64,000 bases of DNA, from the NCBI GenBank assembly GCA_963825055.1, contig CAWGSK010000030.1, positions 1 to 64,000 on the forward strand, given 5' to 3'. The first letter of the stretch is position 1; the number at the start of each line of letters is the position of its first letter. Positions 1-64,000 of the stretch are shown here, piece after piece. The notes beneath the pieces were generated by a model. That model was not told where the DNA came from, made no database searches, and saw only the letters and a program-made list of their open reading frames with translations. A program made the translations under genes and the position numbers. Source of the stretch: an uncultured Gemmatimonadales bacterium (GTDB taxonomy: Bacteria; Gemmatimonadota; Gemmatimonadetes; Gemmatimonadales; GWC2-71-9).

Positions 1-1190
1 TTCACCATGTCGAAGATCGGAAGGTACATGGCGACGACCATGCCGCCGACGATCACGCCGAGCACCACGATCATGACCGGCTCCATGAGGGAGAGCAGCG
101 CCCCGACCGCGACGTCCACCTCATCGTCATAGAAGTCGGCAATCTTCGAGAGCATCTCGTCCAGGCCGCCGGTCTGCTCGCCGACGGCGATCATGCTGAT
201 CACCATGGGCGGGAAGACGTTGGACCGCTCGAGCGGGGCCGCGATGGTCTCACCGCCGGCGATCGACTGGCGGGAATCCATGACTGCGTCGTGAATGACG
301 CGGTTGCCCGACGTCTTGGCGGTGATCTCGAGGCCGTCCAGGATGCTGACGCCCGAGCTGATCAGGGTGCCGAGCGTCCGGGTGAAGCGGCTGACGGCCG
401 ACTTCCGGAGCAGGTCGCCCAGGACGGGTGCGTTCAGCAGCATCTGGTCGATCCGCTTCTTGCCGGTGTCGGTCTGGTAGTATTGCCGGATGGCGAAGAC
501 CGACAGTCCCGTGATACCGATCAGCGCCCACCAGTAGTTGATCAGGAACTGCGAGGCTCCGATCACGATCCGGGTGGGCAGCGGCAGTTCCAGGTTCACC
601 GAGGCGAACATGTTCTGGAACGTCGGGATCACGAAGATCAGCAGCACAGCGACCGCGACGCCGGCCACTGAGAAGATGACGCCAGGGTAGATCATGGCGC
701 TCTTGACCTTCCGGATCAGCGCGTCGCTCTTCTCGAGGAAGGTGGCGAGGCGCAGGAGGATGGTGTCCAGGATACCGCCGGCCTCACCGGCGGCCACCAT
801 GTTCACGAACAGGTCCGAGAAGGCCTTCGGGTGCTTGCGGAAGGCGTCGGCCAGGGTGTTGCCGCTTTCCACGTCATACACCACGGCGCGGACCACGGTC
901 TTCAGGACCTTGTTCTCGGTCTGCTGGGCCAGGATGTCCAGCGACTGGACCAGGGGAAGGCCGGCGTTGATCATCGTGGCGAACTGCCGGGTGAAGATCA
1001 CGATGTCCCGGGTCTTGATGCCGCCACCCAGGCTCAGCTTGATCTCCTTCGGCTTCTCGCGGATGCTGACCACTGCCATCCGGTTCTTCCGGAGGTACTT
1101 CGTAATCTCTTCACGATTGGGCGCTTCCTGCTGCCCCTTCATGATCTGGCCCGTGGACTGGTTCCGGGCGGTATACTCGAAAATCGGCAT
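1..1190 (-). CDS. pilC: Type IV pilus inner-membrane platform protein PilC (T2SS F family), 3' end runs off window
   Basis: Manual translation from ATG at 1190: MPIFEYTARN...FTRQFATMINAGLPL...NMVAAGEAGGILD...MIAVGEQTGGLDEMLSKIADFYDDEVD...LMEP...MYLPIFDMV; not in ORF track because no stop in window; follows pilB-pilT. Confidence 0.95.
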   Translation of the reverse strand, partial: MPIFEYTARNQSTGQIMKGQQEAPNREEITKYLRKNRMAVVSIREKPKEIKLSLGGGIKTRDIVIFTRQFATMINAGLPLVQSLDILAQQTENKVLKTVVRAVVYDVESGNTLADAFRKHPKAFSDLFVNMVAAGEAGGILDTILLRLATFLEKSDALIRKVKSAMIYPGVIFSVAGVAVAVLLIFVIPTFQNMFASVNLELPLPTRIVIGASQFLINYWWALIGITGLSVFAIRQYYQTDTGKKRIDQMLLNAPVLGDLLRKSAVSRFTRTLGTLISSGVSILDGLEITAKTSGNRVIHDAVMDSRQSIAGGETIAAPLERSNVFPPMVISMIAVGEQTGGLDEMLSKIADFYDDEVDVAVGALLSLMEPVMIVVLGVIVGGMVVAMYLPIFDMV

Positions 1191-1205
1191 GCGACAATCC
1201 CTCGG

Positions 1206-2333
1206 CTAGCGGCGCGCGGTGGCGCGTGAGGCCTTCTCCATCGTCCCGAACTCCTTCTCCTCGAGCGGGGTCTCCCCCGTCATGCGGAGCAGCTCGTTCG
1301 GGTCGCCGGAGACGCGGAGACATTCCTCGAGCGTCACTTCCCGGCTGACGTACAGCTGGTACAGGGCATCGTTCATCGTCTGCATGCCGTGCTTCTTGCC
1401 GGCCTGCATCGAGGTATAGATCTGGTGGATCTTGTCGTCGCGGATCAGGGCACGAATCGCCTGCGTCGCGACCATGATTTCGGCCGCCATGACCCGGCCC
1501 CGGCCCATGGCCTTCTGCAGCAGGGTCTGGGTCACCACGCCCTCGAGCACGAAGGCGAGCTGAGCCCGCACCTGCGGCTGCTGGTTGGACGGGAAGACGT
1601 CGATGATACGGTTGATCGACTCGGCCGCGGAGTTGGTGTGCAGGGTCGCCAGGGCCAGGTGGCCGGTTTCGGCGATGGTCAGCGTCGCCTGGATGGTCTC
1701 CAGGTCCCGCATCTCGCCGACCAGGATCACGTCCGGGTCCTCGCGCAGCGCATACTTCAGCGCGTTGGCGAAGGACTTGGTGTCCGTGCCCACTTCGCGC
1801 TGGTTGACGATGCACTTGTGGTGGCGGTGGATGAACTCGATCGGGTCTTCCACCGTGATGATGTGGCCCTGGCGTTCCTTGTTGATCTTGTCGATGATCG
1901 CGGCGAGCGTGGTGGACTTGCCCGAGCCCGTCGGGCCCGTCACCAGCACCAGCCCACGGGGACGCTCGGCCAGCTTCGCCACGACCGCCGGCAGGCCCAG
2001 GTCCTGGAAGGTCTTCACCGTAAAGGGGATCATCCGGATCACCATCGCCACGCACCCGCGCTGCTTGAAGACGTTGCCGCGGAAGCGGGCCAGGTTCTGG
2101 ATGCCGAAGGAGAAGTCGAGCTCGTCATCCTGCTCGAACCGCTTCTTCTGGTTTTCGGTCAGGACGGAGTAGGCCAGGGACAGCGTGTCCTTGGGCGTCA
2201 TGATGTCCGACGCGGAGGCGTTGACGATCTCGCCGTCAATCCGCAGCTTCGGCCGCTCCCCGGCCGTCACGTGCAGGTCTGACGCATCTTTCTGGATCAT
2301 CTCCTCCAGCAGGGCTCGCAGGTTGAACGTCAT
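1206..2333 (-). CDS. pilT: Type IV pilus retraction ATPase PilT
   Basis: ASDLH, Walker A GPTGSGKST, TVEDPIE, ALREDPDVILVGEMRD, AETGHL, TLHTNSA, AIRALIRDDK (AIRNLIRE-like), GMQTM. Confidence 0.96.
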   Translation of the reverse strand: MTFNLRALLEEMIQKDASDLHVTAGERPKLRIDGEIVNASASDIMTPKDTLSLAYSVLTENQKKRFEQDDELDFSFGIQNLARFRGNVFKQRGCVAMVIRMIPFTVKTFQDLGLPAVVAKLAERPRGLVLVTGPTGSGKSTTLAAIIDKINKERQGHIITVEDPIEFIHRHHKCIVNQREVGTDTKSFANALKYALREDPDVILVGEMRDLETIQATLTIAETGHLALATLHTNSAAESINRIIDVFPSNQQPQVRAQLAFVLEGVVTQTLLQKAMGRGRVMAAEIMVATQAIRALIRDDKIHQIYTSMQAGKKHGMQTMNDALYQLYVSREVTLEECLRVSGDPNELLRMTGETPLEEKEFGTMEKASRATARR

Positions 2334-4045
2334 CCAGCCGTCTCCTTAATTACTTCCTCGAGGGTGGTCACGCCGTTTCGGATCTTCACGATGCCGTCCA
2401 TCCGGAGCGTCAGCATGCCCTCGGCGACAGCCTGGTCCCGTATGTCGGCTACTGATGCGGCGCGGAGGACCATCCGGCGCAGTTCGGGACTCATGTCCAT
2501 GACTTCATAGAGGCCGGCCCGCCCCTTGTATCCGGTCCCGCTGCAGGTGTCGCACCCGGTCCCCTTCATGAAGGGGATCGCGTGCGCCTCCTCCATCGAG
2601 AAGCCCAGGGGCTTCAGTTCTTCATCGGTGTAGGTCGCCGGCTCCTTGCAGTTCTTGCAGATCCGGCGCACCAGCCGCTGGGCCACGACGAGGTTCACGG
2701 CGCTTGCCACGTTGAACGACTCGATGCCCATGTCGATCATACGGGTGATGGTGCTCGGCGCGTCATTGGTATGCAGCGTGGACAGCACCAGGTGACCCGT
2801 GAGGGCAGCCTTGATGGCGATGCCGCCGGTTTCCAGGTCCCGGATTTCGCCAATCATGATGATGTTCGGGTCCTGCCGGAGGAATGCCTTCAGGGCCGCG
2901 GCGAAGGTCAGGCCGATTTCGTTCCGGACGAGCACCTGATTGATGCCCATCAGGTTGTACTCGACCGGGTCCTCCGCCGTCATGATGTTGACCTCGGTCG
3001 TGTTGATCCGGGACAGGGCGGAGTAGAGCGTCGTCGTCTTGCCGGAACCCGTCGGGCCGGTGACCAGCACCATGCCGTACGGGTTCAGGATGGCCCGCAT
3101 GAGGTCCGCCTCGGCCTTGGGCTCGAAGCCGAACTTGCTGAGGTCGAGCGTCAGGTTTCCCTTGTCAAGGATACGCATGACGATCTTCTCACCGAACAGC
3201 ACCGGCAGGGTGGAGACACGGAAATCGATCACCCGGCGGCCCATCTTGAGCTTGAGGCGGCCGTCCTGCGGCACGCGTCGCTCGGCAATGTTCAGGTTCG
3301 AGAGAATCTTCACCCGCGAGGTGAGGGCGGCCTTCATCTTGATGGGCGGCTTCATGACCTCGAGCAGGGCGCCGTCGATGCGGTATCGCACCCGCAGTTC
3401 GTGCTCAAAGGGCTCGATGTGGATATCGCTCGCGCCGCGCTTCACGGCATCCGTGAGCAGGCCGTTGATCAGCTTGACCACCGGCGCGTCGTCGATCTGC
3501 GCCTGGGTCGGACCCTCTTCCTCGTGTTCCTCGAGAATTTCGACGTCCTCGTCCATCCCCTCCATGTCCTTGAGGAGGGACTGGAGCTCGAGGTCGCCCG
3601 ATTCGTAGTGCTTCTCGATCAGGGTCTTGAGGGTGTATTCACCGGCGATGACGGGAAACAGGTCATAGCGCGTAATGAACTTCAGGTCCTCGATCAGCCC
3701 GGTGTTGGACGGCTCGGCCATCGCGATGGTCAGCGTCCGCCCCTCGCGCTTGAGCGGCAGGACGGTGTGGCGGACGGCGAAATCGGGCGGGATGAGCTTG
3801 ATGATCTTCGGGTCGACCTCGAACCGCGAGAGATCGACGGCCGGCATGCGGTACTGGCGGGCCAGGAGCTTGGTAATGTCAACCTCGGACACGAAACCGA
3901 GCTTGACCAGCGTATAGCCCAGGCGATGCCCCGACGAGCGCTGCTCCTGCAGCGCCTGAGCAAGCTGCTCCCGGGTGATCAGACCTTCCCGGATCAGGAT
4001 GTCGCCAAGCCGGTCGACCCCGGCTGCTGCCGCCATGGTTGCCAT
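2330..4045 (-). CDS. pilB: Type IV pilus assembly ATPase PilB with N-terminal MshEN domain
   Basis: GASDIHIEP, ERRVPQDGR, GPTGSGKTT, LRQDPNIIMIGEIRD, CxxC..CxxC zinc motif; N-terminal RLGxxLxxxGLI tandem motif; start taken at ATG 4045 (4036 possible). Confidence 0.95.
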   Translation of the reverse strand: MATMAAAAGVDRLGDILIREGLITREQLAQALQEQRSSGHRLGYTLVKLGFVSEVDITKLLARQYRMPAVDLSRFEVDPKIIKLIPPDFAVRHTVLPLKREGRTLTIAMAEPSNTGLIEDLKFITRYDLFPVIAGEYTLKTLIEKHYESGDLELQSLLKDMEGMDEDVEILEEHEEEGPTQAQIDDAPVVKLINGLLTDAVKRGASDIHIEPFEHELRVRYRIDGALLEVMKPPIKMKAALTSRVKILSNLNIAERRVPQDGRLKLKMGRRVIDFRVSTLPVLFGEKIVMRILDKGNLTLDLSKFGFEPKAEADLMRAILNPYGMVLVTGPTGSGKTTTLYSALSRINTTEVNIMTAEDPVEYNLMGINQVLVRNEIGLTFAAALKAFLRQDPNIIMIGEIRDLETGGIAIKAALTGHLVLSTLHTNDAPSTITRMIDMGIESFNVASAVNLVVAQRLVRRICKNCKEPATYTDEELKPLGFSMEEAHAIPFMKGTGCDTCSGTGYKGRAGLYEVMDMSPELRRMVLRAASVADIRDQAVAEGMLTLRMDGIVKIRNGVTTLEEVIKETAG

Positions 4046-4117
4046 CGCCACTCTGCTGGAAACCCAGTTCAAGGATTTGCACGTTCCGGCAGGACCTCGG
4101 CAAAAGCCCGGGTCGCC

Positions 4118-4762
4118 CTACGGGGTGGTGAAATCCAGCCGATATTCGAAAGTCTTTATCAGGTTTGCACTTACGCCTGGGACTTCCGCCAAGTCACTTG
4201 CTTCTGTGAAAAATCCATGCCGCCCCCGCCAGGCCAGGATGGCCTTCGCCCGGGCCGGCCCGATTCCGGGCAGGGCCCGGAGCTCCCGCGCACCCGCCAG
4301 GTTTATCCGGACCAGGCTGTCAGACAACAGATGGAGCAACGAATCGGCCACCCCGGCCAGGAGGCGACCGGAAAGGCCGGAGAACGTGACATGGGGCCTG
4401 AGGCGCTCCAGGGTGCGGGGACCGATTCCCGGTACGCGATCAAGCCCCTCCAGGGCCCTGAAGGGCCCATTGGCCTGCCGGTCGGCCACGATACGCCGGG
4501 CCAGGGCGAGGCTGACCCGTGGCAGCCGGGCCAGTTCCCGGTCCGGGGCGCGGTCCACGTCCACCAGTTCGCCGGGGGCCAGCGGCCGGAAGGTCTCATG
4601 GATCAGAGCGGCCTGGGCTGCCGCAGAATGCGCCGGGGTGGCGGAAAGCAACTGCAGGTCTCCCGGCGGGCTTCCGGGCCGGTCGACCCAGAGCCGGACC
4701 CCCTGGCCGGCTGCTGCGAGGGCCAGCAACAGGAGGATCATCCGCCGCTCGGAGGCTTTCAT
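4118..4762 (-). CDS. comEA: ComEA-family DNA-binding protein, N-terminal membrane anchor and two helix-hairpin-helix domains
   Basis: VDVDRA..ELARLPRVS..LARRIV..R..NGPF..LDRVPGIG and INLAGARELRALPGIGPARAKAILAWR..HGFF..DLAEVPGVS; start assumed at MKASERR. Confidence 0.85.
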   Translation of the reverse strand: MKASERRMILLLLALAAAGQGVRLWVDRPGSPPGDLQLLSATPAHSAAAQAALIHETFRPLAPGELVDVDRAPDRELARLPRVSLALARRIVADRQANGPFRALEGLDRVPGIGPRTLERLRPHVTFSGLSGRLLAGVADSLLHLLSDSLVRINLAGARELRALPGIGPARAKAILAWRGRHGFFTEASDLAEVPGVSANLIKTFEYRLDFTTP

Positions 4763-4848
4763 GGGACCAATCTGGACCCGGAACGCAAAGGCCCCCGCCA
4801 CGCGAACATGCGGGCGGGGGCCGGAAACGGCAGGACCTTCCTCCGGGG

Positions 4849-5757
4849 TCAGCCCCCGGCGGCCGCCTTCCGGAGGATGTACATCGCTACGTCGCCGACC
4901 TTCGCCAGGCTCTCCCCGCTCAGCTTATCAATCGTGTCGTCCTTCGTGTGCCAGTACGGATAGTCAAAATCGAGGACGTCAATCGCGCTGATCCCCACCT
5001 CCTGCAGGGAGATGTGGTCATCCGTGATGGGATACTTCGGGTCGGCCAGGAAGTACTGTCCGTATCCAAGGGCCCGGGCCGCGCCGGTCACCCGGTCCAC
5101 GACCTCGGGGGCCGCGATAACCGAGTAGCTCTCGGCGTGGATCTGGAGATCCTTGTCGCCCACCATGTCCCAGAGGATCGCGAACGCAGGCTTCTGATTC
5201 CCCGGGAGATGCTGCGCGTAGTACTTCGAGCCGATGAGAACATCGGGGCCGGGAAACTCGCCGTAGTCCTCCCCGTCCACGAACAGCAGGTCGACCCCGA
5301 TGCCTGTCGGCTTCGCCTTCAGGACGTCGGCGACCCCGAGCAGGATCGCGACCCCGGAGGCGCCGTCGTTGGCACCCGGCACCGCGAGGGAGGAGTCCTT
5401 CGAGTTCGGGCCATCCGCCGTGGGGCGGGTGTCGTAGTGGGCGAGATAGAGCACCCGCTTCTCCGCGGCCGGATTAAAGCGGGCGATGAAGTTCTTGAGG
5501 CGCAGAGTATCACCCTGGCGGGTGACATGGTCCCAGGCCTGGACGACGACGGTATCCGCCCGCGTCCGCAGCAGGGAGTCGAGCCACTCCTGCATCCGCA
5601 CGTGGCCGGCCGTCCCGGGAATCCTCGGTCCGAAGGCCATCTGGGCCCGGGCGTATTCCATCGCCCCCGCGCCGTCGAACTCATGCTGCGGGATGGCGTC
5701 TCCGCAGGAGGCGAGGACCAGCGCCAGGGCGAGGGTCACGAGTCGTCGAACGGGCAT
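4849..5757 (-). CDS. M28-family lipoprotein, probable glutaminyl-peptide cyclotransferase (Bacteroidota-type QC)
   Basis: Lipobox LASC; FGPRIPGT, AHYDTRP, GANDGASGV, FVDGEDYG, DMVGD, ITDDH, YWHTxDDT; RBS GAGGTG before ATG 5757. Confidence 0.85.
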   Translation of the reverse strand: MPVRRLVTLALALVLASCGDAIPQHEFDGAGAMEYARAQMAFGPRIPGTAGHVRMQEWLDSLLRTRADTVVVQAWDHVTRQGDTLRLKNFIARFNPAAEKRVLYLAHYDTRPTADGPNSKDSSLAVPGANDGASGVAILLGVADVLKAKPTGIGVDLLFVDGEDYGEFPGPDVLIGSKYYAQHLPGNQKPAFAILWDMVGDKDLQIHAESYSVIAAPEVVDRVTGAARALGYGQYFLADPKYPITDDHISLQEVGISAIDVLDFDYPYWHTKDDTIDKLSGESLAKVGDVAMYILRKAAAGG

Positions 5758-5782
5758 GCCACCTCGCGTGACCACCGTATCG

Positions 5783-8700
5783 CTACCGGTAGTCGGCCGA
5801 ATAGAAGAATATCTGCGCCGTGATACTCAGGAAAATCGTCGAGATCCGGCGGTTCAGGTGCCGGGCGTCGTTCAGCGAGTAGCCGAAGTTCAGGCCGCCC
5901 GTCATGATCTTGCTGATGTCCGCGTTCAGGCTGCCGCGCAACTCCCGGCCCCGGGTGTCGGAAATCGTGAGGCAGCCTTCATCATCACGCCGCTGCAGGC
6001 AGTTGACCGATGTCCGTGAGACGGCCGTGAGCGAGGCCCGCACCTGTTTACGCAACCGGCTGACGCTGCTCGGCAGCCGGAAAATGTAATTGGCTGTCGC
6101 GGTGATGTCGTCCTGCTCCAGCTGGGTCAGGTTGCCGTTGTTCTCCGTCTCCTGGTTGACCGCATTGTAGGAGACGGACAGGACCACTCCGTTGCGGAAG
6201 CCGAGCCGAAGGTCGGGAGTGACCGTGGAGGAGGTCGTCGCCGTCCGGGCATTACTGCCGGCGGAGGCGAGCTGTGTCGTACTCCCCACCCGCTTCCGGA
6301 ACCCCATGCCGAGCCCCACCAGCGAGAGCGGGCCGTTCCGCAGGCTCTGCGTGAACCGCAGGGTGCCCACCGGCCACTCGCGCTGCAGGGACAGGGTCGG
6401 GAGGTAGGCATTCCCGATCAACTGGAGGCGGGTGGAATTGATCCGGCTGTAGCTGGTCGTGAAGGACACTCCGAGCGGCAGGTCCGCCCCGGTCTGGAAC
6501 GTGGTCGTCCGGGTTTCGTTCACGCTCAGCGCGGAGCTGCCCTCCTGTTTCAGGAACTCCTCCCGCCCCCCCAGGCCCAGCTGGTATCCGAGTCCGGGAT
6601 CGAAAGCGGCCAGGTCGAACGTCGAGGACCGTGACAGCCGGTTGCTCCAGTCGAACGGACGGAAGCGCCGGGTGAGTCTCGCGGCGAAACTCGAGTCCCC
6701 GAACACCCGGGCCAGGCCGAGCCCCACGTCAATGGACGCCCCGATTTCCCGGCTACGTGCGCCGTTCAGGGTCTGCGGCAGGATGAATGCGCCGGCGGAG
6801 TCCCCGAATTCGCGCACGGGCGAGCGGCTGGTGAGGCTCCGCGAGAGCACGAACTGGCTGGTGGTCAGGAATCGCGGACGGACCCAGGAGGCGATTCGAG
6901 GGGTCAGCGAGAGTGATGTCGCGAGCTGGCGATCCCGCTCCACGCCCACGTCGGCACCAAGGAGCGACCGTCGCGACACCCCCGCCAGGCGTCCGAGCGG
7001 GGTCGAGTCGGCATACTGCCGCAGGTCGCGGGTGCTGGAGAGGTCGGCCGACATGGTCATCATGCCGACGGGCTGCCACGTGACCCCCGCGCTGTTCCGC
7101 CACAGGTGCGCGAGCGAGCGGATCGGGGCCCGCAGGTTGTCGTCGGGACGCTCAACCGGCACGAGGAAGGAGCGCAGGTCTCCTTCATTCCGGGTCAGGT
7201 TGCTGGTGAGCCGGATATTGGACGGCACCAGGCTGACCTTGTTGGCGCGCAGCCCTTTCCCGAATTCGCCGTTCCGCAGGAAAGCCGGCAGCAGGTCCAC
7301 CAGCCCGCCGAGCCGGAGGGTCGGCCCGCTCCGGGCCAGGTTGTTGAGATAGGCCAGGTTGTAGGTGCTCGCGGACGAGGATGCGCTGGAGAGTTCGGTC
7401 TGGGACCGCCCGCGGGTGAGGCTCGCGTTGAAGGCGAGCGGGTCCACCAGGTTCCGCATGATGAAGGACTGGCCCCGGGCGCTCCGCCGGATGCCGAACG
7501 AATACGTCGCGCTCCAGCTCCTGGGCTTCCGGAGGCCGTCGAGCTGGTCGCCCCGGATGTCCGTGCGGGTGAGCAGTTCCGGGTTGACGTCATCCCTCGA
7601 GTATGTCGCGGCCACCGGGACCTGCAGCCCCCACGAGGTGGGCAGGAACCGATCGGCCCGCCAGGCACCGCTCAACTGGAGCGCACCGGTGGTCCGGTAA
7701 CTGGGGTCGGTGCCGATCTGCTGGAAGAATCCGTCCTGGCGCACATAGGAAATGGAAAGGTCCCCGACGTCGGACGCCGTGAGCCGGGTATTGAGCGCGA
7801 GAGCGGTACCGACCTTCGAGACCGGCTCCTCCAGTCGGATATCGTCGACCCAGAGCTCCGCGGTATCCGCGGGGCTGGCCGTCCCGCTTACGCGATAGAT
7901 GCCGGTGGAGATCTCCTGCACGGAGGCCAGGTTGGGCGGGTTGATGCCGGGATCGAGAATGTGAACGAGATAATTCCCCTCGCACGCCACGTAGGCATTG
8001 GGGTCTGACCCCGGGCAATCCGCCCCGTTGGGCGGCTGCCCCTTGAGGTATCGGGACTCGACGTCCGCCCGGAGCCGGCGCCAGACCTCGAGGTCGATAG
8101 CCCCTTCCGGTTCCCAGGTGGTGGTGCTCGCCTGCTGCCGATAGAGGTAGAAGTTGCTTGCGTCCGCGCCAAGCTTGAGGAACGCCTCGAGTTCCCCGCT
8201 GTCCCACCCCGGACCCCGGCCCCGGACCCAGAAGCTCAGCGTGCGGTAGCGGAGCATGCTCTGGGGCCCGGCCGGGAAACGGAAGAAGGCCTCGGCGCGG
8301 TCCCCGGCATTCAGCCCCTGGGCCAGGACCCGGAGGCTCTTCTCGTTGATCTGCGTACCCTGGACATCACGGCCGCCATCCTTGCGGTTGACCTGGTTCA
8401 CCACACCGGGTGGGGGTTCGTAGCCCAGTTCCTGGTTCTCGGTGGAGATGACGGTCGTGGCGACCTCGCCCTGCGGCTGCCCCGTGGCGCCGGCAAGCCC
8501 CGCGATCGGGGCCGCCGCGCGGCGGTACCACGGCGTCCCCAGGAACTTGAGCCGGGCCAGCGCGAACCGGGCCACGACATCCGGGGCGCCGTTATCGGGA
8601 GGAGCCGCGACCGTGACGCGGAGGTGCTGGATGAGGCGGCGGTTCGGGGCACCGATGGTCGCGTCCGGGCTGCTGAGGGGGATGCGGTAGAGTTTCCATC

Positions 8701-11700
8701 CGGCGATCCGTCCCTGGTTGTCCATGGCAGTGACGCCGTCCCGCACGAAGTACTTGCTGTCGGCCAGGTTCACGACATACCGGAGCACGTTCTCGGCGGC
8801 ACCGTTGGCATTCAGCACGTTGTCGCCGTTCAGGTCCTCCGTGTCCAGCACGCCGTTCCCGTTGCTGCACCGGCCGCTCAGGTCACCCCAGGGAAAGATC
8901 GGCACCGTCGTGCTCAGCGTTCGTGCGCAGAGCGGGAGGTCGATGACCGGTTGTCCGCCCTCGAAGAGGGTATCGGGGCGGTCGGCCAGAATGCCGATGT
9001 CGTCCACCGCCGCGTTGAAGATGCCGGTCGGTTCGCGTTCGGAATCCAGTTTCCCAACACCCTCATAGGCCCGGCCGGTGTAGGTGGTATCGGCGCCGGA
9101 AACGGTGAAACTGTCCGGCGCGATGGCCAGGGCATCCTCGTTCACCCCCCCCAGGTCGATCACCAGCCGGACCCCGGCGGAATCGGCGCTCCGGGTGGAG
9201 GGCTGGAAGACCCAGAATTCGAGGAACTCCGTCCGGGAGAGGTCGAGCCCCGTCGAGCTCAGCGAGGTGACCATCGAGCGCCACCGCGGCGTGAACGGCA
9301 GGGACGGGAGGGACCACCGGCTGGAGTTGTTCGACTGGACCACGCCCCCCGCCGTGTCGGCGTGGAGCGTCAGGTACATCACGGTCTCGTTCTGGGTGCC
9401 GGTGCCCACCACCCGGATGAGCGTATCGATGTCCTGGGGCCGGATTTCCACGGCGCCACCCCGGCCGTCGGGAATGAAGTTCTGCCAGGTCAGGGCCACC
9501 GCAGCCGAGGAATCGAAGCCGGCGGCAAACGACGGAATCTCCACGTCCAGCCCGGCTGCGCTCTGCGGCCGGCTCCCGAACTGCCACTGGTTCTCCCTGA
9601 GCCCGACCGGCACGCCGGCATCGGCCTCGAATTCCTCCAGGTACGCCGCGCCGGCCCGGTTCGGGTCCGGCTTGGTGAAGGCGAATTCCGCCTTCACGTC
9701 CAGCCGGGAGGGGGCCGTGGCCCCGCCGGTGGTCCACCGGTCCAGCAGGCGCGTAATGCCGTTGGGCTGGAAGGTGAGGTCAGTGTTGATCCCGCCGACC
9801 AGCGTGGCTGACGGCTCGAACCCCAGCGGCGGCCGGTTGTACGCGGAAGACTCGAACTGGTAGATCCCGATCAGGTTGACCCCGCCGGTCCGCCCGAGGG
9901 AATAGCGGGTACTTGCCCCCAGGATGGTGGTAGGGGCAATGGCGAACACTCCGCGTTCCTCGAACCGCGCCTGGACCTGGGTGCTCCCCGCGCCGAAGAG
10001 CTGGTCCGGGTTGAGGAAGGTCACCCGGCCGATGTCGTAGTCGATGGAATAGTCGATGCCCCGCTCGAGGACCCGTCCCCCGGCGGTGATCTGTTCGCTG
10101 CCCTCCCGGATCTGGAGGGCATTCAGGTCCAGGTTGGAGCGGTCGCCCGTGCTGGCGGCGTTATACTGCAGTCGCAGCAGGAACTTGGCGGTCGGGCCCT
10201 CGGAGAGCAGCAGGAATTCCGGCGTGCGGTACAGTGAATCCGACCGCTCCTGCGGTGCCAGTTGCGGGGAGGCAAAGGGCTGGAGGCTGGGAAAGACGAT
10301 GTACGACTCCCGCACCACCTGCTCCGCGCCCGGATCCTGGATCCGCGGGAAAAGCCGGTTCTGCACGTCGAAAATGTTGTCGTCCGTGGGAATCGCGAGC
10401 CCGAGGAGCGACAAGTACGTGCCCTGGCCCGAAACCGGCGTTTTGGTCTGGTTGACCGTCAGGTCCACGTCAAGGGAGTTGCGGTCCAGGTCGGCGCCGG
10501 CGACCCGGTAGATCTGCCGCATCTCGTAACGGAAGGTGGGTTTGTCGGGAGTCTGTCGCGCCTCGACGATGAGTTCCAGTGTGTCCGATACGGCCTGGTT
10601 GGCCACCAGCGGGTACGTGCCTACGGTATCACCCGCAGCCGTGATGTAGCTGACGGCGAGATAGTCGTTCCGGTCCAGTCGTGAGGAAAGCACGAACCAG
10701 AGCGCCGAGGCATCCAGGAAATAATCCGTACCCTGGATCAGCAGTTCCCATTGTGCCACCTGCTGCTGGTTGCTGTCCTCGCGCCGGGCCACGGCGTTGA
10801 TGCCCCCGATATTCGGGTTGATCGTGCTTCCCGACGTGGCCGCCCGGTAGCGGTAGACCTGGACCTGGACCGGGCGGGAGGATGCCGGCACGTTCGACCG
10901 GTTCAGGTTCAGGATATCGAGTGACGGGTAGCCGGGGACCACTGACGGATCGATGACCCAGAAGAACCGCCCCACCTCGAAGTCGAGGTCGCGCACCAGC
11001 CGGTCCTGCGGCTGGGTGACCTCCGAGCCGATGGTGAAGGTCCGGTTGGCCACGGAGCTCCCCTTCTGCTGGGCGGCAATCGTCTGGATCTGGAGGGGGC
11101 CGACCTCAAAGCTGGCGTTGACCCCGAAGTTGTTGGCCGGGATGGCCGCCGTGATGAAGCGGGAGGCGGGCGGGCGGAAGGTCACCGTGCCAACCTCGAC
11201 CCGGCGGACGATTTCGTCCTCCAGGCCCTGATAGTAGACCTGGATGTCGTTGCGGCCCGTGAAGTCCCGTTCGGAGCTGTAATCGATGTTGATGTGCAGT
11301 CGCTGGCCGATCACCCCGCCGGAGAGAATATTGAACTGGTTGTCCAGCCTGGGCGCGGTGAACCCCCCCCGGCAGCCTGACGACAGGTCGACCAGGGCGG
11401 CGGCCGTGCAGCGCTCGTTCCGGGTCCGGTCGGTCCGGAGCTCGAGCGTGGCCGAACCGTCAATCGTGAGGTCCGCGTACTTTGGAGACAGGCCCAGGAA
11501 GCCCTGACGCTGTGGCTGGAGCGCCGCCAGGGCATCCCGGCGATCATCCGCCGCGGTGCGACCGTATATGCTCTGGAGCCGCAGGGTAAGCGCCCGGTTG
11601 GCCCGAGCCGAGTCCAGGGTGGCCACGAGCGTGCTGTCCCAGAGGGCCGCGCGGGCCGCCGGCAACATCCTGGGGGCGCCGAACCAGGGCGCATCGATGA

Positions 11701-11911
11701 CGGGGGGACGCACCAGCCGGAGGGGCTGGACCCGGAACTGGAACCATGGCGGAACGACGCTGTCCGCCTGGGCGGAAAGCGTGGCCGGCAGGAGTGCCAG
11801 GCAGGACAGGGCGGCCAGACAGCGGCTCGCGCGAAGCAGTCGAGGCGAAATCAGAGTCAGGGGACGAGTGGGTTCATGAATATAGTGACGGCTGAAACCC
11901 CTTACAACCAA
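5783..11911 (-). CDS. sprA: Cell surface protein SprA (T9SS translocon homolog), ~2000 aa outer-membrane barrel
   Basis: Signal peptide ending TLSA-Q; SprA-like motifs YQGLEDEIVRRVEVG, IREGSEQITAGGRVLERGIDYSIDYDIGRVTFLN, AYLEEFE, LDTEDLNGD, WKLYRIPL, ELWVDDIRL; beta-rich C-terminus. Exact start uncertain. Confidence 0.85.
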   Translation of the reverse strand: MVVRGFSRHYIHEPTRPLTLISPRLLRASRCLAALSCLALLPATLSAQADSVVPPWFQFRVQPLRLVRPPVIDAPWFGAPRMLPAARAALWDSTLVATLDSARANRALTLRLQSIYGRTAADDRRDALAALQPQRQGFLGLSPKYADLTIDGSATLELRTDRTRNERCTAAALVDLSSGCRGGFTAPRLDNQFNILSGGVIGQRLHINIDYSSERDFTGRNDIQVYYQGLEDEIVRRVEVGTVTFRPPASRFITAAIPANNFGVNASFEVGPLQIQTIAAQQKGSSVANRTFTIGSEVTQPQDRLVRDLDFEVGRFFWVIDPSVVPGYPSLDILNLNRSNVPASSRPVQVQVYRYRAATSGSTINPNIGGINAVARREDSNQQQVAQWELLIQGTDYFLDASALWFVLSSRLDRNDYLAVSYITAAGDTVGTYPLVANQAVSDTLELIVEARQTPDKPTFRYEMRQIYRVAGADLDRNSLDVDLTVNQTKTPVSGQGTYLSLLGLAIPTDDNIFDVQNRLFPRIQDPGAEQVVRESYIVFPSLQPFASPQLAPQERSDSLYRTPEFLLLSEGPTAKFLLRLQYNAASTGDRSNLDLNALQIREGSEQITAGGRVLERGIDYSIDYDIGRVTFLNPDQLFGAGSTQVQARFEERGVFAIAPTTILGASTRYSLGRTGGVNLIGIYQFESSAYNRPPLGFEPSATLVGGINTDLTFQPNGITRLLDRWTTGGATAPSRLDVKAEFAFTKPDPNRAGAAYLEEFEADAGVPVGLRENQWQFGSRPQSAAGLDVEIPSFAAGFDSSAAVALTWQNFIPDGRGGAVEIRPQDIDTLIRVVGTGTQNETVMYLTLHADTAGGVVQSNNSSRWSLPSLPFTPRWRSMVTSLSSTGLDLSRTEFLEFWVFQPSTRSADSAGVRLVIDLGGVNEDALAIAPDSFTVSGADTTYTGRAYEGVGKLDSEREPTGIFNAAVDDIGILADRPDTLFEGGQPVIDLPLCARTLSTTVPIFPWGDLSGRCSNGNGVLDTEDLNGDNVLNANGAAENVLRYVVNLADSKYFVRDGVTAMDNQGRIAGWKLYRIPLSSPDATIGAPNRRLIQHLRVTVAAPPDNGAPDVVARFALARLKFLGTPWYRRAAAPIAGLAGATGQPQGEVATTVISTENQELGYEPPPGVVNQVNRKDGGRDVQGTQINEKSLRVLAQGLNAGDRAEAFFRFPAGPQSMLRYRTLSFWVRGRGPGWDSGELEAFLKLGADASNFYLYRQQASTTTWEPEGAIDLEVWRRLRADVESRYLKGQPPNGADCPGSDPNAYVACEGNYLVHILDPGINPPNLASVQEISTGIYRVSGTASPADTAELWVDDIRLEEPVSKVGTALALNTRLTASDVGDLSISYVRQDGFFQQIGTDPSYRTTGALQLSGAWRADRFLPTSWGLQVPVAATYSRDDVNPELLTRTDIRGDQLDGLRKPRSWSATYSFGIRRSARGQSFIMRNLVDPLAFNASLTRGRSQTELSSASSSASTYNLAYLNNLARSGPTLRLGGLVDLLPAFLRNGEFGKGLRANKVSLVPSNIRLTSNLTRNEGDLRSFLVPVERPDDNLRAPIRSLAHLWRNSAGVTWQPVGMMTMSADLSSTRDLRQYADSTPLGRLAGVSRRSLLGADVGVERDRQLATSLSLTPRIASWVRPRFLTTSQFVLSRSLTSRSPVREFGDSAGAFILPQTLNGARSREIGASIDVGLGLARVFGDSSFAARLTRRFRPFDWSNRLSRSSTFDLAAFDPGLGYQLGLGGREEFLKQEGSSALSVNETRTTTFQTGADLPLGVSFTTSYSRINSTRLQLIGNAYLPTLSLQREWPVGTLRFTQSLRNGPLSLVGLGMGFRKRVGSTTQLASAGSNARTATTSSTVTPDLRLGFRNGVVLSVSYNAVNQETENNGNLTQLEQDDITATANYIFRLPSSVSRLRKQVRASLTAVSRTSVNCLQRRDDEGCLTISDTRGRELRGSLNADISKIMTGGLNFGYSLNDARHLNRRISTIFLSITAQIFFYSADYR

Positions 11912-11924
11912 GGTACTTAGCCAG

Positions 11925-13490
11925 ATGCGACTGCTCGACCGCTACCTCCTGCGGCAACTGGTCGCGCCCTTCCTGTTCAGCCTGGCGGCGCTCACCAGCA
12001 TGATGCTGCTGAACCAGATCGCTCGGCGTTTCGGGGCCCTCGTGGGGAAAGGGCTGCCCTGGACCGTGATCGCCGAGGTATTCGCGCTCAGCATTCCGTT
12101 CATCGTGGCCATGACCCTCCCGATGGCCGTGCTCACGGCCGTCCTGTACACGTTCACGCACCTGGCGGCGGATAACGAGGTAACGGCCATTCGCGCCAGC
12201 GGAATCAGTATCCCCCAGCTGGTGGCGCCCGTGCTGCTGACAGGCATCCTCGTTGGCGCCGTGAACTTCGCCTTCACCGACCAGGTGCTCCCCCGCAGTA
12301 ACACCAAGCTCAGGAGCCTGCTGCTCGACATCGGCCGGAAGAAGCCCACCTTCGAGCTCCGGGAACAGGTCATCAACGACCTGGGCCAGGAGGGCATATC
12401 GATCCGGGCCACCCGGATCGACCCTTCCTCGGGACGGATGCGCGGTGTCACCCTGTACGACCTGGCCAACCAGACCGGCCGCCGGATCATCTACGCCGAC
12501 AGCGGCCGGATGGCCATGACCTCGGACGGGACCGACCTGAGCCTCCGCCTGTTCGACGGAACGGTCCACGAGTTCAAGGTCGCGGAGCCCGGCGTCTTCC
12601 AGCTGACGGATTTCCACGAGAACGAGATCCGAGTCAAGAACGTCACGAACCTGCTCGAGCGCAACAGCGCTGATGCCGTCCGCGGCGACCGCGAGATGGG
12701 CACGTGCGAGATGCTCGATGTCATCCGGAACGAGCAACGGGACCTGCGGCAGGCCCGCCTGGACCGGCGCTACATGACGTACCGCGACCTGCGCAACCTT
12801 CTCTCCCTGCCGACCCCGCCTGCCCCGCCCCCGGTCACGGTGCGCCCGTCGCGTGGCTACTGCACAGTGCTTCCCGAGGGGCTGCGGGTCCTGACACCCA
12901 AGACGGCTGAGGCACAGCAGGTGACACAGGATACGAGCCGCCACCGCCCCTTCCTGCGGCCACCGCCGAAGCTTCAGGCACGGAGATCCCAGGATACCAC
13001 GGGGCGGATCGTCGAGGCCGCGCCGCCACCACCCACCGCCCGTCCGCCGTACTCGGTCCAGGCCGGTGCCGTACCCATCAGCGGCTGGGCCGAGGTGGCG
13101 AATGCCGTTGAGCGGGGCCGTGCTGCCGCCAAGGGAGCCGACCGCTTCGCCGTCGAGGTGCACAAGAAATGGTCGATCAGCGTGGCCTGCATCGTGTTCG
13201 TACTGGTCGGGATCCCGATGGCGCTCCGGTTCCCGCGGGGCGGGATGGGGCTCGTGATCGGCGGCGGCCTTGGCGTCTTTTCCATCTATTACGTCGCCCT
13301 GATCGGCGGGGAAGCGCTGGGCGACCGGGACATCATCAGCCCCGCGCTGGGGATGTGGGCGCCGAACGTGATCTTCTTCCTCCTCGGCCTCTACGGGATG
13401 TACCGGGTCAACCGGGAGTCGGGTTCCACCCGCGGCGGTGACCTGGGCGAGTTGTGGGACAAGCTCATCGGCCGGTGGAAGCGCTCATGA
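11925..13490 (+). CDS. lptF: LPS export permease LptF (YjgP/YjgQ family) with long periplasmic insertion
   Basis: MRLLDRYLLRQ, LAADNEVTAIRASGIS, VEVHKKWSISVAC, GIPMAL, MWAPNV; paired with second YjgP/Q gene. Confidence 0.9.
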   Translation: MRLLDRYLLRQLVAPFLFSLAALTSMMLLNQIARRFGALVGKGLPWTVIAEVFALSIPFIVAMTLPMAVLTAVLYTFTHLAADNEVTAIRASGISIPQLVAPVLLTGILVGAVNFAFTDQVLPRSNTKLRSLLLDIGRKKPTFELREQVINDLGQEGISIRATRIDPSSGRMRGVTLYDLANQTGRRIIYADSGRMAMTSDGTDLSLRLFDGTVHEFKVAEPGVFQLTDFHENEIRVKNVTNLLERNSADAVRGDREMGTCEMLDVIRNEQRDLRQARLDRRYMTYRDLRNLLSLPTPPAPPPVTVRPSRGYCTVLPEGLRVLTPKTAEAQQVTQDTSRHRPFLRPPPKLQARRSQDTTGRIVEAAPPPPTARPPYSVQAGAVPISGWAEVANAVERGRAAAKGADRFAVEVHKKWSISVACIVFVLVGIPMALRFPRGGMGLVIGGGLGVFSIYYVALIGGEALGDRDIISPALGMWAPNVIFFLLGLYGMYRVNRESGSTRGGDLGELWDKLIGRWKRS

Positions 13491-14569
13491 TCGGGCGGAC
13501 GCTCGACCGCTACATCCTCGGGCAGTGGACCCGGATCTTCGTCCTGACCGCCCTGGGCTTCCCCCTGGTCGCAATCGTCATCGATCTGACGGACTTCCTG
13601 GACAAGTGGCTCTCCCGCGGCATGACCGCAGGGGAGATTGCGCTCGCGTACTTCTTTTCCATCCCGGAAAACATGTTCACCGTCATGCCGGCGGCGGTGC
13701 TCTTCGCCACGGTCTTCACCGTCGGCGCGCTCAACCGGAATTCCGAGTTGACGGCGGCCAAGGCGGGCGGGATGAGCTTTTACCGGGTGGTCCGGCCCCT
13801 GTTTCTCGCCAGCGCGTTGGCTTCGCTGCTGGCCCTGATGGTGGGCGAGCTCTCGCCCGGCGCCACGACCCGCCGCCTCGAGCTCCAGAAATCCAAGGAC
13901 ACCCGCTCCACGAGCGGACGCTACAACTTCGTCTATCGGGCGGAGGAGGGATGGGTCTATACCATTGGTTCCCTCGACGTGGCCCGTCGCCAGCTTCGCC
14001 AGCTGGTGCTGGAGCGCGCCGGCCAGAGCCTGGAATATCCCGCGCTTGCCGTGACGGCCGACAGCGCCACCTGGGATACCACCGCCGGCCGGTGGAACCT
14101 CTGGGGCGGGGCAAGCCGGATCGTGGCCGGGAGTGACCGGCAGGCCACCTTCCTCTTCGACCACATGCGGCTCCGCGTGATGCAGGAAGCACCCGCCGAC
14201 CTGCTCATCGAGCCCAAACGCCCCGAGGAGATGCGGTACGCCGAACTGGGGCGCTATATCCAGGCCCTGGTGCGAAGCGGCAACAACGTGGACAACCTGC
14301 GGGTGGAGCAGGCGCTCAAGCTGGCCCTGCCCGTGGCCTGCCTGATCATCGCCCTCTTCGCCGCTCCGCTTGCCGTGACGGCGCCCCGGAGCGGCACGGC
14401 CATGGGGATCGCCGTGAGCCTGGGAACGACCGTCGCGTACCTCCTGATGGCCCAGATCGCCAAGGCCGCCGGAGCCGGCAGCGTGGTGAATCCCGTCGCG
14501 GCCGCCTGGATTCCCAATGCGTTGTTCCTGACGGCGGGCCTGGTGCTGCTGGCACGGGTGAGGACGTGA
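13487..14569 (+). CDS. lptG: LPS export permease LptG (YjgP/YjgQ family)
   Basis: TLDRYI, LNRNSELTAAKAGGMS, PEEMRYAEL, KLALP, AAWIPNALF; ATGA overlap with lptF. Confidence 0.9.
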   Translation: MIGRTLDRYILGQWTRIFVLTALGFPLVAIVIDLTDFLDKWLSRGMTAGEIALAYFFSIPENMFTVMPAAVLFATVFTVGALNRNSELTAAKAGGMSFYRVVRPLFLASALASLLALMVGELSPGATTRRLELQKSKDTRSTSGRYNFVYRAEEGWVYTIGSLDVARRQLRQLVLERAGQSLEYPALAVTADSATWDTTAGRWNLWGGASRIVAGSDRQATFLFDHMRLRVMQEAPADLLIEPKRPEEMRYAELGRYIQALVRSGNNVDNLRVEQALKLALPVACLIIALFAAPLAVTAPRSGTAMGIAVSLGTTVAYLLMAQIAKAAGAGSVVNPVAAAWIPNALFLTAGLVLLARVRT

Positions 14570-14654
14570 CAGACCAGCAGTCGGCACATCGGCAAGTCGG
14601 GTGGGGACCCGCGCCCTGACTCAGGCCGATCGCCGGCTGCCGATTGCGTACACG

Positions 14655-14686
14655 AAAGGGCCCCGGGATCACTCCCGGGGCCCTTT
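14655..14686. terminator. Bidirectional intrinsic terminator
   Basis: Perfect 14-bp inverted repeat AAAGGGCCCCGGGA-tcac-TCCCGGGGCCCTTT between convergent lptG and TonB receptor. Confidence 0.85.
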
Positions 14687-14700
14687 TGTGGTGTGACGTT

Positions 14701-17700
14701 CTAGAACGTGTACTTCGCGCCCAGCTGCATCCGCCAGCGGGACGGGTTGATGCTGACCTTGTCGAGATTCGGCAGCGACAGGCTGTAGATACCCCGACCA
14801 TTGGCGGCATCATAACCGGTATACCGGAGGGCGGTCTGACCCTCGAAGGAGCTGGTCAGGCGCTGGAGGCCCCAGTCGCCGTCGATCAGGTTGGCCAGGT
14901 TGAAGATGTCAGCCGTGACCTCGATCGACTGGCCATTCCACGTGTTCACGAACTTCGAGAACCGCGCGTTTACGACGCTCGACCACGGGTTCCGGCAGCT
15001 GTTCCGCGCCATGACGTGGCCGCGCTGGCTCCGGAGGCACTTCTGGGAGTTGATGAATGCGTCCAGCGTGGCGTAATCGGCCGGATTGCTGAGTGTGATG
15101 TCGCCCGGGCCGCCCGGCACGTAGATGATGTCGTTCGAGAAGTTCCCGTCCGCGTTGGCGTCGCCGGAGACCATGTAGGTGAAGGGCGAGCCCGAGACCC
15201 CGACGTAGATCAGGGAGGCGCGGAAGTCGAACGGCAGGGTGACCGTGCCGCTCGCCGTAATCTTGTGCGGGCGATCGAAGACCGACCGGCGACGGATCCG
15301 GTTCGCCTGCGTGCCGTCCAGGGCCGCGAAGCCCAGGTTGGAGCTGGCGATGCTGGACGTCAGCGACATCAGGTCCCGCGTGTTGCTCCACGTGTAGCCG
15401 ACGGAGAACTCCAGGTTGTCGCTGAACCGCTTCTGGAGCTGCGCCGTGATGGAGGTCGAGAAGTCCCTGCTCTTGTTGGAGTGCTCGATCACCTGCCGGA
15501 AGTTGTTCGTCACCGTCGCGCGGGAAAGTCCGCCGGACCCGTTGGAAGTGCCGTACAGCATCCGGCCCTCGGCGTTGCGGCCGGTCTCGACGATGTTGAC
15601 GTCCTGCAGGTAGAACTGGTTCAGGGACTTCGTGTAGAGGAAGTCCAGCGTGCCCACCATCTCCCAGGGCAGCCGGTGGTCGACACCAAGGGCGATCTTC
15701 ATGTTCTGCTGGAACTTGAAGTCCTTGTCGAAGTAGTTGATGGTCGGCGTCGCCGCGACCGGCGGCCCACCACCGGCGCCGCAGCTCGTCGGCTGGTTGT
15801 CCGGATCCACCGTGAAGGTCGGGACCGCGGCGCCGGTGCAGACCAGGCTCTCCTGCTCCAGGCCCGTGTTCGTGAAGGCGTTGCTCATCCACACGTAGGG
15901 GGGCCGGCCGCTGAAGACACCGATACCGCCGCGAACCACGGTCTCGCCGGTGCCGCGCACGTCATAGTTGAAGCCGAAGCGGGGCGACCAGAGCACGTTG
16001 CCGCTCGGGAAGTCACCGGTGTTAATGCCGAGGTCGGTCACGAGCGCCGGGTTCGTCACCGGCTTGTCCATGATCGGGACGTCCATGCGGAGCCCCAGCG
16101 TCAGCGTCCACTGCGGAGTCGGCTGCCACTGATCCTGGAGGTATCCGCCCAGCTGCTTCACGTTGAAATCCGCGACGGGCCCATCGGGGCGCGCAGCGGT
16201 GGGCAGCGCAATCTCATACCGCGTCGCCACGCCGTTGGCGAGGTCGGTCGGGCTGTCGAAGCTCCAGACCCCGAGTGAGGCCGGGAAGAACACGTTGTTG
16301 AACTTGAAGAACTCGTTGTGGGTGCCGACGGTCACCCGGTGACGCCCGACCCCGAACGTGAGGTTGTCGGTGATCTCCAGGATGTCCTGGTCCAGCGAGT
16401 TCGCCTGGCTGAACTTGTCGGAACCCGCCGCGATATTGCTGCCGGCCGTATCGCCCGCCACAAAGATGAGCGGTACCCGGTTCGGGAGTTCGCGGGCGTC
16501 ACGCACCGTGGAGTAACCCAGCAGCAGCTCGTTGGAGAAGCGGTTGGCGAACATCGCGGTCCACTTCGCCCGGGTGCTGTTGGTCTTGCTGGAGAAGGAA
16601 TAGCCGCTGTTGGACAGCTGGTAGCCGTCCCGGAAGCCCGTGCGACGCGAGTCGCGGATCAGGTTGTCATCCGAGGCCTTGACGTAGTTGTGCGACACCT
16701 CCAGCTGGCTGTTGTTGCCGAGCTGGGCGGTCACCTTGCCGAAGAAATTCTTGTCGGGATTGGTCAGCTTCGGGGCCGCGGCCGAGCCCGGGTCGAACCC
16801 GTAGACGTTCTGGAGCACCGTGCGCACCGAGTCCGCACGGGCCTCACTGAACCCGGTGGTGGGATCACCGAGGTCCTGGCCCACGAACGGCGTGCTCCGC
16901 TCCTGGAGGTCGGCGGAGAGAAAGAAGTGGACCTGGTCGCGGACGATCGGGCCGCCGATCGTGCCCCCGTACTGCTTGATGTTGAAGTCGTCGATCTTGA
17001 GGTTGGCGGTATCCCGGCCCACGAGGGCCTGGCTCTGGAGGTAGCCGAACACCGAGCCATGGAGCTCGTTGGTCCCGGACTTGGTGATCGCGTTTACCAG
17101 GCCGCCGGCAAAGCTGCCCTGCCGCACGTCATACGGGGCCGTCAGGATCTGGAACTCCTGAACCGCCTCCAGCGAAATCGGCTTGGAGTTGGCCTGGCCA
17201 CCCGGCACGCCGCTCGCGGCGAGTCCGAAGAGGTCATTGTTGACCGCGCCGTCGATCTGGATGTTGTTGAACCGGTTGTTCTGGCCGCCGATCGACACGC
17301 CACCGGTATTGGGCGCCGTTACCTGGGGCGAGGTGACCACGAGGTCGGTGAAGTTGCGGCCCAGCAGCGGGAGACGCTGGATCGCGGAGTCCGAGATGGT
17401 CTGGCCCGGGCCGGTCCGTCCGCTGTTGATCAGCGGATCTACCGTGCCCGCAATCGTGAGCTCATCGAGCTGCACCACGGCCTGGCTGAGGGCGAAGTCC
17501 GCCGTGTAGCGCTGGCCGAGCGCGAGTTGCAGTTCCGTCTTCCTGCCCGGCTCGAACCCGATGGCCCGGGCCTCGATGGTGTAGGGCCCGCCGACCGGCA
17601 CGTTCTCGAAGAAATAGCGCCCGTTGTTCCGGGTCGTCGTCTGGAAGTGCTGACCGGTGGAATTGTTGGTGATGACGACCGACGCGTTCTCGATGGGCGT

Positions 17701-17835
17701 GCCAGCGCCCTGGTCGCGTACGACGCCCTGCACGGCCGCCGTAGTCACGCCCTGGGCATGGAGCGGCGTGACAAGCAGGGCAGCCAGGCCCAGTCCGGCG
17801 AGCATGCGGACAAACCGACGATGCCAGCGTTGCAT
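14701..17835 (-). CDS. TonB-dependent receptor (Oar-like) with N-terminal carboxypeptidase-regulatory-like domain
   Basis: Signal peptide PLHA-Q; LPLLGRNFTDLV, NNIQIDG, ISLEAVQEFQI..PYDVRQG..GGLVNAITKSGTN, SPRFGFNYD, C-terminal MQLGAKYTF; RBS GAGGAG before ATG 17835. Confidence 0.92.
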   Translation of the reverse strand: MQRWHRRFVRMLAGLGLAALLVTPLHAQGVTTAAVQGVVRDQGAGTPIENASVVITNNSTGQHFQTTTRNNGRYFFENVPVGGPYTIEARAIGFEPGRKTELQLALGQRYTADFALSQAVVQLDELTIAGTVDPLINSGRTGPGQTISDSAIQRLPLLGRNFTDLVVTSPQVTAPNTGGVSIGGQNNRFNNIQIDGAVNNDLFGLAASGVPGGQANSKPISLEAVQEFQILTAPYDVRQGSFAGGLVNAITKSGTNELHGSVFGYLQSQALVGRDTANLKIDDFNIKQYGGTIGGPIVRDQVHFFLSADLQERSTPFVGQDLGDPTTGFSEARADSVRTVLQNVYGFDPGSAAAPKLTNPDKNFFGKVTAQLGNNSQLEVSHNYVKASDDNLIRDSRRTGFRDGYQLSNSGYSFSSKTNSTRAKWTAMFANRFSNELLLGYSTVRDARELPNRVPLIFVAGDTAGSNIAAGSDKFSQANSLDQDILEITDNLTFGVGRHRVTVGTHNEFFKFNNVFFPASLGVWSFDSPTDLANGVATRYEIALPTAARPDGPVADFNVKQLGGYLQDQWQPTPQWTLTLGLRMDVPIMDKPVTNPALVTDLGINTGDFPSGNVLWSPRFGFNYDVRGTGETVVRGGIGVFSGRPPYVWMSNAFTNTGLEQESLVCTGAAVPTFTVDPDNQPTSCGAGGGPPVAATPTINYFDKDFKFQQNMKIALGVDHRLPWEMVGTLDFLYTKSLNQFYLQDVNIVETGRNAEGRMLYGTSNGSGGLSRATVTNNFRQVIEHSNKSRDFSTSITAQLQKRFSDNLEFSVGYTWSNTRDLMSLTSSIASSNLGFAALDGTQANRIRRRSVFDRPHKITASGTVTLPFDFRASLIYVGVSGSPFTYMVSGDANADGNFSNDIIYVPGGPGDITLSNPADYATLDAFINSQKCLRSQRGHVMARNSCRNPWSSVVNARFSKFVNTWNGQSIEVTADIFNLANLIDGDWGLQRLTSSFEGQTALRYTGYDAANGRGIYSLSLPNLDKVSINPSRWRMQLGAKYTF

Positions 17836-18019
17836 GAGGCTCTCCTCACCCCGGTAGGAAGCACGAAGCCCACAGCGCCGCCGAGGGGATCGGCAGTGGG
17901 ACGACACCGGAAGAACCGGTGGTACACTCATACCGTTTTCTTTCGATTGGTGCATCAGGCAATCAGGTTAGAACTCCGTGAAGCCACAGCCGGCCGGGCC
18001 GGCCATCGGAATCGGCCCG

Positions 18020-18048
18020 AAGATACGTTCCGGTACCGTCCGGTTCAA
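18020..18048 (-). promoter_or_regulatory. Putative sigma70 promoter for the TonB receptor
   Basis: Minus strand TTGAAC-N17-TATCTT, ~180 nt upstream of the start codon. Confidence 0.5.
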
Positions 18049-18065
18049 GCAGGAATTTCCCCGCG

Positions 18066-19418
18066 TTACCCGGCCTTTACCCTGGCCTCCCAGAAGCGCC
18101 AGCCATAGTAGACCGGCACTCCGGCGGCTGTAATGCCCAGCGTCCAGAGGGTGTTCAGTGTGTCCGTCACCAGTGCGTTCACCACCATGGCCACGGAGGC
18201 CACGAGGAAGAGCAGCGGCACGACCGGGTAACCCCAAGTCTTGTAAGGCCTTTTCAGGTCCGGGCGCGTCCGGCGGAGCACGAACACCGCCGCCACCGCC
18301 AGCGCGTAGAAGGGCCAGATGCCGAGGATGAACTTGTCGGCAAGTTCCTTGAAGTTATTGAAGAGAACGTACAGGACGCCCAGGGTGGTCGCGAGCCAGA
18401 TCGCCACCGAGGGGCTCTGGAACCGCGGGGATACCCGGGCGATTCCCCTGAAGAAGAGCCCCCGGTCCGCCATGGCGAAGAAGATCCGGGGACCGGTCAT
18501 CATGCTGCCATTGAGTGCCCCGAACGCCGAAACCATGACCACCCCGGCGATGACGGCCGCTCCACGTGAGCCCAGCAGGGGGATCCGTTCCGCCGCGGTA
18601 GTGGTGATCAGCGGGGACTGGGCCATCTCGGGAAGGGGGACCAGGTAGATGTAGGCGACGTTCAGCAGCAGGTACACCAGGACGATCATCGCCGTCCCGA
18701 TGATCAGGGCCAGTGGAAGGGTCCGCGCGGGGTCCCGGACCTCCCCCCCCATGAAGGAGAGGTCCCCCCAGCCGTCGTAGGTCCACATGATGGGAATAAG
18801 TGCTGTCGCCATGAGCGAGAGATTGAGGCCCGCCGGAAAGGCCGGGGCGAAATGGGCCGTACTCCCGTCGCCCACGCTGAATGCCAGCGCCGCCAGCGCC
18901 GCCAGCGCCCCGTACTTGGCGACGGTGATCAGGTTCATCACCACCGCGGCGTAGTTGACCCCCAGATAGTTGAACAGGCCCACGACCACAACGGCCCCCG
19001 CCGCGAACCAGTGCACCTGCGCCGGGCTCAGGTCGGCGAAGTATCCCAGGTACTCGGCAAAGAGAGTCGCAATCGCCCCAAGCGCCGAGGCCCGGATGAC
19101 AGCCATCTCGCTCCAGCCGAAGAGAAACGCCGGCAACGGCCCGAAAGCCTCGAGGATGTAGGCGAAGACGCCGCCCGAGCGGGGAAGCGAGGCGGCCAGT
19201 TCGGCGAAGGTCAGTGCCCCGAACAGCGCGATCAGGCCGCCCAGCACCCAGCCGAGCAGAACCGGGCCGGAATAGGAAAGCTGGCCCGCCACCACCGCAG
19301 GAACGCGGAAAATCCCGCTGCCGATGGTCGAACCCACCAGGACAGCGATCGCGCTCCACAACCCCAGGTTGCGGGGCAGCCGCTCTCCCCAGGCATCTCG
19401 TTCCAGTTCGACGCTCAT
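18066..19418 (-). CDS. APC-family amino acid permease
   Basis: GSTIGSGIF, FAELAASLPRSGG, WTYDGW, GGEVRDPARTLP, RPYKTWGYP; ~12 hydrophobic segments. Confidence 0.93.
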   Translation of the reverse strand: MSVELERDAWGERLPRNLGLWSAIAVLVGSTIGSGIFRVPAVVAGQLSYSGPVLLGWVLGGLIALFGALTFAELAASLPRSGGVFAYILEAFGPLPAFLFGWSEMAVIRASALGAIATLFAEYLGYFADLSPAQVHWFAAGAVVVVGLFNYLGVNYAAVVMNLITVAKYGALAALAALAFSVGDGSTAHFAPAFPAGLNLSLMATALIPIMWTYDGWGDLSFMGGEVRDPARTLPLALIIGTAMIVLVYLLLNVAYIYLVPLPEMAQSPLITTTAAERIPLLGSRGAAVIAGVVMVSAFGALNGSMMTGPRIFFAMADRGLFFRGIARVSPRFQSPSVAIWLATTLGVLYVLFNNFKELADKFILGIWPFYALAVAAVFVLRRTRPDLKRPYKTWGYPVVPLLFLVASVAMVVNALVTDTLNTLWTLGITAAGVPVYYGWRFWEARVKAG

Positions 19419-19442
19419 TTTGGACGGATCCTCGTGGGGGAC

Positions 19443-19490
19443 GGGGTCAGGAGGTCAGGAAGTCGGGAGGTCGGGCACTCGGGAAGCGGG
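19443..19490. repeat. Degenerate 8-bp tandem repeat
   Basis: ggggtcag gaggtcag gaagtcgg gaggtcgg gcactcgg gaagcggg. Confidence 0.65.
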
Positions 19491-19666
19491 AGTTTGTTGC
19501 CTGACCCTGAACGAAGAGGGAAAGCGGCATTATCTTAGACGCCTGCCCGAACCGGGTCCGGCGTAAGGTGGCGCCGACACTATCCGTTGACAAGGTACGG
19601 CGGCGCGGGCCCCGCACTGCCACGGCCGGGGCATGTTGCCATTCGGACACCATGGAGCAAGACGTA

Positions 19667-21568
19667 ATGCAGGCCTCCGCAGATTCCACCCGGCTCTACC
19701 GTCGCATCGCCTGGACCGGTGCCTGGCTCGCCTTCGGCCTGATTGTGCTCGGGGGCGTCGTCCGCATCACCGGCTCAGGTATGGGCTGCGGCGACCACTG
19801 GCCGAAATGCAACGGCCACTGGTTCCCGCCCTTCGATGACATCACGACGGTCATCGAATGGGGACACCGGTGGGTCGCGGCCCTCCTGAGTACCGTGGTC
19901 ATCGGCTTCGCGGCGTGGGGCGGCTGGCGTTACCGCGGCACCCCTGCACTCGGGGGCCCCGCTCTCCTGGCCGGCGTGCTGCTCGTGGTCCAGGTCCTGC
20001 TCGGGCCGGTCATCGTCAAGCTGGACCTGCCACGCCCCGTCGTGGTGGTCCACCTCCTCAATGCCATGGCCCTGCTCGCCGTCCTGATGGTCGCTGGACT
20101 GCGCGCCGCTCCGGGCGGCCCCGGCCCCCGCCGAAGCCCCTTCGACGGCCGCGGACTCGGGGCGACCCTGGCCCTGCTGGGGCTGGTCACCCTGTTCTTC
20201 GGCGCGATGACCGCCAATTACAACGCCGGACTGCTCTGCCTCGGCTTCCCGCTCTGCAACGGGAGCCTGGCCCCCCCGGCCAGTGAGCTGGCGGGCATCC
20301 ACTGGACCCATCGGATGCTGGCTTTCACATTCGCCATCCTGGCTCTCGTTTTCGCCGCCAGGGTATCCAGGCTTCCCGCCCCTGCGTTCCGGTCACTTCG
20401 GCGCTCAGCGTGGCTCCTCGTGGCCCTCACGGCCGCCCAGATCGGCATTGCCGCCGCGATGGTCCTGCGCCTGCTGCCCCCTACGCTCCGCGCCCTGCAC
20501 CTCATGGCGGGCACCGCCGTCTGGATGGGTCTCGTTCTCCTGGTATACCGGATTCTCCGAACAAGCGCCGAAGAAACACCTGAGATAGTTCGGGAGACGG
20601 AACCGGCCGTGGCGGGACAGGGCCTGTTCCGCGACCTGGTCTCCCTGACCAAGCCCCGGATCATCTCTCTGCTGCTGGTGACCACCCTGGCCCCCATGTT
20701 TATCACGGGCGCGGGCCTGCCCTCGGCGGCACTGGTCCTCTGGGTGGTGATTGGCGGCTACCTGATGGCGGGGGGCGCCAACGCCATCAACATGTGGTTC
20801 GACCGGGACATCGACACCCGGATGAGCCGGACGAAACTCCGGCCCATCCCTTCGGGCCGTCTCTCGCCCGGCTTCGTGCTGGGCTTCGGTACCGGGCTCG
20901 GGGCGGCGGCGTTCGGGATTTTCTATTTCCTGGTGAACCCGCTGGCCGCCTGGCTGGCCCTGGGCGGGCTGCTCTTCTACGTCCTGGTCTATACGATGTG
21001 GCTCAAGCGCTCGAGCCCGCAGAACATCGTCATCGGCGGGGCTGCGGGCGCCTTTCCTCCCCTTGTCGGCTGGACCGCGGTCACCGGGCACCTGGATCTG
21101 CCGGCGCTGTACCTCTTTGCCATCGTGTTCTACTGGACCCCACCCCACTTCTGGGCGCTGGCCCTCATCAAGCAGAAGGAGTATGCCAACGCGCGCATTC
21201 CCATGATGCCTGTCGTCAGGGGCGAGCGGCAGACCAAGATCCAGATGCTGGGCTACACCCTGATGCTGATCCCGCTCACAGTGCTGCCCTGGCTCTCGGG
21301 CACGCTGGGCTGGGTCTACCTGGCGGCGGCCCTGCTGCTGGGCGCGCGCCTGCTGTGGTACTGCCTGAAGCTGCTCCGCGAAGAGTCCGTCACGCCGACT
21401 GCCTGGAAAATGTACAAGTACTCCCTGGCCTACCTCTTCCTGCTGTTCGCGGCGATGGGCGTGGACCGCGCCATCCCGCTGGACCATCCTTTCCAGCCCA
21501 CGCCGGTCATGATCCTCAAGATGGAACCGACAGCCCCGTCGCCGGCCATCACCCACACGCACAACTGA
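19667..21568 (+). CDS. Fused heme A synthase (CtaA/Cox15) + heme O synthase (CtaB/CyoE)
   Basis: N-half: GSGMGCGDHWPKCNG, EWGHR, LCLGFPLCNG, HWTHR; C-half: LTKPRI, DRDIDTRMSRTKLRPIPSG, NIVIGGAAGAFPPLVGW, WTPPHFWALA; start at 19667 (GGAG upstream) or 19652. Confidence 0.92.
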   Translation: MQASADSTRLYRRIAWTGAWLAFGLIVLGGVVRITGSGMGCGDHWPKCNGHWFPPFDDITTVIEWGHRWVAALLSTVVIGFAAWGGWRYRGTPALGGPALLAGVLLVVQVLLGPVIVKLDLPRPVVVVHLLNAMALLAVLMVAGLRAAPGGPGPRRSPFDGRGLGATLALLGLVTLFFGAMTANYNAGLLCLGFPLCNGSLAPPASELAGIHWTHRMLAFTFAILALVFAARVSRLPAPAFRSLRRSAWLLVALTAAQIGIAAAMVLRLLPPTLRALHLMAGTAVWMGLVLLVYRILRTSAEETPEIVRETEPAVAGQGLFRDLVSLTKPRIISLLLVTTLAPMFITGAGLPSAALVLWVVIGGYLMAGGANAINMWFDRDIDTRMSRTKLRPIPSGRLSPGFVLGFGTGLGAAAFGIFYFLVNPLAAWLALGGLLFYVLVYTMWLKRSSPQNIVIGGAAGAFPPLVGWTAVTGHLDLPALYLFAIVFYWTPPHFWALALIKQKEYANARIPMMPVVRGERQTKIQMLGYTLMLIPLTVLPWLSGTLGWVYLAAALLLGARLLWYCLKLLREESVTPTAWKMYKYSLAYLFLLFAAMGVDRAIPLDHPFQPTPVMILKMEPTAPSPAITHTHN

Positions 21569-21598
21569 GCCACCGACCCGCCGCCGTCCGGGGCCTGC

Positions 21599-23409
21599 AT
21601 GGCTGACGCGCCGGCCCGTTTCCGGGTTCCTCCCCCCACCGAGCTCGGCCGGCTCTGGCCCAGGGTGCGCCCGTACCGCTGGAGCCTGGCTCTCGCCGCG
21701 CTCGCCCTGGTCGTCAGCGCGGCGATCGGCCTGGCCTTCCCCCTTATCGTGGGCAAGCTGCTGGATGCGGCATTCCTCGACCGGGGCCGTGAGATTCTCG
21801 ACCGGATCGCCCTCGGCCTGGTCGGGCTCTTCGCCGTCCAGGCCCTGCTGAATTACGCCCAGACGTACCTGCTGAGTGCCACCGGCGAGCGGGCGGTCGC
21901 CGGACTCCGCCGCGAGTTGTTCGGGAAGCTGCTGGAGATGCCACCAGGCTTCTTCGCCGAGCGCCGGACCGGCGAACTCACCAGCAGGCTCACGACCGAC
22001 GTGGCGCAGCTCCAGGGCGTCATGAGCCACCAGATTGCCGAATTCAGCCGGCAGGCACTCTCGCTGGTGGGGGGGTAGTCCTCCTCTCCCTGCTCCAGCC
22101 GCGACTCACGTTCACGGCGCTTCTGGTCGTGCCCTTCGTGGTGTTCTCGGCCATCTTCTTCGGCCGTCGGCTCCGTTCCATCAGCACCGGGGTGCAGGAC
22201 CAGGTCGCCTCGGCTACCGCGATGGCGGACGAGGCGTTCAGCCAGATCCGGACGGTCCAGAGCTTCGTGCAGGAGCCCGCGGAGCGGCAGCGGTACGGAG
22301 ATCGTGTCGCGGCGATTGTCGAGCGAGCCCTCAAGCGGGCCCATGTCCGTGGCGTGTTCTTCGGCGTGATCACCTTCGCCACATTCGTGGGGGTCGTGAT
22401 CGTGCTCTGGCAGGGCGGACTGCTGGTGCTGGCCGGGAAGCTGACGGCAGGGACGCTGGTCGCGTTCCTCCTGTACACGATCTACATCGCGGCAGCCATC
22501 GGGTCGCTGGCGTCCTTCTTCAGTCAATACCAGGAATCGGTCGGGGCCGCGCGGCGGGTGTTCGAGATCCTCGAGGGCCCGGTTGCGATCGCCGACCCGG
22601 TGGAACCTGTGGCCCTGCCTTCGCCGGTGCGGGGCCGGGTCACATTCGAGCAGGTCTCGTTCACGTACCCTGGTGGCGTGGAGGCGCCCGGAATCATCCC
22701 GCCTCCCACCGTCCGGGATATAACCATTCGGGTCGAGGCGGGCGAGACCGTCGCCATCGTGGGCCCTTCGGGCGCCGGGAAGACGACACTGGTCTCCCTC
22801 CTCCCCCGGTTCTGGGACGTGACCGCCGGCCGGATCCTGCTGGACGGGGTCGACATCCGCCAGTTGCGCCTGGCCGACCTGCGCCGGGCTATCGGTCTGG
22901 TCCCCCAGGAACCGGCGCTCTTCAGCGGCACCATCGAAGAGAACGTCGCCTATGCCAGGCCGGACGCCTCGGCGGACGAGGTGGAGCAGGCCGCGCGGAT
23001 CGCGCATGCCCACGAGTTCATCGAGCGTTTCCCTGAGGGGTATGCGACCCTGGTGGGCGAGCGGGGTGTCAAGCTTTCCGGCGGCCAGCGGCAGCGGGTC
23101 GCCATCGCGCGGGCTGTGCTCAAGGACCCGGCCGTTCTCATACTGGACGAGGCCACGAGCAGCCTGGACAACGAGAGCGAGCGGCTGATCGAGGCCGCGC
23201 TGGAGAAGCTGCTCGTGGGAAGGACAACGTTCATCATCGCGCACCGGCTGAGCACGGTGCAGCGGGCCGACCGGCTGCTGGTCATGAACTACGGCCGGAT
23301 CGTGGAGGAGGGGACGCACGAGGAACTCCTGGCGCTGGGCGGGCTGTACGCCCGGCTCTACCAGAGGCAATTTCGGGAGGAGTTCCGCGAGACACCGCCC
23401 GGGCCCTGA
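21599..23409 (+). pseudogene. MsbA-like ABC exporter (TMD+NBD) interrupted by a 1-nt frameshift in a G7 run (pseudogene or sequencing error)
   Basis: ORF 21599-22078 (FFAERRTGELTSRL) and ORF ending 23409 (GPSGAGKTT, LSGGQRQR, DEATSSLD, IAHRLSTV) join into ~603 aa if one G is added at 22069-22075. Confidence 0.85.
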
Positions 23410-23466
23410 CTGCCGGGACGGGACCTTCGCCTCCGAGCCACCAGTGGGTCGACGTGCGGAGGAGCA

Positions 23467-23528
23467 AACCCTGCAACAGCAGTGCCCCCCGCCGCGACTG
23501 CGACGGGGGGCACTGTTGTTACAGGGTT
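23467..23528. terminator. Long hairpin / probable bidirectional terminator
   Basis: 29-bp arms with 3 mismatches, 4-nt loop (AACCCTGcAACAgCAGTGCCCCCCGcCGC-gact-...), between convergent genes. Confidence 0.7.
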
Positions 23529-23538
23529 ACCGACTGAC

Positions 23539-25170
23539 CTACTGTGCGTGCATGGTCAGTTTGATCACACCGGGGTTCGGGTCGAAGAGTATGACGGCCA
23601 GCAGGTAATCTCCGGGGGTCAGCGCAACCGTCGTAGTCTCCGGTTGGCCGTTGCCGTTGGCGCCCCCGGTGTGGCCGAAGGAGTCGGCACCGGAATCGAG
23701 AATGTTGTTGAATCCGGAGTCGATGACGTAGAGCCCGAGGTCTCCGTCACTGCTCCATTCGAGCGTCATGTCATACGTGGTGTTCGCCGGGACGGTGATC
23801 CGGTAGAACCGCGAGTCGTTTGCCGCGAACGTACCCCCACCGAACCCGCCACCGTCATAAGTCACGTTGGTATTGCCCGACGTCGGGAGCGGAAGGAACG
23901 AGGCGTTGAACGGGTCGTCCGTGTTCAGGAACGGAGAGGCGGCCGCGGTGATAAGCTGGGTCGCGTCGAGGGACAGTACGAATGGCCCAACGACGACGCC
24001 ATCAATGGTCGGACGGCCAACTGATCCCGGCGGCGCAACGAACGTGACCGTCGTGCTGTCCGTCGACACGTTCGTGATGTAGCTGTTGAGCCCCCCGAAC
24101 GACACATTGACGGAAGCCGGATCGAGCACGAAACCGGGGTCCGCCGTCATCGTGACCGTGGCGCCCGCGGCTGGGTTCGTGGCGGAGAAGGTTACCGGTG
24201 CATTCGGGACGACCGGAGACTTCACGCGCGTCGAGTCCGTGAGGTTGAACGCGAACAGGGGTGATCCGGTGGCAATGACACCGTTGATGGTGATGGGCGC
24301 GTCCGTGTTCGGCGGCACCAGCACGCTCAGCATTGTGCTGTCGGCGCTGATACCCACCAGAATCGCGGAACTGTCGGCCGCAAAGTTCACGGTGGCGGAC
24401 GGGAGGATCCGCAGCCCCGACGGCACCGTCAGGACGACCGTATCCGAGCTCGTCGGGGTGGTCGTGTTATAGGTGGCGCCGAGCTTTCCAAAGCCTTCGG
24501 TCGTGAGCGAGAGTGAGGTCGGCACCGAGAACTGCTGCCCGGGCAGGTAGCCAACTACCACGTCGTTCAGGGTCACGGGGCCGGAGACTCCGGGAGGCGG
24601 CACGAAGGTAATCTGCGTGCTGTCGGCCGACACCCCGATGAGAATCGGGCTTGCGACGCCACCCGCGAGCGTCACGGTCGACGTGGAGGTGAACGTTATG
24701 CCTGCCGGCAGGGTGATCGTGACCGTGTCCCCGTTGGTCGGCGTCGTCGCGGACAGGGCAGCCACGATCTTGGACGGGACAATATTCACGTCCACGGTGA
24801 CCGACTTGCCTGCCGCATCTACGTCAAACGAACCCGAGACAAACGTGGAGGAGTCCTGTCCCTTCACGAAGAACCGGGCACGGGTCTTGAGGTTGTCGCC
24901 GCCGATCACAAGGCCGTACCCGGTGTCCTGGTTCACGACGAGGCCGGCGGTCTTATTGCTGATGGTGAATTCGGCCTCGTTCTGGTTCCCGAGATCGTTC
25001 ACCGCTTCCACGACGACCGCTTCACTGTCCACGTTGCTCACGAAGACGATCTGCGGGGTCGCCTTGATGCTGGCGATGGTATCCAGGTTTGTGTCGAAGG
25101 CATTCCCTCCGCACGCCCAGATCCCGCCGGCCACGGCGACCAGGATCGAACCACGTACCAAACGGTTCAT
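23539..25170 (-). CDS. Surface lipoprotein with three tandem Ig/IPT-like repeats and C-terminal PPC-like domain
   Basis: Lipobox IWAC; repeats ..TTPTxxDTVxxTxPxG..(V/I)SADST..(F/V)xxPP x3; C-term FYRITVP..DLGLYV..E..LTPGDY; RBS GAGGTG. Confidence 0.75.
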   Translation of the reverse strand: MNRLVRGSILVAVAGGIWACGGNAFDTNLDTIASIKATPQIVFVSNVDSEAVVVEAVNDLGNQNEAEFTISNKTAGLVVNQDTGYGLVIGGDNLKTRARFFVKGQDSSTFVSGSFDVDAAGKSVTVDVNIVPSKIVAALSATTPTNGDTVTITLPAGITFTSTSTVTLAGGVASPILIGVSADSTQITFVPPPGVSGPVTLNDVVVGYLPGQQFSVPTSLSLTTEGFGKLGATYNTTTPTSSDTVVLTVPSGLRILPSATVNFAADSSAILVGISADSTMLSVLVPPNTDAPITINGVIATGSPLFAFNLTDSTRVKSPVVPNAPVTFSATNPAAGATVTMTADPGFVLDPASVNVSFGGLNSYITNVSTDSTTVTFVAPPGSVGRPTIDGVVVGPFVLSLDATQLITAAASPFLNTDDPFNASFLPLPTSGNTNVTYDGGGFGGGTFAANDSRFYRITVPANTTYDMTLEWSSDGDLGLYVIDSGFNNILDSGADSFGHTGGANGNGQPETTTVALTPGDYLLAVILFDPNPGVIKLTMHAQ

Positions 25171-25269
25171 ACTGTGCACCTCATTCCTGAGAGATGGTGA
25201 GTAGCTTCCGCGAATGTACACCCTGATCCGGCCCCACACCAGAACCGGAGGACCCACAGTGTCCGGATC

Positions 25270-26706
25270 TCAATTGCTCGGCGCGTAGCCGGTGTAGAAG
25301 TCGACACCCAGGAACTGTCCGATGTCCCGAACCGCGTCTTCCCCGAGCACATCCCGCCAGCTCGGCAGTCCGCGGTACTGGAGGTCGTTGGACTGGAGGA
25401 GCACGTAGTTGCCGAGCCCCGTCCGGTCCGCGAACACGAAGTACCTGTCCCGACCCCGCGTGTATCTCCAGACTTCGTACGTCGGGGCAACACCCGACCG
25501 GACCCGCTCCAGCGTCTCATCCGGCTTGCCGTAAACGGCCCAGATTTCCCCCCTGGGGGTTTTCCATCCCGGGCGGTTTGAGCGGCCGGGCTCGCCGAAC
25601 TTCTGGTTCGCGTAGGCGACGGTAGCGTAGAACTGCTCCCGCGCCTCGTTCCGCGAGGTCGAGGAATCAGGGTCGCGCTTCTTCCAGAACTGGGTGAGGA
25701 AGTTCCGCTTGGCCGCAGTAGACAGATCTCCGCTGTACGGCTTCAGCTCCCCACTCTGCGCGATAAACGTCAGTGGCTCCTCGTACACGTCGAGCGAATC
25801 CGCCTCCATGGTGGCGAAGAACCCTTCGTCCGTCACCCGCACGGCCGCGCGACGCTCCGCCTCCTGGGCCACTGCCTCCTGCAACCCCTGCATGCTGAAC
25901 CCGGCGGACCGCATCACGGTGTCTTCCGGCATCTCGAGGGTTACATCCAGGCGGTACTGCCCTCCCGGCAACCCTTCGAGGTCCACATCGCCGAGGAGGA
26001 TCCCTCCTCCCGCGGCCAGCTGGACCGGCCGCGGCGGCCGCTCCAGATACACCTTTCCGTCCGTGCCCAGCACTGAAACCTTCATCATTCCGGAGGCCGG
26101 CGTGTCACTGTAGGCCTCAAGGAAGTAATACAGGCTCGCGTGGAAGGGGGTCAGGCGAAGGTCGGCAATCGACGTGATCATCAACTGTCCTGCCCGCCAC
26201 TCGGAGCCTGAAGGCATCGAGTCCCCGGTCACGGCGCGGATCTGCGGCGACAGCAGCAGGTCCGATGCGAGCGGCTCGTCTGCATACCCCCGGATCTGCC
26301 GCACCGCCCGGCTGGTTCGGCCCGAGACCGAATCCTCCACCGTGACTTCCAGCTCGTACTGCCCGGGCAACACGTGGAACTCCATCATGTTGACCGTGAA
26401 CGCCCCGGGCTCGCGGAGGTCGGCCCGCACATGCTGCTGCGGCCAGGAGTCCTCGAGAAGCTTGAGCCCGCTGGAGTCCCGTACCACGAAGGCAATGCGG
26501 TAACTCATGATGCCGTCAGGCCCCATGACCGTCGGCTGCATCAGGTCCAGCGGGACCTGCACGAAGGCGCGAACCTTCGTCTGGTTGCCGTCCGCCCGGT
26601 AGAACCGTACCGCCCGCACCGCCACACCACTGTCGGCCTGCGCCGACACGGGGGCCGGCGCCAGGGCCAGGGCCGCTGCCAGCGCGGCGAGAGTCAATCC
26701 TGCCAT
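25270..26706 (-). CDS. GWxTD-domain protein with two N-terminal Ig-like domains
   Basis: Signal peptide PVSA-Q; PGQYELEVTVEDSVSG, GQYRLDV; FLTQFWKKRDP..NEAREQFY..YANQKF..PGWKTPRGEIWAVYGKPD..YEVWRY..FVFAD..GNY. Confidence 0.85.
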   Translation of the reverse strand: MAGLTLAALAAALALAPAPVSAQADSGVAVRAVRFYRADGNQTKVRAFVQVPLDLMQPTVMGPDGIMSYRIAFVVRDSSGLKLLEDSWPQQHVRADLREPGAFTVNMMEFHVLPGQYELEVTVEDSVSGRTSRAVRQIRGYADEPLASDLLLSPQIRAVTGDSMPSGSEWRAGQLMITSIADLRLTPFHASLYYFLEAYSDTPASGMMKVSVLGTDGKVYLERPPRPVQLAAGGGILLGDVDLEGLPGGQYRLDVTLEMPEDTVMRSAGFSMQGLQEAVAQEAERRAAVRVTDEGFFATMEADSLDVYEEPLTFIAQSGELKPYSGDLSTAAKRNFLTQFWKKRDPDSSTSRNEAREQFYATVAYANQKFGEPGRSNRPGWKTPRGEIWAVYGKPDETLERVRSGVAPTYEVWRYTRGRDRYFVFADRTGLGNYVLLQSNDLQYRGLPSWRDVLGEDAVRDIGQFLGVDFYTGYAPSN

Positions 26707-26770
26707 GCCACCTCTTGATGTGCCCGGACAGGAATCCTGCCCCGACCGGGCCGCATCCATGCTTCGAAAG

Positions 26771-27892
26771 TTACCAGCCGATATTGAAGCTGAAGAAGTT
26801 GGTCGAGCCGAGCACGCCCATGTACTTCCAGGCGTAGTCCACGCCCAGGCGGAAGTTGCCCGTCTGGTAGTTCAGCCCGCCGCCGAACGCCAGGCCCTGG
26901 AGGTTTTCCTCGTCCAGCAGCGCCGTCGACGACAGGCTGGCCGGCTCCAGGTTGTTCGCCGGGTTGTACGAGTAGCTCCCCCGCAGGGCGACCCCGAAGG
27001 CGCTGCCCCCCAGCTGGTCCAGCATCCACTCCGCCCCGGCCGAGAAGCCCGCCGAGTTGTTGTTCGGCTGGTTGAAGTCACTCAGCACCGTCAGCCGGTT
27101 CGACGCCCCCGTCAGGAGGTCGTACGCCAGCCCCACCCGGAACGTCGTTGGCAGCGGGAAGCCCTTCGTCCGCAGCCGCGCCGGCTGGTCCAGGCTCGGC
27201 ACCGGGTCCTCGCCCGGCAGCGGATCCCGCGCCGAGCCCGTGTTCAGCGCGTCCCCGCTGTAGCTCAGGTCCGTGCCCAGGTTCGCCAGCACGAACGAGA
27301 ACTTCACCGGGTGGTTGTTCAGCATCGCGTGGAAGTTCGTCCCGAAGTCCACCGCAAACGCCGACCCGTTCGCATCGCCCAGGTTGTCCGAGACGAACTT
27401 CGCCGTGATGCCCGCACTGAAGCGGTCCGAGAAGTTCTCCGCGTACGTCAGGCCCGCGAACGTCTCATTCACCGAGTACACCGACCCCGTGCCTTCCGGC
27501 TGGTCCACCGTGTACACCGGCTGGTCATTGAACCCGAACGTCCCCAGCTGGAGCCCGAACGTCCGGGCCCCGTTGCCGAACGGGAACGCAATCCCGCCCC
27601 ACGTGTACCGGGTCCCGGCCACGTAGTCATACGTCCCCAGCATCGCCCCCGGCCGCGCCATCAGCGCCGCGCCGGCGGGATTGTAGTACAGGGCACTCAC
27701 GTCGCTGGCGATCGCCGAATAGGCTCCGCCCAGCGCCGTGCCCCGCGCCCCGGCTCCCAGCAGCAGAAACTCCGCCGCCGTCGTGCCATAGGGCGTGTTG
27801 TCCTGGTTGACGTCCTGCGCCAGCCCCACGGCCGGCAGCCCGCTCAGCAGGGCGCCTACCACCAACCACCGCTTCAGGGAAAAGTCACGCAT
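26771..27892 (-). CDS. porV: PorV/PorQ-family (FadL-like) outer-membrane barrel
   Basis: Signal peptide VGLA-Q; GTTAAEFLLLGAGARGTALGGAYSAIASDVSALYYNPAG, AVDFGT, NLGTDL, LPTTFRVGLAY, DYA, terminal FSFNIGW. Confidence 0.85.
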   Translation of the reverse strand: MRDFSLKRWLVVGALLSGLPAVGLAQDVNQDNTPYGTTAAEFLLLGAGARGTALGGAYSAIASDVSALYYNPAGAALMARPGAMLGTYDYVAGTRYTWGGIAFPFGNGARTFGLQLGTFGFNDQPVYTVDQPEGTGSVYSVNETFAGLTYAENFSDRFSAGITAKFVSDNLGDANGSAFAVDFGTNFHAMLNNHPVKFSFVLANLGTDLSYSGDALNTGSARDPLPGEDPVPSLDQPARLRTKGFPLPTTFRVGLAYDLLTGASNRLTVLSDFNQPNNNSAGFSAGAEWMLDQLGGSAFGVALRGSYSYNPANNLEPASLSSTALLDEENLQGLAFGGGLNYQTGNFRLGVDYAWKYMGVLGSTNFFSFNIGW

Positions 27893-27964
27893 TGAATCTC
27901 ACCTCTCCTGGATGGGGAGGACGGGGCCACCACCGTGGCCGCCCCGCCCCCCTTGGTCCCTGGC

Positions 27965-30900
27965 CTACTGAGCGAAGTTGACGATCGTAAAGCGGCCCAC
28001 CCGCCGGGCGTTGCCACTCTCGATGTGGTAGAAGTACACCCCGCTGGCGACCACCTGGTTGTTGCGGTTCCGCACGTCCCAGGTCTCCGCCCCCCCGAAG
28101 GCCGCGGCGTGGTGCTCCAGCAGCCGCACCAGCACCCCGCTCGAGGAGTAGATCCGGATGATCGCATTGTCCGGCAGGTTCACGAACTTGATGATCTTCG
28201 TGTCCGTCGTCTGCTCGAACTCGTTCGTCACGTAGTACGGATCCGGCACCGTGTGGACCTGGCTCAGGTCCGCGTCCGTCGGCGCGTTGATCTGGTTCGT
28301 CACGTCATAACTCACCCGCAACGTCGCTCCCACCGCCGTCATGGGAAGGATGTCCTCGGGGTTGGAGTACGTATACGGACCTTCGTTACCGGCATCGCCG
28401 TTACCACCGGTGATGGCGCCGACATACTGCCGGAGTGACCAGACCGTCCCGGCAGCAGGCACCTGCCCGCCGGCGAGTTCAAAGGTGAACCAGTCTCCCG
28501 GCATCGCGAGAACGAAGCCCGCGTTGGTGGCTACCGGACTCGACGTCGCCGCCGAGAGGCTCGGACTGAAGAAGGAAACCGGTCCCGGGACCACCGTCTG
28601 GCTCAGGGTATACGTATCCGAGCCGGAGATGCTCGTGCCGAGCGAGCGCACCGGCTCGACACAACCCAGGTCCGTGGAGGTCAATTCCGTGCGACCATCG
28701 AAGCATCCCGTGGTCGCGGCGTCCGCCGCGTTCAGGACGCCCCAGGTACCGCCGATCGTCGGGCTGAACGGCACCACCACGTTGTGGGTCACGTCGATCA
28801 CCGAGTCGATCGCACCACCACTCCCCCAGTAGACGTTGTAGTCCGCCGCACGGTGCGCGCCGGCCTTGATGCCCTCGACCGGCCGGTACTCACCGCCACC
28901 CACCGACTGGTACGCCTGGGTATTCTGGATGGTGACCACACCGGACAGCTCGCCGGCATTGTTGAAGTTGGTGACGGTGTTGCCCGAGAAGTTGGGCTGG
29001 TTGCCCTCGATCGGGTCAACCTTGGTCTCGTTGTTCGCCGGCGAGGGGCCGTCGAACCACCGGGAGCCGTTGTAGGAGCACCCGCTGTTGGTGGTGAAGC
29101 CGGCACGTCCATTGACGCAGCCGCGGCCGTAGAGACTGGCGTAGTCCGGGCCGCTCAGCTTCATGCTGACCTTGCCCTGGAGCGTGTAGCCCTGCCCACC
29201 GCCATACCGGGCCGCGAGGGACGGGTTCACCGCCACCGCGCCGAACTGCGCGGAGCCGGACACGACACCGATCTCCTGGTTCATGGTGATCGGGATCGAG
29301 AACGTTGAGGTATCAGGCCCGGAAGCCGCCGTCCACCAGTACACGTGCGGGGAGCCGCCGTACGGCGAGCCCAGCGCGATGCTGTCGAGCGTGGCGGAGA
29401 AGCTGCCGGAGGTGCTCAGCACGCTGGCCACGAAGTCACCGAACCCGATGGTCCACGACTTCGCCGGCGGGAACGGCCCGGAGAACTGCCCCGTGGTCGG
29501 GTCGATGGTCGGGAGCGGCTGGGTCGGGTCGAGCACCACGCCACGGCCTTCGATGTTGGCGCTGGTGATCGTGCCGACGTTCTCATAGTTCGCCGCCGGC
29601 CGCCGCGGGGTCACCGGCTTGGTGTTGCGCGGCGACTCGAGATTCGACGGACCGGACTGGAACGAGTTGATGTCGAACGCCGTCACGGAATAGAAATACC
29701 GGAAGTTATTCCGTGGCGTCTGGTCCACGTACACGAACGGCACGCCGTTATCCGACAGCTGCGGATATACGGTGTTGTTGCCCGTCACCGCCGTGTCCGC
29801 GATCAGGACGATCGCCGTCCCGTCGGCCAGTGCCGTCCGCTCGCCCAGCTTCACCTGGACGATCTGTCCCACCAGCGGCACGTCATTGTGCGCCGTCCGG
29901 GGCACGCCCGGGGTGATGGGATCGTACGTCGTGGGGCAGTCGGTCGTGATGGCCAGTTCCGGCGCGCAGAGCGGCGTCGGGTTCACCTGGGCCGCGTAGT
30001 CCGAAATGACCGTGCCGCCGTAGTCGAACTGCGCGAGCAGGGTCAGCGAGTTCGGCGCGTCCACCCGGCCCCGGTAGACCCGGTAGCCTTCGACGTCGAA
30101 CTGGCGGTAGTTCGGGTCATACAGGGAATTCGTCGGATCCGAGGCCAGCTGGTAGTACGGGTCACCCGTGGTCTCGGAGACCGAGGGGCGCCACAGCACC
30201 GTCACCTGGTTGTCGCCCGGCACCAGGAAGAACTCTGGCGGTTCCGGGGCGAACGGGAGCAGGAACCCACCGTCGAACACGGCCTGCGCCACCCGCGCCT
30301 TGCCGAGCAGGGAGCCCGGGACCACGTCAAACTCTTCCTGCTCCAGGATCCCGTTACCACTGGTGTCCGTGGCGCTCAGGAAGCCGGTCAGCGAGTCGAT
30401 CGGGTTGACCCCGTTCGCCACGATGGCCGGGTCGGTCAGGCCCGCGATGATCGTCGGGTTGCCAGGCGGCACGTTACAGCTCGGGCCGGGGCAGGTGCCG
30501 GTCTGGACCGGGGCGGCGAAGATGTACGCCACCACTACCGAGCCGAACTCGCCCGGGCCCAGGGTCAGCGGGCCGGACGACTGATAGAAGCGCATGTCGA
30601 ACGGACCGCTGCCGCGAATGAAGCAGATCTTCGTATTGACCGGGTCGAAGTTACAGGCGTCGTCGCCGGCGGCCGTGTTGATGTTGCCGGAGACGTAGCG
30701 CCACAGCTGTGTCGTGTTCCCGGGATCGGAGAAGCCGCCGCCGTTCGTGGTGTTGCTGAACAGCGTCAGGCCCACTTCCTGGCCATTGATCTCCGGGCTC
30801 TTCAGGTATTTCACGCCGACGAAGCCGGCGCCGGAGAAGAAGGGCTTGGAGAAGATGGCCGGGTCGAAGGACCAGCCATCCACCCGGGAGAACGCGTTCT

Positions 30901-31846
30901 CGTAGGTATAGCCCAGGGAAAACGGCACGTTCACCGACGCGTAGTTGTTGCCGGCGCTGCCCACGTCCATGTCCGCCGAGAAGTTGGCGTACAGGTCCGT
31001 GATGGTGTAGCCCCCGCTCGGCAGGGTCACGCCGAAGGTGCTGTTGTTCCGCTGCTGGAACTCCTGGGCCTTCTGGATCAGGATGTCCCGCATCCCCGGC
31101 CGGACGGCGGCATAGTCCGCCGGATTCGCGGACGTAACGTTGTAGAACGTGTAGACGAAGTAGACGATGTCTTCATTGCCCGATGGGTAGTTCCAGCCCA
31201 TGCCACGCTGTTCCACCATGACACCCAGCGGGTGCGGCCGGCCGGCGATCAGGCCCGGGTTGCCGTCCCACGTGAGCCACCAGACGTCGCCCTGCGAGGC
31301 CGAGGTCCGGCCCTGCAGGAGCGGGTTGAAGATGTCGGCCGTCGCGTCGCCGCTCGGCACCCGGGCCGCCAGGGCCACCGGGTCGCTCGTGGCCGCGTCA
31401 CCGATGAAGGCCGCATCGGCCAGGTTGGTCGTGTTGTAGATCGGCGCGACTTCATCACCGTGGGTCGTGGTGCCCTTCGGGTCGAAGAGGAACGCGCCAG
31501 TCGTGTCGCCGGCCCACGGACCGCCGTTGGGGCCGATGATGCCGGCCACCTGCAGGCCGGAGTTGAAGACGTACTGGTCGGCCGTACCCTTCGGCCAGAA
31601 GCCGCCACCGATCGTGGACGAGTTGTTCGAGTCAACGCAGACCTCGCCGATGCTCGTCAGGCCGCAATAGACGCGGTTGATCGTGAGCGCCCCGAGAGCT
31701 CGGGCAAACAGGCGGAACCCGCGGGTGTTTTTGGCGCCCGGCTCCGGCGACGCGGACGCTACCTGGGGCAGCGCCGCGGCGAGGGCCAGGGCCAGCAGCC
31801 CCGCCAGCATCACGCCTCGCTTACGAAGTAGTGAGTGCATTGGCAT
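27965..31846 (-). CDS. Large secreted protein (1293 aa) with FN3-like module and T9SS/FlgD-like C-terminal sorting domain
   Basis: Signal peptide; PGDNQVTVLW..FDVEGYRVYR..YFYSVTAFD; C-term VHTVPDPY..IKFVNLP..IRIYSSSGVLVRLLEH..WDVRNRNNQVVASGVYFYHIES..GRFTIV. Confidence 0.82.
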   Translation of the reverse strand: MPMHSLLRKRGVMLAGLLALALAAALPQVASASPEPGAKNTRGFRLFARALGALTINRVYCGLTSIGEVCVDSNNSSTIGGGFWPKGTADQYVFNSGLQVAGIIGPNGGPWAGDTTGAFLFDPKGTTTHGDEVAPIYNTTNLADAAFIGDAATSDPVALAARVPSGDATADIFNPLLQGRTSASQGDVWWLTWDGNPGLIAGRPHPLGVMVEQRGMGWNYPSGNEDIVYFVYTFYNVTSANPADYAAVRPGMRDILIQKAQEFQQRNNSTFGVTLPSGGYTITDLYANFSADMDVGSAGNNYASVNVPFSLGYTYENAFSRVDGWSFDPAIFSKPFFSGAGFVGVKYLKSPEINGQEVGLTLFSNTTNGGGFSDPGNTTQLWRYVSGNINTAAGDDACNFDPVNTKICFIRGSGPFDMRFYQSSGPLTLGPGEFGSVVVAYIFAAPVQTGTCPGPSCNVPPGNPTIIAGLTDPAIVANGVNPIDSLTGFLSATDTSGNGILEQEEFDVVPGSLLGKARVAQAVFDGGFLLPFAPEPPEFFLVPGDNQVTVLWRPSVSETTGDPYYQLASDPTNSLYDPNYRQFDVEGYRVYRGRVDAPNSLTLLAQFDYGGTVISDYAAQVNPTPLCAPELAITTDCPTTYDPITPGVPRTAHNDVPLVGQIVQVKLGERTALADGTAIVLIADTAVTGNNTVYPQLSDNGVPFVYVDQTPRNNFRYFYSVTAFDINSFQSGPSNLESPRNTKPVTPRRPAANYENVGTITSANIEGRGVVLDPTQPLPTIDPTTGQFSGPFPPAKSWTIGFGDFVASVLSTSGSFSATLDSIALGSPYGGSPHVYWWTAASGPDTSTFSIPITMNQEIGVVSGSAQFGAVAVNPSLAARYGGGQGYTLQGKVSMKLSGPDYASLYGRGCVNGRAGFTTNSGCSYNGSRWFDGPSPANNETKVDPIEGNQPNFSGNTVTNFNNAGELSGVVTIQNTQAYQSVGGGEYRPVEGIKAGAHRAADYNVYWGSGGAIDSVIDVTHNVVVPFSPTIGGTWGVLNAADAATTGCFDGRTELTSTDLGCVEPVRSLGTSISGSDTYTLSQTVVPGPVSFFSPSLSAATSSPVATNAGFVLAMPGDWFTFELAGGQVPAAGTVWSLRQYVGAITGGNGDAGNEGPYTYSNPEDILPMTAVGATLRVSYDVTNQINAPTDADLSQVHTVPDPYYVTNEFEQTTDTKIIKFVNLPDNAIIRIYSSSGVLVRLLEHHAAAFGGAETWDVRNRNNQVVASGVYFYHIESGNARRVGRFTIVNFAQ

Positions 31847-31877
31847 CCTCTCTCGTGCTTAAACGTGTGGTTGGCCA

Positions 31878-31899
31878 GCCGGTCCGTTGCCGGACCGGC
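31878..31899. other. Intercistronic stem-loop
   Basis: GCCGGTCCG-ttgc-CGGACCGGC between TonB barrel and cargo gene, no U-tract. Confidence 0.5.
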
Positions 31900-31915
31900 C
31901 AGCCCCCCGTGAGTA

Positions 31916-34900
31916 CTAGAAGTTGACTTCGATGCCGAGGCGCAGCCGCCGCGGGGTACCGGTAAAGTTGTCCGTCCCGCGGCCGATGAAGTAGAGCGCG
32001 TCAGAGGCCGCCTTCTGCTCATCCAGGCTGAAGATGTGGTCACCGTCGCCGTAGCGCTGTTCCGCCCGGATCAGGTACACGCAGCTTGGCGAGGCAGGGG
32101 TACCGCCCGCGGTCTGCCACGAGCCGCAGCCCGAGGCCACCGCGCCACCGAAGCGAAGGTCGATGGAGCCGTCGCCACCGTAGACCGCGTTCTTGATGGC
32201 CTCCGAGGCGAACAGCGAGCTGTCCGACTTGAACTGCTGGACCTGCTCCACCTCGTTCACGATGTCGTTCGTGGTCGTGAAGACCTGGAGAACATTCCGG
32301 AAGTTGAGGATGTTGCGGGCGTCCAGGTAGGCGGTCAATTCGACGCCGCCGAGCCCGAAGCCCTTCGTGAAGCGCATGTCGAGCTGCTTGAATGCCGGCT
32401 CACGGGCGCCGAAGAAGTCACCCACGAAGTTCTGGTTGCAGACCTGCCCGCTGACGACGCCGCGGTTACCGAGGTCGTCACCCGGGCACTTCGTGTAGGC
32501 CTCACCGCTGGAATACCGGAAGAGCGCCGTGATACCGACGTTCCCCAGGATCGATCCCAGCGTGGTCCCCTGCTTGAAGTCGTCAGGAATCGTGAGGGCG
32601 AAGGAGCCGGTGAGGTTATGCGGACGGCTCGTCGCAGTCGGGAAAATGCCCTGCGGCGGCGGCTGGTTGCCACCCGAGACCTGGTTCACGATCCGGGAGC
32701 CGAAGTTGATGTAGGTGAACGGGTCGGACCCGGTGTTCTTCGCATCCTGGTACGTGTAGGCCAGGACGCCGTTGAAGAAGCGGCCGATCCGGCGGTCGAG
32801 CCGGACGTCGATACCGCGGGTGTTGCCGAAGTCCGCGGAGGTGAGCACCCGGATGTCCTGGTTCCGGCCGAAGAGCGGATCGAACTTCGAGATGAGCCGG
32901 CCGGCCGCGTTGGACAGGTTGTCCTTGTTGTACGCGGAGAGGTCGAGCACCATGTCGTCGCTGAACGCGTGACGGATGCCGAACTCGAAGGTGATCGTCT
33001 TGCCGAAGTCCAGGTCGGACCCGTAGACGTGGTTCGTGTTGGTGATGGCCAGGTCCGTGTTGATACCGGTCAGGACCACGCCGAAGTCCGGTACCTGCAC
33101 CTGGTGGGCGTAGGAGAGCCGGAAGTTCGTGCGGTCGGTCACCGGGAAGGAGACCTGGATGTGCGGGCTCACATAGTTGTGGCTCTGGTCCCGCACGAAG
33201 TTCGCTGTCGGGTCCGTCGGGTCGAAGCCCGGGGCCGACGAGATCCGCGGGAAGTCAGCCGGACGGCTCGCACGGGAATCGTAGTAGTCGTACCGCAGGC
33301 CGCCGACCAGGACCACGTCACCGAGGTCGAGACGATCCTCAAGGAAGAGGTCGTAGCGGATCGGCTTCTCGTGGAAGATGTCCGAGAAGGCCTGGCTGGT
33401 GAGGCTGTGTGAGTAGCTGGCAATGTCGTACCGGGTGAATTCGCCGCCGATCTTCACACGGTTGTACCGGTCGAGCTGCCAGTCCAGGTTGGCCTTGCCG
33501 ACCACGCGCTTTTCATTGTACAGCGACATCCGGCCGGTCGGACCGCCGCCCTCGGCGAAGCCCGTCAGGCCGTACGCATTGTTCCGGTATACGTCGATGA
33601 CGTTGTACTGGTCGCGATTTTCCAGGTCGAACGGCGAGCGACGCGACCCCGGCGTGTTCAGCCGGTAGTTGTTGATCAGCTCATCATTGATCGGGAAATT
33701 GTCGAAGTTGAACAGGAAGTCCATGCTGCCGAGAATGAACCCACCCCACGGATTGCGGGTGTCGATCTCGCTCTGCCGCGTGAGCGGCGCGAGGATCGTC
33801 TGGTCGGTCTGGTAGGACAGGGCGACGTCAAGCGCCAGCGCCCGCTCCGCCGACCGCGCCAGGTTCTGGGTCCAGCCCAGCGTGACGTTGTTGCTGCGGG
33901 ACCGGTTGCCGAACAGCGCCTGCGGATTGTACAGGTTGCCGTAGCTGAAGTTCCGGCCCTGGCTCTGGCTCCGCTGCCCGCTCAGGAAGATGCGGCTGCC
34001 CTGGCCGAACGTGTAGTTCATCTTGCCGGCCAGCTGGTAGACCGTCGAGGCACTGACCGGAATCCGGATGCCCTGGCAGTCCGCGCCGTAGTTGTTCTTG
34101 ATATCCGCGTTCGTGCTGTTGTCAAACGCGTCGCACTTGCCCGTGTAGATCGCGTAGTTCGACACGTCCACGAACGACGTGTCCGCATTCGGGCCGAAGT
34201 TGCTGGGCACCGCGACCGTGGTGTCGATCCCCGCCTCGACGAACAGCGGGTAGTTCTCGACGCCCTGGCCGCTTTCCGCCGACTGCTGCCCCTCGAGCAC
34301 GCCCGAGAGGAAGAAGGTCAGGTTCTCGCGGACGGGGCCGCTGACGCTGGCTCCGATGCGGTTGAAGCCCGGACCGGCCGTCTTGCCGAAGACCTCGTCC
34401 GTCTCGTAGCGCAGGTTGCCGGCAAAGCTCTGGCCGCCGTTGCGGGTTTCAATGTTGATGATACCCGACTGCGCGTTGCCAAACTCGGCCGATGATGCGC
34501 CCGTCGTGACCGACGCCTGCTCGAACCCGTTGGTGCCGACGGAAATACCGCCGGTACCGTTCGAGCCCACGAAGGCATTGCCACGGTAGCCCGGCGAGAC
34601 CGGCACGCCGTCAATGTACGTGGCCGCCTCGTCGGACCGGCCGCCCCGGATGTTGATGCGGCCACCGCTCGGGCTCGCCACGACACCTGGCTGCAGTGCC
34701 AGCACGTCGTTGATCCGGTCGGCCGGCAGCTTGGCGACGTAGTCACCGTCCAGCCGCTGCTTGGTCGAGACCTCGTCTCGAGGCACCAGCTGCTGCCGCG
34801 CGCCGACCACGACGACCGAGTCCACCTGGAACGGCGTCTGCTCGAGCGTGACGTCCGTGGTCAGCGTCTGGCCGGCGAGGACCTTGATGTCCCGCACCTC

Positions 34901-35182
34901 CGTACGCTTGTAACCCACGAACGCGGCCCGTACGGTCGCAGGACCGATCGGCACGTTGTTGAAGAAGTAGTAACCCTGGTTGTTGGTCAGAGTCGCGAAC
35001 GCGGTACCCACGATGGTGACCTGGGCATTCGCAATCGGTGCACCCGACTGATCGCGTACTCTGCCTTCGATCTTACCAGTCGCCTGCGCATAGAGCGATC
35101 CCGCTCCAAGCGCGAGGCCGACTGCCGCCAGCGCAAACCACCGCGCTGCGCGGGCGAAGGCCCCTACACAACTTTGTTTCAT
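31916..35182 (-). CDS. TonB-dependent receptor-like barrel with carboxypeptidase-regulatory-like domain
   Basis: Signal peptide SLYA-Q; TGKIEGRV, LQPGVV..IRGGRSDE..YIDG, SAEFGNAQSGIIN, GLRYDY, SPHIQVSFPVTD, KTITFEFG, terminal PRRLRLGIEVNF; RBS GGAGG before ATG 35182. Confidence 0.9.
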   Translation of the reverse strand: MKQSCVGAFARAARWFALAAVGLALGAGSLYAQATGKIEGRVRDQSGAPIANAQVTIVGTAFATLTNNQGYYFFNNVPIGPATVRAAFVGYKRTEVRDIKVLAGQTLTTDVTLEQTPFQVDSVVVVGARQQLVPRDEVSTKQRLDGDYVAKLPADRINDVLALQPGVVASPSGGRINIRGGRSDEAATYIDGVPVSPGYRGNAFVGSNGTGGISVGTNGFEQASVTTGASSAEFGNAQSGIINIETRNGGQSFAGNLRYETDEVFGKTAGPGFNRIGASVSGPVRENLTFFLSGVLEGQQSAESGQGVENYPLFVEAGIDTTVAVPSNFGPNADTSFVDVSNYAIYTGKCDAFDNSTNADIKNNYGADCQGIRIPVSASTVYQLAGKMNYTFGQGSRIFLSGQRSQSQGRNFSYGNLYNPQALFGNRSRSNNVTLGWTQNLARSAERALALDVALSYQTDQTILAPLTRQSEIDTRNPWGGFILGSMDFLFNFDNFPINDELINNYRLNTPGSRRSPFDLENRDQYNVIDVYRNNAYGLTGFAEGGGPTGRMSLYNEKRVVGKANLDWQLDRYNRVKIGGEFTRYDIASYSHSLTSQAFSDIFHEKPIRYDLFLEDRLDLGDVVLVGGLRYDYYDSRASRPADFPRISSAPGFDPTDPTANFVRDQSHNYVSPHIQVSFPVTDRTNFRLSYAHQVQVPDFGVVLTGINTDLAITNTNHVYGSDLDFGKTITFEFGIRHAFSDDMVLDLSAYNKDNLSNAAGRLISKFDPLFGRNQDIRVLTSADFGNTRGIDVRLDRRIGRFFNGVLAYTYQDAKNTGSDPFTYINFGSRIVNQVSGGNQPPPQGIFPTATSRPHNLTGSFALTIPDDFKQGTTLGSILGNVGITALFRYSSGEAYTKCPGDDLGNRGVVSGQVCNQNFVGDFFGAREPAFKQLDMRFTKGFGLGGVELTAYLDARNILNFRNVLQVFTTTNDIVNEVEQVQQFKSDSSLFASEAIKNAVYGGDGSIDLRFGGAVASGCGSWQTAGGTPASPSCVYLIRAEQRYGDGDHIFSLDEQKAASDALYFIGRGTDNFTGTPRRLRLGIEVNF

Positions 35183-35364
35183 GGAGTCCTCCAATGGCGT
35201 GATCACGAAGTACTGCCGAGCCATCAACAAACGCACGTCCCCCCGGCAGATTCCTGGGGACGATAGACCCTGATGCTGGACACGGACCTGCTAGTAAAGC
35301 GAGGGGTTGCAACTAGCTGACTTCTGAGATCTTGGACTCCGGTCGCGGCCCGACCGGAGCAGAC

Positions 35365-35393
35365 AATATGGGACGCCCCCTGTAGCATGTCAA
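35365..35393 (-). promoter_or_regulatory. Putative sigma70 promoter of the five-gene envelope cassette
   Basis: Minus strand TTGACA-N17-CATATT. Confidence 0.65.
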
Positions 35394-35462
35394 GAAAGCG
35401 TCACGACTTGCGACATTCGGTGCGAGCCGGTGTAACCCTGTGAAACATCGTGAGATGACCTC

Positions 35463-35533
35463 GAGGCGGTGAAGACGGTCAGGACGGTCAGGGCGGTCTG
35501 GGCGGTCTGGGCGGTCTTGTCCGTCCTGTCCGT
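35463..35533. repeat. Degenerate 9-bp tandem repeat with partly inverted end
   Basis: aagacggtc aggacggtc agggcggtc tgggcggtc tgggcggtc ttgtccgtc ctgtccgtc, immediately after M24 peptidase stop. Confidence 0.75.
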
Positions 35534-36708
35534 CATGCCACTATCAGATCCACCTGCGGCGCCTCCGGCGTCACCCGCGGACCGGAGAGACCCATATGGA
35601 CGTTGATCTCGCTCCGAACCCCGAAACGACCCTCAAGATACACCCCGGGCTCCACCGAAAAACCCACTCCCGGTAAAAGGACCCGCTCATCCCGGGTTTC
35701 GTAACTGTCCAGATGTGGCCCCGAGCCGTGAAGGTCACGATCGATGGAGTGTCCTGTCCGGTGGACAAATGCCTCACCGTAGCCGGCCCCTTCTATAATA
35801 GCCCGCGCTGCCCGGTCCAGCTCGAACCCCCTGACAGGCCGCCCGGCAGAAGCCGCCGACCGCGCCAGCTCGACCGCGGCATCCCGGGCATCACGTACCG
35901 TTTCCCAGACGGAAAGCACGTCCGCCGGCGGCTCGGCCCCGGCAAACCCCATCCAGGTCTGGTCGGCGAAGACCGTCCGCCGACTCCGGCCACCCCACAG
36001 GTCCAGCAACACCACATCCCCCGCCTGAAGCTCCGCGTCCTTCCCCTCCATCGGCTCATAGTGCGGATTGGCCGAGTTCGGCCCGAAACCCACAATCGGA
36101 AGGGTATCGAGGGCAAGCCCGCCCTCCTTCATGTCCGCAATCACCCGCCGCTGGAGTTCCACTTCCCGAAGACCCGATCCAGCCTGCCGAACTGCGTCCT
36201 GCACCGCCCGCCGGGCGACCCGGGCCAGTACCTCCGCCGCGAAAAGGTGGTCCTCCAGCTCCTCCGGGGTCCAGGCCGCGGCAAAACGGGTCACGAGGCT
36301 GGAGGACGGAACCACGGTGGCCCCGAGACGGGTCAGGAGCTGGATCACGCCATGGGGCACACGGTCCAGGTAGGGCACCGCATCCTCGGGCGAGACCTCC
36401 ATGGCGACCGTCCGGCCGGCGACCACCCCACGCAGCGCCTCATGCAACTCCTCCCAGCGGGCATACGGCACGACGCGCCCGGGAAAGTCCTTGAACGGCT
36501 GCAACTCGATCCGGTGCACGACGGCCACCGGGTCGCCCGCTTTCGGCAGGTAGACGAACAGCCGGCGTGTTCCCATGCCCAGGGGGCCAAGCATCCTCGG
36601 CGTGACCGGGTTCACCCCATGGAAATCGTAGAGGAGCCAGCCATCGGCTCCCAGTTCATTCAGGGTCTCGGCCAGAAGGCCTCGATCCAGCCCCGCCAGG
36701 TCGGTCAT
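35533..36708 (-). CDS. M24-family (Xaa-Pro) metallopeptidase
   Basis: NSANPHY, LLDLWG, FADQTW, FVHRTGHSI, FSVEPGVY, GVRSE. Confidence 0.92.
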   Translation of the reverse strand: MTDLAGLDRGLLAETLNELGADGWLLYDFHGVNPVTPRMLGPLGMGTRRLFVYLPKAGDPVAVVHRIELQPFKDFPGRVVPYARWEELHEALRGVVAGRTVAMEVSPEDAVPYLDRVPHGVIQLLTRLGATVVPSSSLVTRFAAAWTPEELEDHLFAAEVLARVARRAVQDAVRQAGSGLREVELQRRVIADMKEGGLALDTLPIVGFGPNSANPHYEPMEGKDAELQAGDVVLLDLWGGRSRRTVFADQTWMGFAGAEPPADVLSVWETVRDARDAAVELARSAASAGRPVRGFELDRAARAIIEGAGYGEAFVHRTGHSIDRDLHGSGPHLDSYETRDERVLLPGVGFSVEPGVYLEGRFGVRSEINVHMGLSGPRVTPEAPQVDLIVA

Positions 36709-37331
36709 TCGTCATCTCCCACGTGCGTTGCTTCCCAGTGACAGCGAGCCGCCCCCTGCATCCGGCACCCGCGGTGCAGCATCGCCCCCTCGAACCCGGT
36801 CTGCAGCCGGAGGAGCTCGGCGAAGGCCGCCCCGTAGAAGGCGCAACTCCGCGAGGCGCCGTCAGACATCACCCCGATGGGCTCGGCGAGCTCCGCCTCG
36901 GCAGTGGACCCGCTCATGGTCAGGCGGCCGCGGAACACCCGCCACGCCACCCGCCGCGCCACGCGAAAGCCGACCCGCCGGCCCAGAAAACCCGGCGTCG
37001 AGTGCACCAGCGACCGCACCGCGATGGTGGCGGTACGCACCGCGTGCCGGGCTGCACGCCGCCCCGCGTCGGCAAAGACAAGCGAAGCATCGGGGCGCCG
37101 GTCCACCAGGCGGAATACTGACACCACCTCTTCCTCGGGGAGCGACTGGTTGCGACGCATGGCATCCGTGTAGCGCTGGATCTGCGCCGCCACGGTGGCG
37201 CTCAGGCCAAGCCGCTTCGCGACGATTTCTGCCGCGACCTCGCTCAGGCCGTCTTCCACGGGCGTATCGAGGTTGCGCATCGCTTCGAGCAGGCTCAACG
37301 GGATGATCGCGGAGACGCGGTCGGCTGGCAC
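36705..37331 (-). CDS. Hypothetical protein with C-terminal V4R-like domain
   Basis: CAFYGAAFAELL...HRGCRMQGAARCHW resembles V4R C..C..G...C pattern; start assumed at GTG 37331; ATGA overlap with peptidase. Confidence 0.6.
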   Translation of the reverse strand: MPADRVSAIIPLSLLEAMRNLDTPVEDGLSEVAAEIVAKRLGLSATVAAQIQRYTDAMRRNQSLPEEEVVSVFRLVDRRPDASLVFADAGRRAARHAVRTATIAVRSLVHSTPGFLGRRVGFRVARRVAWRVFRGRLTMSGSTAEAELAEPIGVMSDGASRSCAFYGAAFAELLRLQTGFEGAMLHRGCRMQGAARCHWEATHVGDDE

Positions 37332-37451
37332 GGCAGGCTGTCTCGGGCTTCGGGACGGGTCGCTCGGGCGATGTCGGCCGAATCCTAACCGCGCATCGAG
37401 GCAGGAGCCAGTAGGAGTTGCTTTCCGGAGCGGCTTCCGGGACATTCCGGC

Positions 37452-38018
37452 ATGACCACGCACGCCCTGGCGCGGGAAGAATTCGACGCCGTGGTCCTGC
37501 CTCACCTCGACCTGCTCTACCGGACGGCGTTGCGGTTCACGTCCGACCCGGCCCGCGCCGAGGACCTGGTGCAGGATACCATGCTCAAGGCCTACCGCTC
37601 GCGTACCAGCTTCCAGCCGGGAACCAACGCCCGGGCATGGCTGTTGACCATCCTGCGTAACACGTTCATCAACGCGTACCATCGCCGGAAGCGCGAACCG
37701 GTCGCCATGGACATCGAGGCGATGGAATCGAGCCTGCGGCCCCGGCCGGATGACCCGGCCGCCGCCGACGGGGCCTTTCTCGATCACATCGTCGACGAGC
37801 GCATCCTCCAGGCCCTGGATGCCCTTCCGCAGGAGTTCCGGGAAGTGCTGGTGCTGAGCGACGTGGAAAACCTGCCCTACGCGGAGATCGCCCAGGCACT
37901 CGACCTGCCCCTGGGCACGGTGAAGTCCCGCCTCTTCCGTGCCCGGCGTCTCATGCGCGCCGAGCTGTATCGCTACGCCGTGGAGGTGGGTTACCTGTCA
38001 CCCCGGAGGACTCCATGA
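37452..38018 (+). CDS. ECF RNA polymerase sigma factor (SigH/SigR-like)
   Basis: AEDLVQDTMLKAY..FQPGTNARAWLLTILRNTFIN, LSDVENLPYAEIA..PLGTVKSRLFRAR. Confidence 0.93.
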   Translation: MTTHALAREEFDAVVLPHLDLLYRTALRFTSDPARAEDLVQDTMLKAYRSRTSFQPGTNARAWLLTILRNTFINAYHRRKREPVAMDIEAMESSLRPRPDDPAAADGAFLDHIVDERILQALDALPQEFREVLVLSDVENLPYAEIAQALDLPLGTVKSRLFRARRLMRAELYRYAVEVGYLSPRRTP

Positions 38019-38278
38019 CCCATGATCACGATTGCGGCGCCGGGGGAGATCCCTGCGGGGAGGCGATGCGGGAGCTGGTGGACTACCTGAAGGGCGAAGT
38101 CCCCTCCGACGCGGCCGACCGCATCCGGGAACATCTCGCGAAGTGCAGGCCCTGCGAGGGGGAAGCCCACTTCGAGGAACACTTCCTCGCCCTGCTGGAG
38201 ACACGCCTCCGCGGAGAGCGCTGCCCCGACCGCCTCAAGGCCCGGATCCGCGAAGCGCTCGACGCCATCGAGTCCTGA
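38015..38278 (+). CDS. Zinc-binding (ZAS, zf-HC2) cytoplasmic anti-sigma factor, RsrA/RshA-like
   Basis: C..LVDYL.GE..HLAKCRPC (HxxxCxxC), CPDRLKARI; ATGA overlap with sigma. Confidence 0.88.
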   Translation: MTHDHDCGAGGDPCGEAMRELVDYLKGEVPSDAADRIREHLAKCRPCEGEAHFEEHFLALLETRLRGERCPDRLKARIREALDAIES

Positions 38279-38321
38279 CATCCCCAGCCTGCCCCTTGCC
38301 ATCCTGCTGTCCGGTGCCGTC

Positions 38322-39044
38322 GTGGCCGGTGCGGCACTTACCGGTCACCTCGGACGATCAGGCGCCGCCGCAGCCATGCTGGTAGGCACCGCCGTGCTCA
38401 CGGGCGCGGGTTACGCGGGAGGCCTGACCCTCCTGCTCTTCTTCGTAGGCGCCTCGGCCGTCGGGCACCTCGCGCCCGACCCGGCCCGCCACCTCGGCGC
38501 GCGGGGCGGCCGCCGGGATGCCTGGCAGGTGCTCGCCAACGGCGGCGCCGCCGCCGTTTCCGCCCTCCTCTTCCCCGGTCCCCTGGCGCTCTGGATGGTG
38601 GTTGCGAGCCTCGCGGCTGCCGCCTCCGACACCTGGGCCTCCGGCCTTGGCGCCCTCTCGCGCCGGGAGCCCCGCGACATCCTCCGGTGGCGGACGGTGC
38701 CGGCCGGTACCAGCGGTGGCGTCACCGCGCTGGGGACCGCCGGGGGACTGATCGGCGCCCTGACAGTGGCGCTCCCCCTCGGCCTCCTGACCCGGGCCGC
38801 ACCCCCGGCCGCGGCCGCAATGGGGATAGGTTTCGGGGGGATGCTGCTGGACTCGCTCCTGGGCGCCTGGCTGCAGGGCAAATTCGCCTGCCGACGGTGC
38901 GGGATGAACAGTGAGCGCCGGCGGCACGCATGCGGAGACCTGACAGAGAGGACCGGAGGCCTGACATGGCTCACCAACGACGGCGTGAATGCAATCGTAA
39001 CGGTTTCGGCCGCTGCGGTGTCGTGGTGGGCCTGGCCCTGGTAG
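38322..39044 (+). CDS. DUF92 (TMEM19/VTE6-like) membrane protein
   Basis: GRRDAWQVLANGG, SDTWAS, GTSGGVT..GT, DSLLGAWLQ, LTNDGVN; CxxC..HxC insert; true start probably slightly upstream. Confidence 0.85.
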   Translation: MAGAALTGHLGRSGAAAAMLVGTAVLTGAGYAGGLTLLLFFVGASAVGHLAPDPARHLGARGGRRDAWQVLANGGAAAVSALLFPGPLALWMVVASLAAAASDTWASGLGALSRREPRDILRWRTVPAGTSGGVTALGTAGGLIGALTVALPLGLLTRAAPPAAAAMGIGFGGMLLDSLLGAWLQGKFACRRCGMNSERRRHACGDLTERTGGLTWLTNDGVNAIVTVSAAAVSWWAWPW

Positions 39045-39445
39045 CTGCCCTCCTCGGTTGCCGGGCAGAACTCCGATCACCCACCAGCCCGGGACGGGAC
39101 ACCCCTGACATCGGAACAGGCGGGGGCGGGGACGGCCTGGCGGGAAGCCCGCTGGCCGGCTCGTGGGCCGCCACGTTCCTCATCACGCTCCCGACCGACA
39201 TCCAGCAGCAGACCATCACCTGGACGTTCCGCACGGACGGGGCCTGTGCCCGAACCGTCTCCACCTACTCCACACTTGAGGACCGCACGCTCACGACCAC
39301 CTCCACCTGTGCCTGGGCGGCGGACGGGTCGAGCATCACCGTACAGTACGCTGGCAACACCACAGCGGTGACCTTCGCGTGGAGCCTGGCGGGGTTCTCA
39401 CCAGACCGGCTGGTCCTGGACGGAGTCGAGTATGTCCGGCGCTAG
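38966..39445 (+). CDS. Putative lipoprotein, lipocalin-like beta fold
   Basis: GGAGG RBS, hydrophobic stretch and lipobox LLGC; LAGSW..WTFRTDG..W..DG..LVLDGVEYVR. Confidence 0.6.
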   Translation: MAHQRRRECNRNGFGRCGVVVGLALVAALLGCRAELRSPTSPGRDTPDIGTGGGGDGLAGSPLAGSWAATFLITLPTDIQQQTITWTFRTDGACARTVSTYSTLEDRTLTTTSTCAWAADGSSITVQYAGNTTAVTFAWSLAGFSPDRLVLDGVEYVRR

Positions 39446-40661
39446 CGTACCACGTACGGCGGACGTGCTGGTGGCCGGGGCTGGTCCGGCCGGCAGCCGG
39501 CTGGCTGCCCGGCTCGCCTCGGCCGGGTACGACGTCCTGCTGGTCGATCGCGCGGCCTTCCCCCGCGACAAGGCCTGCGCCGAATACATGAGCCCGGCCA
39601 CCCTTGAACTTCTCGACCGGGCCGGTGTCCTCGCGCTGGCGGACGCGGCAGGGGCCAACGCGATCGCGGGCACGTCCGTGTTCGCCCCGCGCGGCTCGCA
39701 CCTGACGGGCCTGTTCGCCCGCGCGGGACATCGACCGTTCCGCGAGACGGGGATGTCGCTGCCCCGCCGGGTCCTGGACCAGCTTCTGCTGGACGCCGCC
39801 CGCGCTGCCGGAGCCCGGGTGCTCGAGCGCACCACAGTCGAGGCGGTTCTCCGCACGGATGGCCGGGTCTCGGGGGCCCGCCTGCGTACCGCCGACGGAT
39901 GCCACCACGAGGTCTCGGCACGGGTCATCGCCGGCACCGACGGGTTGCGCAGCGTGGTCGCCCGGGCAATGGGGCGGCCGCGGCAACTCGCCCCGCGCCG
40001 GATGGCCTTTGTGGCGCACGTGGAGGGCGTTCACGGCCTGGCCGACACCGCACAGATGCACGTCTCCGCCCGGGGATACGTCGGCCTCAATCCCCTTGGC
40101 GGCGATCGGGCGAACGTGTCGCTGGTCCTGGGCCGGGAGCATGCCGTCCGTTCCTCGGGTAGAGTGGAGCCGTTCTTCTTTGAATCGCTGGAGACGTTTC
40201 CAGGGGTGCGTGGTCGCGTGCCGCGCCATGGCCTGGTTCGGGAGGTGCTCGTCACCGGCCCCTTTCACCAGTGGGCTCGCTCCGTCATCACGGATGGCGC
40301 GCTGGTGGCGGGTGACGCCGCCGATTTCTTCGATCCGTTCACGGGCGAGGGCATCTATTGTGCGCTTCGGGGCGCCGAGATGGCCGCCGACGTGCTGGAG
40401 GAGGCACTGGCAATCCCGGGGCCGGTGACGCGGCGCTCGCTCCAGCCCTACGCCCGGCGGCGGCGCCGCGCGTTTGCGGGGAAGTGGGCGGTCGAACGCA
40501 TGATCGGCTACGCCATGAATGCGCCGGCGCTGTTCGACCGGGCCGTCGCACGGCTCGGGCGCCGGGGGTCCATGGCGGATACGCTGATCGGCGTGACGGG
40601 CGACTTCGTCCCGGCGCGCGAGGTGCTGAATCCGCTCTTCCTCGCCCGGATGGTCTGGTGA
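39432..40661 (+). CDS. FAD-dependent oxidoreductase, geranylgeranyl-reductase superfamily
   Basis: DVLVAGAGPAGS, FPRDKACAE, RRVLDQLL, GTDGLRS, GDAADFFDPFTGEGI. Confidence 0.9.
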   Translation: MSGASVPRTADVLVAGAGPAGSRLAARLASAGYDVLLVDRAAFPRDKACAEYMSPATLELLDRAGVLALADAAGANAIAGTSVFAPRGSHLTGLFARAGHRPFRETGMSLPRRVLDQLLLDAARAAGARVLERTTVEAVLRTDGRVSGARLRTADGCHHEVSARVIAGTDGLRSVVARAMGRPRQLAPRRMAFVAHVEGVHGLADTAQMHVSARGYVGLNPLGGDRANVSLVLGREHAVRSSGRVEPFFFESLETFPGVRGRVPRHGLVREVLVTGPFHQWARSVITDGALVAGDAADFFDPFTGEGIYCALRGAEMAADVLEEALAIPGPVTRRSLQPYARRRRRAFAGKWAVERMIGYAMNAPALFDRAVARLGRRGSMADTLIGVTGDFVPAREVLNPLFLARMVW

Positions 40662-41143
40662 CGCCCCCGCCGGTCGATCCCTCTGAGTTCCGGCGCCTGC
40701 TGGGCCGCTTCGCCACCGGTGTGGCCATCGTCACGGCCACGGACACGGACGGGAATCCGGCGGGCATGACCGCCAACAGCCTGACCGCGGTATCGCTCGA
40801 TCCGCCGCTGGTGTCCGTCTGCGTGGATCGCGCGGCAGACATGCATGTCGTGATGGAAGGCTCGCAGGCCTGGGTCGTGAACATTCTCGAATCGGGGCAG
40901 GAGTCCCTGAGCCGCCGCTTCGCCCTCAAGCACCCGGACCGGTTCGAGGGCGTCGGGTTCCGGCAGCAAGAGGGGCTCATCCTGCTCGAAGGTGCGCTCG
41001 CGCACATCATCTGCGAACCATTCGCCCGCCACGCCGTGGGCGACCACACGATCTTCATCGGCCGGGTCGTGGGCGGCGAGACACACCCGGGAGCGCCACT
41101 GCTCTACTATCGGGGCGGATACGCCGGGCTGGGTCGCGGATGA
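40658..41143 (+). CDS. Flavin reductase (HpaC/RutF-like)
   Basis: FRRLLGRFATGVAIVT, GMTANSLTAVSLDPPLV, GDHTIFIGRV, PLLYYRGGY; GTGA overlap start. Confidence 0.92.
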   Translation: MTPPPVDPSEFRRLLGRFATGVAIVTATDTDGNPAGMTANSLTAVSLDPPLVSVCVDRAADMHVVMEGSQAWVVNILESGQESLSRRFALKHPDRFEGVGFRQQEGLILLEGALAHIICEPFARHAVGDHTIFIGRVVGGETHPGAPLLYYRGGYAGLGRG

Positions 41144-41835
41144 CCGACGTGTTGCGCCCCCCTCCCGGCCGTGAACTGCTGGACGATCCCCATGCCGATG
41201 AACGCGCCGCCGGCCTCTCGCTCCACAACATCGCGCGCAGCAACCGCTGGTTCGGGGGCGTTGGCGCCGTCCGGTTCGGGCTGCGCCGGCTCCTCGCGGG
41301 GGCGGGCCTTCCCCGCACCCTGACGCTGCTCGACATCGGAACCGGTATGGGAGATCTGCCCCGCGCCCTGGTCACCACAGCCCGCCGGGCAGGACACGTT
41401 CTCCGGCCATTCGGCGTGGACTGGCTGCGGATCGCGGCCCGGCTGGCCGGGCGCCAGGGCACGCCGACCGTCGTGGCCGACGTTGAGGCGCTGCCCGTCC
41501 GCGAGCAGAGCGTCGACATCGTTCTCCTGAGCCAGTTCCTGCATCACTTCCCGGCCGACCAGGCCTCCAGGATCCTGATAGAGGCCGACCGGATCGCCCG
41601 GCACGGCGTCATCGTGGCGGACCTGCGCCGCAATGGCGCGGCGGTCGCCGGCTTCTGGATCGGGTCACGGCTTCTCGGGTTCGATGCAGGCACCCGCGCC
41701 GATGGCATCACCTCGGTGCGGCGGGGATACAGCCTGCCCGAGTTCCAGGGCCTGTTCCGCCGGGCCGGGGTGAACGCCTCCGTTCACCGGCGGCCGGCCT
41801 ATCGCCTTATCGGCTACTGGCGCCCTGCCCGCTGA
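41140..41835 (+). CDS. SAM-dependent methyltransferase (type commonly found beside type III PKS genes)
   Basis: ELLDDP..SNRWFGG, LLDIGTGMGD, FLHHF, ADLRR, DGITSVRRGY. Confidence 0.85.
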   Translation: MTDVLRPPPGRELLDDPHADERAAGLSLHNIARSNRWFGGVGAVRFGLRRLLAGAGLPRTLTLLDIGTGMGDLPRALVTTARRAGHVLRPFGVDWLRIAARLAGRQGTPTVVADVEALPVREQSVDIVLLSQFLHHFPADQASRILIEADRIARHGVIVADLRRNGAAVAGFWIGSRLLGFDAGTRADGITSVRRGYSLPEFQGLFRRAGVNASVHRRPAYRLIGYWRPAR

Positions 41836-42296
41836 TGCGGACCCTGGACCGGCTGTCCATGCGCGCACCACCGCGGGTGGTGTACGAGGCCGCGCGGGAT
41901 GTCGAGCGCTGGCCGGACGTGTTGCCGCACTATCGGTGGGTACGGTTCCGGGAACGGAGGCCTGATGGCGGCGTGGTGGAGATGGCCGCCTGGCGGCCCT
42001 TCGGGGTTTTCCACTGGCCCACGTGGTGGGTCTCCGAGATGTGGACCGATTCGTCGCTGTACACGGTTCGATACCGTCACGTAGCCGGCATCACCGCGGG
42101 GATGGATGTCCGGTGGGAGATTGTGGAGGATGGCGGAGGTTCCGTCATCTCCATTGTTCACGAATGGACGGGCCCGCGGTGGCCGCTGGTGGGCGGCATG
42201 GCTGCCAGCCTGGTCATCGGACCGGTGTTCATCCATGGCATCGCGTCCCGAACCCTCGCCGGGATTCGCCGGCATGTCGAGCAGTCACATGAATGA
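41835..42296 (+). CDS. SRPBCC/START-fold polyketide cyclase/dehydrase-like protein
   Basis: APPRVVYEAARDVERWPDVLPHY, WWVSEM, RYRHVAGITAGMDVRW. Confidence 0.82.
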   Translation: MRTLDRLSMRAPPRVVYEAARDVERWPDVLPHYRWVRFRERRPDGGVVEMAAWRPFGVFHWPTWWVSEMWTDSSLYTVRYRHVAGITAGMDVRWEIVEDGGGSVISIVHEWTGPRWPLVGGMAASLVIGPVFIHGIASRTLAGIRRHVEQSHE

Positions 42297-43530
42297 ACGT
42301 CGCGTTGTCATCACAGGGCTGGGCCTGATCACGCCGATCGGGACCGGTCCGGACGGTGTCTGGGCCGGCCTGCGCGCCCGGCAGAGCGCAGTCCGGGAGA
42401 TCACCCGCTTCGATCCGTCGCCGTTCCGCAGTCACATCGCGGCGGAGATACCCGAGTTCCATGCGGTGGACCACATGGATTCCCGGCGCGCGCGGCGACT
42501 CGACCGCTTCTCCCAGCTGAGCATCGCGTCCGCGCGCCTCGCCATCGAGGACGCCAGCCTCCGCATCGAGCGGGAGGACTCGGACCGGCTGGGCGCGATG
42601 ATGGGTACGGCGCTGGGGGGCGTGGCGCAGGCGGAGGCCCAGCACGCGCGCTACCTGGAAGGCGGAATCCGGAACGTGGACCCCGCACTCGCGCTGACGG
42701 TCTTCGCGGGGGCGGCAAGCTGCAATATGGCGATCGAATTCGGGCTGACCGGCCCCAACTCCACCAACGGCATGAGCTGCGCATCCGGGACCATTGCCAT
42801 CGGCGATGGTTTCCGGACGATTCGCCGCGGCGAGGCGGACGTGATGCTGGCCGGCGGCATCGAGGCTCCCCTGTCCCCGCTCAGTTTCGGGGCGTTCGCC
42901 ATCATCCGCGCCATGTCCACGCGGAATGAGGCCCCGGGGAGCGCCAGCCGTCCCTTCGATGCCGGACGCGACGGGTTTGTCATGGGCGAAGCCGCCGCCG
43001 TGCTCGTTCTGGAGGAGCGGAGCCGCGCGGTGGCCCGCGGGGCACGGATCTATGCCGAAGTCCTGGGGTACGGCCTCACCAACGATGCGCACCACATGAC
43101 CGCGCCGAGGCCGGACGGGGTCCAGGCCGCCCGGGCGATCCGCCTGGCCCTGGCGGATGCGCACGTGGTGGCCGGAGAGATCGGATATATCAACGCCCAC
43201 GGGTCCTCGACGCCGCTGAATGACCCGACCGAGACCGGGTCCATCCGTCAGGTCTTCGGGGAGCAGGCGGGGCGGATTCCAGTGAGCGGGACCAAGGGGT
43301 ACTATGGGCACGCGCTGGGCGCGAGCGGCGCCGTCGAGGCCGGCATCTGCGCGCTGGCCAGCACGAACGGGTGGCTTCCCCCCACCATCAACCTCACCAC
43401 GCCTGACCCGGCGTGCGACCTCGACTACCTGCCCGGCGAAGGCCGGAAGGCGAGCCCGGAGTTTCTCCTGAGCAATTCATTCGGGTTCGGGGGGATCAAC
43501 GCCGCGCTCGTCTTCCAGCGCGCGAGCTGA
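42289..43530 (+). CDS. Beta-ketoacyl-ACP synthase (FabF / type II PKS KS-alpha-like)
   Basis: RRVVITGLG, SCASG (Cys), SRPFD..RDGFVMGE, INAHGSST (His), GHALGASG (His), SNSFGFGGIN. Confidence 0.92.
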   Translation: MNERRVVITGLGLITPIGTGPDGVWAGLRARQSAVREITRFDPSPFRSHIAAEIPEFHAVDHMDSRRARRLDRFSQLSIASARLAIEDASLRIEREDSDRLGAMMGTALGGVAQAEAQHARYLEGGIRNVDPALALTVFAGAASCNMAIEFGLTGPNSTNGMSCASGTIAIGDGFRTIRRGEADVMLAGGIEAPLSPLSFGAFAIIRAMSTRNEAPGSASRPFDAGRDGFVMGEAAAVLVLEERSRAVARGARIYAEVLGYGLTNDAHHMTAPRPDGVQAARAIRLALADAHVVAGEIGYINAHGSSTPLNDPTETGSIRQVFGEQAGRIPVSGTKGYYGHALGASGAVEAGICALASTNGWLPPTINLTTPDPACDLDYLPGEGRKASPEFLLSNSFGFGGINAALVFQRAS

Positions 43531-43615
43531 CCGCCGCCTTGCTGGGGCCGGGCCCGGCCCCTAAATTGGCCGCCGTTGTGTGGTTCCCCTCCAACTCCAA
43601 CGCGGGATTGTCCTG

Positions 43616-44305
43616 ATGCCGTCGTTACCTCGCCGGGCGGTCGCGGAGCTTGTCGGTACCTTCGGGCTGGTTTTCATCGGCGCCGGCTCGGTCATGATGA
43701 GCACGTACGCCGGAACGAACTACGGGCTCCTTGGGATCGCCCTGGCGCACGCGGTGGTCCTGTCGGTCATGGTGACCGCCACGATGAACATCTCCGGCGG
43801 GCACCTGAATCCCGCGGTCACGGTCGGCTTCATCGTGACGCGCCGTATCGACGCGATATCGGCCATCACCTACCTGCTGGCCCAGCTCGCCGGCGCCGTC
43901 CTCGCCGCCGCCCTGCTGCACTACTTCATCCCCGCCAACCTGTCGCGCGTGGGCGCGCTGGGCACCCCGCTCATCTCGGGGAACGTCACGCTCGGCATGG
44001 CGATCGGCCTCGAGGCGGTACTCACCTTCTTCCTGGTGTCGGCCGTGTTTGGCACCGTCGTCGCGGTTGACGCCCCGAAGGTCGGCGGTTTCGGTGTCGG
44101 CCTCGTGCTGCTGTTCGACATCCTGGTGGGCGGCCCGCTGACCGGCGCGGCCATGAACCCGGCACGCGCCTTCGGCCCGGCCCTGGTCAGCGGGACATGG
44201 ACCGGACACGTCGCCTACTGGGCGGGACCGCTCCTCGGCGGGATCGTCGCGGCGCTGTTGTGGGACCTGGTGCTGCTGAGGGAAACGCATGACCGGAAGG
44301 TGTGA
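43616..44305 (+). CDS. Aquaporin / MIP channel
   Basis: AELVGTF, ISGGHLNPAVT, GAAMNPARAFGPA. Confidence 0.95.
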   Translation: MPSLPRRAVAELVGTFGLVFIGAGSVMMSTYAGTNYGLLGIALAHAVVLSVMVTATMNISGGHLNPAVTVGFIVTRRIDAISAITYLLAQLAGAVLAAALLHYFIPANLSRVGALGTPLISGNVTLGMAIGLEAVLTFFLVSAVFGTVVAVDAPKVGGFGVGLVLLFDILVGGPLTGAAMNPARAFGPALVSGTWTGHVAYWAGPLLGGIVAALLWDLVLLRETHDRKV

Positions 44306-44395
44306 AAGAAGTGAATAGTGAGTAGTGAGTAGTGCTTCAGTGCCGGGATCCCGCCTTAAAGCACTAATCACCACCCACTATTCACTATTCACTAC
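44306..44395. repeat. Inverted heptamer-array element (TAGTGAG/A)n ... (C/TTCACTA)n
   Basis: gaagtgaatagtgagtagtgagtagtgctt ... aagcactaatcaccacccactattcactattcactac between convergent genes. Confidence 0.85.
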
Positions 44396-44519
44396 GCACC
44401 GCTTTCTTCTCCTGCCGCCGCGTCCGCACCACCAGGCTCACCGTGTAGCTCAGGTAAACCACCGCCGTCACGATGTAGGCCGCCACCATGTAGCTGCCGT
44501 TGTCCGGAAGGCTATGCAC
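44385..44519 (-). CDS. ccmD: Small membrane protein, probable heme exporter protein CcmD
   Basis: Manual translation (V/M)HSLPDNGSYMVAAYIVTAVVYLSYTVSLVVRTRRQEKKAVRSE; Y-x-x-A-A-Y plus one TM plus basic tail; directly after ccmC with GGAGG RBS. Confidence 0.65.
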   Translation of the reverse strand: MHSLPDNGSYMVAAYIVTAVVYLSYTVSLVVRTRRQEKKAVRSE

Positions 44520-45210
44520 CGGTCCCCTCCTCATCCAGTGTCTGCAGCAGCGCCAGCCCGTAGCGCCACGTCACGAATCCCAGGTACAGCAGCGTCGCCA
44601 CCCCGAAGGAGATGAGGAGCGTCCGCAGCATCACGGGCGGCAGGGAGGGTGCGCTCGGCTTGAGCACGATCGGCTGGGGATGGAGCGTGCGGAAGAGATA
44701 GACGCTCAAGTGGATGAAGGGCACCAGCACCAGGCCGAGGATTCCCACCACCGCGCTGAACCGGGCGCGCTCATCCGGGTCGGCGATCGCCGCCCGGAGC
44801 ACGCGGTAACCCACGAAGAGGAAAAACAGGAACAGCGTGAGGGTGAGGCGCGCGTCCCAGGTCCACCATGCGCCCCAGATTGGCTTTCCCCAGATGGGGC
44901 CGGTGGTGAGCATGATGGCGCTGAAGGCGAGCCCGACCTCGGCGGAGGAGGCGGCGAAGAGATCCAGCCGCCGGTCCCGCAGCCAGAGGTAGAGGATGCT
45001 CACGATACCGACCAGCGAGAACGCCAGCAGGGCGGACCAGGCGGCCGGAGCGTGGATGTAGAAGATCTTCTGGGCCAGGCCCTGCCGCGCCTCGATCGGC
45101 GTGTAGCGCAGGGCCAGGACGTAGACGACCGCCAGGCCCAGAAGGGCCAGGCCCGTGATCCACATGCCCCGGCGAATCGTCCGGCGGGCCTGCGCATCGC
45201 TCAGGATCAT
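44512..45210 (-). CDS. ccmC: Heme exporter protein CcmC
   Basis: IFYIHAP, TGPIWGKPIWGAWWTWDARLT (WWD motif), RTLHP. Confidence 0.93.
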   Translation of the reverse strand: MILSDAQARRTIRRGMWITGLALLGLAVVYVLALRYTPIEARQGLAQKIFYIHAPAAWSALLAFSLVGIVSILYLWLRDRRLDLFAASSAEVGLAFSAIMLTTGPIWGKPIWGAWWTWDARLTLTLFLFFLFVGYRVLRAAIADPDERARFSAVVGILGLVLVPFIHLSVYLFRTLHPQPIVLKPSAPSLPPVMLRTLLISFGVATLLYLGFVTWRYGLALLQTLDEEGTGA

Positions 45211-45887
45211 TCGTCCACCACGAAAGCGAAAAGGAGGGTCGAGAGTACCAGGAACACCACGTCGTATACGGCGAGTAACCTAAGCCAGCCCATCAACTCA
45301 CTCAACGGCCTCCCGCTCAGCAGCCGGGACGTTGCCTGGGCCGCCGCGAGCAGGGGCGGCACCATGAATGGCAGGAGCATCACCGGCAGCATGAGCTCGG
45401 CAAACCGGGTGCGAACCGCCATGGCGCTGAACATGGTGCCTGCGGCCACGAAACCGATTGTCGCCAGGGCGATCACGGCGCTGATTCCCGGTAGCGCGTG
45501 CCCCAGGTCGACATTGAAGAAGAGCACGAAAAGGGGGACGGTGATCAACTCGACGATACCGACGAAGACCAGGTTCGCCACGACTTTCCCGAGGTACAGT
45601 GCCTCCCGCGGCACCGGCGCGAGGCGCAGGCCGGAGAGCGCGTCGTGTTCGCGCTCCACATGGAATGACCGGTTGAGCGTGATCACCGCCGCGAAGGCTA
45701 TCGTCACCCACAGGACGCTCGGCGCCAGGTCCACCATCGCGGTGGCAGTGGGGTCGCGGGAGAAGTTGAACACGACCAGGACCAGTGCGGCGAACGTCAC
45801 GGAAGACAGCAGCGCGGTCCGGCTGCGGAACTCGAGCCGGAGATCCTTGGCGGCCACTACCAGGGCCAGACGGAGCGCGCGGATCAT
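45207..45887 (-). CDS. ccmB: Heme exporter protein CcmB
   Basis: KDLRLEFRS, LNRSFHVERE, YLGK, MLPVMLLPFMVP. Confidence 0.9.
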   Translation of the reverse strand: MIRALRLALVVAAKDLRLEFRSRTALLSSVTFAALVLVVFNFSRDPTATAMVDLAPSVLWVTIAFAAVITLNRSFHVEREHDALSGLRLAPVPREALYLGKVVANLVFVGIVELITVPLFVLFFNVDLGHALPGISAVIALATIGFVAAGTMFSAMAVRTRFAELMLPVMLLPFMVPPLLAAAQATSRLLSGRPLSELMGWLRLLAVYDVVFLVLSTLLFAFVVDE

Positions 45888-46594
45888 CCGGCAGCCTCCA
45901 GGCACCGCCGCTCGAATGCCTGCACGTCACCCTTCCTGGCCTCGGTAAACGCCCAGGACCCACCCGCCAGCAGGGCCACGTGCGTGGCCTCGGCCCAGAC
46001 CTCGGTCGGCTGGTGGGTCACCACCAGCGCGGAGCCGCCGGCATCGCGGTGCCGGGCCAGCTGTCGCCGCAGCGTGCCGGAGGAATGCGAATCGAGCCCC
46101 GTAAAGGGCTCGTCCAGGAGGAGCAGGAGCGGGGAATGCAGCAGCGCCCGGGCCACTGCCGCCCGCTGGCGCATCCCCCGGCTCAGGCTCCGGAGGAGGT
46201 CATCGGCCCGGGGGCCGAGGTCGGCCAGCTCGATACCCGCAGCAGCGATGGTGGAGGGCATCGCGAGATCGTGGCATCGCGCCGCGAACACCAGGTTCTC
46301 CCGGAGGGTCAGGTCGTCGTACAGCATGGTCTCATGCGCCACGTACCCGATACCGCGCCGGGTCTCCGGGTCGCGGCGGTCGAGCGCAATCCCGCCGATC
46401 CGCACCGTGCCGGACTGGGCCGCGAGCAGGCCGGCCAGGATCCGGAGCAGCGTGCTCTTCCCCGAACCGTTCCGCCCGGCCACCAGCCACAGCTCTCCCG
46501 CTCCGACGGTGAGGTCCAGGTCGCGGAAGACCGTGACCCGCCCGAATCTCCGGGTCAGCCCGCGGGCTTCGACGGTCGGTGCCTCAGGCGGCAT
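45884..46594 (-). CDS. ccmA: Heme ABC exporter ATPase CcmA
   Basis: GRNGSGKST, LSRGMRQR, LLDEPFTGLD; upstream of ccmBC. Confidence 0.88.
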   Translation of the reverse strand: MPPEAPTVEARGLTRRFGRVTVFRDLDLTVGAGELWLVAGRNGSGKSTLLRILAGLLAAQSGTVRIGGIALDRRDPETRRGIGYVAHETMLYDDLTLRENLVFAARCHDLAMPSTIAAAGIELADLGPRADDLLRSLSRGMRQRAAVARALLHSPLLLLLDEPFTGLDSHSSGTLRRQLARHRDAGGSALVVTHQPTEVWAEATHVALLAGGSWAFTEARKGDVQAFERRCLEAAG

Positions 46595-46949
46595 CGATGG
46601 TCTGGGCGAGCGTGTCGAGATCGAAAGGCTTGACGAGATAACCGGAATATGCGAGGTCGAGCATGCGGAGTTGTGGCTCGCTGCTGACGTAGGCGGTGGT
46701 GATGATCACGGGAAGGTCCGGGCGGATTTCACGGATCCGCCGGAGGAGGTCCACTCCGTCGGTGTCGGGCAGCCTCATGTCGAGCACGACGACTTCGGGC
46801 TCGTGCACGCGCAGACGGCCCATTGCCTCGCTGCCACTGGCGGCGAACGCCATGTCGTAGCGGGGGTGAAAGTAACGCTGGTAACTGGTCCGGAGCGCCG
46901 GCTCATCCTCGATGAAGAGGACCCGGCGTCGCGGCGGGCTTGGATCCAT
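46584..46949 (-). CDS. Single-domain response regulator
   Basis: LFIEDE, VVLDMRLPDTDG, IITTAY, YLVKPFD. Confidence 0.9.
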   Translation of the reverse strand: MDPSPPRRRVLFIEDEPALRTSYQRYFHPRYDMAFAASGSEAMGRLRVHEPEVVVLDMRLPDTDGVDLLRRIREIRPDLPVIITTAYVSSEPQLRMLDLAYSGYLVKPFDLDTLAQTIDAA

Positions 46950-47091
46950 CCCTGCTCACCTATCGCAGCGAGGCGTTGGCCAACGGTGCAATATAGCGGA
47001 GGATGGGACTCGCGCACGGCGGGCCGGGAGACGGGCAGCAGGCCCCGGACGGAGGAGGCCTCCCTCCGGTCGCCTGCGACCCGCCTGCGGG

Positions 47092-47403
47092 TTACCCGTG
47101 GTGGGTCTCAAGCAGGAAAAGGTCGTCCAGTTTCGTGAGCATGAGCAGGTAACGCAGCTCATCACTGGTGTTGCGCAGGACCACGTCGCGCTGCCGTTCG
47201 GCGGCCTTGCGCTGGATCAGCATCAGCGCGCCGAGTCCGGCGGAGTCCACCCGCGTTGTGGCCTTCAGGTCGATGATCAGCTGCCCATCGCCTTGTGGCA
47301 GGTCGTCCAGCAGGCGGAAGGCTTCCTGACGGAAGTTATTACGCGAATCCAGCCCCAGGTGTTCGGGTGCGGACAGCATGGCTTTCTTCGGGTTCGGCGA
47401 CAT
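47092..47403 (-). CDS. STAS-domain anti-sigma-factor antagonist
   Basis: LIIDL..TRVDSAGLGAL (phospho-Ser motif), LTKLDDLF; GGAGG RBS. Confidence 0.88.
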   Translation of the reverse strand: MSPNPKKAMLSAPEHLGLDSRNNFRQEAFRLLDDLPQGDGQLIIDLKATTRVDSAGLGALMLIQRKAAERQRDVVLRNTSDELRYLLMLTKLDDLFLLETHHG

Positions 47404-47618
47404 GTTTCCTCCGCCACCCGGAAACGAGCAAAGCGTGGGGGGTCCACGCCGCTCCTATGGCTGAACGCACCACGCTTTCGCGTTGCATTCCACCTTCGGC
47501 ACCGAGCTATCTCCCATCGGGAGACCTCTGGTTTTGCGGCCCCGGATCGCTCCGGGTGTGCTCTTATCGGGCGGATCAATTGTCTGCGAGCCTTTCGGGC
47601 CCGCGGTCACTGTAGATG

Positions 47619-47665
47619 GCGAGACGGGTGCCAGAACCCAGACCGAGTTGTGCCCCAACGACTTA
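47619..47665 (-). promoter_or_regulatory. Possible sigma54 promoter with upstream IHF-like site, facing the STAS gene
   Basis: Minus strand TGGCAC-N5-TCGC (47633-47619) and TAAGTCGTTG (47665-47656). Confidence 0.35.
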
Positions 47666-47833
47666 GGAGCGCCGTGCAATAGCGTGCGCAGGCCTTTTCC
47701 CTAGCACTCCGCCTGTGGCGTGGGAGAACTGCAACGCGAAAATCAGCACTCCCGAACGGGCCGTTCCCGTTTACATATGTATGGTACCGTGTCGCAGGAC
47801 ATCACTGGCCGTCCCCCAACCAGACGGAACACC

Positions 47834-49786
47834 ATGAGCGACCAACTCGACACCCTTCTTTCCGAGCAGCGCAGCTTCCCGCCCGACCAGGCCTTCCAGG
47901 ACCAGGCCAATGCACAGCCGGAGATCTACGATCGCGCCGCAAGGGACCGGGAAGCCTTCTGGGCCGAGGAGGCCAGGGCCCTGGACTGGATCACCCCCTG
48001 GACGACGGTGCTGGAGTGGAAACGCCCCCATGCGAAATGGTTCGTGGGCGGCACACTCAACGTTTCCGCCAATTGTCTCGACCGGCACCTGGCCGGTCCA
48101 CGGCGCAACAAGGCCGCGCTCATCTGGGAGGGAGAGCCCGGCGACCGCCGGGTCCTGACGTACCGTGACCTCTGGCGCGAAGTGAACCGGGCTGCCTCCG
48201 GGCTCAAGAAGCTCGGCGTGAAGAAGGGAGACCGGGTCGCCATCTATCTGCCCATGATCCCCGAGGCCGCCATCGCCATGCTGGCGTGTGCCCGGATCGG
48301 GGCGGTGCATTCGGTGGTCTTCGGCGGCTTCTCCGCGGAGTCCCTCCGGGACAGAATCAATGACGCGGAGGCCAAGGTCCTGATCACGGCTGACGGCGGG
48401 TACCGGCGGGGTGGGATCGTACCCCTCAAACGGTTTGCCGACGAGGCCGTGAAGGAGTGTCCCTCCATCCAGCACGTGGTGGTGGTTCGCCGTCGCGCCG
48501 GGTCCGAGGGCGACGAGGCCTTTGCGTCCTTCAACGAGGGCCGGGATCACTGGTGGCACCGCCTGCTGGATTCCGCCGAGCCCCGCTGCGAGCCCGAGCC
48601 GATGGACGCCGAGGACATGCTGTTCATCCTCTATACGTCCGGCACCACCGGGAAGCCCAAGGGCATCGTCCATACGACCGGAGGCTACCTCACGCACGTC
48701 ACTGCCACCACGAAGTACGTCTTCGACCTGAAAGACGAGGACGTCTTCTGGTGCTCGGCGGATGTCGGCTGGGTGACTGGGCACTCCTACGTGGTCTATG
48801 GCCCGCTCGCCAACGGGGCCACGGTCCTCATGTACGAGGGGGCCCCTGACTGGCCGGAGCGCGACCGGTTCTGGGATATCATCGAGAAGTACGGCGTCAC
48901 GGTGTTCTACACCGCCCCCACCGCAATCCGCGCTTTCATGAAGTGGGGCGACACCCACCCGGCAAAGCATGACTTGTCCAGCCTCCGCCTTCTCGGCACC
49001 GTGGGTGAGCCGATCAACCCGGAGGCGTGGATGTGGTACCACCGGCACATCGGTGAGGAACGGTGCCCCATCGTGGACACCTGGTGGCAGACCGAGACCG
49101 GAGGCATCATGATCACGCCGTTGCCCGGAGTCACCGCGACCAGGCCCGGCTCGGCTACCGTACCGTTCCCGGGCATCTGCGCGGAACTGGTGGACAGCAC
49201 CGGGAAGGCCATTCCCCAGGGCGGCGGCTTCCTGACCATCACCGAGCCATGGCCGGGGATGCTCCGGACGATCTACGGCGATGACGAGCGCTACCGGGAG
49301 ACGTACTGGAGCCGGTTCCCCGACCGCTACTTCGCCGGCGATGGTGCCAAGCGGGGGGAAGACGGCTACTGGTGGATCCTGGGCCGGGTGGACGACGTGC
49401 TGAATATCGCCGGGCATCGGATCGGCACCATGGAGGTCGAGAGTGCGCTGGTGGACCACCCGGCCGTAGCCGAGGCGGCCGCCGTCGGCAAGGCGCATGA
49501 ACTCAAGGGCCAGGCCCTGGCGGCGTTCGTCACGCTGAGGGAAGGCCGGGACCCCACCGACGAGCTGAAGGATGACCTGAAGGAGCACGTCGTCACCAAG
49601 ATCGGGGCCATTGCCCGCCCGGACGACATCATCTTCACCGCGGACCTCCCCAAGACCCGGAGCGGGAAAATCATGCGCCGGCTCCTTAAGGACATCGCCG
49701 AGGGGCGGGCGCTGGGTGACACCACCACGCTGGCGGACCCCAACGTGGTGCAGGCGCTGAAGGAGAAGTACGAGGGGAGTGAGTAG
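47834..49786 (+). CDS. acs: Acetyl-CoA synthetase (acetate-CoA ligase)
   Basis: [52 protein letters not shown]. Confidence 0.97.
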
Positions 49787-49902
49787 TGGGTAGTGAGTAG
49801 TGCTTTAGGGAAAGTCCCCTGCACAATGGGCAGCCCCGATCGCGATGCTTCCGCGCGGCAGTGAAGCCTGCCACAAAGCTACTCGCTACTCACTACTCAC
49901 TA
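49777..49902. repeat. Inverted heptamer-array element, same family as 44306-44395
   Basis: gagtgag tagtggg tagtgag tagtgct ... ctactcg ctactca ctactca cta; contains stop codons of both acs and kup. Confidence 0.85.
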
Positions 49903-51807
49903 CAACTGTATCTGCGCCCCCATCTCCACCACCCGGTTCGGCGGCAGGCCGAAGTAGGCGGTGGCGGTGCGGGCGTTTCGCGTCATGATGATGAAGAGTC
50001 GTTTGCGCCAGCCCGCCATCTTCGACTTGCCGGTGGGAAGCAGGGTCTCCCGGCCCAGGTAGAAGGTCGTCTCCATCAGCTTGATGGAGAGGCCACGGGC
50101 CTCGAGGATTCGCAGCACCGCCGCCATGTCCGGCGACTCCATGAAACCGTAGCGGACCAGCACCTGGAGGAATCCTTCGGTCAGCGGCTTGATCTCCACC
50201 CGCTCGGTTTCTGGGACGGTCGGGATCTCATCCGACACGAAGCTCATCAACAGCACGCGCTCGTGCAGCACCTTGTTGTGCTTGATGTGATGCAGGAGCA
50301 CCGGCGGCGCGCCGCTCACGTCGGAAGTCATGAAGACGGCGGTGCCCGGGACACGCGCGGGCTGGCGGCGGGCGATGTCCCCCAGAAAAAGGTCAATCGG
50401 CAGGGAGTTGCTGCGCATGATGCTGGAAAGGAAGAACCGTCCCCGCTTCCAGGTGGACATCAGGACGAATATGATGCCCGCCACCATCAGTGGGAACCAC
50501 CCGCCATGGGGAATCTTCACGAGGTTGGCGAGCAGGAAGGCCAGGTCGACGAAGAGCAGGGCCGCCCCGAGGATGGCCACCCGCCACCAGCCCCATCGCC
50601 ACCGCTCCCGCGCCACGGCACAGAAGAGAATTGTGGTGACAGCCATGGTACCCGTCACCGCCACGCCGTAGGTCGCGGCCAGTGCCGAGGAGGTCCGGAA
50701 ACCCAGCACCAGCCCCACGCAGGCGATCCCGACGGCGATGTTCACCTCGGGGATGTAGATCTGCCCGACCTCGGTCTCCGAGGTGTGCACAATGGTCACG
50801 CGCGGGCTGTAGCCGAGCTGGACGGCCTGCTGGGTCAGGGAGAACGCCCCGGAGATCAGCGCCTGCGACGCCACCACCGCGGCAGCCGTCGCAATGCCGA
50901 TCATGGGATACAGCGCCCACCCCGGGACCAGCGAATAGAACGGATTGACCGCCGCGGCCGGATTGCGCAGTAGCAGCGCCCCCTGGCCGAAATAGTTGAG
51001 CAGGAGGGCAGGCAGGACGAAACAGAACCAGGCGAGGCGGATCGGCCGCTTGCCGAAATGTCCCATGTCGGCGTAGAGGGCCTCGCCGCCGGTAACCACC
51101 AGGACCACCGCCGCGAGGACGAGGAACCCCGTCTTCCCCTCCCGGCTCAGGAAATCCACCGCGTGGAGCGGCGACAGGGCGCGGAGGACGTCGGGCTCCT
51201 GCAGGATCCCATGCACGCCCAGGGCCGCAATGCACACAAACCACACCGACGTCACCGGCCCGAACATCTTGCCGACCGCCGCGGTCCCGTGCTTCTGCAC
51301 CGCAAACAGCCCGACGATGATGACCAGGCTGATCCAGATGACCCAGTGCTGGAGCGCGGGCGCGGCCACCGCGAGCCCCTCCATCGCCCCGAGGACGGAG
51401 ATGGCCGGCGTGATGATGCCGTCCCCGTAGAGGAGCGCGGAGCCGAACAGCCCGGCCATGATCAGGAGCCAGCGGCGCCCGCGGACGTTGACGCGCGGGC
51501 GGAGGAGGGCGAGCAGGGCCAGAATCCCACCCTCGCCCCGGTTGTCCGCCTGCATCATGAACCCCAGGTACTTGAAGCTCACAATGAAATTGAGTGACCA
51601 GAAGATCAGCGACAGGACCCCCAGCACGTTCGCCGGGGATGCGGTGATACCGTAGACGCCGTAGAAGCACTCCCGCAGGGCGTACAGCGGGCTGGTGCCG
51701 ATATCGCCGTACACCACGCCCAGGGCGGCAAAGGAGAGAAAAAACAGGGCCTTGCCCCGCGGGGACGGGGCGTCGGGCCCTTGGGGCGGCAGGGGCGTCT
51801 CACTCAT
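49900..51807 (-). CDS. kup: Potassium uptake protein Kup
   Basis: GVVYGDIGTSPLYA, ADNRGEGG, YGDGIITPAISVL, GGEALYADMGHFG, GQIYIP, HNKVLHE. Confidence 0.96.
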   Translation of the reverse strand: MSETPLPPQGPDAPSPRGKALFFLSFAALGVVYGDIGTSPLYALRECFYGVYGITASPANVLGVLSLIFWSLNFIVSFKYLGFMMQADNRGEGGILALLALLRPRVNVRGRRWLLIMAGLFGSALLYGDGIITPAISVLGAMEGLAVAAPALQHWVIWISLVIIVGLFAVQKHGTAAVGKMFGPVTSVWFVCIAALGVHGILQEPDVLRALSPLHAVDFLSREGKTGFLVLAAVVLVVTGGEALYADMGHFGKRPIRLAWFCFVLPALLLNYFGQGALLLRNPAAAVNPFYSLVPGWALYPMIGIATAAAVVASQALISGAFSLTQQAVQLGYSPRVTIVHTSETEVGQIYIPEVNIAVGIACVGLVLGFRTSSALAATYGVAVTGTMAVTTILFCAVARERWRWGWWRVAILGAALLFVDLAFLLANLVKIPHGGWFPLMVAGIIFVLMSTWKRGRFFLSSIMRSNSLPIDLFLGDIARRQPARVPGTAVFMTSDVSGAPPVLLHHIKHNKVLHERVLLMSFVSDEIPTVPETERVEIKPLTEGFLQVLVRYGFMESPDMAAVLRILEARGLSIKLMETTFYLGRETLLPTGKSKMAGWRKRLFIIMTRNARTATAYFGLPPNRVVEMGAQIQL

Positions 51808-52238
51808 GCCGCCATCCGGGGGCGCGAGGATCGCCAGGCAAGGAGGGAGGCGATGAACAGCAGCAGGACGATGACCGCCGACCCGACGCACCAGCGGCAG
51901 ATGGCATGGATCACGAACAGTTCGAGCGCGGTGAGGTACGCGGCAAACGCGAGCGCGCCACCACTCAGGGCCACCAGTACGGCATCGGGCCAGGTCCGCC
52001 CGGCGTAACGGGCGGACAGTCCGGCGAGGGCCACGCCCAGCATCAGGACGTATCCCACCAGGCCGATGAGCGAGACCTCCACGCCAAGGAACCGGGCGTA
52101 TGGGCTCAGTTGAACGGTCTCACACCCGCCAGTACCGCACGCCAGCGTGCCGATGTACCCGAGCTTGTACAGGTAGAGGTAGGCCGCCACGAACACGCCC
52201 GCGAGGCTGAGGATGGCGGCCGCCATCCGGTATTTCAT
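51804..52238 (-). CDS. Vitamin K epoxide reductase (VKOR) family disulfide-formation protein
   Basis: CGTGGCETVQLS, ICRWC, four TM segments. Confidence 0.92.
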   Translation of the reverse strand: MKYRMAAAILSLAGVFVAAYLYLYKLGYIGTLACGTGGCETVQLSPYARFLGVEVSLIGLVGYVLMLGVALAGLSARYAGRTWPDAVLVALSGGALAFAAYLTALELFVIHAICRWCVGSAVIVLLLFIASLLAWRSSRPRMAA

Positions 52239-52924
52239 GGGGTCGTGTCAGCGGCGATGAGCGTGTTGACCATCTGCTCGATCCGGTCGGAGCCGACCGC
52301 GCCGGGCACGAGCGTATTCCCGATCACGAACGTGGGCGTGGAGTTGGCGCCGACCCGGACGGCTTCCTGGAGGCTGGCCTCAATGCGCCCGGCGTACTTC
52401 GCCGACTCCATGCAGGCATCGTACTGGCCCATGTCCAGGCCGTTCTGCTTCGCGTAGTCCCGGAAAAGGTTTCCAGCGTTGTTCGACGCCGACCACGCGG
52501 CCTGCCCGTCGTACAGGGCGGCATGCTGCTCCCAGAACTTCCCCTGCTCGTCAGCGCAGGCGGCGGAGTGGGCCGCCAGCCGCGAATGAGAGTGGATGTT
52601 CAGCGGGAAGTCCCGGTACCGCCAGCGGACCTTGCCGGTCTCGATGAGGCGCCGCTTCACCGCCCCGAACTGCTGGAGTTCGAACCCCTGACAGGCAGGA
52701 CACTGATAATCCGCATACTCGGTGATCATGACCGGCGCGGTCTCGCTGCCGAGGTAGTAGCCGCTGAACCCCGCGGTGTCGGACGCGACGATCTGCACGT
52801 CGGCGGGGATCGTCACGTTCCCGGGACGGTTGAAGACAATCCAGGCCAGGCCCCCAAACCCGGCTACCGCCAGTACCACGAATACCACGTAGAAGCGGCC
52901 TAGTCCCCCCTCGGTGGACGCCAT
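52235..52924 (-). CDS. Membrane-anchored DsbA/BdbD-like thioredoxin-fold protein
   Basis: EYADYQCPAC, YRDFPL, EQGKFW, STPTFVI. Confidence 0.9.
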   Translation of the reverse strand: MASTEGGLGRFYVVFVVLAVAGFGGLAWIVFNRPGNVTIPADVQIVASDTAGFSGYYLGSETAPVMITEYADYQCPACQGFELQQFGAVKRRLIETGKVRWRYRDFPLNIHSHSRLAAHSAACADEQGKFWEQHAALYDGQAAWSASNNAGNLFRDYAKQNGLDMGQYDACMESAKYAGRIEASLQEAVRVGANSTPTFVIGNTLVPGAVGSDRIEQMVNTLIAADTTP

Positions 52925-53217
52925 GGATCGTCTTCCTCCGGTTCATCGCTGCTTGGTGTGAAGCCGGATCCCCGGGCCTCCTCCACGATACGGCGGCTCT
53001 CGGCGATTTCCGGCGTGTCGTATGTGCACCTGACCTCGTAGTGGAACAACTCACTGCGGGCCTCGCCCAGCAACCGGATGAGCTCCGGAACGTGCCCCAG
53101 GAGGTCATCCGCCCCATCCAGGCGGTCGATCCGATCCCTCAACTCACGCAACAGCGCCCGCAGACGATCAGCCCGCTCCCTGCCGTAGATTTCTTCGTGA
53201 TCCGCCACGCCAGCCAT
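52900..53217 (-). CDS. Hypothetical helical protein
   Basis: Typical codon pattern, fills gap and overlaps dsbA start; no family recognised. Confidence 0.6.
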   Translation of the reverse strand: MAGVADHEEIYGRERADRLRALLRELRDRIDRLDGADDLLGHVPELIRLLGEARSELFHYEVRCTYDTPEIAESRRIVEEARGSGFTPSSDEPEEDDPWRPPRGD

Positions 53218-53303
53218 CCTTCAGCGAACCGAAGTCCGCCCGGGTCCGTAAGAGAAGTAGGGAAACATAACTACGGGCCCAGACCACGGGGCGTATGTTC
53301 GGT

Positions 53304-53332
53304 TTGCACCAATCGGTGCAAGCATGTATATT
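53304..53332 (+). promoter_or_regulatory. Putative sigma70 promoter overlapped by palindromic operator
   Basis: TTGCAC-N17-TATATT; palindrome TTGCACC-aatc-GGTGCAA at 53304-53321. Confidence 0.55.
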
Positions 53333-53366
53333 AAGAGGATACTGAAACCACTTTGGAGGGTGATGC

Positions 53367-53645
53367 ATGGCCAAGAAAAAGACCGGGCAGTCCGAATTCC
53401 CTCCTGCGTTCAGCCAAGCACGTGATGAGATGTTCAGCCATATCCTCCGCTGCGGCGTGCTGGAGGCAGAGCCTCCGCACCAGAAGGAATGGTTCGATGA
53501 TACCATGCTGTACCTCGCGGAGCGCTACGAGCAGCTGAGCGAGGAGGCACTGGCCGAGCTTCGAGTCCTGGGCGAGCGGTATTGCCAGCCGGTAATCAAC
53601 AACCGGGTGGCCGAGCCGGAAACGGCCGGAGCCGCCTCGGAGTAA
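53367..53645 (+). CDS. Small conserved-looking hypothetical protein
   Basis: GGAGG RBS, own promoter and terminator; ARDEMFSHILRCGV..WFDDTMLYLAERY. Confidence 0.75.
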   Translation: MAKKKTGQSEFPPAFSQARDEMFSHILRCGVLEAEPPHQKEWFDDTMLYLAERYEQLSEEALAELRVLGERYCQPVINNRVAEPETAGAASE

Positions 53646-53680
53646 CGCAGGTGACCGGGCCACCGCCCGGTATATAGAGC

Positions 53681-53725
53681 ATGAAGACGCGGCCCGCCGG
53701 AATCCGGCGGGCCGCGTCCTTTCAT
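53681..53725. terminator. Intrinsic terminator between convergent genes
   Basis: GACGCGGCCCGCCGG-aat-CCGGCGGGCCGCGTC flanked by ATGAA/TTTCAT. Confidence 0.8.
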
Positions 53726-53729
53726 ATCA

Positions 53730-54176
53730 TCAGCGTGCCCGGCGCCAGCGCCAGGCAGCCCCTACGCGCACGCCGCCTCCCAATCCGACCTCCAGCGCCC
53801 AGCCGGCCGGCAGCGCGGGCGCCGACTCCACCCCGAAAACCAGCACGACATAGCCGTCCGTGCCGTCCCCGCTCACCAGCGCAATGCCCCCGCCGGCGTA
53901 GGGCGTCAGCCCCGTGGTGCTGGGCTGGAGGAGGAAATGAGCGACGAGTTCGCCCCGGGCCGCCGGGTCCCCGCCCCGGCTGCCACCCAGGAGACCCGCC
54001 ATCACGCGCGAATGGGACGAGCGGAGCGCAACGAAGCCACCAGCACCCGCGAAGTCGCGATCGGCGAACGTCGCCACCGCGAGAGGCCCGTACTCCATCA
54101 CCCGCTGGGCGCGGGCGGGGGCCGGGAGGATCGACCCCGCCCCCAGCACGATCAGGCTAGTCCAGCACCACTTCAT
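53730..54176 (-). CDS. Small secreted outer-membrane beta-barrel-like protein
   Basis: Signal peptide PARA-Q; alternating beta pattern, PYAGGGI, EVGLGGGVRVGAAWRW. Confidence 0.6.
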   Translation of the reverse strand: MKWCWTSLIVLGAGSILPAPARAQRVMEYGPLAVATFADRDFAGAGGFVALRSSHSRVMAGLLGGSRGGDPAARGELVAHFLLQPSTTGLTPYAGGGIALVSGDGTDGYVVLVFGVESAPALPAGWALEVGLGGGVRVGAAWRWRRAR

Positions 54177-54567
54177 GCGTGATGTCGATGTCGGGGGCCA
54201 GGGAGTGAACCACCGAGCAGTATTTCTCGAGGCTCAGTTCCACCGCGCGCCCAGCCTTTGCCTCGTCCAGACCGTCACCCCGCAGGTGGTAGGCGAGGTG
54301 CAGGGCGACATATCGCCGCGGCTCCTCCTCGCGGCGGGTCCCGGAAGCCTCCACCCGGAACGCACGCAGGTCGATCCGCATCTTCTGGATGATGTGGACG
54401 ACGTCCGCCGCACTGCACGATGCGACGGCCAGCAGGAGCGTCAGCATCGGCCCCGGACCCATCGCGTTGTCGCCGTCGATGGTGATCCAGGGACGGTTCG
54501 CCTCCCCGCCCTCGAACCGCAGGTCCTTCTTCCAGTCCAGTGTGATGCGCTTGATTTCCTGGGCCAC
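54157..54567 (-). CDS. OsmC/YhfA-family protein
   Basis: GPGPMLTLLLAVASCSAADV, AVELSLEKYCSV; GTG start with GAGG RBS. Confidence 0.88.
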   Translation of the reverse strand: MAQEIKRITLDWKKDLRFEGGEANRPWITIDGDNAMGPGPMLTLLLAVASCSAADVVHIIQKMRIDLRAFRVEASGTRREEEPRRYVALHLAYHLRGDGLDEAKAGRAVELSLEKYCSVVHSLAPDIDITHEVVLD

Positions 54568-54580
54568 GTGGCACCCTCGG

Positions 54581-55159
54581 TCAGGTGGATCCGGGCGCTG
54601 GCCCGGAAGGATCGCGCGGCGCGGTACGAAGCCGGCGGGCCTCGCGCGATGCGACGCGCTGGTAGTCATACACGGCGTACAGCCCCATCCCGGCCGTCGC
54701 CCAGGCCAGGGGCCGGAGCAGCACCGAGTCCGCCAGGAATGCGACCAGGGTGAGGACCTGCGCCAGGGTCACGGCCTTCCCGCCGGCACGAGCCGGAATG
54801 GCGGCAGCTTTCTTCCGCCGGAGCGTGACGAGGAACGCGAGCGTCGCCCAGGCGTCCCGAACCAGAACCCCGGCGACTTCGTAGAACTGGAGCCGGCCGG
54901 AGACGGCCACCACTCCGAATGCCGCGGCCATGAACAGCTTGTCCGCGATCGGATCGAAGACGGGGCCCAGCCTGGACCCGCCCCAGCGCCGTGCCAGGTA
55001 GCCATCGAGAAGGTCTGACGCCGCGGCCGCTGCCAGGATAGCGAACCGGACCCCGGTCCCCGGCACCAGCACGAAGGCGACCGCGAGCGGGATCCGGAGG
55101 ACCGATAACGTGTCGGCCGGAGACCACCGGCCGGGTTGCTCAGCCACCCGCCGGCCCAT
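54581..55159 (-). CDS. CDP-alcohol phosphatidyltransferase family protein
   Basis: SDLLDGYLARRWGGSRLGPVFDPIADK (DG..AR..G..D..D). Confidence 0.88.
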   Translation of the reverse strand: MGRRVAEQPGRWSPADTLSVLRIPLAVAFVLVPGTGVRFAILAAAAASDLLDGYLARRWGGSRLGPVFDPIADKLFMAAAFGVVAVSGRLQFYEVAGVLVRDAWATLAFLVTLRRKKAAAIPARAGGKAVTLAQVLTLVAFLADSVLLRPLAWATAGMGLYAVYDYQRVASREARRLRTAPRDPSGPAPGST

Positions 55160-55200
55160 ACCTTCGGACGAGCCCCCACTTCCCCGCCCCGGACAGGCCC

Positions 55201-55659
55201 ATGGACCTCACGCTGCTGCGCCAGACCGCCATCTTCGCCGACATTGACGACGGCGAGATCATGCGCGTCGCCGAAACCTGCCAGGAGCTCACGTTCGGTG
55301 GAGGAGACTTCGTGTTCCACGAAGGGGAACCCGGCAACCGGCTGTACATCGTCGCCGAAGGCGAGGTACGAATCAGCCGCAACATTCCAGGCTCAGGCGA
55401 GGAAGCCCTCGCGGTCCTGAAACCCGGCGCGTGTTTCGGGGAGATGTCGGTCTTCGACCGTTCCCAGCGGTCCACCGATGCGATCGCCAATGGGCCCTGC
55501 CGCCTCATCTCCATCTCCCGATCCGATTTCGAACTCCTGCTCGACTTCAACCGCGAGCTCGCTCACAAGGTGCTCTGGTCCGTTGTCCGGCTGCTCTCCA
55601 CGCGGCTCCGCGTTACGAACGATAACCTCCGGACCTTCCTGGCGATGTCGATGTTCTGA
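55201..55659 (+). CDS. Stand-alone cyclic-nucleotide-binding domain protein
   Basis: VFHEGEPGNRLYIVAEGEVRI, PGACFGEMS..RSTDA; no HTH. Confidence 0.88.
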   Translation: MDLTLLRQTAIFADIDDGEIMRVAETCQELTFGGGDFVFHEGEPGNRLYIVAEGEVRISRNIPGSGEEALAVLKPGACFGEMSVFDRSQRSTDAIANGPCRLISISRSDFELLLDFNRELAHKVLWSVVRLLSTRLRVTNDNLRTFLAMSMF

Positions 55660-55730
55660 CAGACGGACAGACGGACAGGCGGTCAGTCGGTCGGTGGGTC
55701 CGCCTGACCGCCCGTCCGCCCGTCCGTCCC
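55658..55730. repeat. Inverted octamer-array element
   Basis: gacagacg gacagacg gacaggcg gtcagtcg gtcggtgg ... gcctgacc gcccgtcc gcccgtcc gtcc between convergent genes. Confidence 0.8.
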
Positions 55731-58316
55731 GCGCACCACCCCCTCGGCCCTCCGCCCATCTCCCAGTATCTCCCCCGCCACCCGCTGGACGTCGCCCCGC
55801 GTCACTGATCGATAGCCCGCGGCCGGGTCCTGCAGGTCACGAAGGCCGGTGCCGATCAGCCACGCCTCGAGTATCTCACCCAGGACAGCCGATCCGCTCT
55901 GGCGGCTGACCAGCGCCTGTCCGGCCAGGTACTCCACGGCGCGCTCAAGCTCCTTCTCCTCGACCGGTTCCCGGATGAACCGGTCGAGCTCAGCCAGCAT
56001 CGCATCTCGTGCTTCGGCTTCGCGTGACGGCGCCATGGCGATGTAGGTCAGGAAAGCCCCGGCCCCGCCTCGCTGCCACGACGACGCAAGGACGGTATAG
56101 GCCAGGCTGCGCCGATCGCGGAGAGCCTCGAACAGCCTGCCTCCCAGTCCACTGGCGATCGCGCTCAATACCTCGGCGGTATGCCTGTCCGCCGCACGCC
56201 GGGACGGACCGGGGAAAATCATCGCCAGGGCAGTCTGCGCCCTGGCCCGTTCCTTCACGTCCTGAAGCACGCCCGTCATTCCCATCGTCTGCGCGAGGCC
56301 GCCCTCACTCGCCGGAGTCTCCGGGAGATCCGCGACGACGCCGGCCAGCGTCTCCATCATCTGCCCGGGCTCCAGGTCGCCGACCGCCACCAGGACCGGA
56401 CGCGCAGCCCGGGAGCTACGATGCCAGTCGCGCAGGTCCTCCACACCGATCCCCATCAGGGTATCGGGAAGGCCATGCACCGGGAGACCGTAGCCCTGGT
56501 CGCCAAACGCCGCCCGGAATCCGAGAAGCAGCGGATAACGGACCATGTCGTTCTCGACCTGCCGCGCCTCTTCAACCAGGAGCGAGCGTTCACGCGCCAC
56601 ATCCTCGTCCCGGTACTCGGGCGTTGCCTCCACGGCCGCCAGCAGCGATGCCGCCTCGGCCATCCGGTCGCTGCGCACGGTGACGGCAAAACCGGTCCAG
56701 TCGGCGGCAGCCGAGGTGCCCAGCGCACCACCGAGCCGTTCGAAGGCGAAGGCAAGTTCCGCGGCATCCCGGCCGGCTGCCCCACGCACGGCCGCGCGCG
56801 CCGCAAGTGCGGCAAGCCCCGCCTTCGCGGGCGGGTCCGCCAGAAGGCGGCGGCGGTAGAACCCCATCGTGACCAGGGGAACGCCGGCCTTTTGCCGCAC
56901 AAGGAGGTCCGCCGCGGGAAGCTCGGCGTGCAGTACGCCGGATTTCATGGACGACCGGACGGAGCGTGAAACAACCGTCTCCGGTGGCCGAGGTACCTGG
57001 TCCGTCACAACCGGCAACGCGACCACCGCCAGCGCACGCTCGACCGCCTCGACCGTGAGGTCGTCGCCGCGGCCTTCGGGGAGATGGACGACGGCACTGA
57101 TGGTTCCCGGATCGAGATATCGCAGCGCCGCCTCGCGGACCTCCTCGGCGGTCACCCGTCCGAGCGCTTCATAGGCGCGATCCAGGTAGGCGACATCCTG
57201 CAGCGCCTCAGCGGAGGCGAGCGCACTCGCCCGGCCATCCATCGATTCCAGCTGGCGCGCCCAGCGCGTCAGGAGGAGTGCGCGCGCACGCTCCATGTCG
57301 CCGGGGCGCGGACCGGACATGGCCAGCCGCGAAACCCCCTCGGCGATTCCGGTCAGGACAGCGGGGATCCGCTCCGGTTCCGTCTCCGCCGTGATGCTGA
57401 AGACACCGAGCTCAGTCGGGGTGTAGTGGTGGCACCCGACCGACGTGACCAGCCCTGTCGTCCGGAGCCCCTGGTAGAGCCAGCTCCCCCGGCCCAGTCC
57501 CAGCACGGCAGCGACGAGATCGAGCGCGGGAGCGTCGGGATGCAGCGGTGGCACGCCACGCCAGCCCAGGGCGAGCTGGGCCCCGACAATATCACCGCGG
57601 AGCGTCCGTACGTGGACGCCGTCCCGGGCAGGCTCCCCTGGCGATGGCGCGATCACGCCCGCTTCCGCGGACCAGTCGCCGTAAGCCTCATGCGCCAGCC
57701 GGACCGCTGCCGCCACGTCGATATCACCCACGATCGCCACGATGGTCCGTGACGGGACGTAGCGCGACGTGTAATACCCCCACACGTCTTCGCGTGTCAG
57801 CCGGGAGAGTTCCTCCTCGGTACCGATTCTCCAGCGCCGGATCCGGTGCCGGTCGTACATGACTTCATGGAGTGTTTCCCAGGTCACCGCCGCAGGCGAG
57901 TCCTTCTTCCGTCGGGCTTCCTGGATAATCACCTGGAGTTCGCGGGCCAGCTCACCTTCATCGACCACCGAGTGGCGCAGGGCGTCCGACTGGATGTCCA
58001 GCGCCGTCTCCAGCCGGTCGGCGGGCAGTACCACGTAGTAGGAAGTGTGATCGTAGCCGGTACCGGCGTTGAGATACCCACCTGCCGCCTTGGTTTCCCG
58101 CGCAATGTCCCCGACTCCGCGGCGCCGGGTTCCCTTGAAGAACATGTGTTCCAGCACGTGCGAGATCCCGACCCATTGATCGGGCTCGTCGAAAAAACCG
58201 GCCTCGACGTGGGTCACCACGGCCGCGGCCGGCGCAGAGGGGTCGCGCTGGACCAGGAGCCGCAGCCCGTTGGGCAGGACCTCGCGGTGAACGGTGTCCG
58301 TCCAGGTCTGGCTCAT
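55683..58316 (-). CDS. M16 (pitrilysin) family zinc protease, two-module
   Basis: GISHVLEHMFFKGT (HxxEH), GGYLNAGT, RLFEALRDRRSLAY; ATG 58316 overlaps upstream stop. Confidence 0.93.
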   Translation of the reverse strand: MSQTWTDTVHREVLPNGLRLLVQRDPSAPAAAVVTHVEAGFFDEPDQWVGISHVLEHMFFKGTRRRGVGDIARETKAAGGYLNAGTGYDHTSYYVVLPADRLETALDIQSDALRHSVVDEGELARELQVIIQEARRKKDSPAAVTWETLHEVMYDRHRIRRWRIGTEEELSRLTREDVWGYYTSRYVPSRTIVAIVGDIDVAAAVRLAHEAYGDWSAEAGVIAPSPGEPARDGVHVRTLRGDIVGAQLALGWRGVPPLHPDAPALDLVAAVLGLGRGSWLYQGLRTTGLVTSVGCHHYTPTELGVFSITAETEPERIPAVLTGIAEGVSRLAMSGPRPGDMERARALLLTRWARQLESMDGRASALASAEALQDVAYLDRAYEALGRVTAEEVREAALRYLDPGTISAVVHLPEGRGDDLTVEAVERALAVVALPVVTDQVPRPPETVVSRSVRSSMKSGVLHAELPAADLLVRQKAGVPLVTMGFYRRRLLADPPAKAGLAALAARAAVRGAAGRDAAELAFAFERLGGALGTSAAADWTGFAVTVRSDRMAEAASLLAAVEATPEYRDEDVARERSLLVEEARQVENDMVRYPLLLGFRAAFGDQGYGLPVHGLPDTLMGIGVEDLRDWHRSSRAARPVLVAVGDLEPGQMMETLAGVVADLPETPASEGGLAQTMGMTGVLQDVKERARAQTALAMIFPGPSRRAADRHTAEVLSAIASGLGGRLFEALRDRRSLAYTVLASSWQRGGAGAFLTYIAMAPSREAEARDAMLAELDRFIREPVEEKELERAVEYLAGQALVSRQSGSAVLGEILEAWLIGTGLRDLQDPAAGYRSVTRGDVQRVAGEILGDGRRAEGVVRGTDGRTGGQADPPTD

Positions 58317-59014
58317 TCGCGACCTCCAGCACCCAGGGGACGGAAGCGGAGGATCAGCAGCGCGCCCAGGACCACCCCGCCGCCGTATCCGAGGACGTGC
58401 CACAGGGCTCCCCCGGCTGGCTGTGGGCCGCCGGGCTGGGCCAGATGGAATGGCGGGAGGATGGTGGCGAGCACGCTCCAGCCGCCGGAAAGACTGCCTG
58501 TCTGGTCCAGTTTGTGGAGGACGGATTCGACGACCAGGACAAGAAAGGCGAGGGCCCAGTCGTAGCGGCTCACCGTGGAAGCCAGGAAGACCAGCCCGCC
58601 GAGCAGCAGGTACAGCATCGCCATCCCGCCGAGCAGCGCCGGATCGAGCGTGAACGGCCCGCTCGTGAGTGCGATCGCCCCATAGGCAAGCGGGACGAAG
58701 AGCACCACGGCGATGCCGCCGAGGAGCCATCGCAGCATGTAATGAGAAAGCGGCGAGACCGGCCGGTTGAAGTAGCTGCGGAAGTATCCCCGCCGGAAAT
58801 CACCGCTCACCATCTGGGCCGTGGCGATGAGCACGAACGGGAGTGAGGCCTGCTGGATGACGCTCCCGAGCAGCCGACCCGCCCCCGCCGGCGTTACCCC
58901 CGCCTTCCAGGCTCCGGCGGCCAGCAGGCCCGCGACGATCACGAACAGGGCCGCGGGTCCCATGAGCAGGTCCACCGCGAGCCACGGGACGTACCGGAGC
59001 GGGTTCCGCCTCAT
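58313..59014 (-). CDS. ABC-2-type permease-like membrane protein
   Basis: Six hydrophobic segments, GDFRRGYFRSYFNRPVS; adjacent to ABC ATPase. Confidence 0.75.
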   Translation of the reverse strand: MRRNPLRYVPWLAVDLLMGPAALFVIVAGLLAAGAWKAGVTPAGAGRLLGSVIQQASLPFVLIATAQMVSGDFRRGYFRSYFNRPVSPLSHYMLRWLLGGIAVVLFVPLAYGAIALTSGPFTLDPALLGGMAMLYLLLGGLVFLASTVSRYDWALAFLVLVVESVLHKLDQTGSLSGGWSVLATILPPFHLAQPGGPQPAGGALWHVLGYGGGVVLGALLILRFRPLGAGGRE

Positions 59015-59919
59015 GAGGACTCCCCGACGGCCCGGCGAAAGGCAGCCTCGAGGCGACCCTCCTCGGGATAGAACGCCGTCACCGTCACCCCTGCGCCAAT
59101 GAGGTGCGCGAGGGTGGCATTGAGGGCCGCGAGGTCCCCGGTAAGCCGGAACTCCACTCCGCGACTCTCCGGCAACGGCTCGGCCCCGGCCAGGGCATCG
59201 AGTGCGGGGTGAGGCGCCCGGACCACCAGCCGCCAGGCACCGGCTTCCTCATGATCCCGCGCTTCCACCACGCGCTGGAGCCTTCCATGGTGGAGGATGG
59301 CCACCCGGTCCGCCACCCGCTCGAGCTCGTCCAGGTTGTGCGACGCAATGACGATGGCGCGATCGGGATGGCGCAGTTCGCGGACGATGTCGCGAAACTC
59401 CTGCGTCCAGAGCGGGTCCAGGCCGTGCGTCGGCTCGTCCAGGATCAGAACCTCCCGCGGGGCAAGCACGGCCTGGGCGAGGCCCAGCCGCTGGAGATTG
59501 CCCTTGGAAAGCCGCCGGACCTGGCGGGTGCGGTACTCCTCGAGGCCCAGCCGGTCGGTGACATGGGCCATGCGTTCCCGCAGCTCGATTCGTCCGAGCC
59601 CGTCGAGCGTTCCATAGCGTCGGAGCGCGGAGGAGACCGTCCACCGGCCGGGGACGGCCAGCAGTTCGGGCAGGTATCCGATGCCGTGCCGTTCGACGTA
59701 GGCGCGGGGGGCGGCGCCGTCGATGGTGGCACGGCCGGCGCTGGGGCGCAGGTAGCCGAGAAGGAGAGACAGGAGGGTGGACTTGCCGGCCCCGTTCGGG
59801 CCGGCGATGCCCACTACCTCACCCCGTTCTATCGTGAGGGAGACCTCGTCCAGCGCCTGCACCCGCCGTCGCCGCAGTGGAGAGACGTAGGCCTTGGACA
59901 GGCCCTCCAGCACGATCAT
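59011..59919 (-). CDS. ABC transporter ATP-binding protein
   Basis: GPNGAGKST, LSKGNLQR, ILDEPTHGLD, SHNL. Confidence 0.92.
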   Translation of the reverse strand: MIVLEGLSKAYVSPLRRRRVQALDEVSLTIERGEVVGIAGPNGAGKSTLLSLLLGYLRPSAGRATIDGAAPRAYVERHGIGYLPELLAVPGRWTVSSALRRYGTLDGLGRIELRERMAHVTDRLGLEEYRTRQVRRLSKGNLQRLGLAQAVLAPREVLILDEPTHGLDPLWTQEFRDIVRELRHPDRAIVIASHNLDELERVADRVAILHHGRLQRVVEARDHEEAGAWRLVVRAPHPALDALAGAEPLPESRGVEFRLTGDLAALNATLAHLIGAGVTVTAFYPEEGRLEAAFRRAVGESS

Positions 59920-61034
59920 TGAATGATACGGACGATGCCGGCCTGGGCGCTGGCCCTGAGGAAGGCCTCCGGGTCGGAGGTGGGAATGATGACGCCGGTC
60001 TCGGCGCGGCCGCGCTCGGCCTGGGACAGCATGTACTCGTTCAGCGTCGCGTGGGCCCACTCGCGGTCAGCGAACTTGAGCTGCCAGAGGATTTCCTCCC
60101 AGGTGCCGTTGTACGTCTGGCCGGACAGCGTGGCAACCTGGTGCGGCTCCGATGCGCCCGGCCGCCGCTGCATGGCGTGCAGCTCGGCCATGAGGGTGCC
60201 GAACAGTTCGAGCTGGTTGGGGTCGCGCACCGAGCCGTCAGCCTGCTGCGCTTCCACTTCGGCCAGCAGCAGGTCCACGCTGTCCGGCTCTCCCGCGATC
60301 TCGCCGAGACGCGCCAGCCACGGCACCAGCTCGGGGTCCTCATCCGGCAGGCGGTAGGTGGCCTTCCGCAGCTCGATGCAGCGCCACAGCCCGAGTTCCT
60401 CGTAGTGATCCTCGGGCGAAGTCCGGTCGAGGTGATACAATGCCGCCTCGGACTCCCCGCGGTCGTACAGGAGGTTGGCCAGGTAGATCCGGGCGTCGCT
60501 GTGATCGGGATCCAGCTCCAGGGCGCGGCGCAGCCAGTACATCGCCTGGTCCTCCTGCCCCAGCCGGTGCGTCGCGTATCCGGTGCAGGCCGCGGCCTCG
60601 GGTGACTCAGGCTGGGCGGCTACCGCCAGTTCGAAGTAGCGGTGAGCGTGCAGCAGGAGCCCGTCACGGAACAGGGCCCGGCCCACCTGCAGCATCAGGT
60701 CGTGGTCATCCTGGAACCCAAGCGCGAGGATCTGCTCGAAGACGGCCAGGCCGCCGGCCTCGTCCCCGATCTTGAGCAGGACTTCCCCGAGACCTGCGAG
60801 CCCATCCTCGTGGTCCGGTTCCAGCGACAGCGCCGACTCGAATCCGCGGCGTGCCCAGGCATACTCCTCCCGCGCCAGCCACGCGTAGGCGCGACCGATG
60901 TGGAGTTCGACTGCCTGGGGGTAGAGCGCGAGACCTTCGTTGAGGAGGGTGAGTGCGTCGTCGTAACGACCGTCGCTGTAGAGTTGATGTGCCTGTTCGT
61001 CGTAATCGTCGGAACTCAGGAAGCGATCCGACAT
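59916..61034 (-). CDS. Tetratricopeptide-repeat protein
   Basis: Repeated A..L.P / G..LG TPR patterns; GGAGG RBS. Confidence 0.85.
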   Translation of the reverse strand: MSDRFLSSDDYDEQAHQLYSDGRYDDALTLLNEGLALYPQAVELHIGRAYAWLAREEYAWARRGFESALSLEPDHEDGLAGLGEVLLKIGDEAGGLAVFEQILALGFQDDHDLMLQVGRALFRDGLLLHAHRYFELAVAAQPESPEAAACTGYATHRLGQEDQAMYWLRRALELDPDHSDARIYLANLLYDRGESEAALYHLDRTSPEDHYEELGLWRCIELRKATYRLPDEDPELVPWLARLGEIAGEPDSVDLLLAEVEAQQADGSVRDPNQLELFGTLMAELHAMQRRPGASEPHQVATLSGQTYNGTWEEILWQLKFADREWAHATLNEYMLSQAERGRAETGVIIPTSDPEAFLRASAQAGIVRIIQ

Positions 61035-61109
61035 CGGCAGGGCCTCCAGGGAGGTGATGCAGTAAGGTAGAGTTTCGCGTGAAGCCGAGCAAGAGAGGAA
61101 AAGACCGTT

Positions 61110-61580
61110 CTACTTCACCCGCGTCTCCCCGAGGCCCAGTTGGCGGAGCAGGGCGCGCAACTCGTCCTGCTCGCGCGCGGACAGGACGGCAAACCGGCGC
61201 GCAATCCCCTGCGCGTGACGGGGGAAGGCCTGGTCCATGAGTCCTTTACCCCGTGGGGTCAGGCGGGCGTAGACGACCCGGCGGTCCGTGTCGCACCGTT
61301 CCCGTTCCACCCATCCCGCGGCCTCGAGATTGTCCACTACATAGGTGACGTTCCCGCTGCTTACGAGCAGTTTCTGGCCGATCTCGCTCAGCGGCAGCGG
61401 GCCAACGTGATACAGCGCCTCCAGCAGCGCAAACTGCGGCAGCGTGAGGCCATCCTCCCGCGCCAGTTGCTCTGCCGTCCTCTGGACCGAGCTGAAGCAG
61501 CGGGCCAGGGCAACCCAGCAGCGCAGCGCACGCTGTTCCGCCGCGGGACGCGGCGGACGGTCCGGAGGGCGCTCCTTCAT
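61110..61580 (-). CDS. MarR-family transcriptional regulator
   Basis: GLTLPQFALLEAL, SGNVTYVVDNLE..GWVER..DRR..LTPRG. Confidence 0.92.
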   Translation of the reverse strand: MKERPPDRPPRPAAEQRALRCWVALARCFSSVQRTAEQLAREDGLTLPQFALLEALYHVGPLPLSEIGQKLLVSSGNVTYVVDNLEAAGWVERERCDTDRRVVYARLTPRGKGLMDQAFPRHAQGIARRFAVLSAREQDELRALLRQLGLGETRVK

Positions 61581-61594
61581 GCCCGCCACGGCTC

Positions 61595-63223
61595 CTATTC
61601 TTCCGTCATGTACGGATAACGGTAGTCGACCGGCGGCTCGAAGGTCTCCTTGATGACCCTGGGCGACACCCAGCGTACGAGGTTGAGCGGCGAGCCGGCC
61701 TTGTCGTTGGTCCCGCTGGCGCGCGCGCCCCCGAAGGGCTGCTGGCCCACCACGGCGCCGGTCGGCTTGTCATTGATGTAGAAGTTGCCGGCCGCGTTCC
61801 GGAGGGCGTGGTCCGCCTCCCGGATGGCGGATCGATCGCGGGCGAAGACCGCGCCCGTCAGGGCGTACGGCGAGGTGCTGTCCACCAGTTCCAGCGTTTC
61901 AGTCCACTTCGCGTCCGGGTAGACGTGCAGTGTCAGTACCGGCCCGAACAGCTCCTCGCACATTGTCCGGTACTTCGGGTCCTCCGCCACGATGACCGTC
62001 GGCTCCACGAAGTATCCCTTCGAGTCGTCGCACCCGCCACCGGTCAGGATGGAAGCACCAGACCCCTTCCCGACCGCGTCGATGTGGCCCTTCAGCCGGT
62101 TGAAGGCCTTCTGGTCGATCACGGCCCCCATGAAGTTGCGGAAGTCGGCGATGTCGCCCATCCCCAGTTCCTCCACTTGCGCAACCAGTCGCTCCCGAAC
62201 CCCGGTCCACAGCGACTGGGGAATGTAGGCCCGGGACGCGGCACTGCATTTCTGCCCCTGGTACTCGAACGCCCCCCGCACCAGGGCGGTGGCCAGTTCG
62301 TCCACGCCGCTGCTCGCGTGGGCCACGATGAAGTCCTTGCCGCCGGTCTCGCCCACCAGCCGTGGATAGGAGGCGTAGGACTCCAGGTTCTGCGCGACGG
62401 TCCGCCAGAGCAGCTGGAACACTGCCGTGGAGCCCGTGAAGTGGATCCCGGCGAGGGTCCGGTCGCCCAGGAGGAGCTCGGTGACGTCTCCCGAGGGACC
62501 GGGCAGGAAGTTGATGACGCCCGGCGGCATGCCGGCCGCCTCGAGCATCCGCATCATGTAATAGTTGCTGAGGGCCGCCGTACCCGAGGGCTTCCAGATG
62601 ACGGAGTTCCCCATCAGCGCGGGGGAAGTCGGGAGGTTGCCGCCGATGGAAGTGAAGTTGAACGGCGTGATCGCGTAGACGAAGCCCTCGAGCGGGCGGT
62701 GGTCCATCCGGTTCCACATCCCCGGCATGGAGGACGGCTGTTCCTCGTAAACGCCACGTGCGAAGTGCACGTTGAAACGGAGGAAATCAATCATCTCGCA
62801 CGCGGCGTCGATCTCCGCCTGGTGCGCCGTCTTGCTCTGGCCGAGCATGGTGCTGGCGTTGAGTCGCTGGCGCCAGGAGCCGGCGAGGAGGTCTCCTGCC
62901 CGGAGAAAGACTGCCGCACGGTCCTCAAAGGACCACGATGCCCACTCACGGCGGGCTTCGTTGGCCGCCGCAATGGCCCGGCCGATGGTGGCACGGTCGG
63001 CCTGGTGCACCCGGGCCAGGACGTGGCCATGGTCGTGCGGGGCAACGACATCGTGGAGGTCGCCCGTGCGCACTTCCTCCCCGCCGATGATGCAGGGAAT
63101 GTCGGCGATCTCGCCGCTCATGTGGCGGAGTTCGGCCTTGAGTGCGTCACGCGCCGTGGTACCTGGCGCATAGGAGAGCACGGGTTCGTTGTGCGGGACG
63201 GGAACGGCTGGTATGGCACTCAT
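61595..63223 (-). CDS. pruA: Delta-1-pyrroline-5-carboxylate (L-glutamate gamma-semialdehyde) dehydrogenase
   Basis: NEPVLSYAPG, QAEIDAACE, PFNFT, FTGST, GETGGKDF, FEYQGQKCSA, GNFYINDKPTGAVVGQQPFGG. Confidence 0.95.
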   Translation of the reverse strand: MSAIPAVPVPHNEPVLSYAPGTTARDALKAELRHMSGEIADIPCIIGGEEVRTGDLHDVVAPHDHGHVLARVHQADRATIGRAIAAANEARREWASWSFEDRAAVFLRAGDLLAGSWRQRLNASTMLGQSKTAHQAEIDAACEMIDFLRFNVHFARGVYEEQPSSMPGMWNRMDHRPLEGFVYAITPFNFTSIGGNLPTSPALMGNSVIWKPSGTAALSNYYMMRMLEAAGMPPGVINFLPGPSGDVTELLLGDRTLAGIHFTGSTAVFQLLWRTVAQNLESYASYPRLVGETGGKDFIVAHASSGVDELATALVRGAFEYQGQKCSAASRAYIPQSLWTGVRERLVAQVEELGMGDIADFRNFMGAVIDQKAFNRLKGHIDAVGKGSGASILTGGGCDDSKGYFVEPTVIVAEDPKYRTMCEELFGPVLTLHVYPDAKWTETLELVDSTSPYALTGAVFARDRSAIREADHALRNAAGNFYINDKPTGAVVGQQPFGGARASGTNDKAGSPLNLVRWVSPRVIKETFEPPVDYRYPYMTEE

Positions 63224-63299
63224 GTGGACACAGGGAAAGGGAACAGGCAACAGGAACCGGATGCCGCCGGCCAGGGGCGACGGCGTTGAGAATAATAAG

Positions 63300-64000
63300 C
63301 TATGGGCGGGGGGATTCCGGCGCGCCCTCCCCGCGGTCGCCACGGATCTCGGGCGTGATGGGCGTGAGGCCCGAGGCACGCACGATGGCCTGCCCCGAAT
63401 CGGAGAAGACAAAATCCACGAACTCGCGAGCGAGGGCCGGGTGGGCGGCCGAGTCGGGAATGGTGAGGGCGTACACGATGGGCTCCCCGCGGAACGTGAG
63501 GGAATCGCGGTCTCCCGGGCCGGGCAGCCGCACCACTGCGTGGGCGTAGTACTCAGCCTTCGAGGGGTCGCTCAGGTTCACCGCGGGGGGCAGGGACACC
63601 GAGGGGAGGCCGGTCGCATGCGCAATGGAAGCATAGGAGAATGCGTAGTCCAGCTCGCCCGTTTCCACCAGCGCGGTCAGGTCCGACTCCTTGGGGCGGA
63701 TGTAGCGTTCCGGCACCGCGGCACGCAGGCGGGCGGCAAGGCCGGGCTGATGATAATACGACTCCGCGAGCTGGAAGACCATCAGGGTACGGTATCCGTT
63801 GGGATCAAGGGCGGGGTTGGAGTGTCCCACCCGGACGTCGGGTCGCAGGAGCACCTGCCACCAGTTGTCGCCGTTGATGTCGGAGGCGCCCCGCGCATCC
63901 GGGGCATGCAGGAGGACCATGCTGTTCGTCGCGAAGAGCGCGTACCACGATGCGTGTGCCGGCACCAGCAGGGTCGGCATGATCTGGTAGTCGGCGACAC
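63300..64000 (-). CDS. wtpA: Tungstate/molybdate ABC transporter substrate-binding protein, WtpA type (5' end outside window)
   Basis: ADYQI, FATNSMVL, SNPALDPNGYRT, RPKESDL, GELDYAF, GEPIVYALTIP. Confidence 0.8.
   Translation of the reverse strand, partial: VADYQIMPTLLVPAHASWYALFATNSMVLLHAPDARGASDINGDNWWQVLLRPDVRVGHSNPALDPNGYRTLMVFQLAESYYHQPGLAARLRAAVPERYIRPKESDLTALVETGELDYAFSYASIAHATGLPSVSLPPAVNLSDPSKAEYYAHAVVRLPGPGDRDSLTFRGEPIVYALTIPDSAAHPALAREFVDFVFSDSGQAIVRASGLTPITPEIRGDRGEGAPESPRP

Follow-up and report, generated by a model that had tools for sequence, protein, structure and literature searches.

How might a TonB-dependent-type barrel, a secreted protein carrying a C-terminal domain (CTD) of the kind that a type IX secretion system (T9SS) recognises and a barrel of the PorV family work together when they are encoded side by side in a bacterium outside the Bacteroidota? 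Type IX secretion has been studied almost wholly in the Bacteroidota, where the motor GldLM, driven by protons, the ring of GldKN and the sortase PorU are counted among its core parts. The Gemmatimonadales are found in soil and sediment metagenomes, and their nutrient uptake is hardly known. The locus lies in the window, the whole stretch of 64,000 nucleotides that was analysed, and the relatives of its host are named Gemmatimonadales, in agreement with the non-Bacteroidota origin proposed in a preliminary description. That description had also reported a five-gene cassette on the minus strand, and all five open reading frames, co-directional between 23539 and 35236, were verified (Table 1). 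From the transporter gene to the lipoprotein gene, the intergenic gaps measure 69, 72, 10 and 12 nt. As reported, the operon ends at a long hairpin, with a folding energy of -59.8 kcal/mol (z -9.45) that none of 200 shuffles equalled; no T-run follows it. The single promoter TTGACA-N17-CATATT fared less well: it is present, and is the sole promoter-like site within 23200-35700, but the motif is no better than chance because shuffled sequences yield 1.4 +/- 1.0 such sites. It sits in the 5' intergenic region, which is the expected place. The SprA homolog, given as about 12 kb away, lies at a measured 11.6 kb. No account of such an operon arrangement was found in the literature searched.

Table 1. 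Features of the cassette and its surroundings (positions in the window)
Feature	Position	Strand	Basis
TonB-dependent-type outer-membrane barrel gene, 1106 aa (transporter)	31916..35236	-	Pfam/TIGRFAM
Cargo gene, 1293-aa secreted protein	27965..31846	-	CTD matches, AF2 model, homologs
PorV/PorQ-family barrel gene, 373 aa	26771..27892	-	NF033709
GWxTD protein gene, 496 aa	25270..26760	-	TIGR04514
Putative lipoprotein gene, 572 aa as called	23539..25257	-	PPC, TIG, Cys lipobox
Sigma-70-like site TTGACA-N17-CATATT, preceding the transporter gene	35365..35393	-	10/12 matches
Long perfect hairpin, directly past the last stop codon	23465..23531	-	Folding energy
SprA/Sov homolog, 2042 aa	5783..11911	-	TIGR04189
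Constant block: last ~128 cargo codons, spacer and whole PorV gene	26770..28350	-	Near-identity with the C18 cassette

The transporter is laid out as a signal peptide, a CarboxypepD_reg domain, a TonB-box-like strand, a Plug domain and a large barrel ending in Phe, and its matches to CarboxypepD_reg (PF13620, 72.7 bits) and to Plug (37.6 bits, cut-off 23.9) both lie over the cut-off; PF13715 is matched at 52.9 bits. An 'ExITVV...LVPRD'-type motif past the N-terminal domain, presumably the TonB box, is kept together with the C-terminal Phe in 45 aligned relatives, and the barrel of the relatives' transporters matches OMP_b-brl_4. Judged by its Plug domain, conserved TonB-box-like strand and terminal Phe, the transporter looks import-competent; TonB_C proteins and ExbB/ExbD-like genes are also encoded in the genome. 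Membership of the SusC family was ruled out, as the SusC/RagA model TIGR04056 matches the N-terminal part only and, at 41.3 bits, stays far below its cut-off of 368.25.

The second gene encodes the protein referred to here as the cargo, for which a T9SS-like CTD had been claimed. Its C-terminus scores 19.4 bits against Por_Secre_tail (TIGR04183, cut-off 23) with hmmscan and 26.1 bits, over the cut-off, in the genome search, and its best family match is the CTD end of PorZ (E 2.2e-7); CHU_C is matched at 21 bits, below its cut-off of 27, and the CTD profile gave no match by sequence among solved chains. Of the six matches in the genome-wide TIGR04183 census, five are cargo-family genes and the sixth is a 151-aa ORF; the CTD-bearing genes of this genome are essentially the cargo family alone. 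Upstream of the type-A-like CTD (~1200-1293), the protein comprises a Sec signal peptide, a beta-supersandwich (~48-530), an FN3 domain with an insert (~531-750) and further beta-rich domains, an architecture of supersandwich, FN3 and beta domains that is predicted from an AF2 model of residues 33-1215 (pLDDT 89.5, pTM 0.75). The supersandwich resembles the N-terminal domains of dextran dextrinase (9ju0, VIA Z 18.9, rmsd 3.2 over 251 aligned residues), glucoamylase (1lf6, VIA Z 18.5, rmsd 2.8, 231 aligned) and glucodextranase (1ulv, VIA Z 18.4, rmsd 2.9, 233 aligned), all three of which are non-catalytic, and the same fold is shared with the P1 domain of YidC, which binds no sugar (Z 11.8). 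The FN3 domain reaches a VIA Z of 12.0, residues 750-1200 match nothing, and no catalytic domain is seen in the AF2 model. The cargo body has no Pfam match, SusD_RagB and SusD-like included, and with no SusD-family match along its 1293 residues the candidate identity of SusD/RagB was rejected. Homologs number 1406, of which the best 120 align over the full length at 56-100% identity.

The third gene product belongs to the PorV/PorQ family, whose barrels have 14 strands: it matches NF033709 with 147.6 bits (cut-off 90) over positions 1-324 of 326, and its profile finds the PorV of F. johnsoniae (6h3i_F, E 6.2e-13). It is neither PorV proper nor PorQ proper, since both equivalog cut-offs are missed (NF033710, 50.9 against 250 bits; NF033711, 68.3 against 220 bits). 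The CTD-PorV interaction anticipated in the preliminary description is predicted, with a median ipSAE of 0.90 over three runs against 0.00 for the best of three controls, a value attained by 116/157 solved complexes and 2/215 mismatched pairs, in a calculation that used author-made alignments and whose pass may be owed to a resemblance to SprA-PorV structures already solved (6h3i and 8gl6 among them). The runs have at least 86% of their contacts in common, with a partner pLDDT of at least 74, and the PorV-like barrel is thus predicted to anchor the cargo CTD. The nucleotide sequence adds a second aspect. Compared with a second cassette on contig C18, the constant block of Table 1 shows three differences in 1581 nt (27311, 27149 and 26783), which must be silent because the PorV gene contains all of them and both cassettes encode the same PorV protein. 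The block is sharply bounded, at 28351 and immediately past the PorV stop codon, with flanks that are 45-80% identical, and contigs from public runs break at these edges too. Across loci, CTD and PorV distances correlate beyond what the transporter accounts for (partial r 0.58, permutation p 0.001), which is weak evidence, the sequences being kin. Since this near-identical block of CTD and barrel adjoins a cargo body that varies, it suggests an anchor that is kept constant while the binding part can be exchanged.

The synteny survey shows which genes belong together. A trio of transporter, cargo and PorV is present in 37 of the 40 loci fetched across the Gemmatimonadota, bearing out the expectation of synteny in relatives, and the other three consist of a locus whose PorV is only partial because the contig stops there, a locus cut by the contig end and a lone cargo. 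A further 66 loci come from named Gemmatimonadales MAGs; where the contig leaves room, the transporter adjoins the cargo in 45 of 54 and PorV in 44 of 50, and two further families contribute the trio in four out of five loci. Glassbacteria-type genomes contain at least 13 PorV-family matches each; there, a CTD protein (661+446 to 1126 aa) stands just upstream of PorV in all 20 PorV-paralog loci, preceded by a transporter in 19, the twentieth being cut by a contig end. At one locus the trio stands alone, flanked by housekeeping genes, and at one ExbB-ExbD-TonB lies directly upstream of the cassette. The conserved unit is the trio of transporter, CTD protein and PorV barrel. The proposal that every cargo comes with a PorV of its own and is paired with a TonB barrel is borne out only partly, as the genome has five cargo-family genes against two PorV-family genes over the cut-off, encoding identical proteins; three cargo paralogs (two on contig C12, one on C6) stand without barrel or transporter, and the cargo can therefore presumably work, or decay, without its neighbours.

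Taken as a whole, the cassette is read here, with a probability of roughly 0.55, as a conserved outer-membrane operon resembling polysaccharide utilisation loci, in which the transporter is provided with a SprA-exported CTD cargo, tethered by the PorV-like barrel, as a surface ligand-capturing partner of the sugar type. The cargo would enter the periplasm by Sec export and then pass through SprA, probably the translocon encoded 11.6 kb away. Its CTD would be handed to the PorV-like barrel and remain there uncleaved because there is no PorU-type sortase, as is the case for PorZ on PorQ and PorU on PorV. On the barrel, the protein would capture a polymer (probably a glycan) for delivery to the adjoining transporter, which TonB-ExbBD would energise. 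Such a ligand-capturing, sugar-type role of the cargo is likely, and its modelled fold is of a binding type.

A close parallel is SusC/SusD (RagA/RagB), which likewise combines a TonB-dependent barrel bearing an N-terminal CarboxypepD_reg-like domain with a following gene for a surface partner, in pairs that have become numerous and diverse in some genomes, here the Glassbacteria-type ones; the carbohydrate-enzyme-type binding fold of the cargo model is a further likeness. In contrast to SusD, the cargo is not a lipoprotein and would be anchored by its CTD on the barrel of a third gene, and the transporter lies outside the SusC family; unlike typical polysaccharide utilisation loci, the cassette contains no catalytic enzyme or regulator. 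The genome does have a canonical SusC-SusD-amylase locus on contig C11, with a SusC of 638 bits and the only SusD-family gene of the genome. The idea that the cargo replaces SusD therefore holds in part only, and no missing pathway calls for a second kind of partner, since a SusC/SusD pair is already there. The want of an enzyme or regulator in the cassette, the beta-sandwich and FN3 modules of the cargo, which are common in adhesins, and the lone paralogs without a transporter would suit an adhesin or coat-type protein that SprA exports for display on the barrel, the transporter being an assembly or regulatory neighbour with no ligand handed over; such a role is rather unlikely, given that no other neighbour is as constant as the transporter, down to a cargo identity of 25%, that transporter and cargo diversify jointly in genomes with at least 13 trios, and that one lineage adds ExbB-ExbD-TonB to the same gene string.

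The route of export depends on which T9SS parts are encoded. SprA is well represented: the homolog in the window scores 505.2 bits against TIGR04189 (cut-off 200) and 57.1 bits against SprA_N, SprA exceeds the cut-off in 120 of the 151 phylum genomes, and in 23 relatives it shares a contig with the cassette at a distance of 12-22 kb. Within the window's family it occurs in all 41 genomes with a full-length cargo, and none of the 13 SprA-less genomes has a cargo. As to the motor and ring, searches of this genome (87% complete, 6% contamination) with HMMs that had no positive control gave no match for GldL (TIGR03513), GldM (TIGR03517) or GldN; GldL and GldM, again without a positive control, are over the cut-off in none of the 151 phylum genomes, 145 of which are at least 90% complete, and GldM_1st (PF12081) was found in none of five genomes. 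GldK is approached in this genome only by FGE-type matches of 29 bits on contig C15 (cut-off 350). The sortase PorU (NF033707) has no match in the genome; it is over the cut-off in 18 of the 151 phylum genomes, all from three other families, and in none of the 133 sampled from the window's class. None of the genome-wide profile searches placed a match to GldK/L/M/N or PorU on the contig of the window, and the sole SusD-family match lies on C11, in line with the reported lack of porK/L/M/N, porU and susD-like genes in the window. Compared with the canonical Bacteroidota system, the locus shares a SprA of 505 bits, a barrel of the PorV family and a CTD that resembles type A; it differs in that motor, ring and sortase were not found here, that a single cargo family takes the place of tens to hundreds of cargoes, and that the PorV gene stands inside the cargo operon. 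The reduced T9SS-type pathway proposed earlier finds support, with SprA and a PorV-family barrel found and GldL, GldM, GldN and PorU not, and no complete canonical T9SS was found elsewhere in the genome.

With GldL and GldM not found in 151 phylum genomes, the barrel itself could be thought to work outward, exporting or releasing the cargo or energising a T9SS that lacks GldLM. Oar is reported to be a TonB-dependent transporter required for the secretion of PopC in Myxococcus xanthus (PMC6434023), a precedent for a TonB-dependent barrel serving a secreted protein; Oar-type barrels belong to the same architecture class and have the same domain order of CarboxypepD_reg, Plug and large barrel, and the ExbB-ExbD-TonB genes directly upstream of one cassette would also fit. 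Outward transport is nevertheless improbable: the T9SS-type CTD of the cargo and the presence of SprA in 41/41 genomes mean that a translocon is already at hand, a folded 1293-aa protein is too big for a 22-strand barrel unless unfolded, and nothing was found that links the barrel to SprA. PopC is not known to have a CTD or to involve SprA or PorV, and nothing at this locus shows outward transport; the suggestion that the barrel energises export, for which the Oar/PopC case (PMC6434023) is the sole support, was accordingly not upheld.

Tethering of the cargo on its barrel finds a model in the T9SS attachment complex of Porphyromonas gingivalis, in which PorZ stays on PorQ, and PorU on PorV, via the CTD. 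The best family match of the cargo CTD to that of PorZ, the PorV/PorQ-family barrel and the predicted CTD-barrel contact all agree with it. The cargo is, however, neither a sortase nor an LPS-delivery factor but a member of a ~1300-aa family with a body outside Pfam, it is encoded with its barrel beside a TonB-dependent transporter, and PorU, GldK and GldL/M/N were not found here. A shuttle of the Bacteroidota type, releasing the cargo or passing it to another anchor, with the per-operon PorV as a dosage or specificity device, would accord with the family's inclusion of true PorV, with the 50.9 bits to the PorV equivalog and with the PorU of Glassbacteria-type genomes that have many trios. Against this, no PorU is over the cut-off in this genome or in the 133 sampled genomes of the class, the best match of the CTD is to the retained CTD of PorZ, and PorQ outscores PorV on the barrel (68.3 against 50.9 bits), which makes a shuttle a poor prospect. 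That the cargo is an ordinary T9SS substrate, with complete GldKLMN and PorU lying in the unassembled part of an 87% complete genome or too divergent for models of which those for GldL/M/N had no positive control (even PorU-bearing genomes give no GldL or GldM match), is very improbable in view of the 0/151 genomes with GldL or GldM over the cut-off, 145 of them at least 90% complete, of the CTD being confined to one cargo family, and of the survey by Abby et al., which used 13 T9SS profiles including the same TIGRFAM GldK/L/M/N profiles and reported T9SS in 60/97 genomes of Bacteroidetes and nowhere outside that clade (PMC4793230).

The reading of a tethered, ligand-capturing cargo points to an undescribed way in which TonB-dependent transporters may be given a surface partner, in an arrangement that is widespread in the Gemmatimonadales and reaches more than a dozen copies per Glassbacteria-type genome. 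It might tentatively be extended to a minimal type IX pathway of the Gemmatimonadota, made up of SprA and per-operon PorV-like barrels, without GldKLMN and, in this class, without a sortase, that would serve mainly or solely to mount partner proteins beside TonB-dependent transporters. SusD lipoproteins and Slam/TbpB-type lipoproteins are two ways of supplying such transporters with a surface partner, and the minimal pathway, if real, would be a third; it would also leave TonB-ExbBD as the only known proton-driven transducer for the outer membrane. Of the type IX parts, the lineage seems to retain just the translocon and barrels of the PorV type, for one protein family, and the minimum requirement of SprA is therefore directly testable in it.

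The two remaining genes may encode lineage-specific accessory parts of the surface or periplasm. The GWxTD assignment stands, with 78.9 bits against TIGR04514 (cut-off 28) and 48.6 bits against PF20094 (cut-off 26.9), and the term GWxTD was not found in the literature searched. The protein consists of a signal peptide, two Ig-like sandwiches and a C-terminal alpha/beta GWxTD domain (293-484); in its AF2 model (pLDDT 88.3), residues 44-293 resemble Ig/FN3-like sandwiches (Z 11-12). The putative lipoprotein has Ig/TIG-like repeats, with a TIG match of 20.2 bits, slightly below the cut-off, and a C-terminal PPC domain (28.7 bits), and from its sequence it probably starts at an inner ATG at 25170, giving MNRLV...GIWAC with a Cys lipobox. 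Behind the GWxTD gene, a homolog of it is present at 21 of the 40 loci fetched, and at 36 of 38 loci that have space for one.

The cassette is best supported as a TonB-dependent uptake unit with a barrel-tethered surface partner. The partner is a secreted cargo protein ending in a type IX secretion (T9SS) type-A-like C-terminal domain (CTD). In this reading SprA would export it, and it would then remain next to the transporter, kept on its own PorV/PorQ-type barrel because no sortase is present. The genome bin comprises 3.53 Mb in 35 contigs (87% complete, 6% contamination), and the window corresponds to positions 1 to 64,000 of contig C30. The encoded proteins have relatives named as Gemmatimonadales. 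The five ORFs lie head-to-tail with high third-position GC and gaps of 10 to 72 nt, all of them at the place and with the family types proposed in the preliminary description. The transporter falls outside the SusC family (41 bits; the cut-off is 368). The cargo C-terminus scores 19.4 bits (hmmscan) and 26.1 bits (genome search) against the T9SS type-A sorting domain model, at the borderline of the cut-off, and its best match is the CTD of PorZ. In profile scoring, the barrel encoded by gene 3 lies below the equivalog cut-offs of both PorV and PorQ. The terminal hairpin described earlier is real and strong. The promoter hexamers are located where they had been placed, but the motif was rejected as a significant signal, with one site found against 1.4 expected in shuffled sequence.

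Features of the window and of related loci in the same genome (C, contigs; L, fetched loci), with one locus of a relative
Feature	Location	Strand	Size	Description
Pilus region	window 3-5775	minus		M28 peptidase gene, comEA, pilB, pilT, pilC
SprA homolog	window 5783-11911			505 bits
Oar-like barrel	window 14701-17955	minus	1084 aa	CarboxypepD_reg + OMP_b-brl_4; no Plug match
CtaA-CtaB fusion	window 19568-21568	plus	666 aa	CtaA (COX15) + CtaB (heme o synthase)
MsbA-like ABC exporter	window 21599-22078 and 22129-23409	plus	159 and 426 aa	two ORFs; model positions 6-149 and 168-576
Cassette	window 23539-35236	minus		five ORFs
Gene 1, transporter		minus	1106 aa	CarboxypepD_reg domain + TonB-receptor Plug (profile matches)
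Gene 2, cargo		minus	1293 aa	Sec signal peptide; C-terminal CTD; body without Pfam match
Gene 3, PorV/PorQ-family barrel		minus	373 aa	147.6 bits (cut-off 90)
Gene 4, GWxTD protein		minus	496 aa	GWxTD profile match
Gene 5, probable lipoprotein		minus		Ig-like repeats + PPC domain
CTD+PorV block	window 28350 to 26770		1581 nt	last ~128 cargo codons, spacer, entire PorV gene
Second cassette	C18:42370-52343 (L164)			no lipoprotein gene
Cargo-family genes without transporter or PorV	C12:366132-373786 and C6:12958-16669			three genes, two in tandem on C12
CTD-only ORF	C12:506923-507387 (L165:2924-3379)	minus	151 aa	secreted; TIGR04183 21.4 bits
Weak third PorV/PorQ-like barrel	C34:168402-169556 (L166:4409-5557)			NF033709 36.5 bits, PorQ 30.9 bits, both below cut-off
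GWxTD-type genes outside the trio	C20:36531-37928 and C7:81484-86795			two genes
Starch-type utilisation locus	C11:120791-128969 (L167:3791-11969)			SusC, SusD, two alpha-amylase-like genes
ExbB, ExbD and TonB genes of a relative	L070:15231-17186 (genome G105, family f9)			same strand as transporter

From the perspective of its conservation, the core of the cassette is a trio of transporter, cargo and PorV-family barrel. When the cargo was used as query against 151 genomes of the phylum, 40 loci were retrieved, and in 37 of them the transporter gene lies directly 5' and the PorV-family gene directly 3' of the cargo homolog. The remaining three include a PorV gene cut by the contig start, a contig end after the cargo and a lone cargo. 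Further downstream, the GWxTD gene is found in 33/40 loci and the lipoprotein gene in 21/40. Four Glassbacteria-type loci retain the trio alone, at 25-40% identity, one of them with housekeeping genes on both sides, and in a relative of family f9 the ExbB, ExbD and TonB genes lie directly 5' of the transporter, forming a seven-gene string. A second sample of 66 loci from named Gemmatimonadales MAGs was scored with a strict adjacency script, taking as denominators the cargo genes with room: the transporter adjoins in 45/54, PorV in 44/50, the GWxTD gene in 41/44 and the lipoprotein gene in 36/38. Among the nine transporter misses, three are fragmented cargo matches with a transporter nearby, and the rest are cargo copies standing alone or in tandem.

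The trio extends beyond the relatives of this cargo. PorV-family genes score above cut-off in 116/151 genomes and are numerous in three other families, with at least 13 matches in most genomes of the Glassbacteria-type family f10; the relatives of one f10 cargo are named Candidatus Glassbacteria at NCBI. Twenty loci were sampled from the PorV match list, ten of them chosen blind to neighbours. A CTD-type protein lies just upstream of PorV in all 20 (mostly 930-1126 aa, one split into 661 and 446 aa), preceded by a CarboxypepD_reg/Plug-type barrel in 19, while the twentieth ends at the contig end. The trio recurs at 4/5 loci from two further families, with cargoes of 1340-1430 aa. The window cassette thus belongs to a class of transporter, CTD protein and PorV-like barrel that has multiplied and diversified, and that is alike in logic to the SusC/SusD pairs of Bacteroidota. 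In three loci of family f7 (L159-L161), whose genomes in 1-3 contigs may come from isolates, the PorV-like gene is followed by genes for a small OMP_b-brl barrel of 244-258 aa and for a conserved protein of 587-590 aa without family match, in the place of the GWxTD and lipoprotein genes. As a lead from labels alone, the ESM Atlas holds look-alike clusters assigned to Ignavibacteriota (0.99) and Fidelibacterota (0.91). A Glassbacteria-type cargo used as query gave 40 matches, of which the few named are Glassbacteria, plus one labelled "archaeon".

An AF2 model of cargo residues 33-1215 is confident (pLDDT 89.5, pTM 0.75), and structure comparison identifies model residues 16-498 as a beta-supersandwich (Z 15-19), likened to the non-catalytic N-terminal domains of GH15 glucoamylase, glucodextranase, dextran dextrinase and GH94 phosphorylases, and followed by an FN3 domain (Z 12). 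The cargo model shows no catalytic domain, no structural match was obtained for the 450 residues that precede the CTD, and Foldseek returned weak matches alone (TM 0.12-0.16). Surface display of the cargo and nothing else is one rival to the uptake reading; another is that the transporter barrel acts outward, for which the Myxococcus pair Oar/PopC offers a precedent in protein secretion. As for the transporter itself, a TonB-box-like strand, the plug and the terminal Phe are kept across 45 relatives, and TonB_C proteins and ExbB/ExbD-like genes are present in the same genome. The GWxTD protein combines two Ig-like sandwiches with an alpha/beta GWxTD domain (293-484), its structure matches being Ig-like in both lists. 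One of the two GWxTD-type genes outside the trio stands alone, adjoining polA, and the other, directly following another Oar-like barrel, encodes a TPR protein of 825 aa that is weakly similar to GWxTD. The occurrence of GWxTD proteins thus depends neither on PorV nor on the cargo.

Tethering to the barrel was addressed by complex prediction with the mature PorV-like barrel and the last 130 cargo residues. The CTD-PorV interaction anticipated in the preliminary description is predicted with a score of 0.90, the best of three controls reaching 0.00; the score mark is reached by 116/157 solved complexes and 2/215 mismatched pairs. At least 86% of contacts are shared among the runs, and the partner pLDDT is at least 74. 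The prediction supports binding of the cargo CTD by the barrel, with the proviso that the score may reflect likeness rather than binding, because solved SprA-PorV structures exist; by sequence, the CTD profile matched none of the solved chains at E 0.01 or better. Distances of CTD and PorV, compared over 36 loci, are correlated even when the transporter's share is taken out (partial r 0.58), a weak indication because the sequences are kin. PorV as a mere shuttle is a further rival reading.

Within the same genome, the second cassette has flanks unrelated to those of the window, with a response-regulator gene just upstream. Protein identity between the two is 73% for the transporter, 87% for the cargo, 56% for the GWxTD protein and 100% for PorV. 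Over the CTD+PorV block, only 3 of 1581 bases differ, all three silent; its edges are sharp, one of them immediately past the PorV stop codon, and identity in the flanks is 45-80%. Contigs break at the same edges in the public run with most of the stretch and in runs sampled from different habitats, and a marine-sediment contig spans exactly the block at about 96% identity. An assembly artefact as sole cause was rejected on the silent differences, the edges at gene features and the breaks in other runs. From these comparisons the block looks like the product of gene conversion, or of exchange of an anchor module that stays constant while the adjoining body varies; two strains mixed in one bin (contamination 6%) may also lie behind it. 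The lone cargo paralogs may be decaying copies, because their tblastn matches are broken over several frames, with two TGA within one match, and the C6 locus appears to be a variant duplicate of the C12 region, with equal downstream gene lengths.

The SprA homolog expected near the cassette was located in the window. SprA scores above cut-off in 120/151 genomes, and in 23 relatives it shares a contig with the cassette, at a distance of 12-22 kb. Within the window's family it occurs in 41/41 genomes with full-length cargo, and the cargo in 0/13 genomes without SprA. Matches to the CTD model are limited to the five cargo-family genes and the 151-aa ORF, so that SprA seems, from these matches, to serve essentially one protein family in this genome. 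That ORF encodes little beyond the T9SS-CTD/FlgD-Ig-like domain and is flanked by selB and clpB; comparable small ORFs, again CTD-only and of 144-250 aa, occur in other Gemmatimonadota genomes, among weak matches of the PorU search. Profile search of the 87%-complete genome gave no match to GldL, GldM or GldN, with models lacking a positive control, and the best GldK match is of sulfatase-maturase type (29 bits). Across the phylum, GldL and GldM each score above cut-off in 0/151 genomes, with models lacking a Bacteroidota positive control, and the Pfam GldM_1st model in 0/5. The nearest substitute for that control comes from Abby et al. (PMC4793230), who with the same TIGRFAM profiles found T9SS in 60/97 genomes of Bacteroidetes and nowhere outside that clade. 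PorU scores above cut-off in 18/151 genomes, every one in Glassbacteria-type families, and in none of the window's class. As the last rival reading, a canonical T9SS may be hidden in the genome, for which the missing 13% leaves room; the phylum-wide counts speak against it.

The initial idea is partly supported: its reduced T9SS (SprA and a PorV-family barrel present) and its TonB-barrel pairing stand. Its supposition that each cargo has its own PorV fails strictly, with five cargo genes against two identical PorVs, and replacement of SusD by the cargo is weakened by a genuine SusC-SusD-amylase locus of the canonical starch type on C11. There, SusC scores 638 bits (TIGR04056) and SusD, the sole SusD-family match of the genome, 372 bits against the SusD model, below its cut-off of 725, with Pfam SusD_RagB above cut-off. 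By title and abstract, the literature on GWxTD, on T9SS/PorV in Gemmatimonadota and on PorV, TonB-dependent, SprA and FCB terms holds no description of the trio module; the known kinds are T9SS anchoring pairs and transporter-partner pairs. A 2024 paper carries the bare remark that a T9SS "may also be present" in the Gemmatimonadetes (PMC11285876), and a 2025 paper terms SprA FCB-specific (PMC12611786).

Among the other genes of the window, the Oar-like barrel stands alone between lptG and an amino-acid permease gene. The M28 peptidase gene lies directly 3' of sprA (8-nt gap), together with comEA and the type IV pilus genes. The MsbA-like exporter gene, directly beside the cassette, is split by a frameshift, by a sequencing error or as a broken gene.
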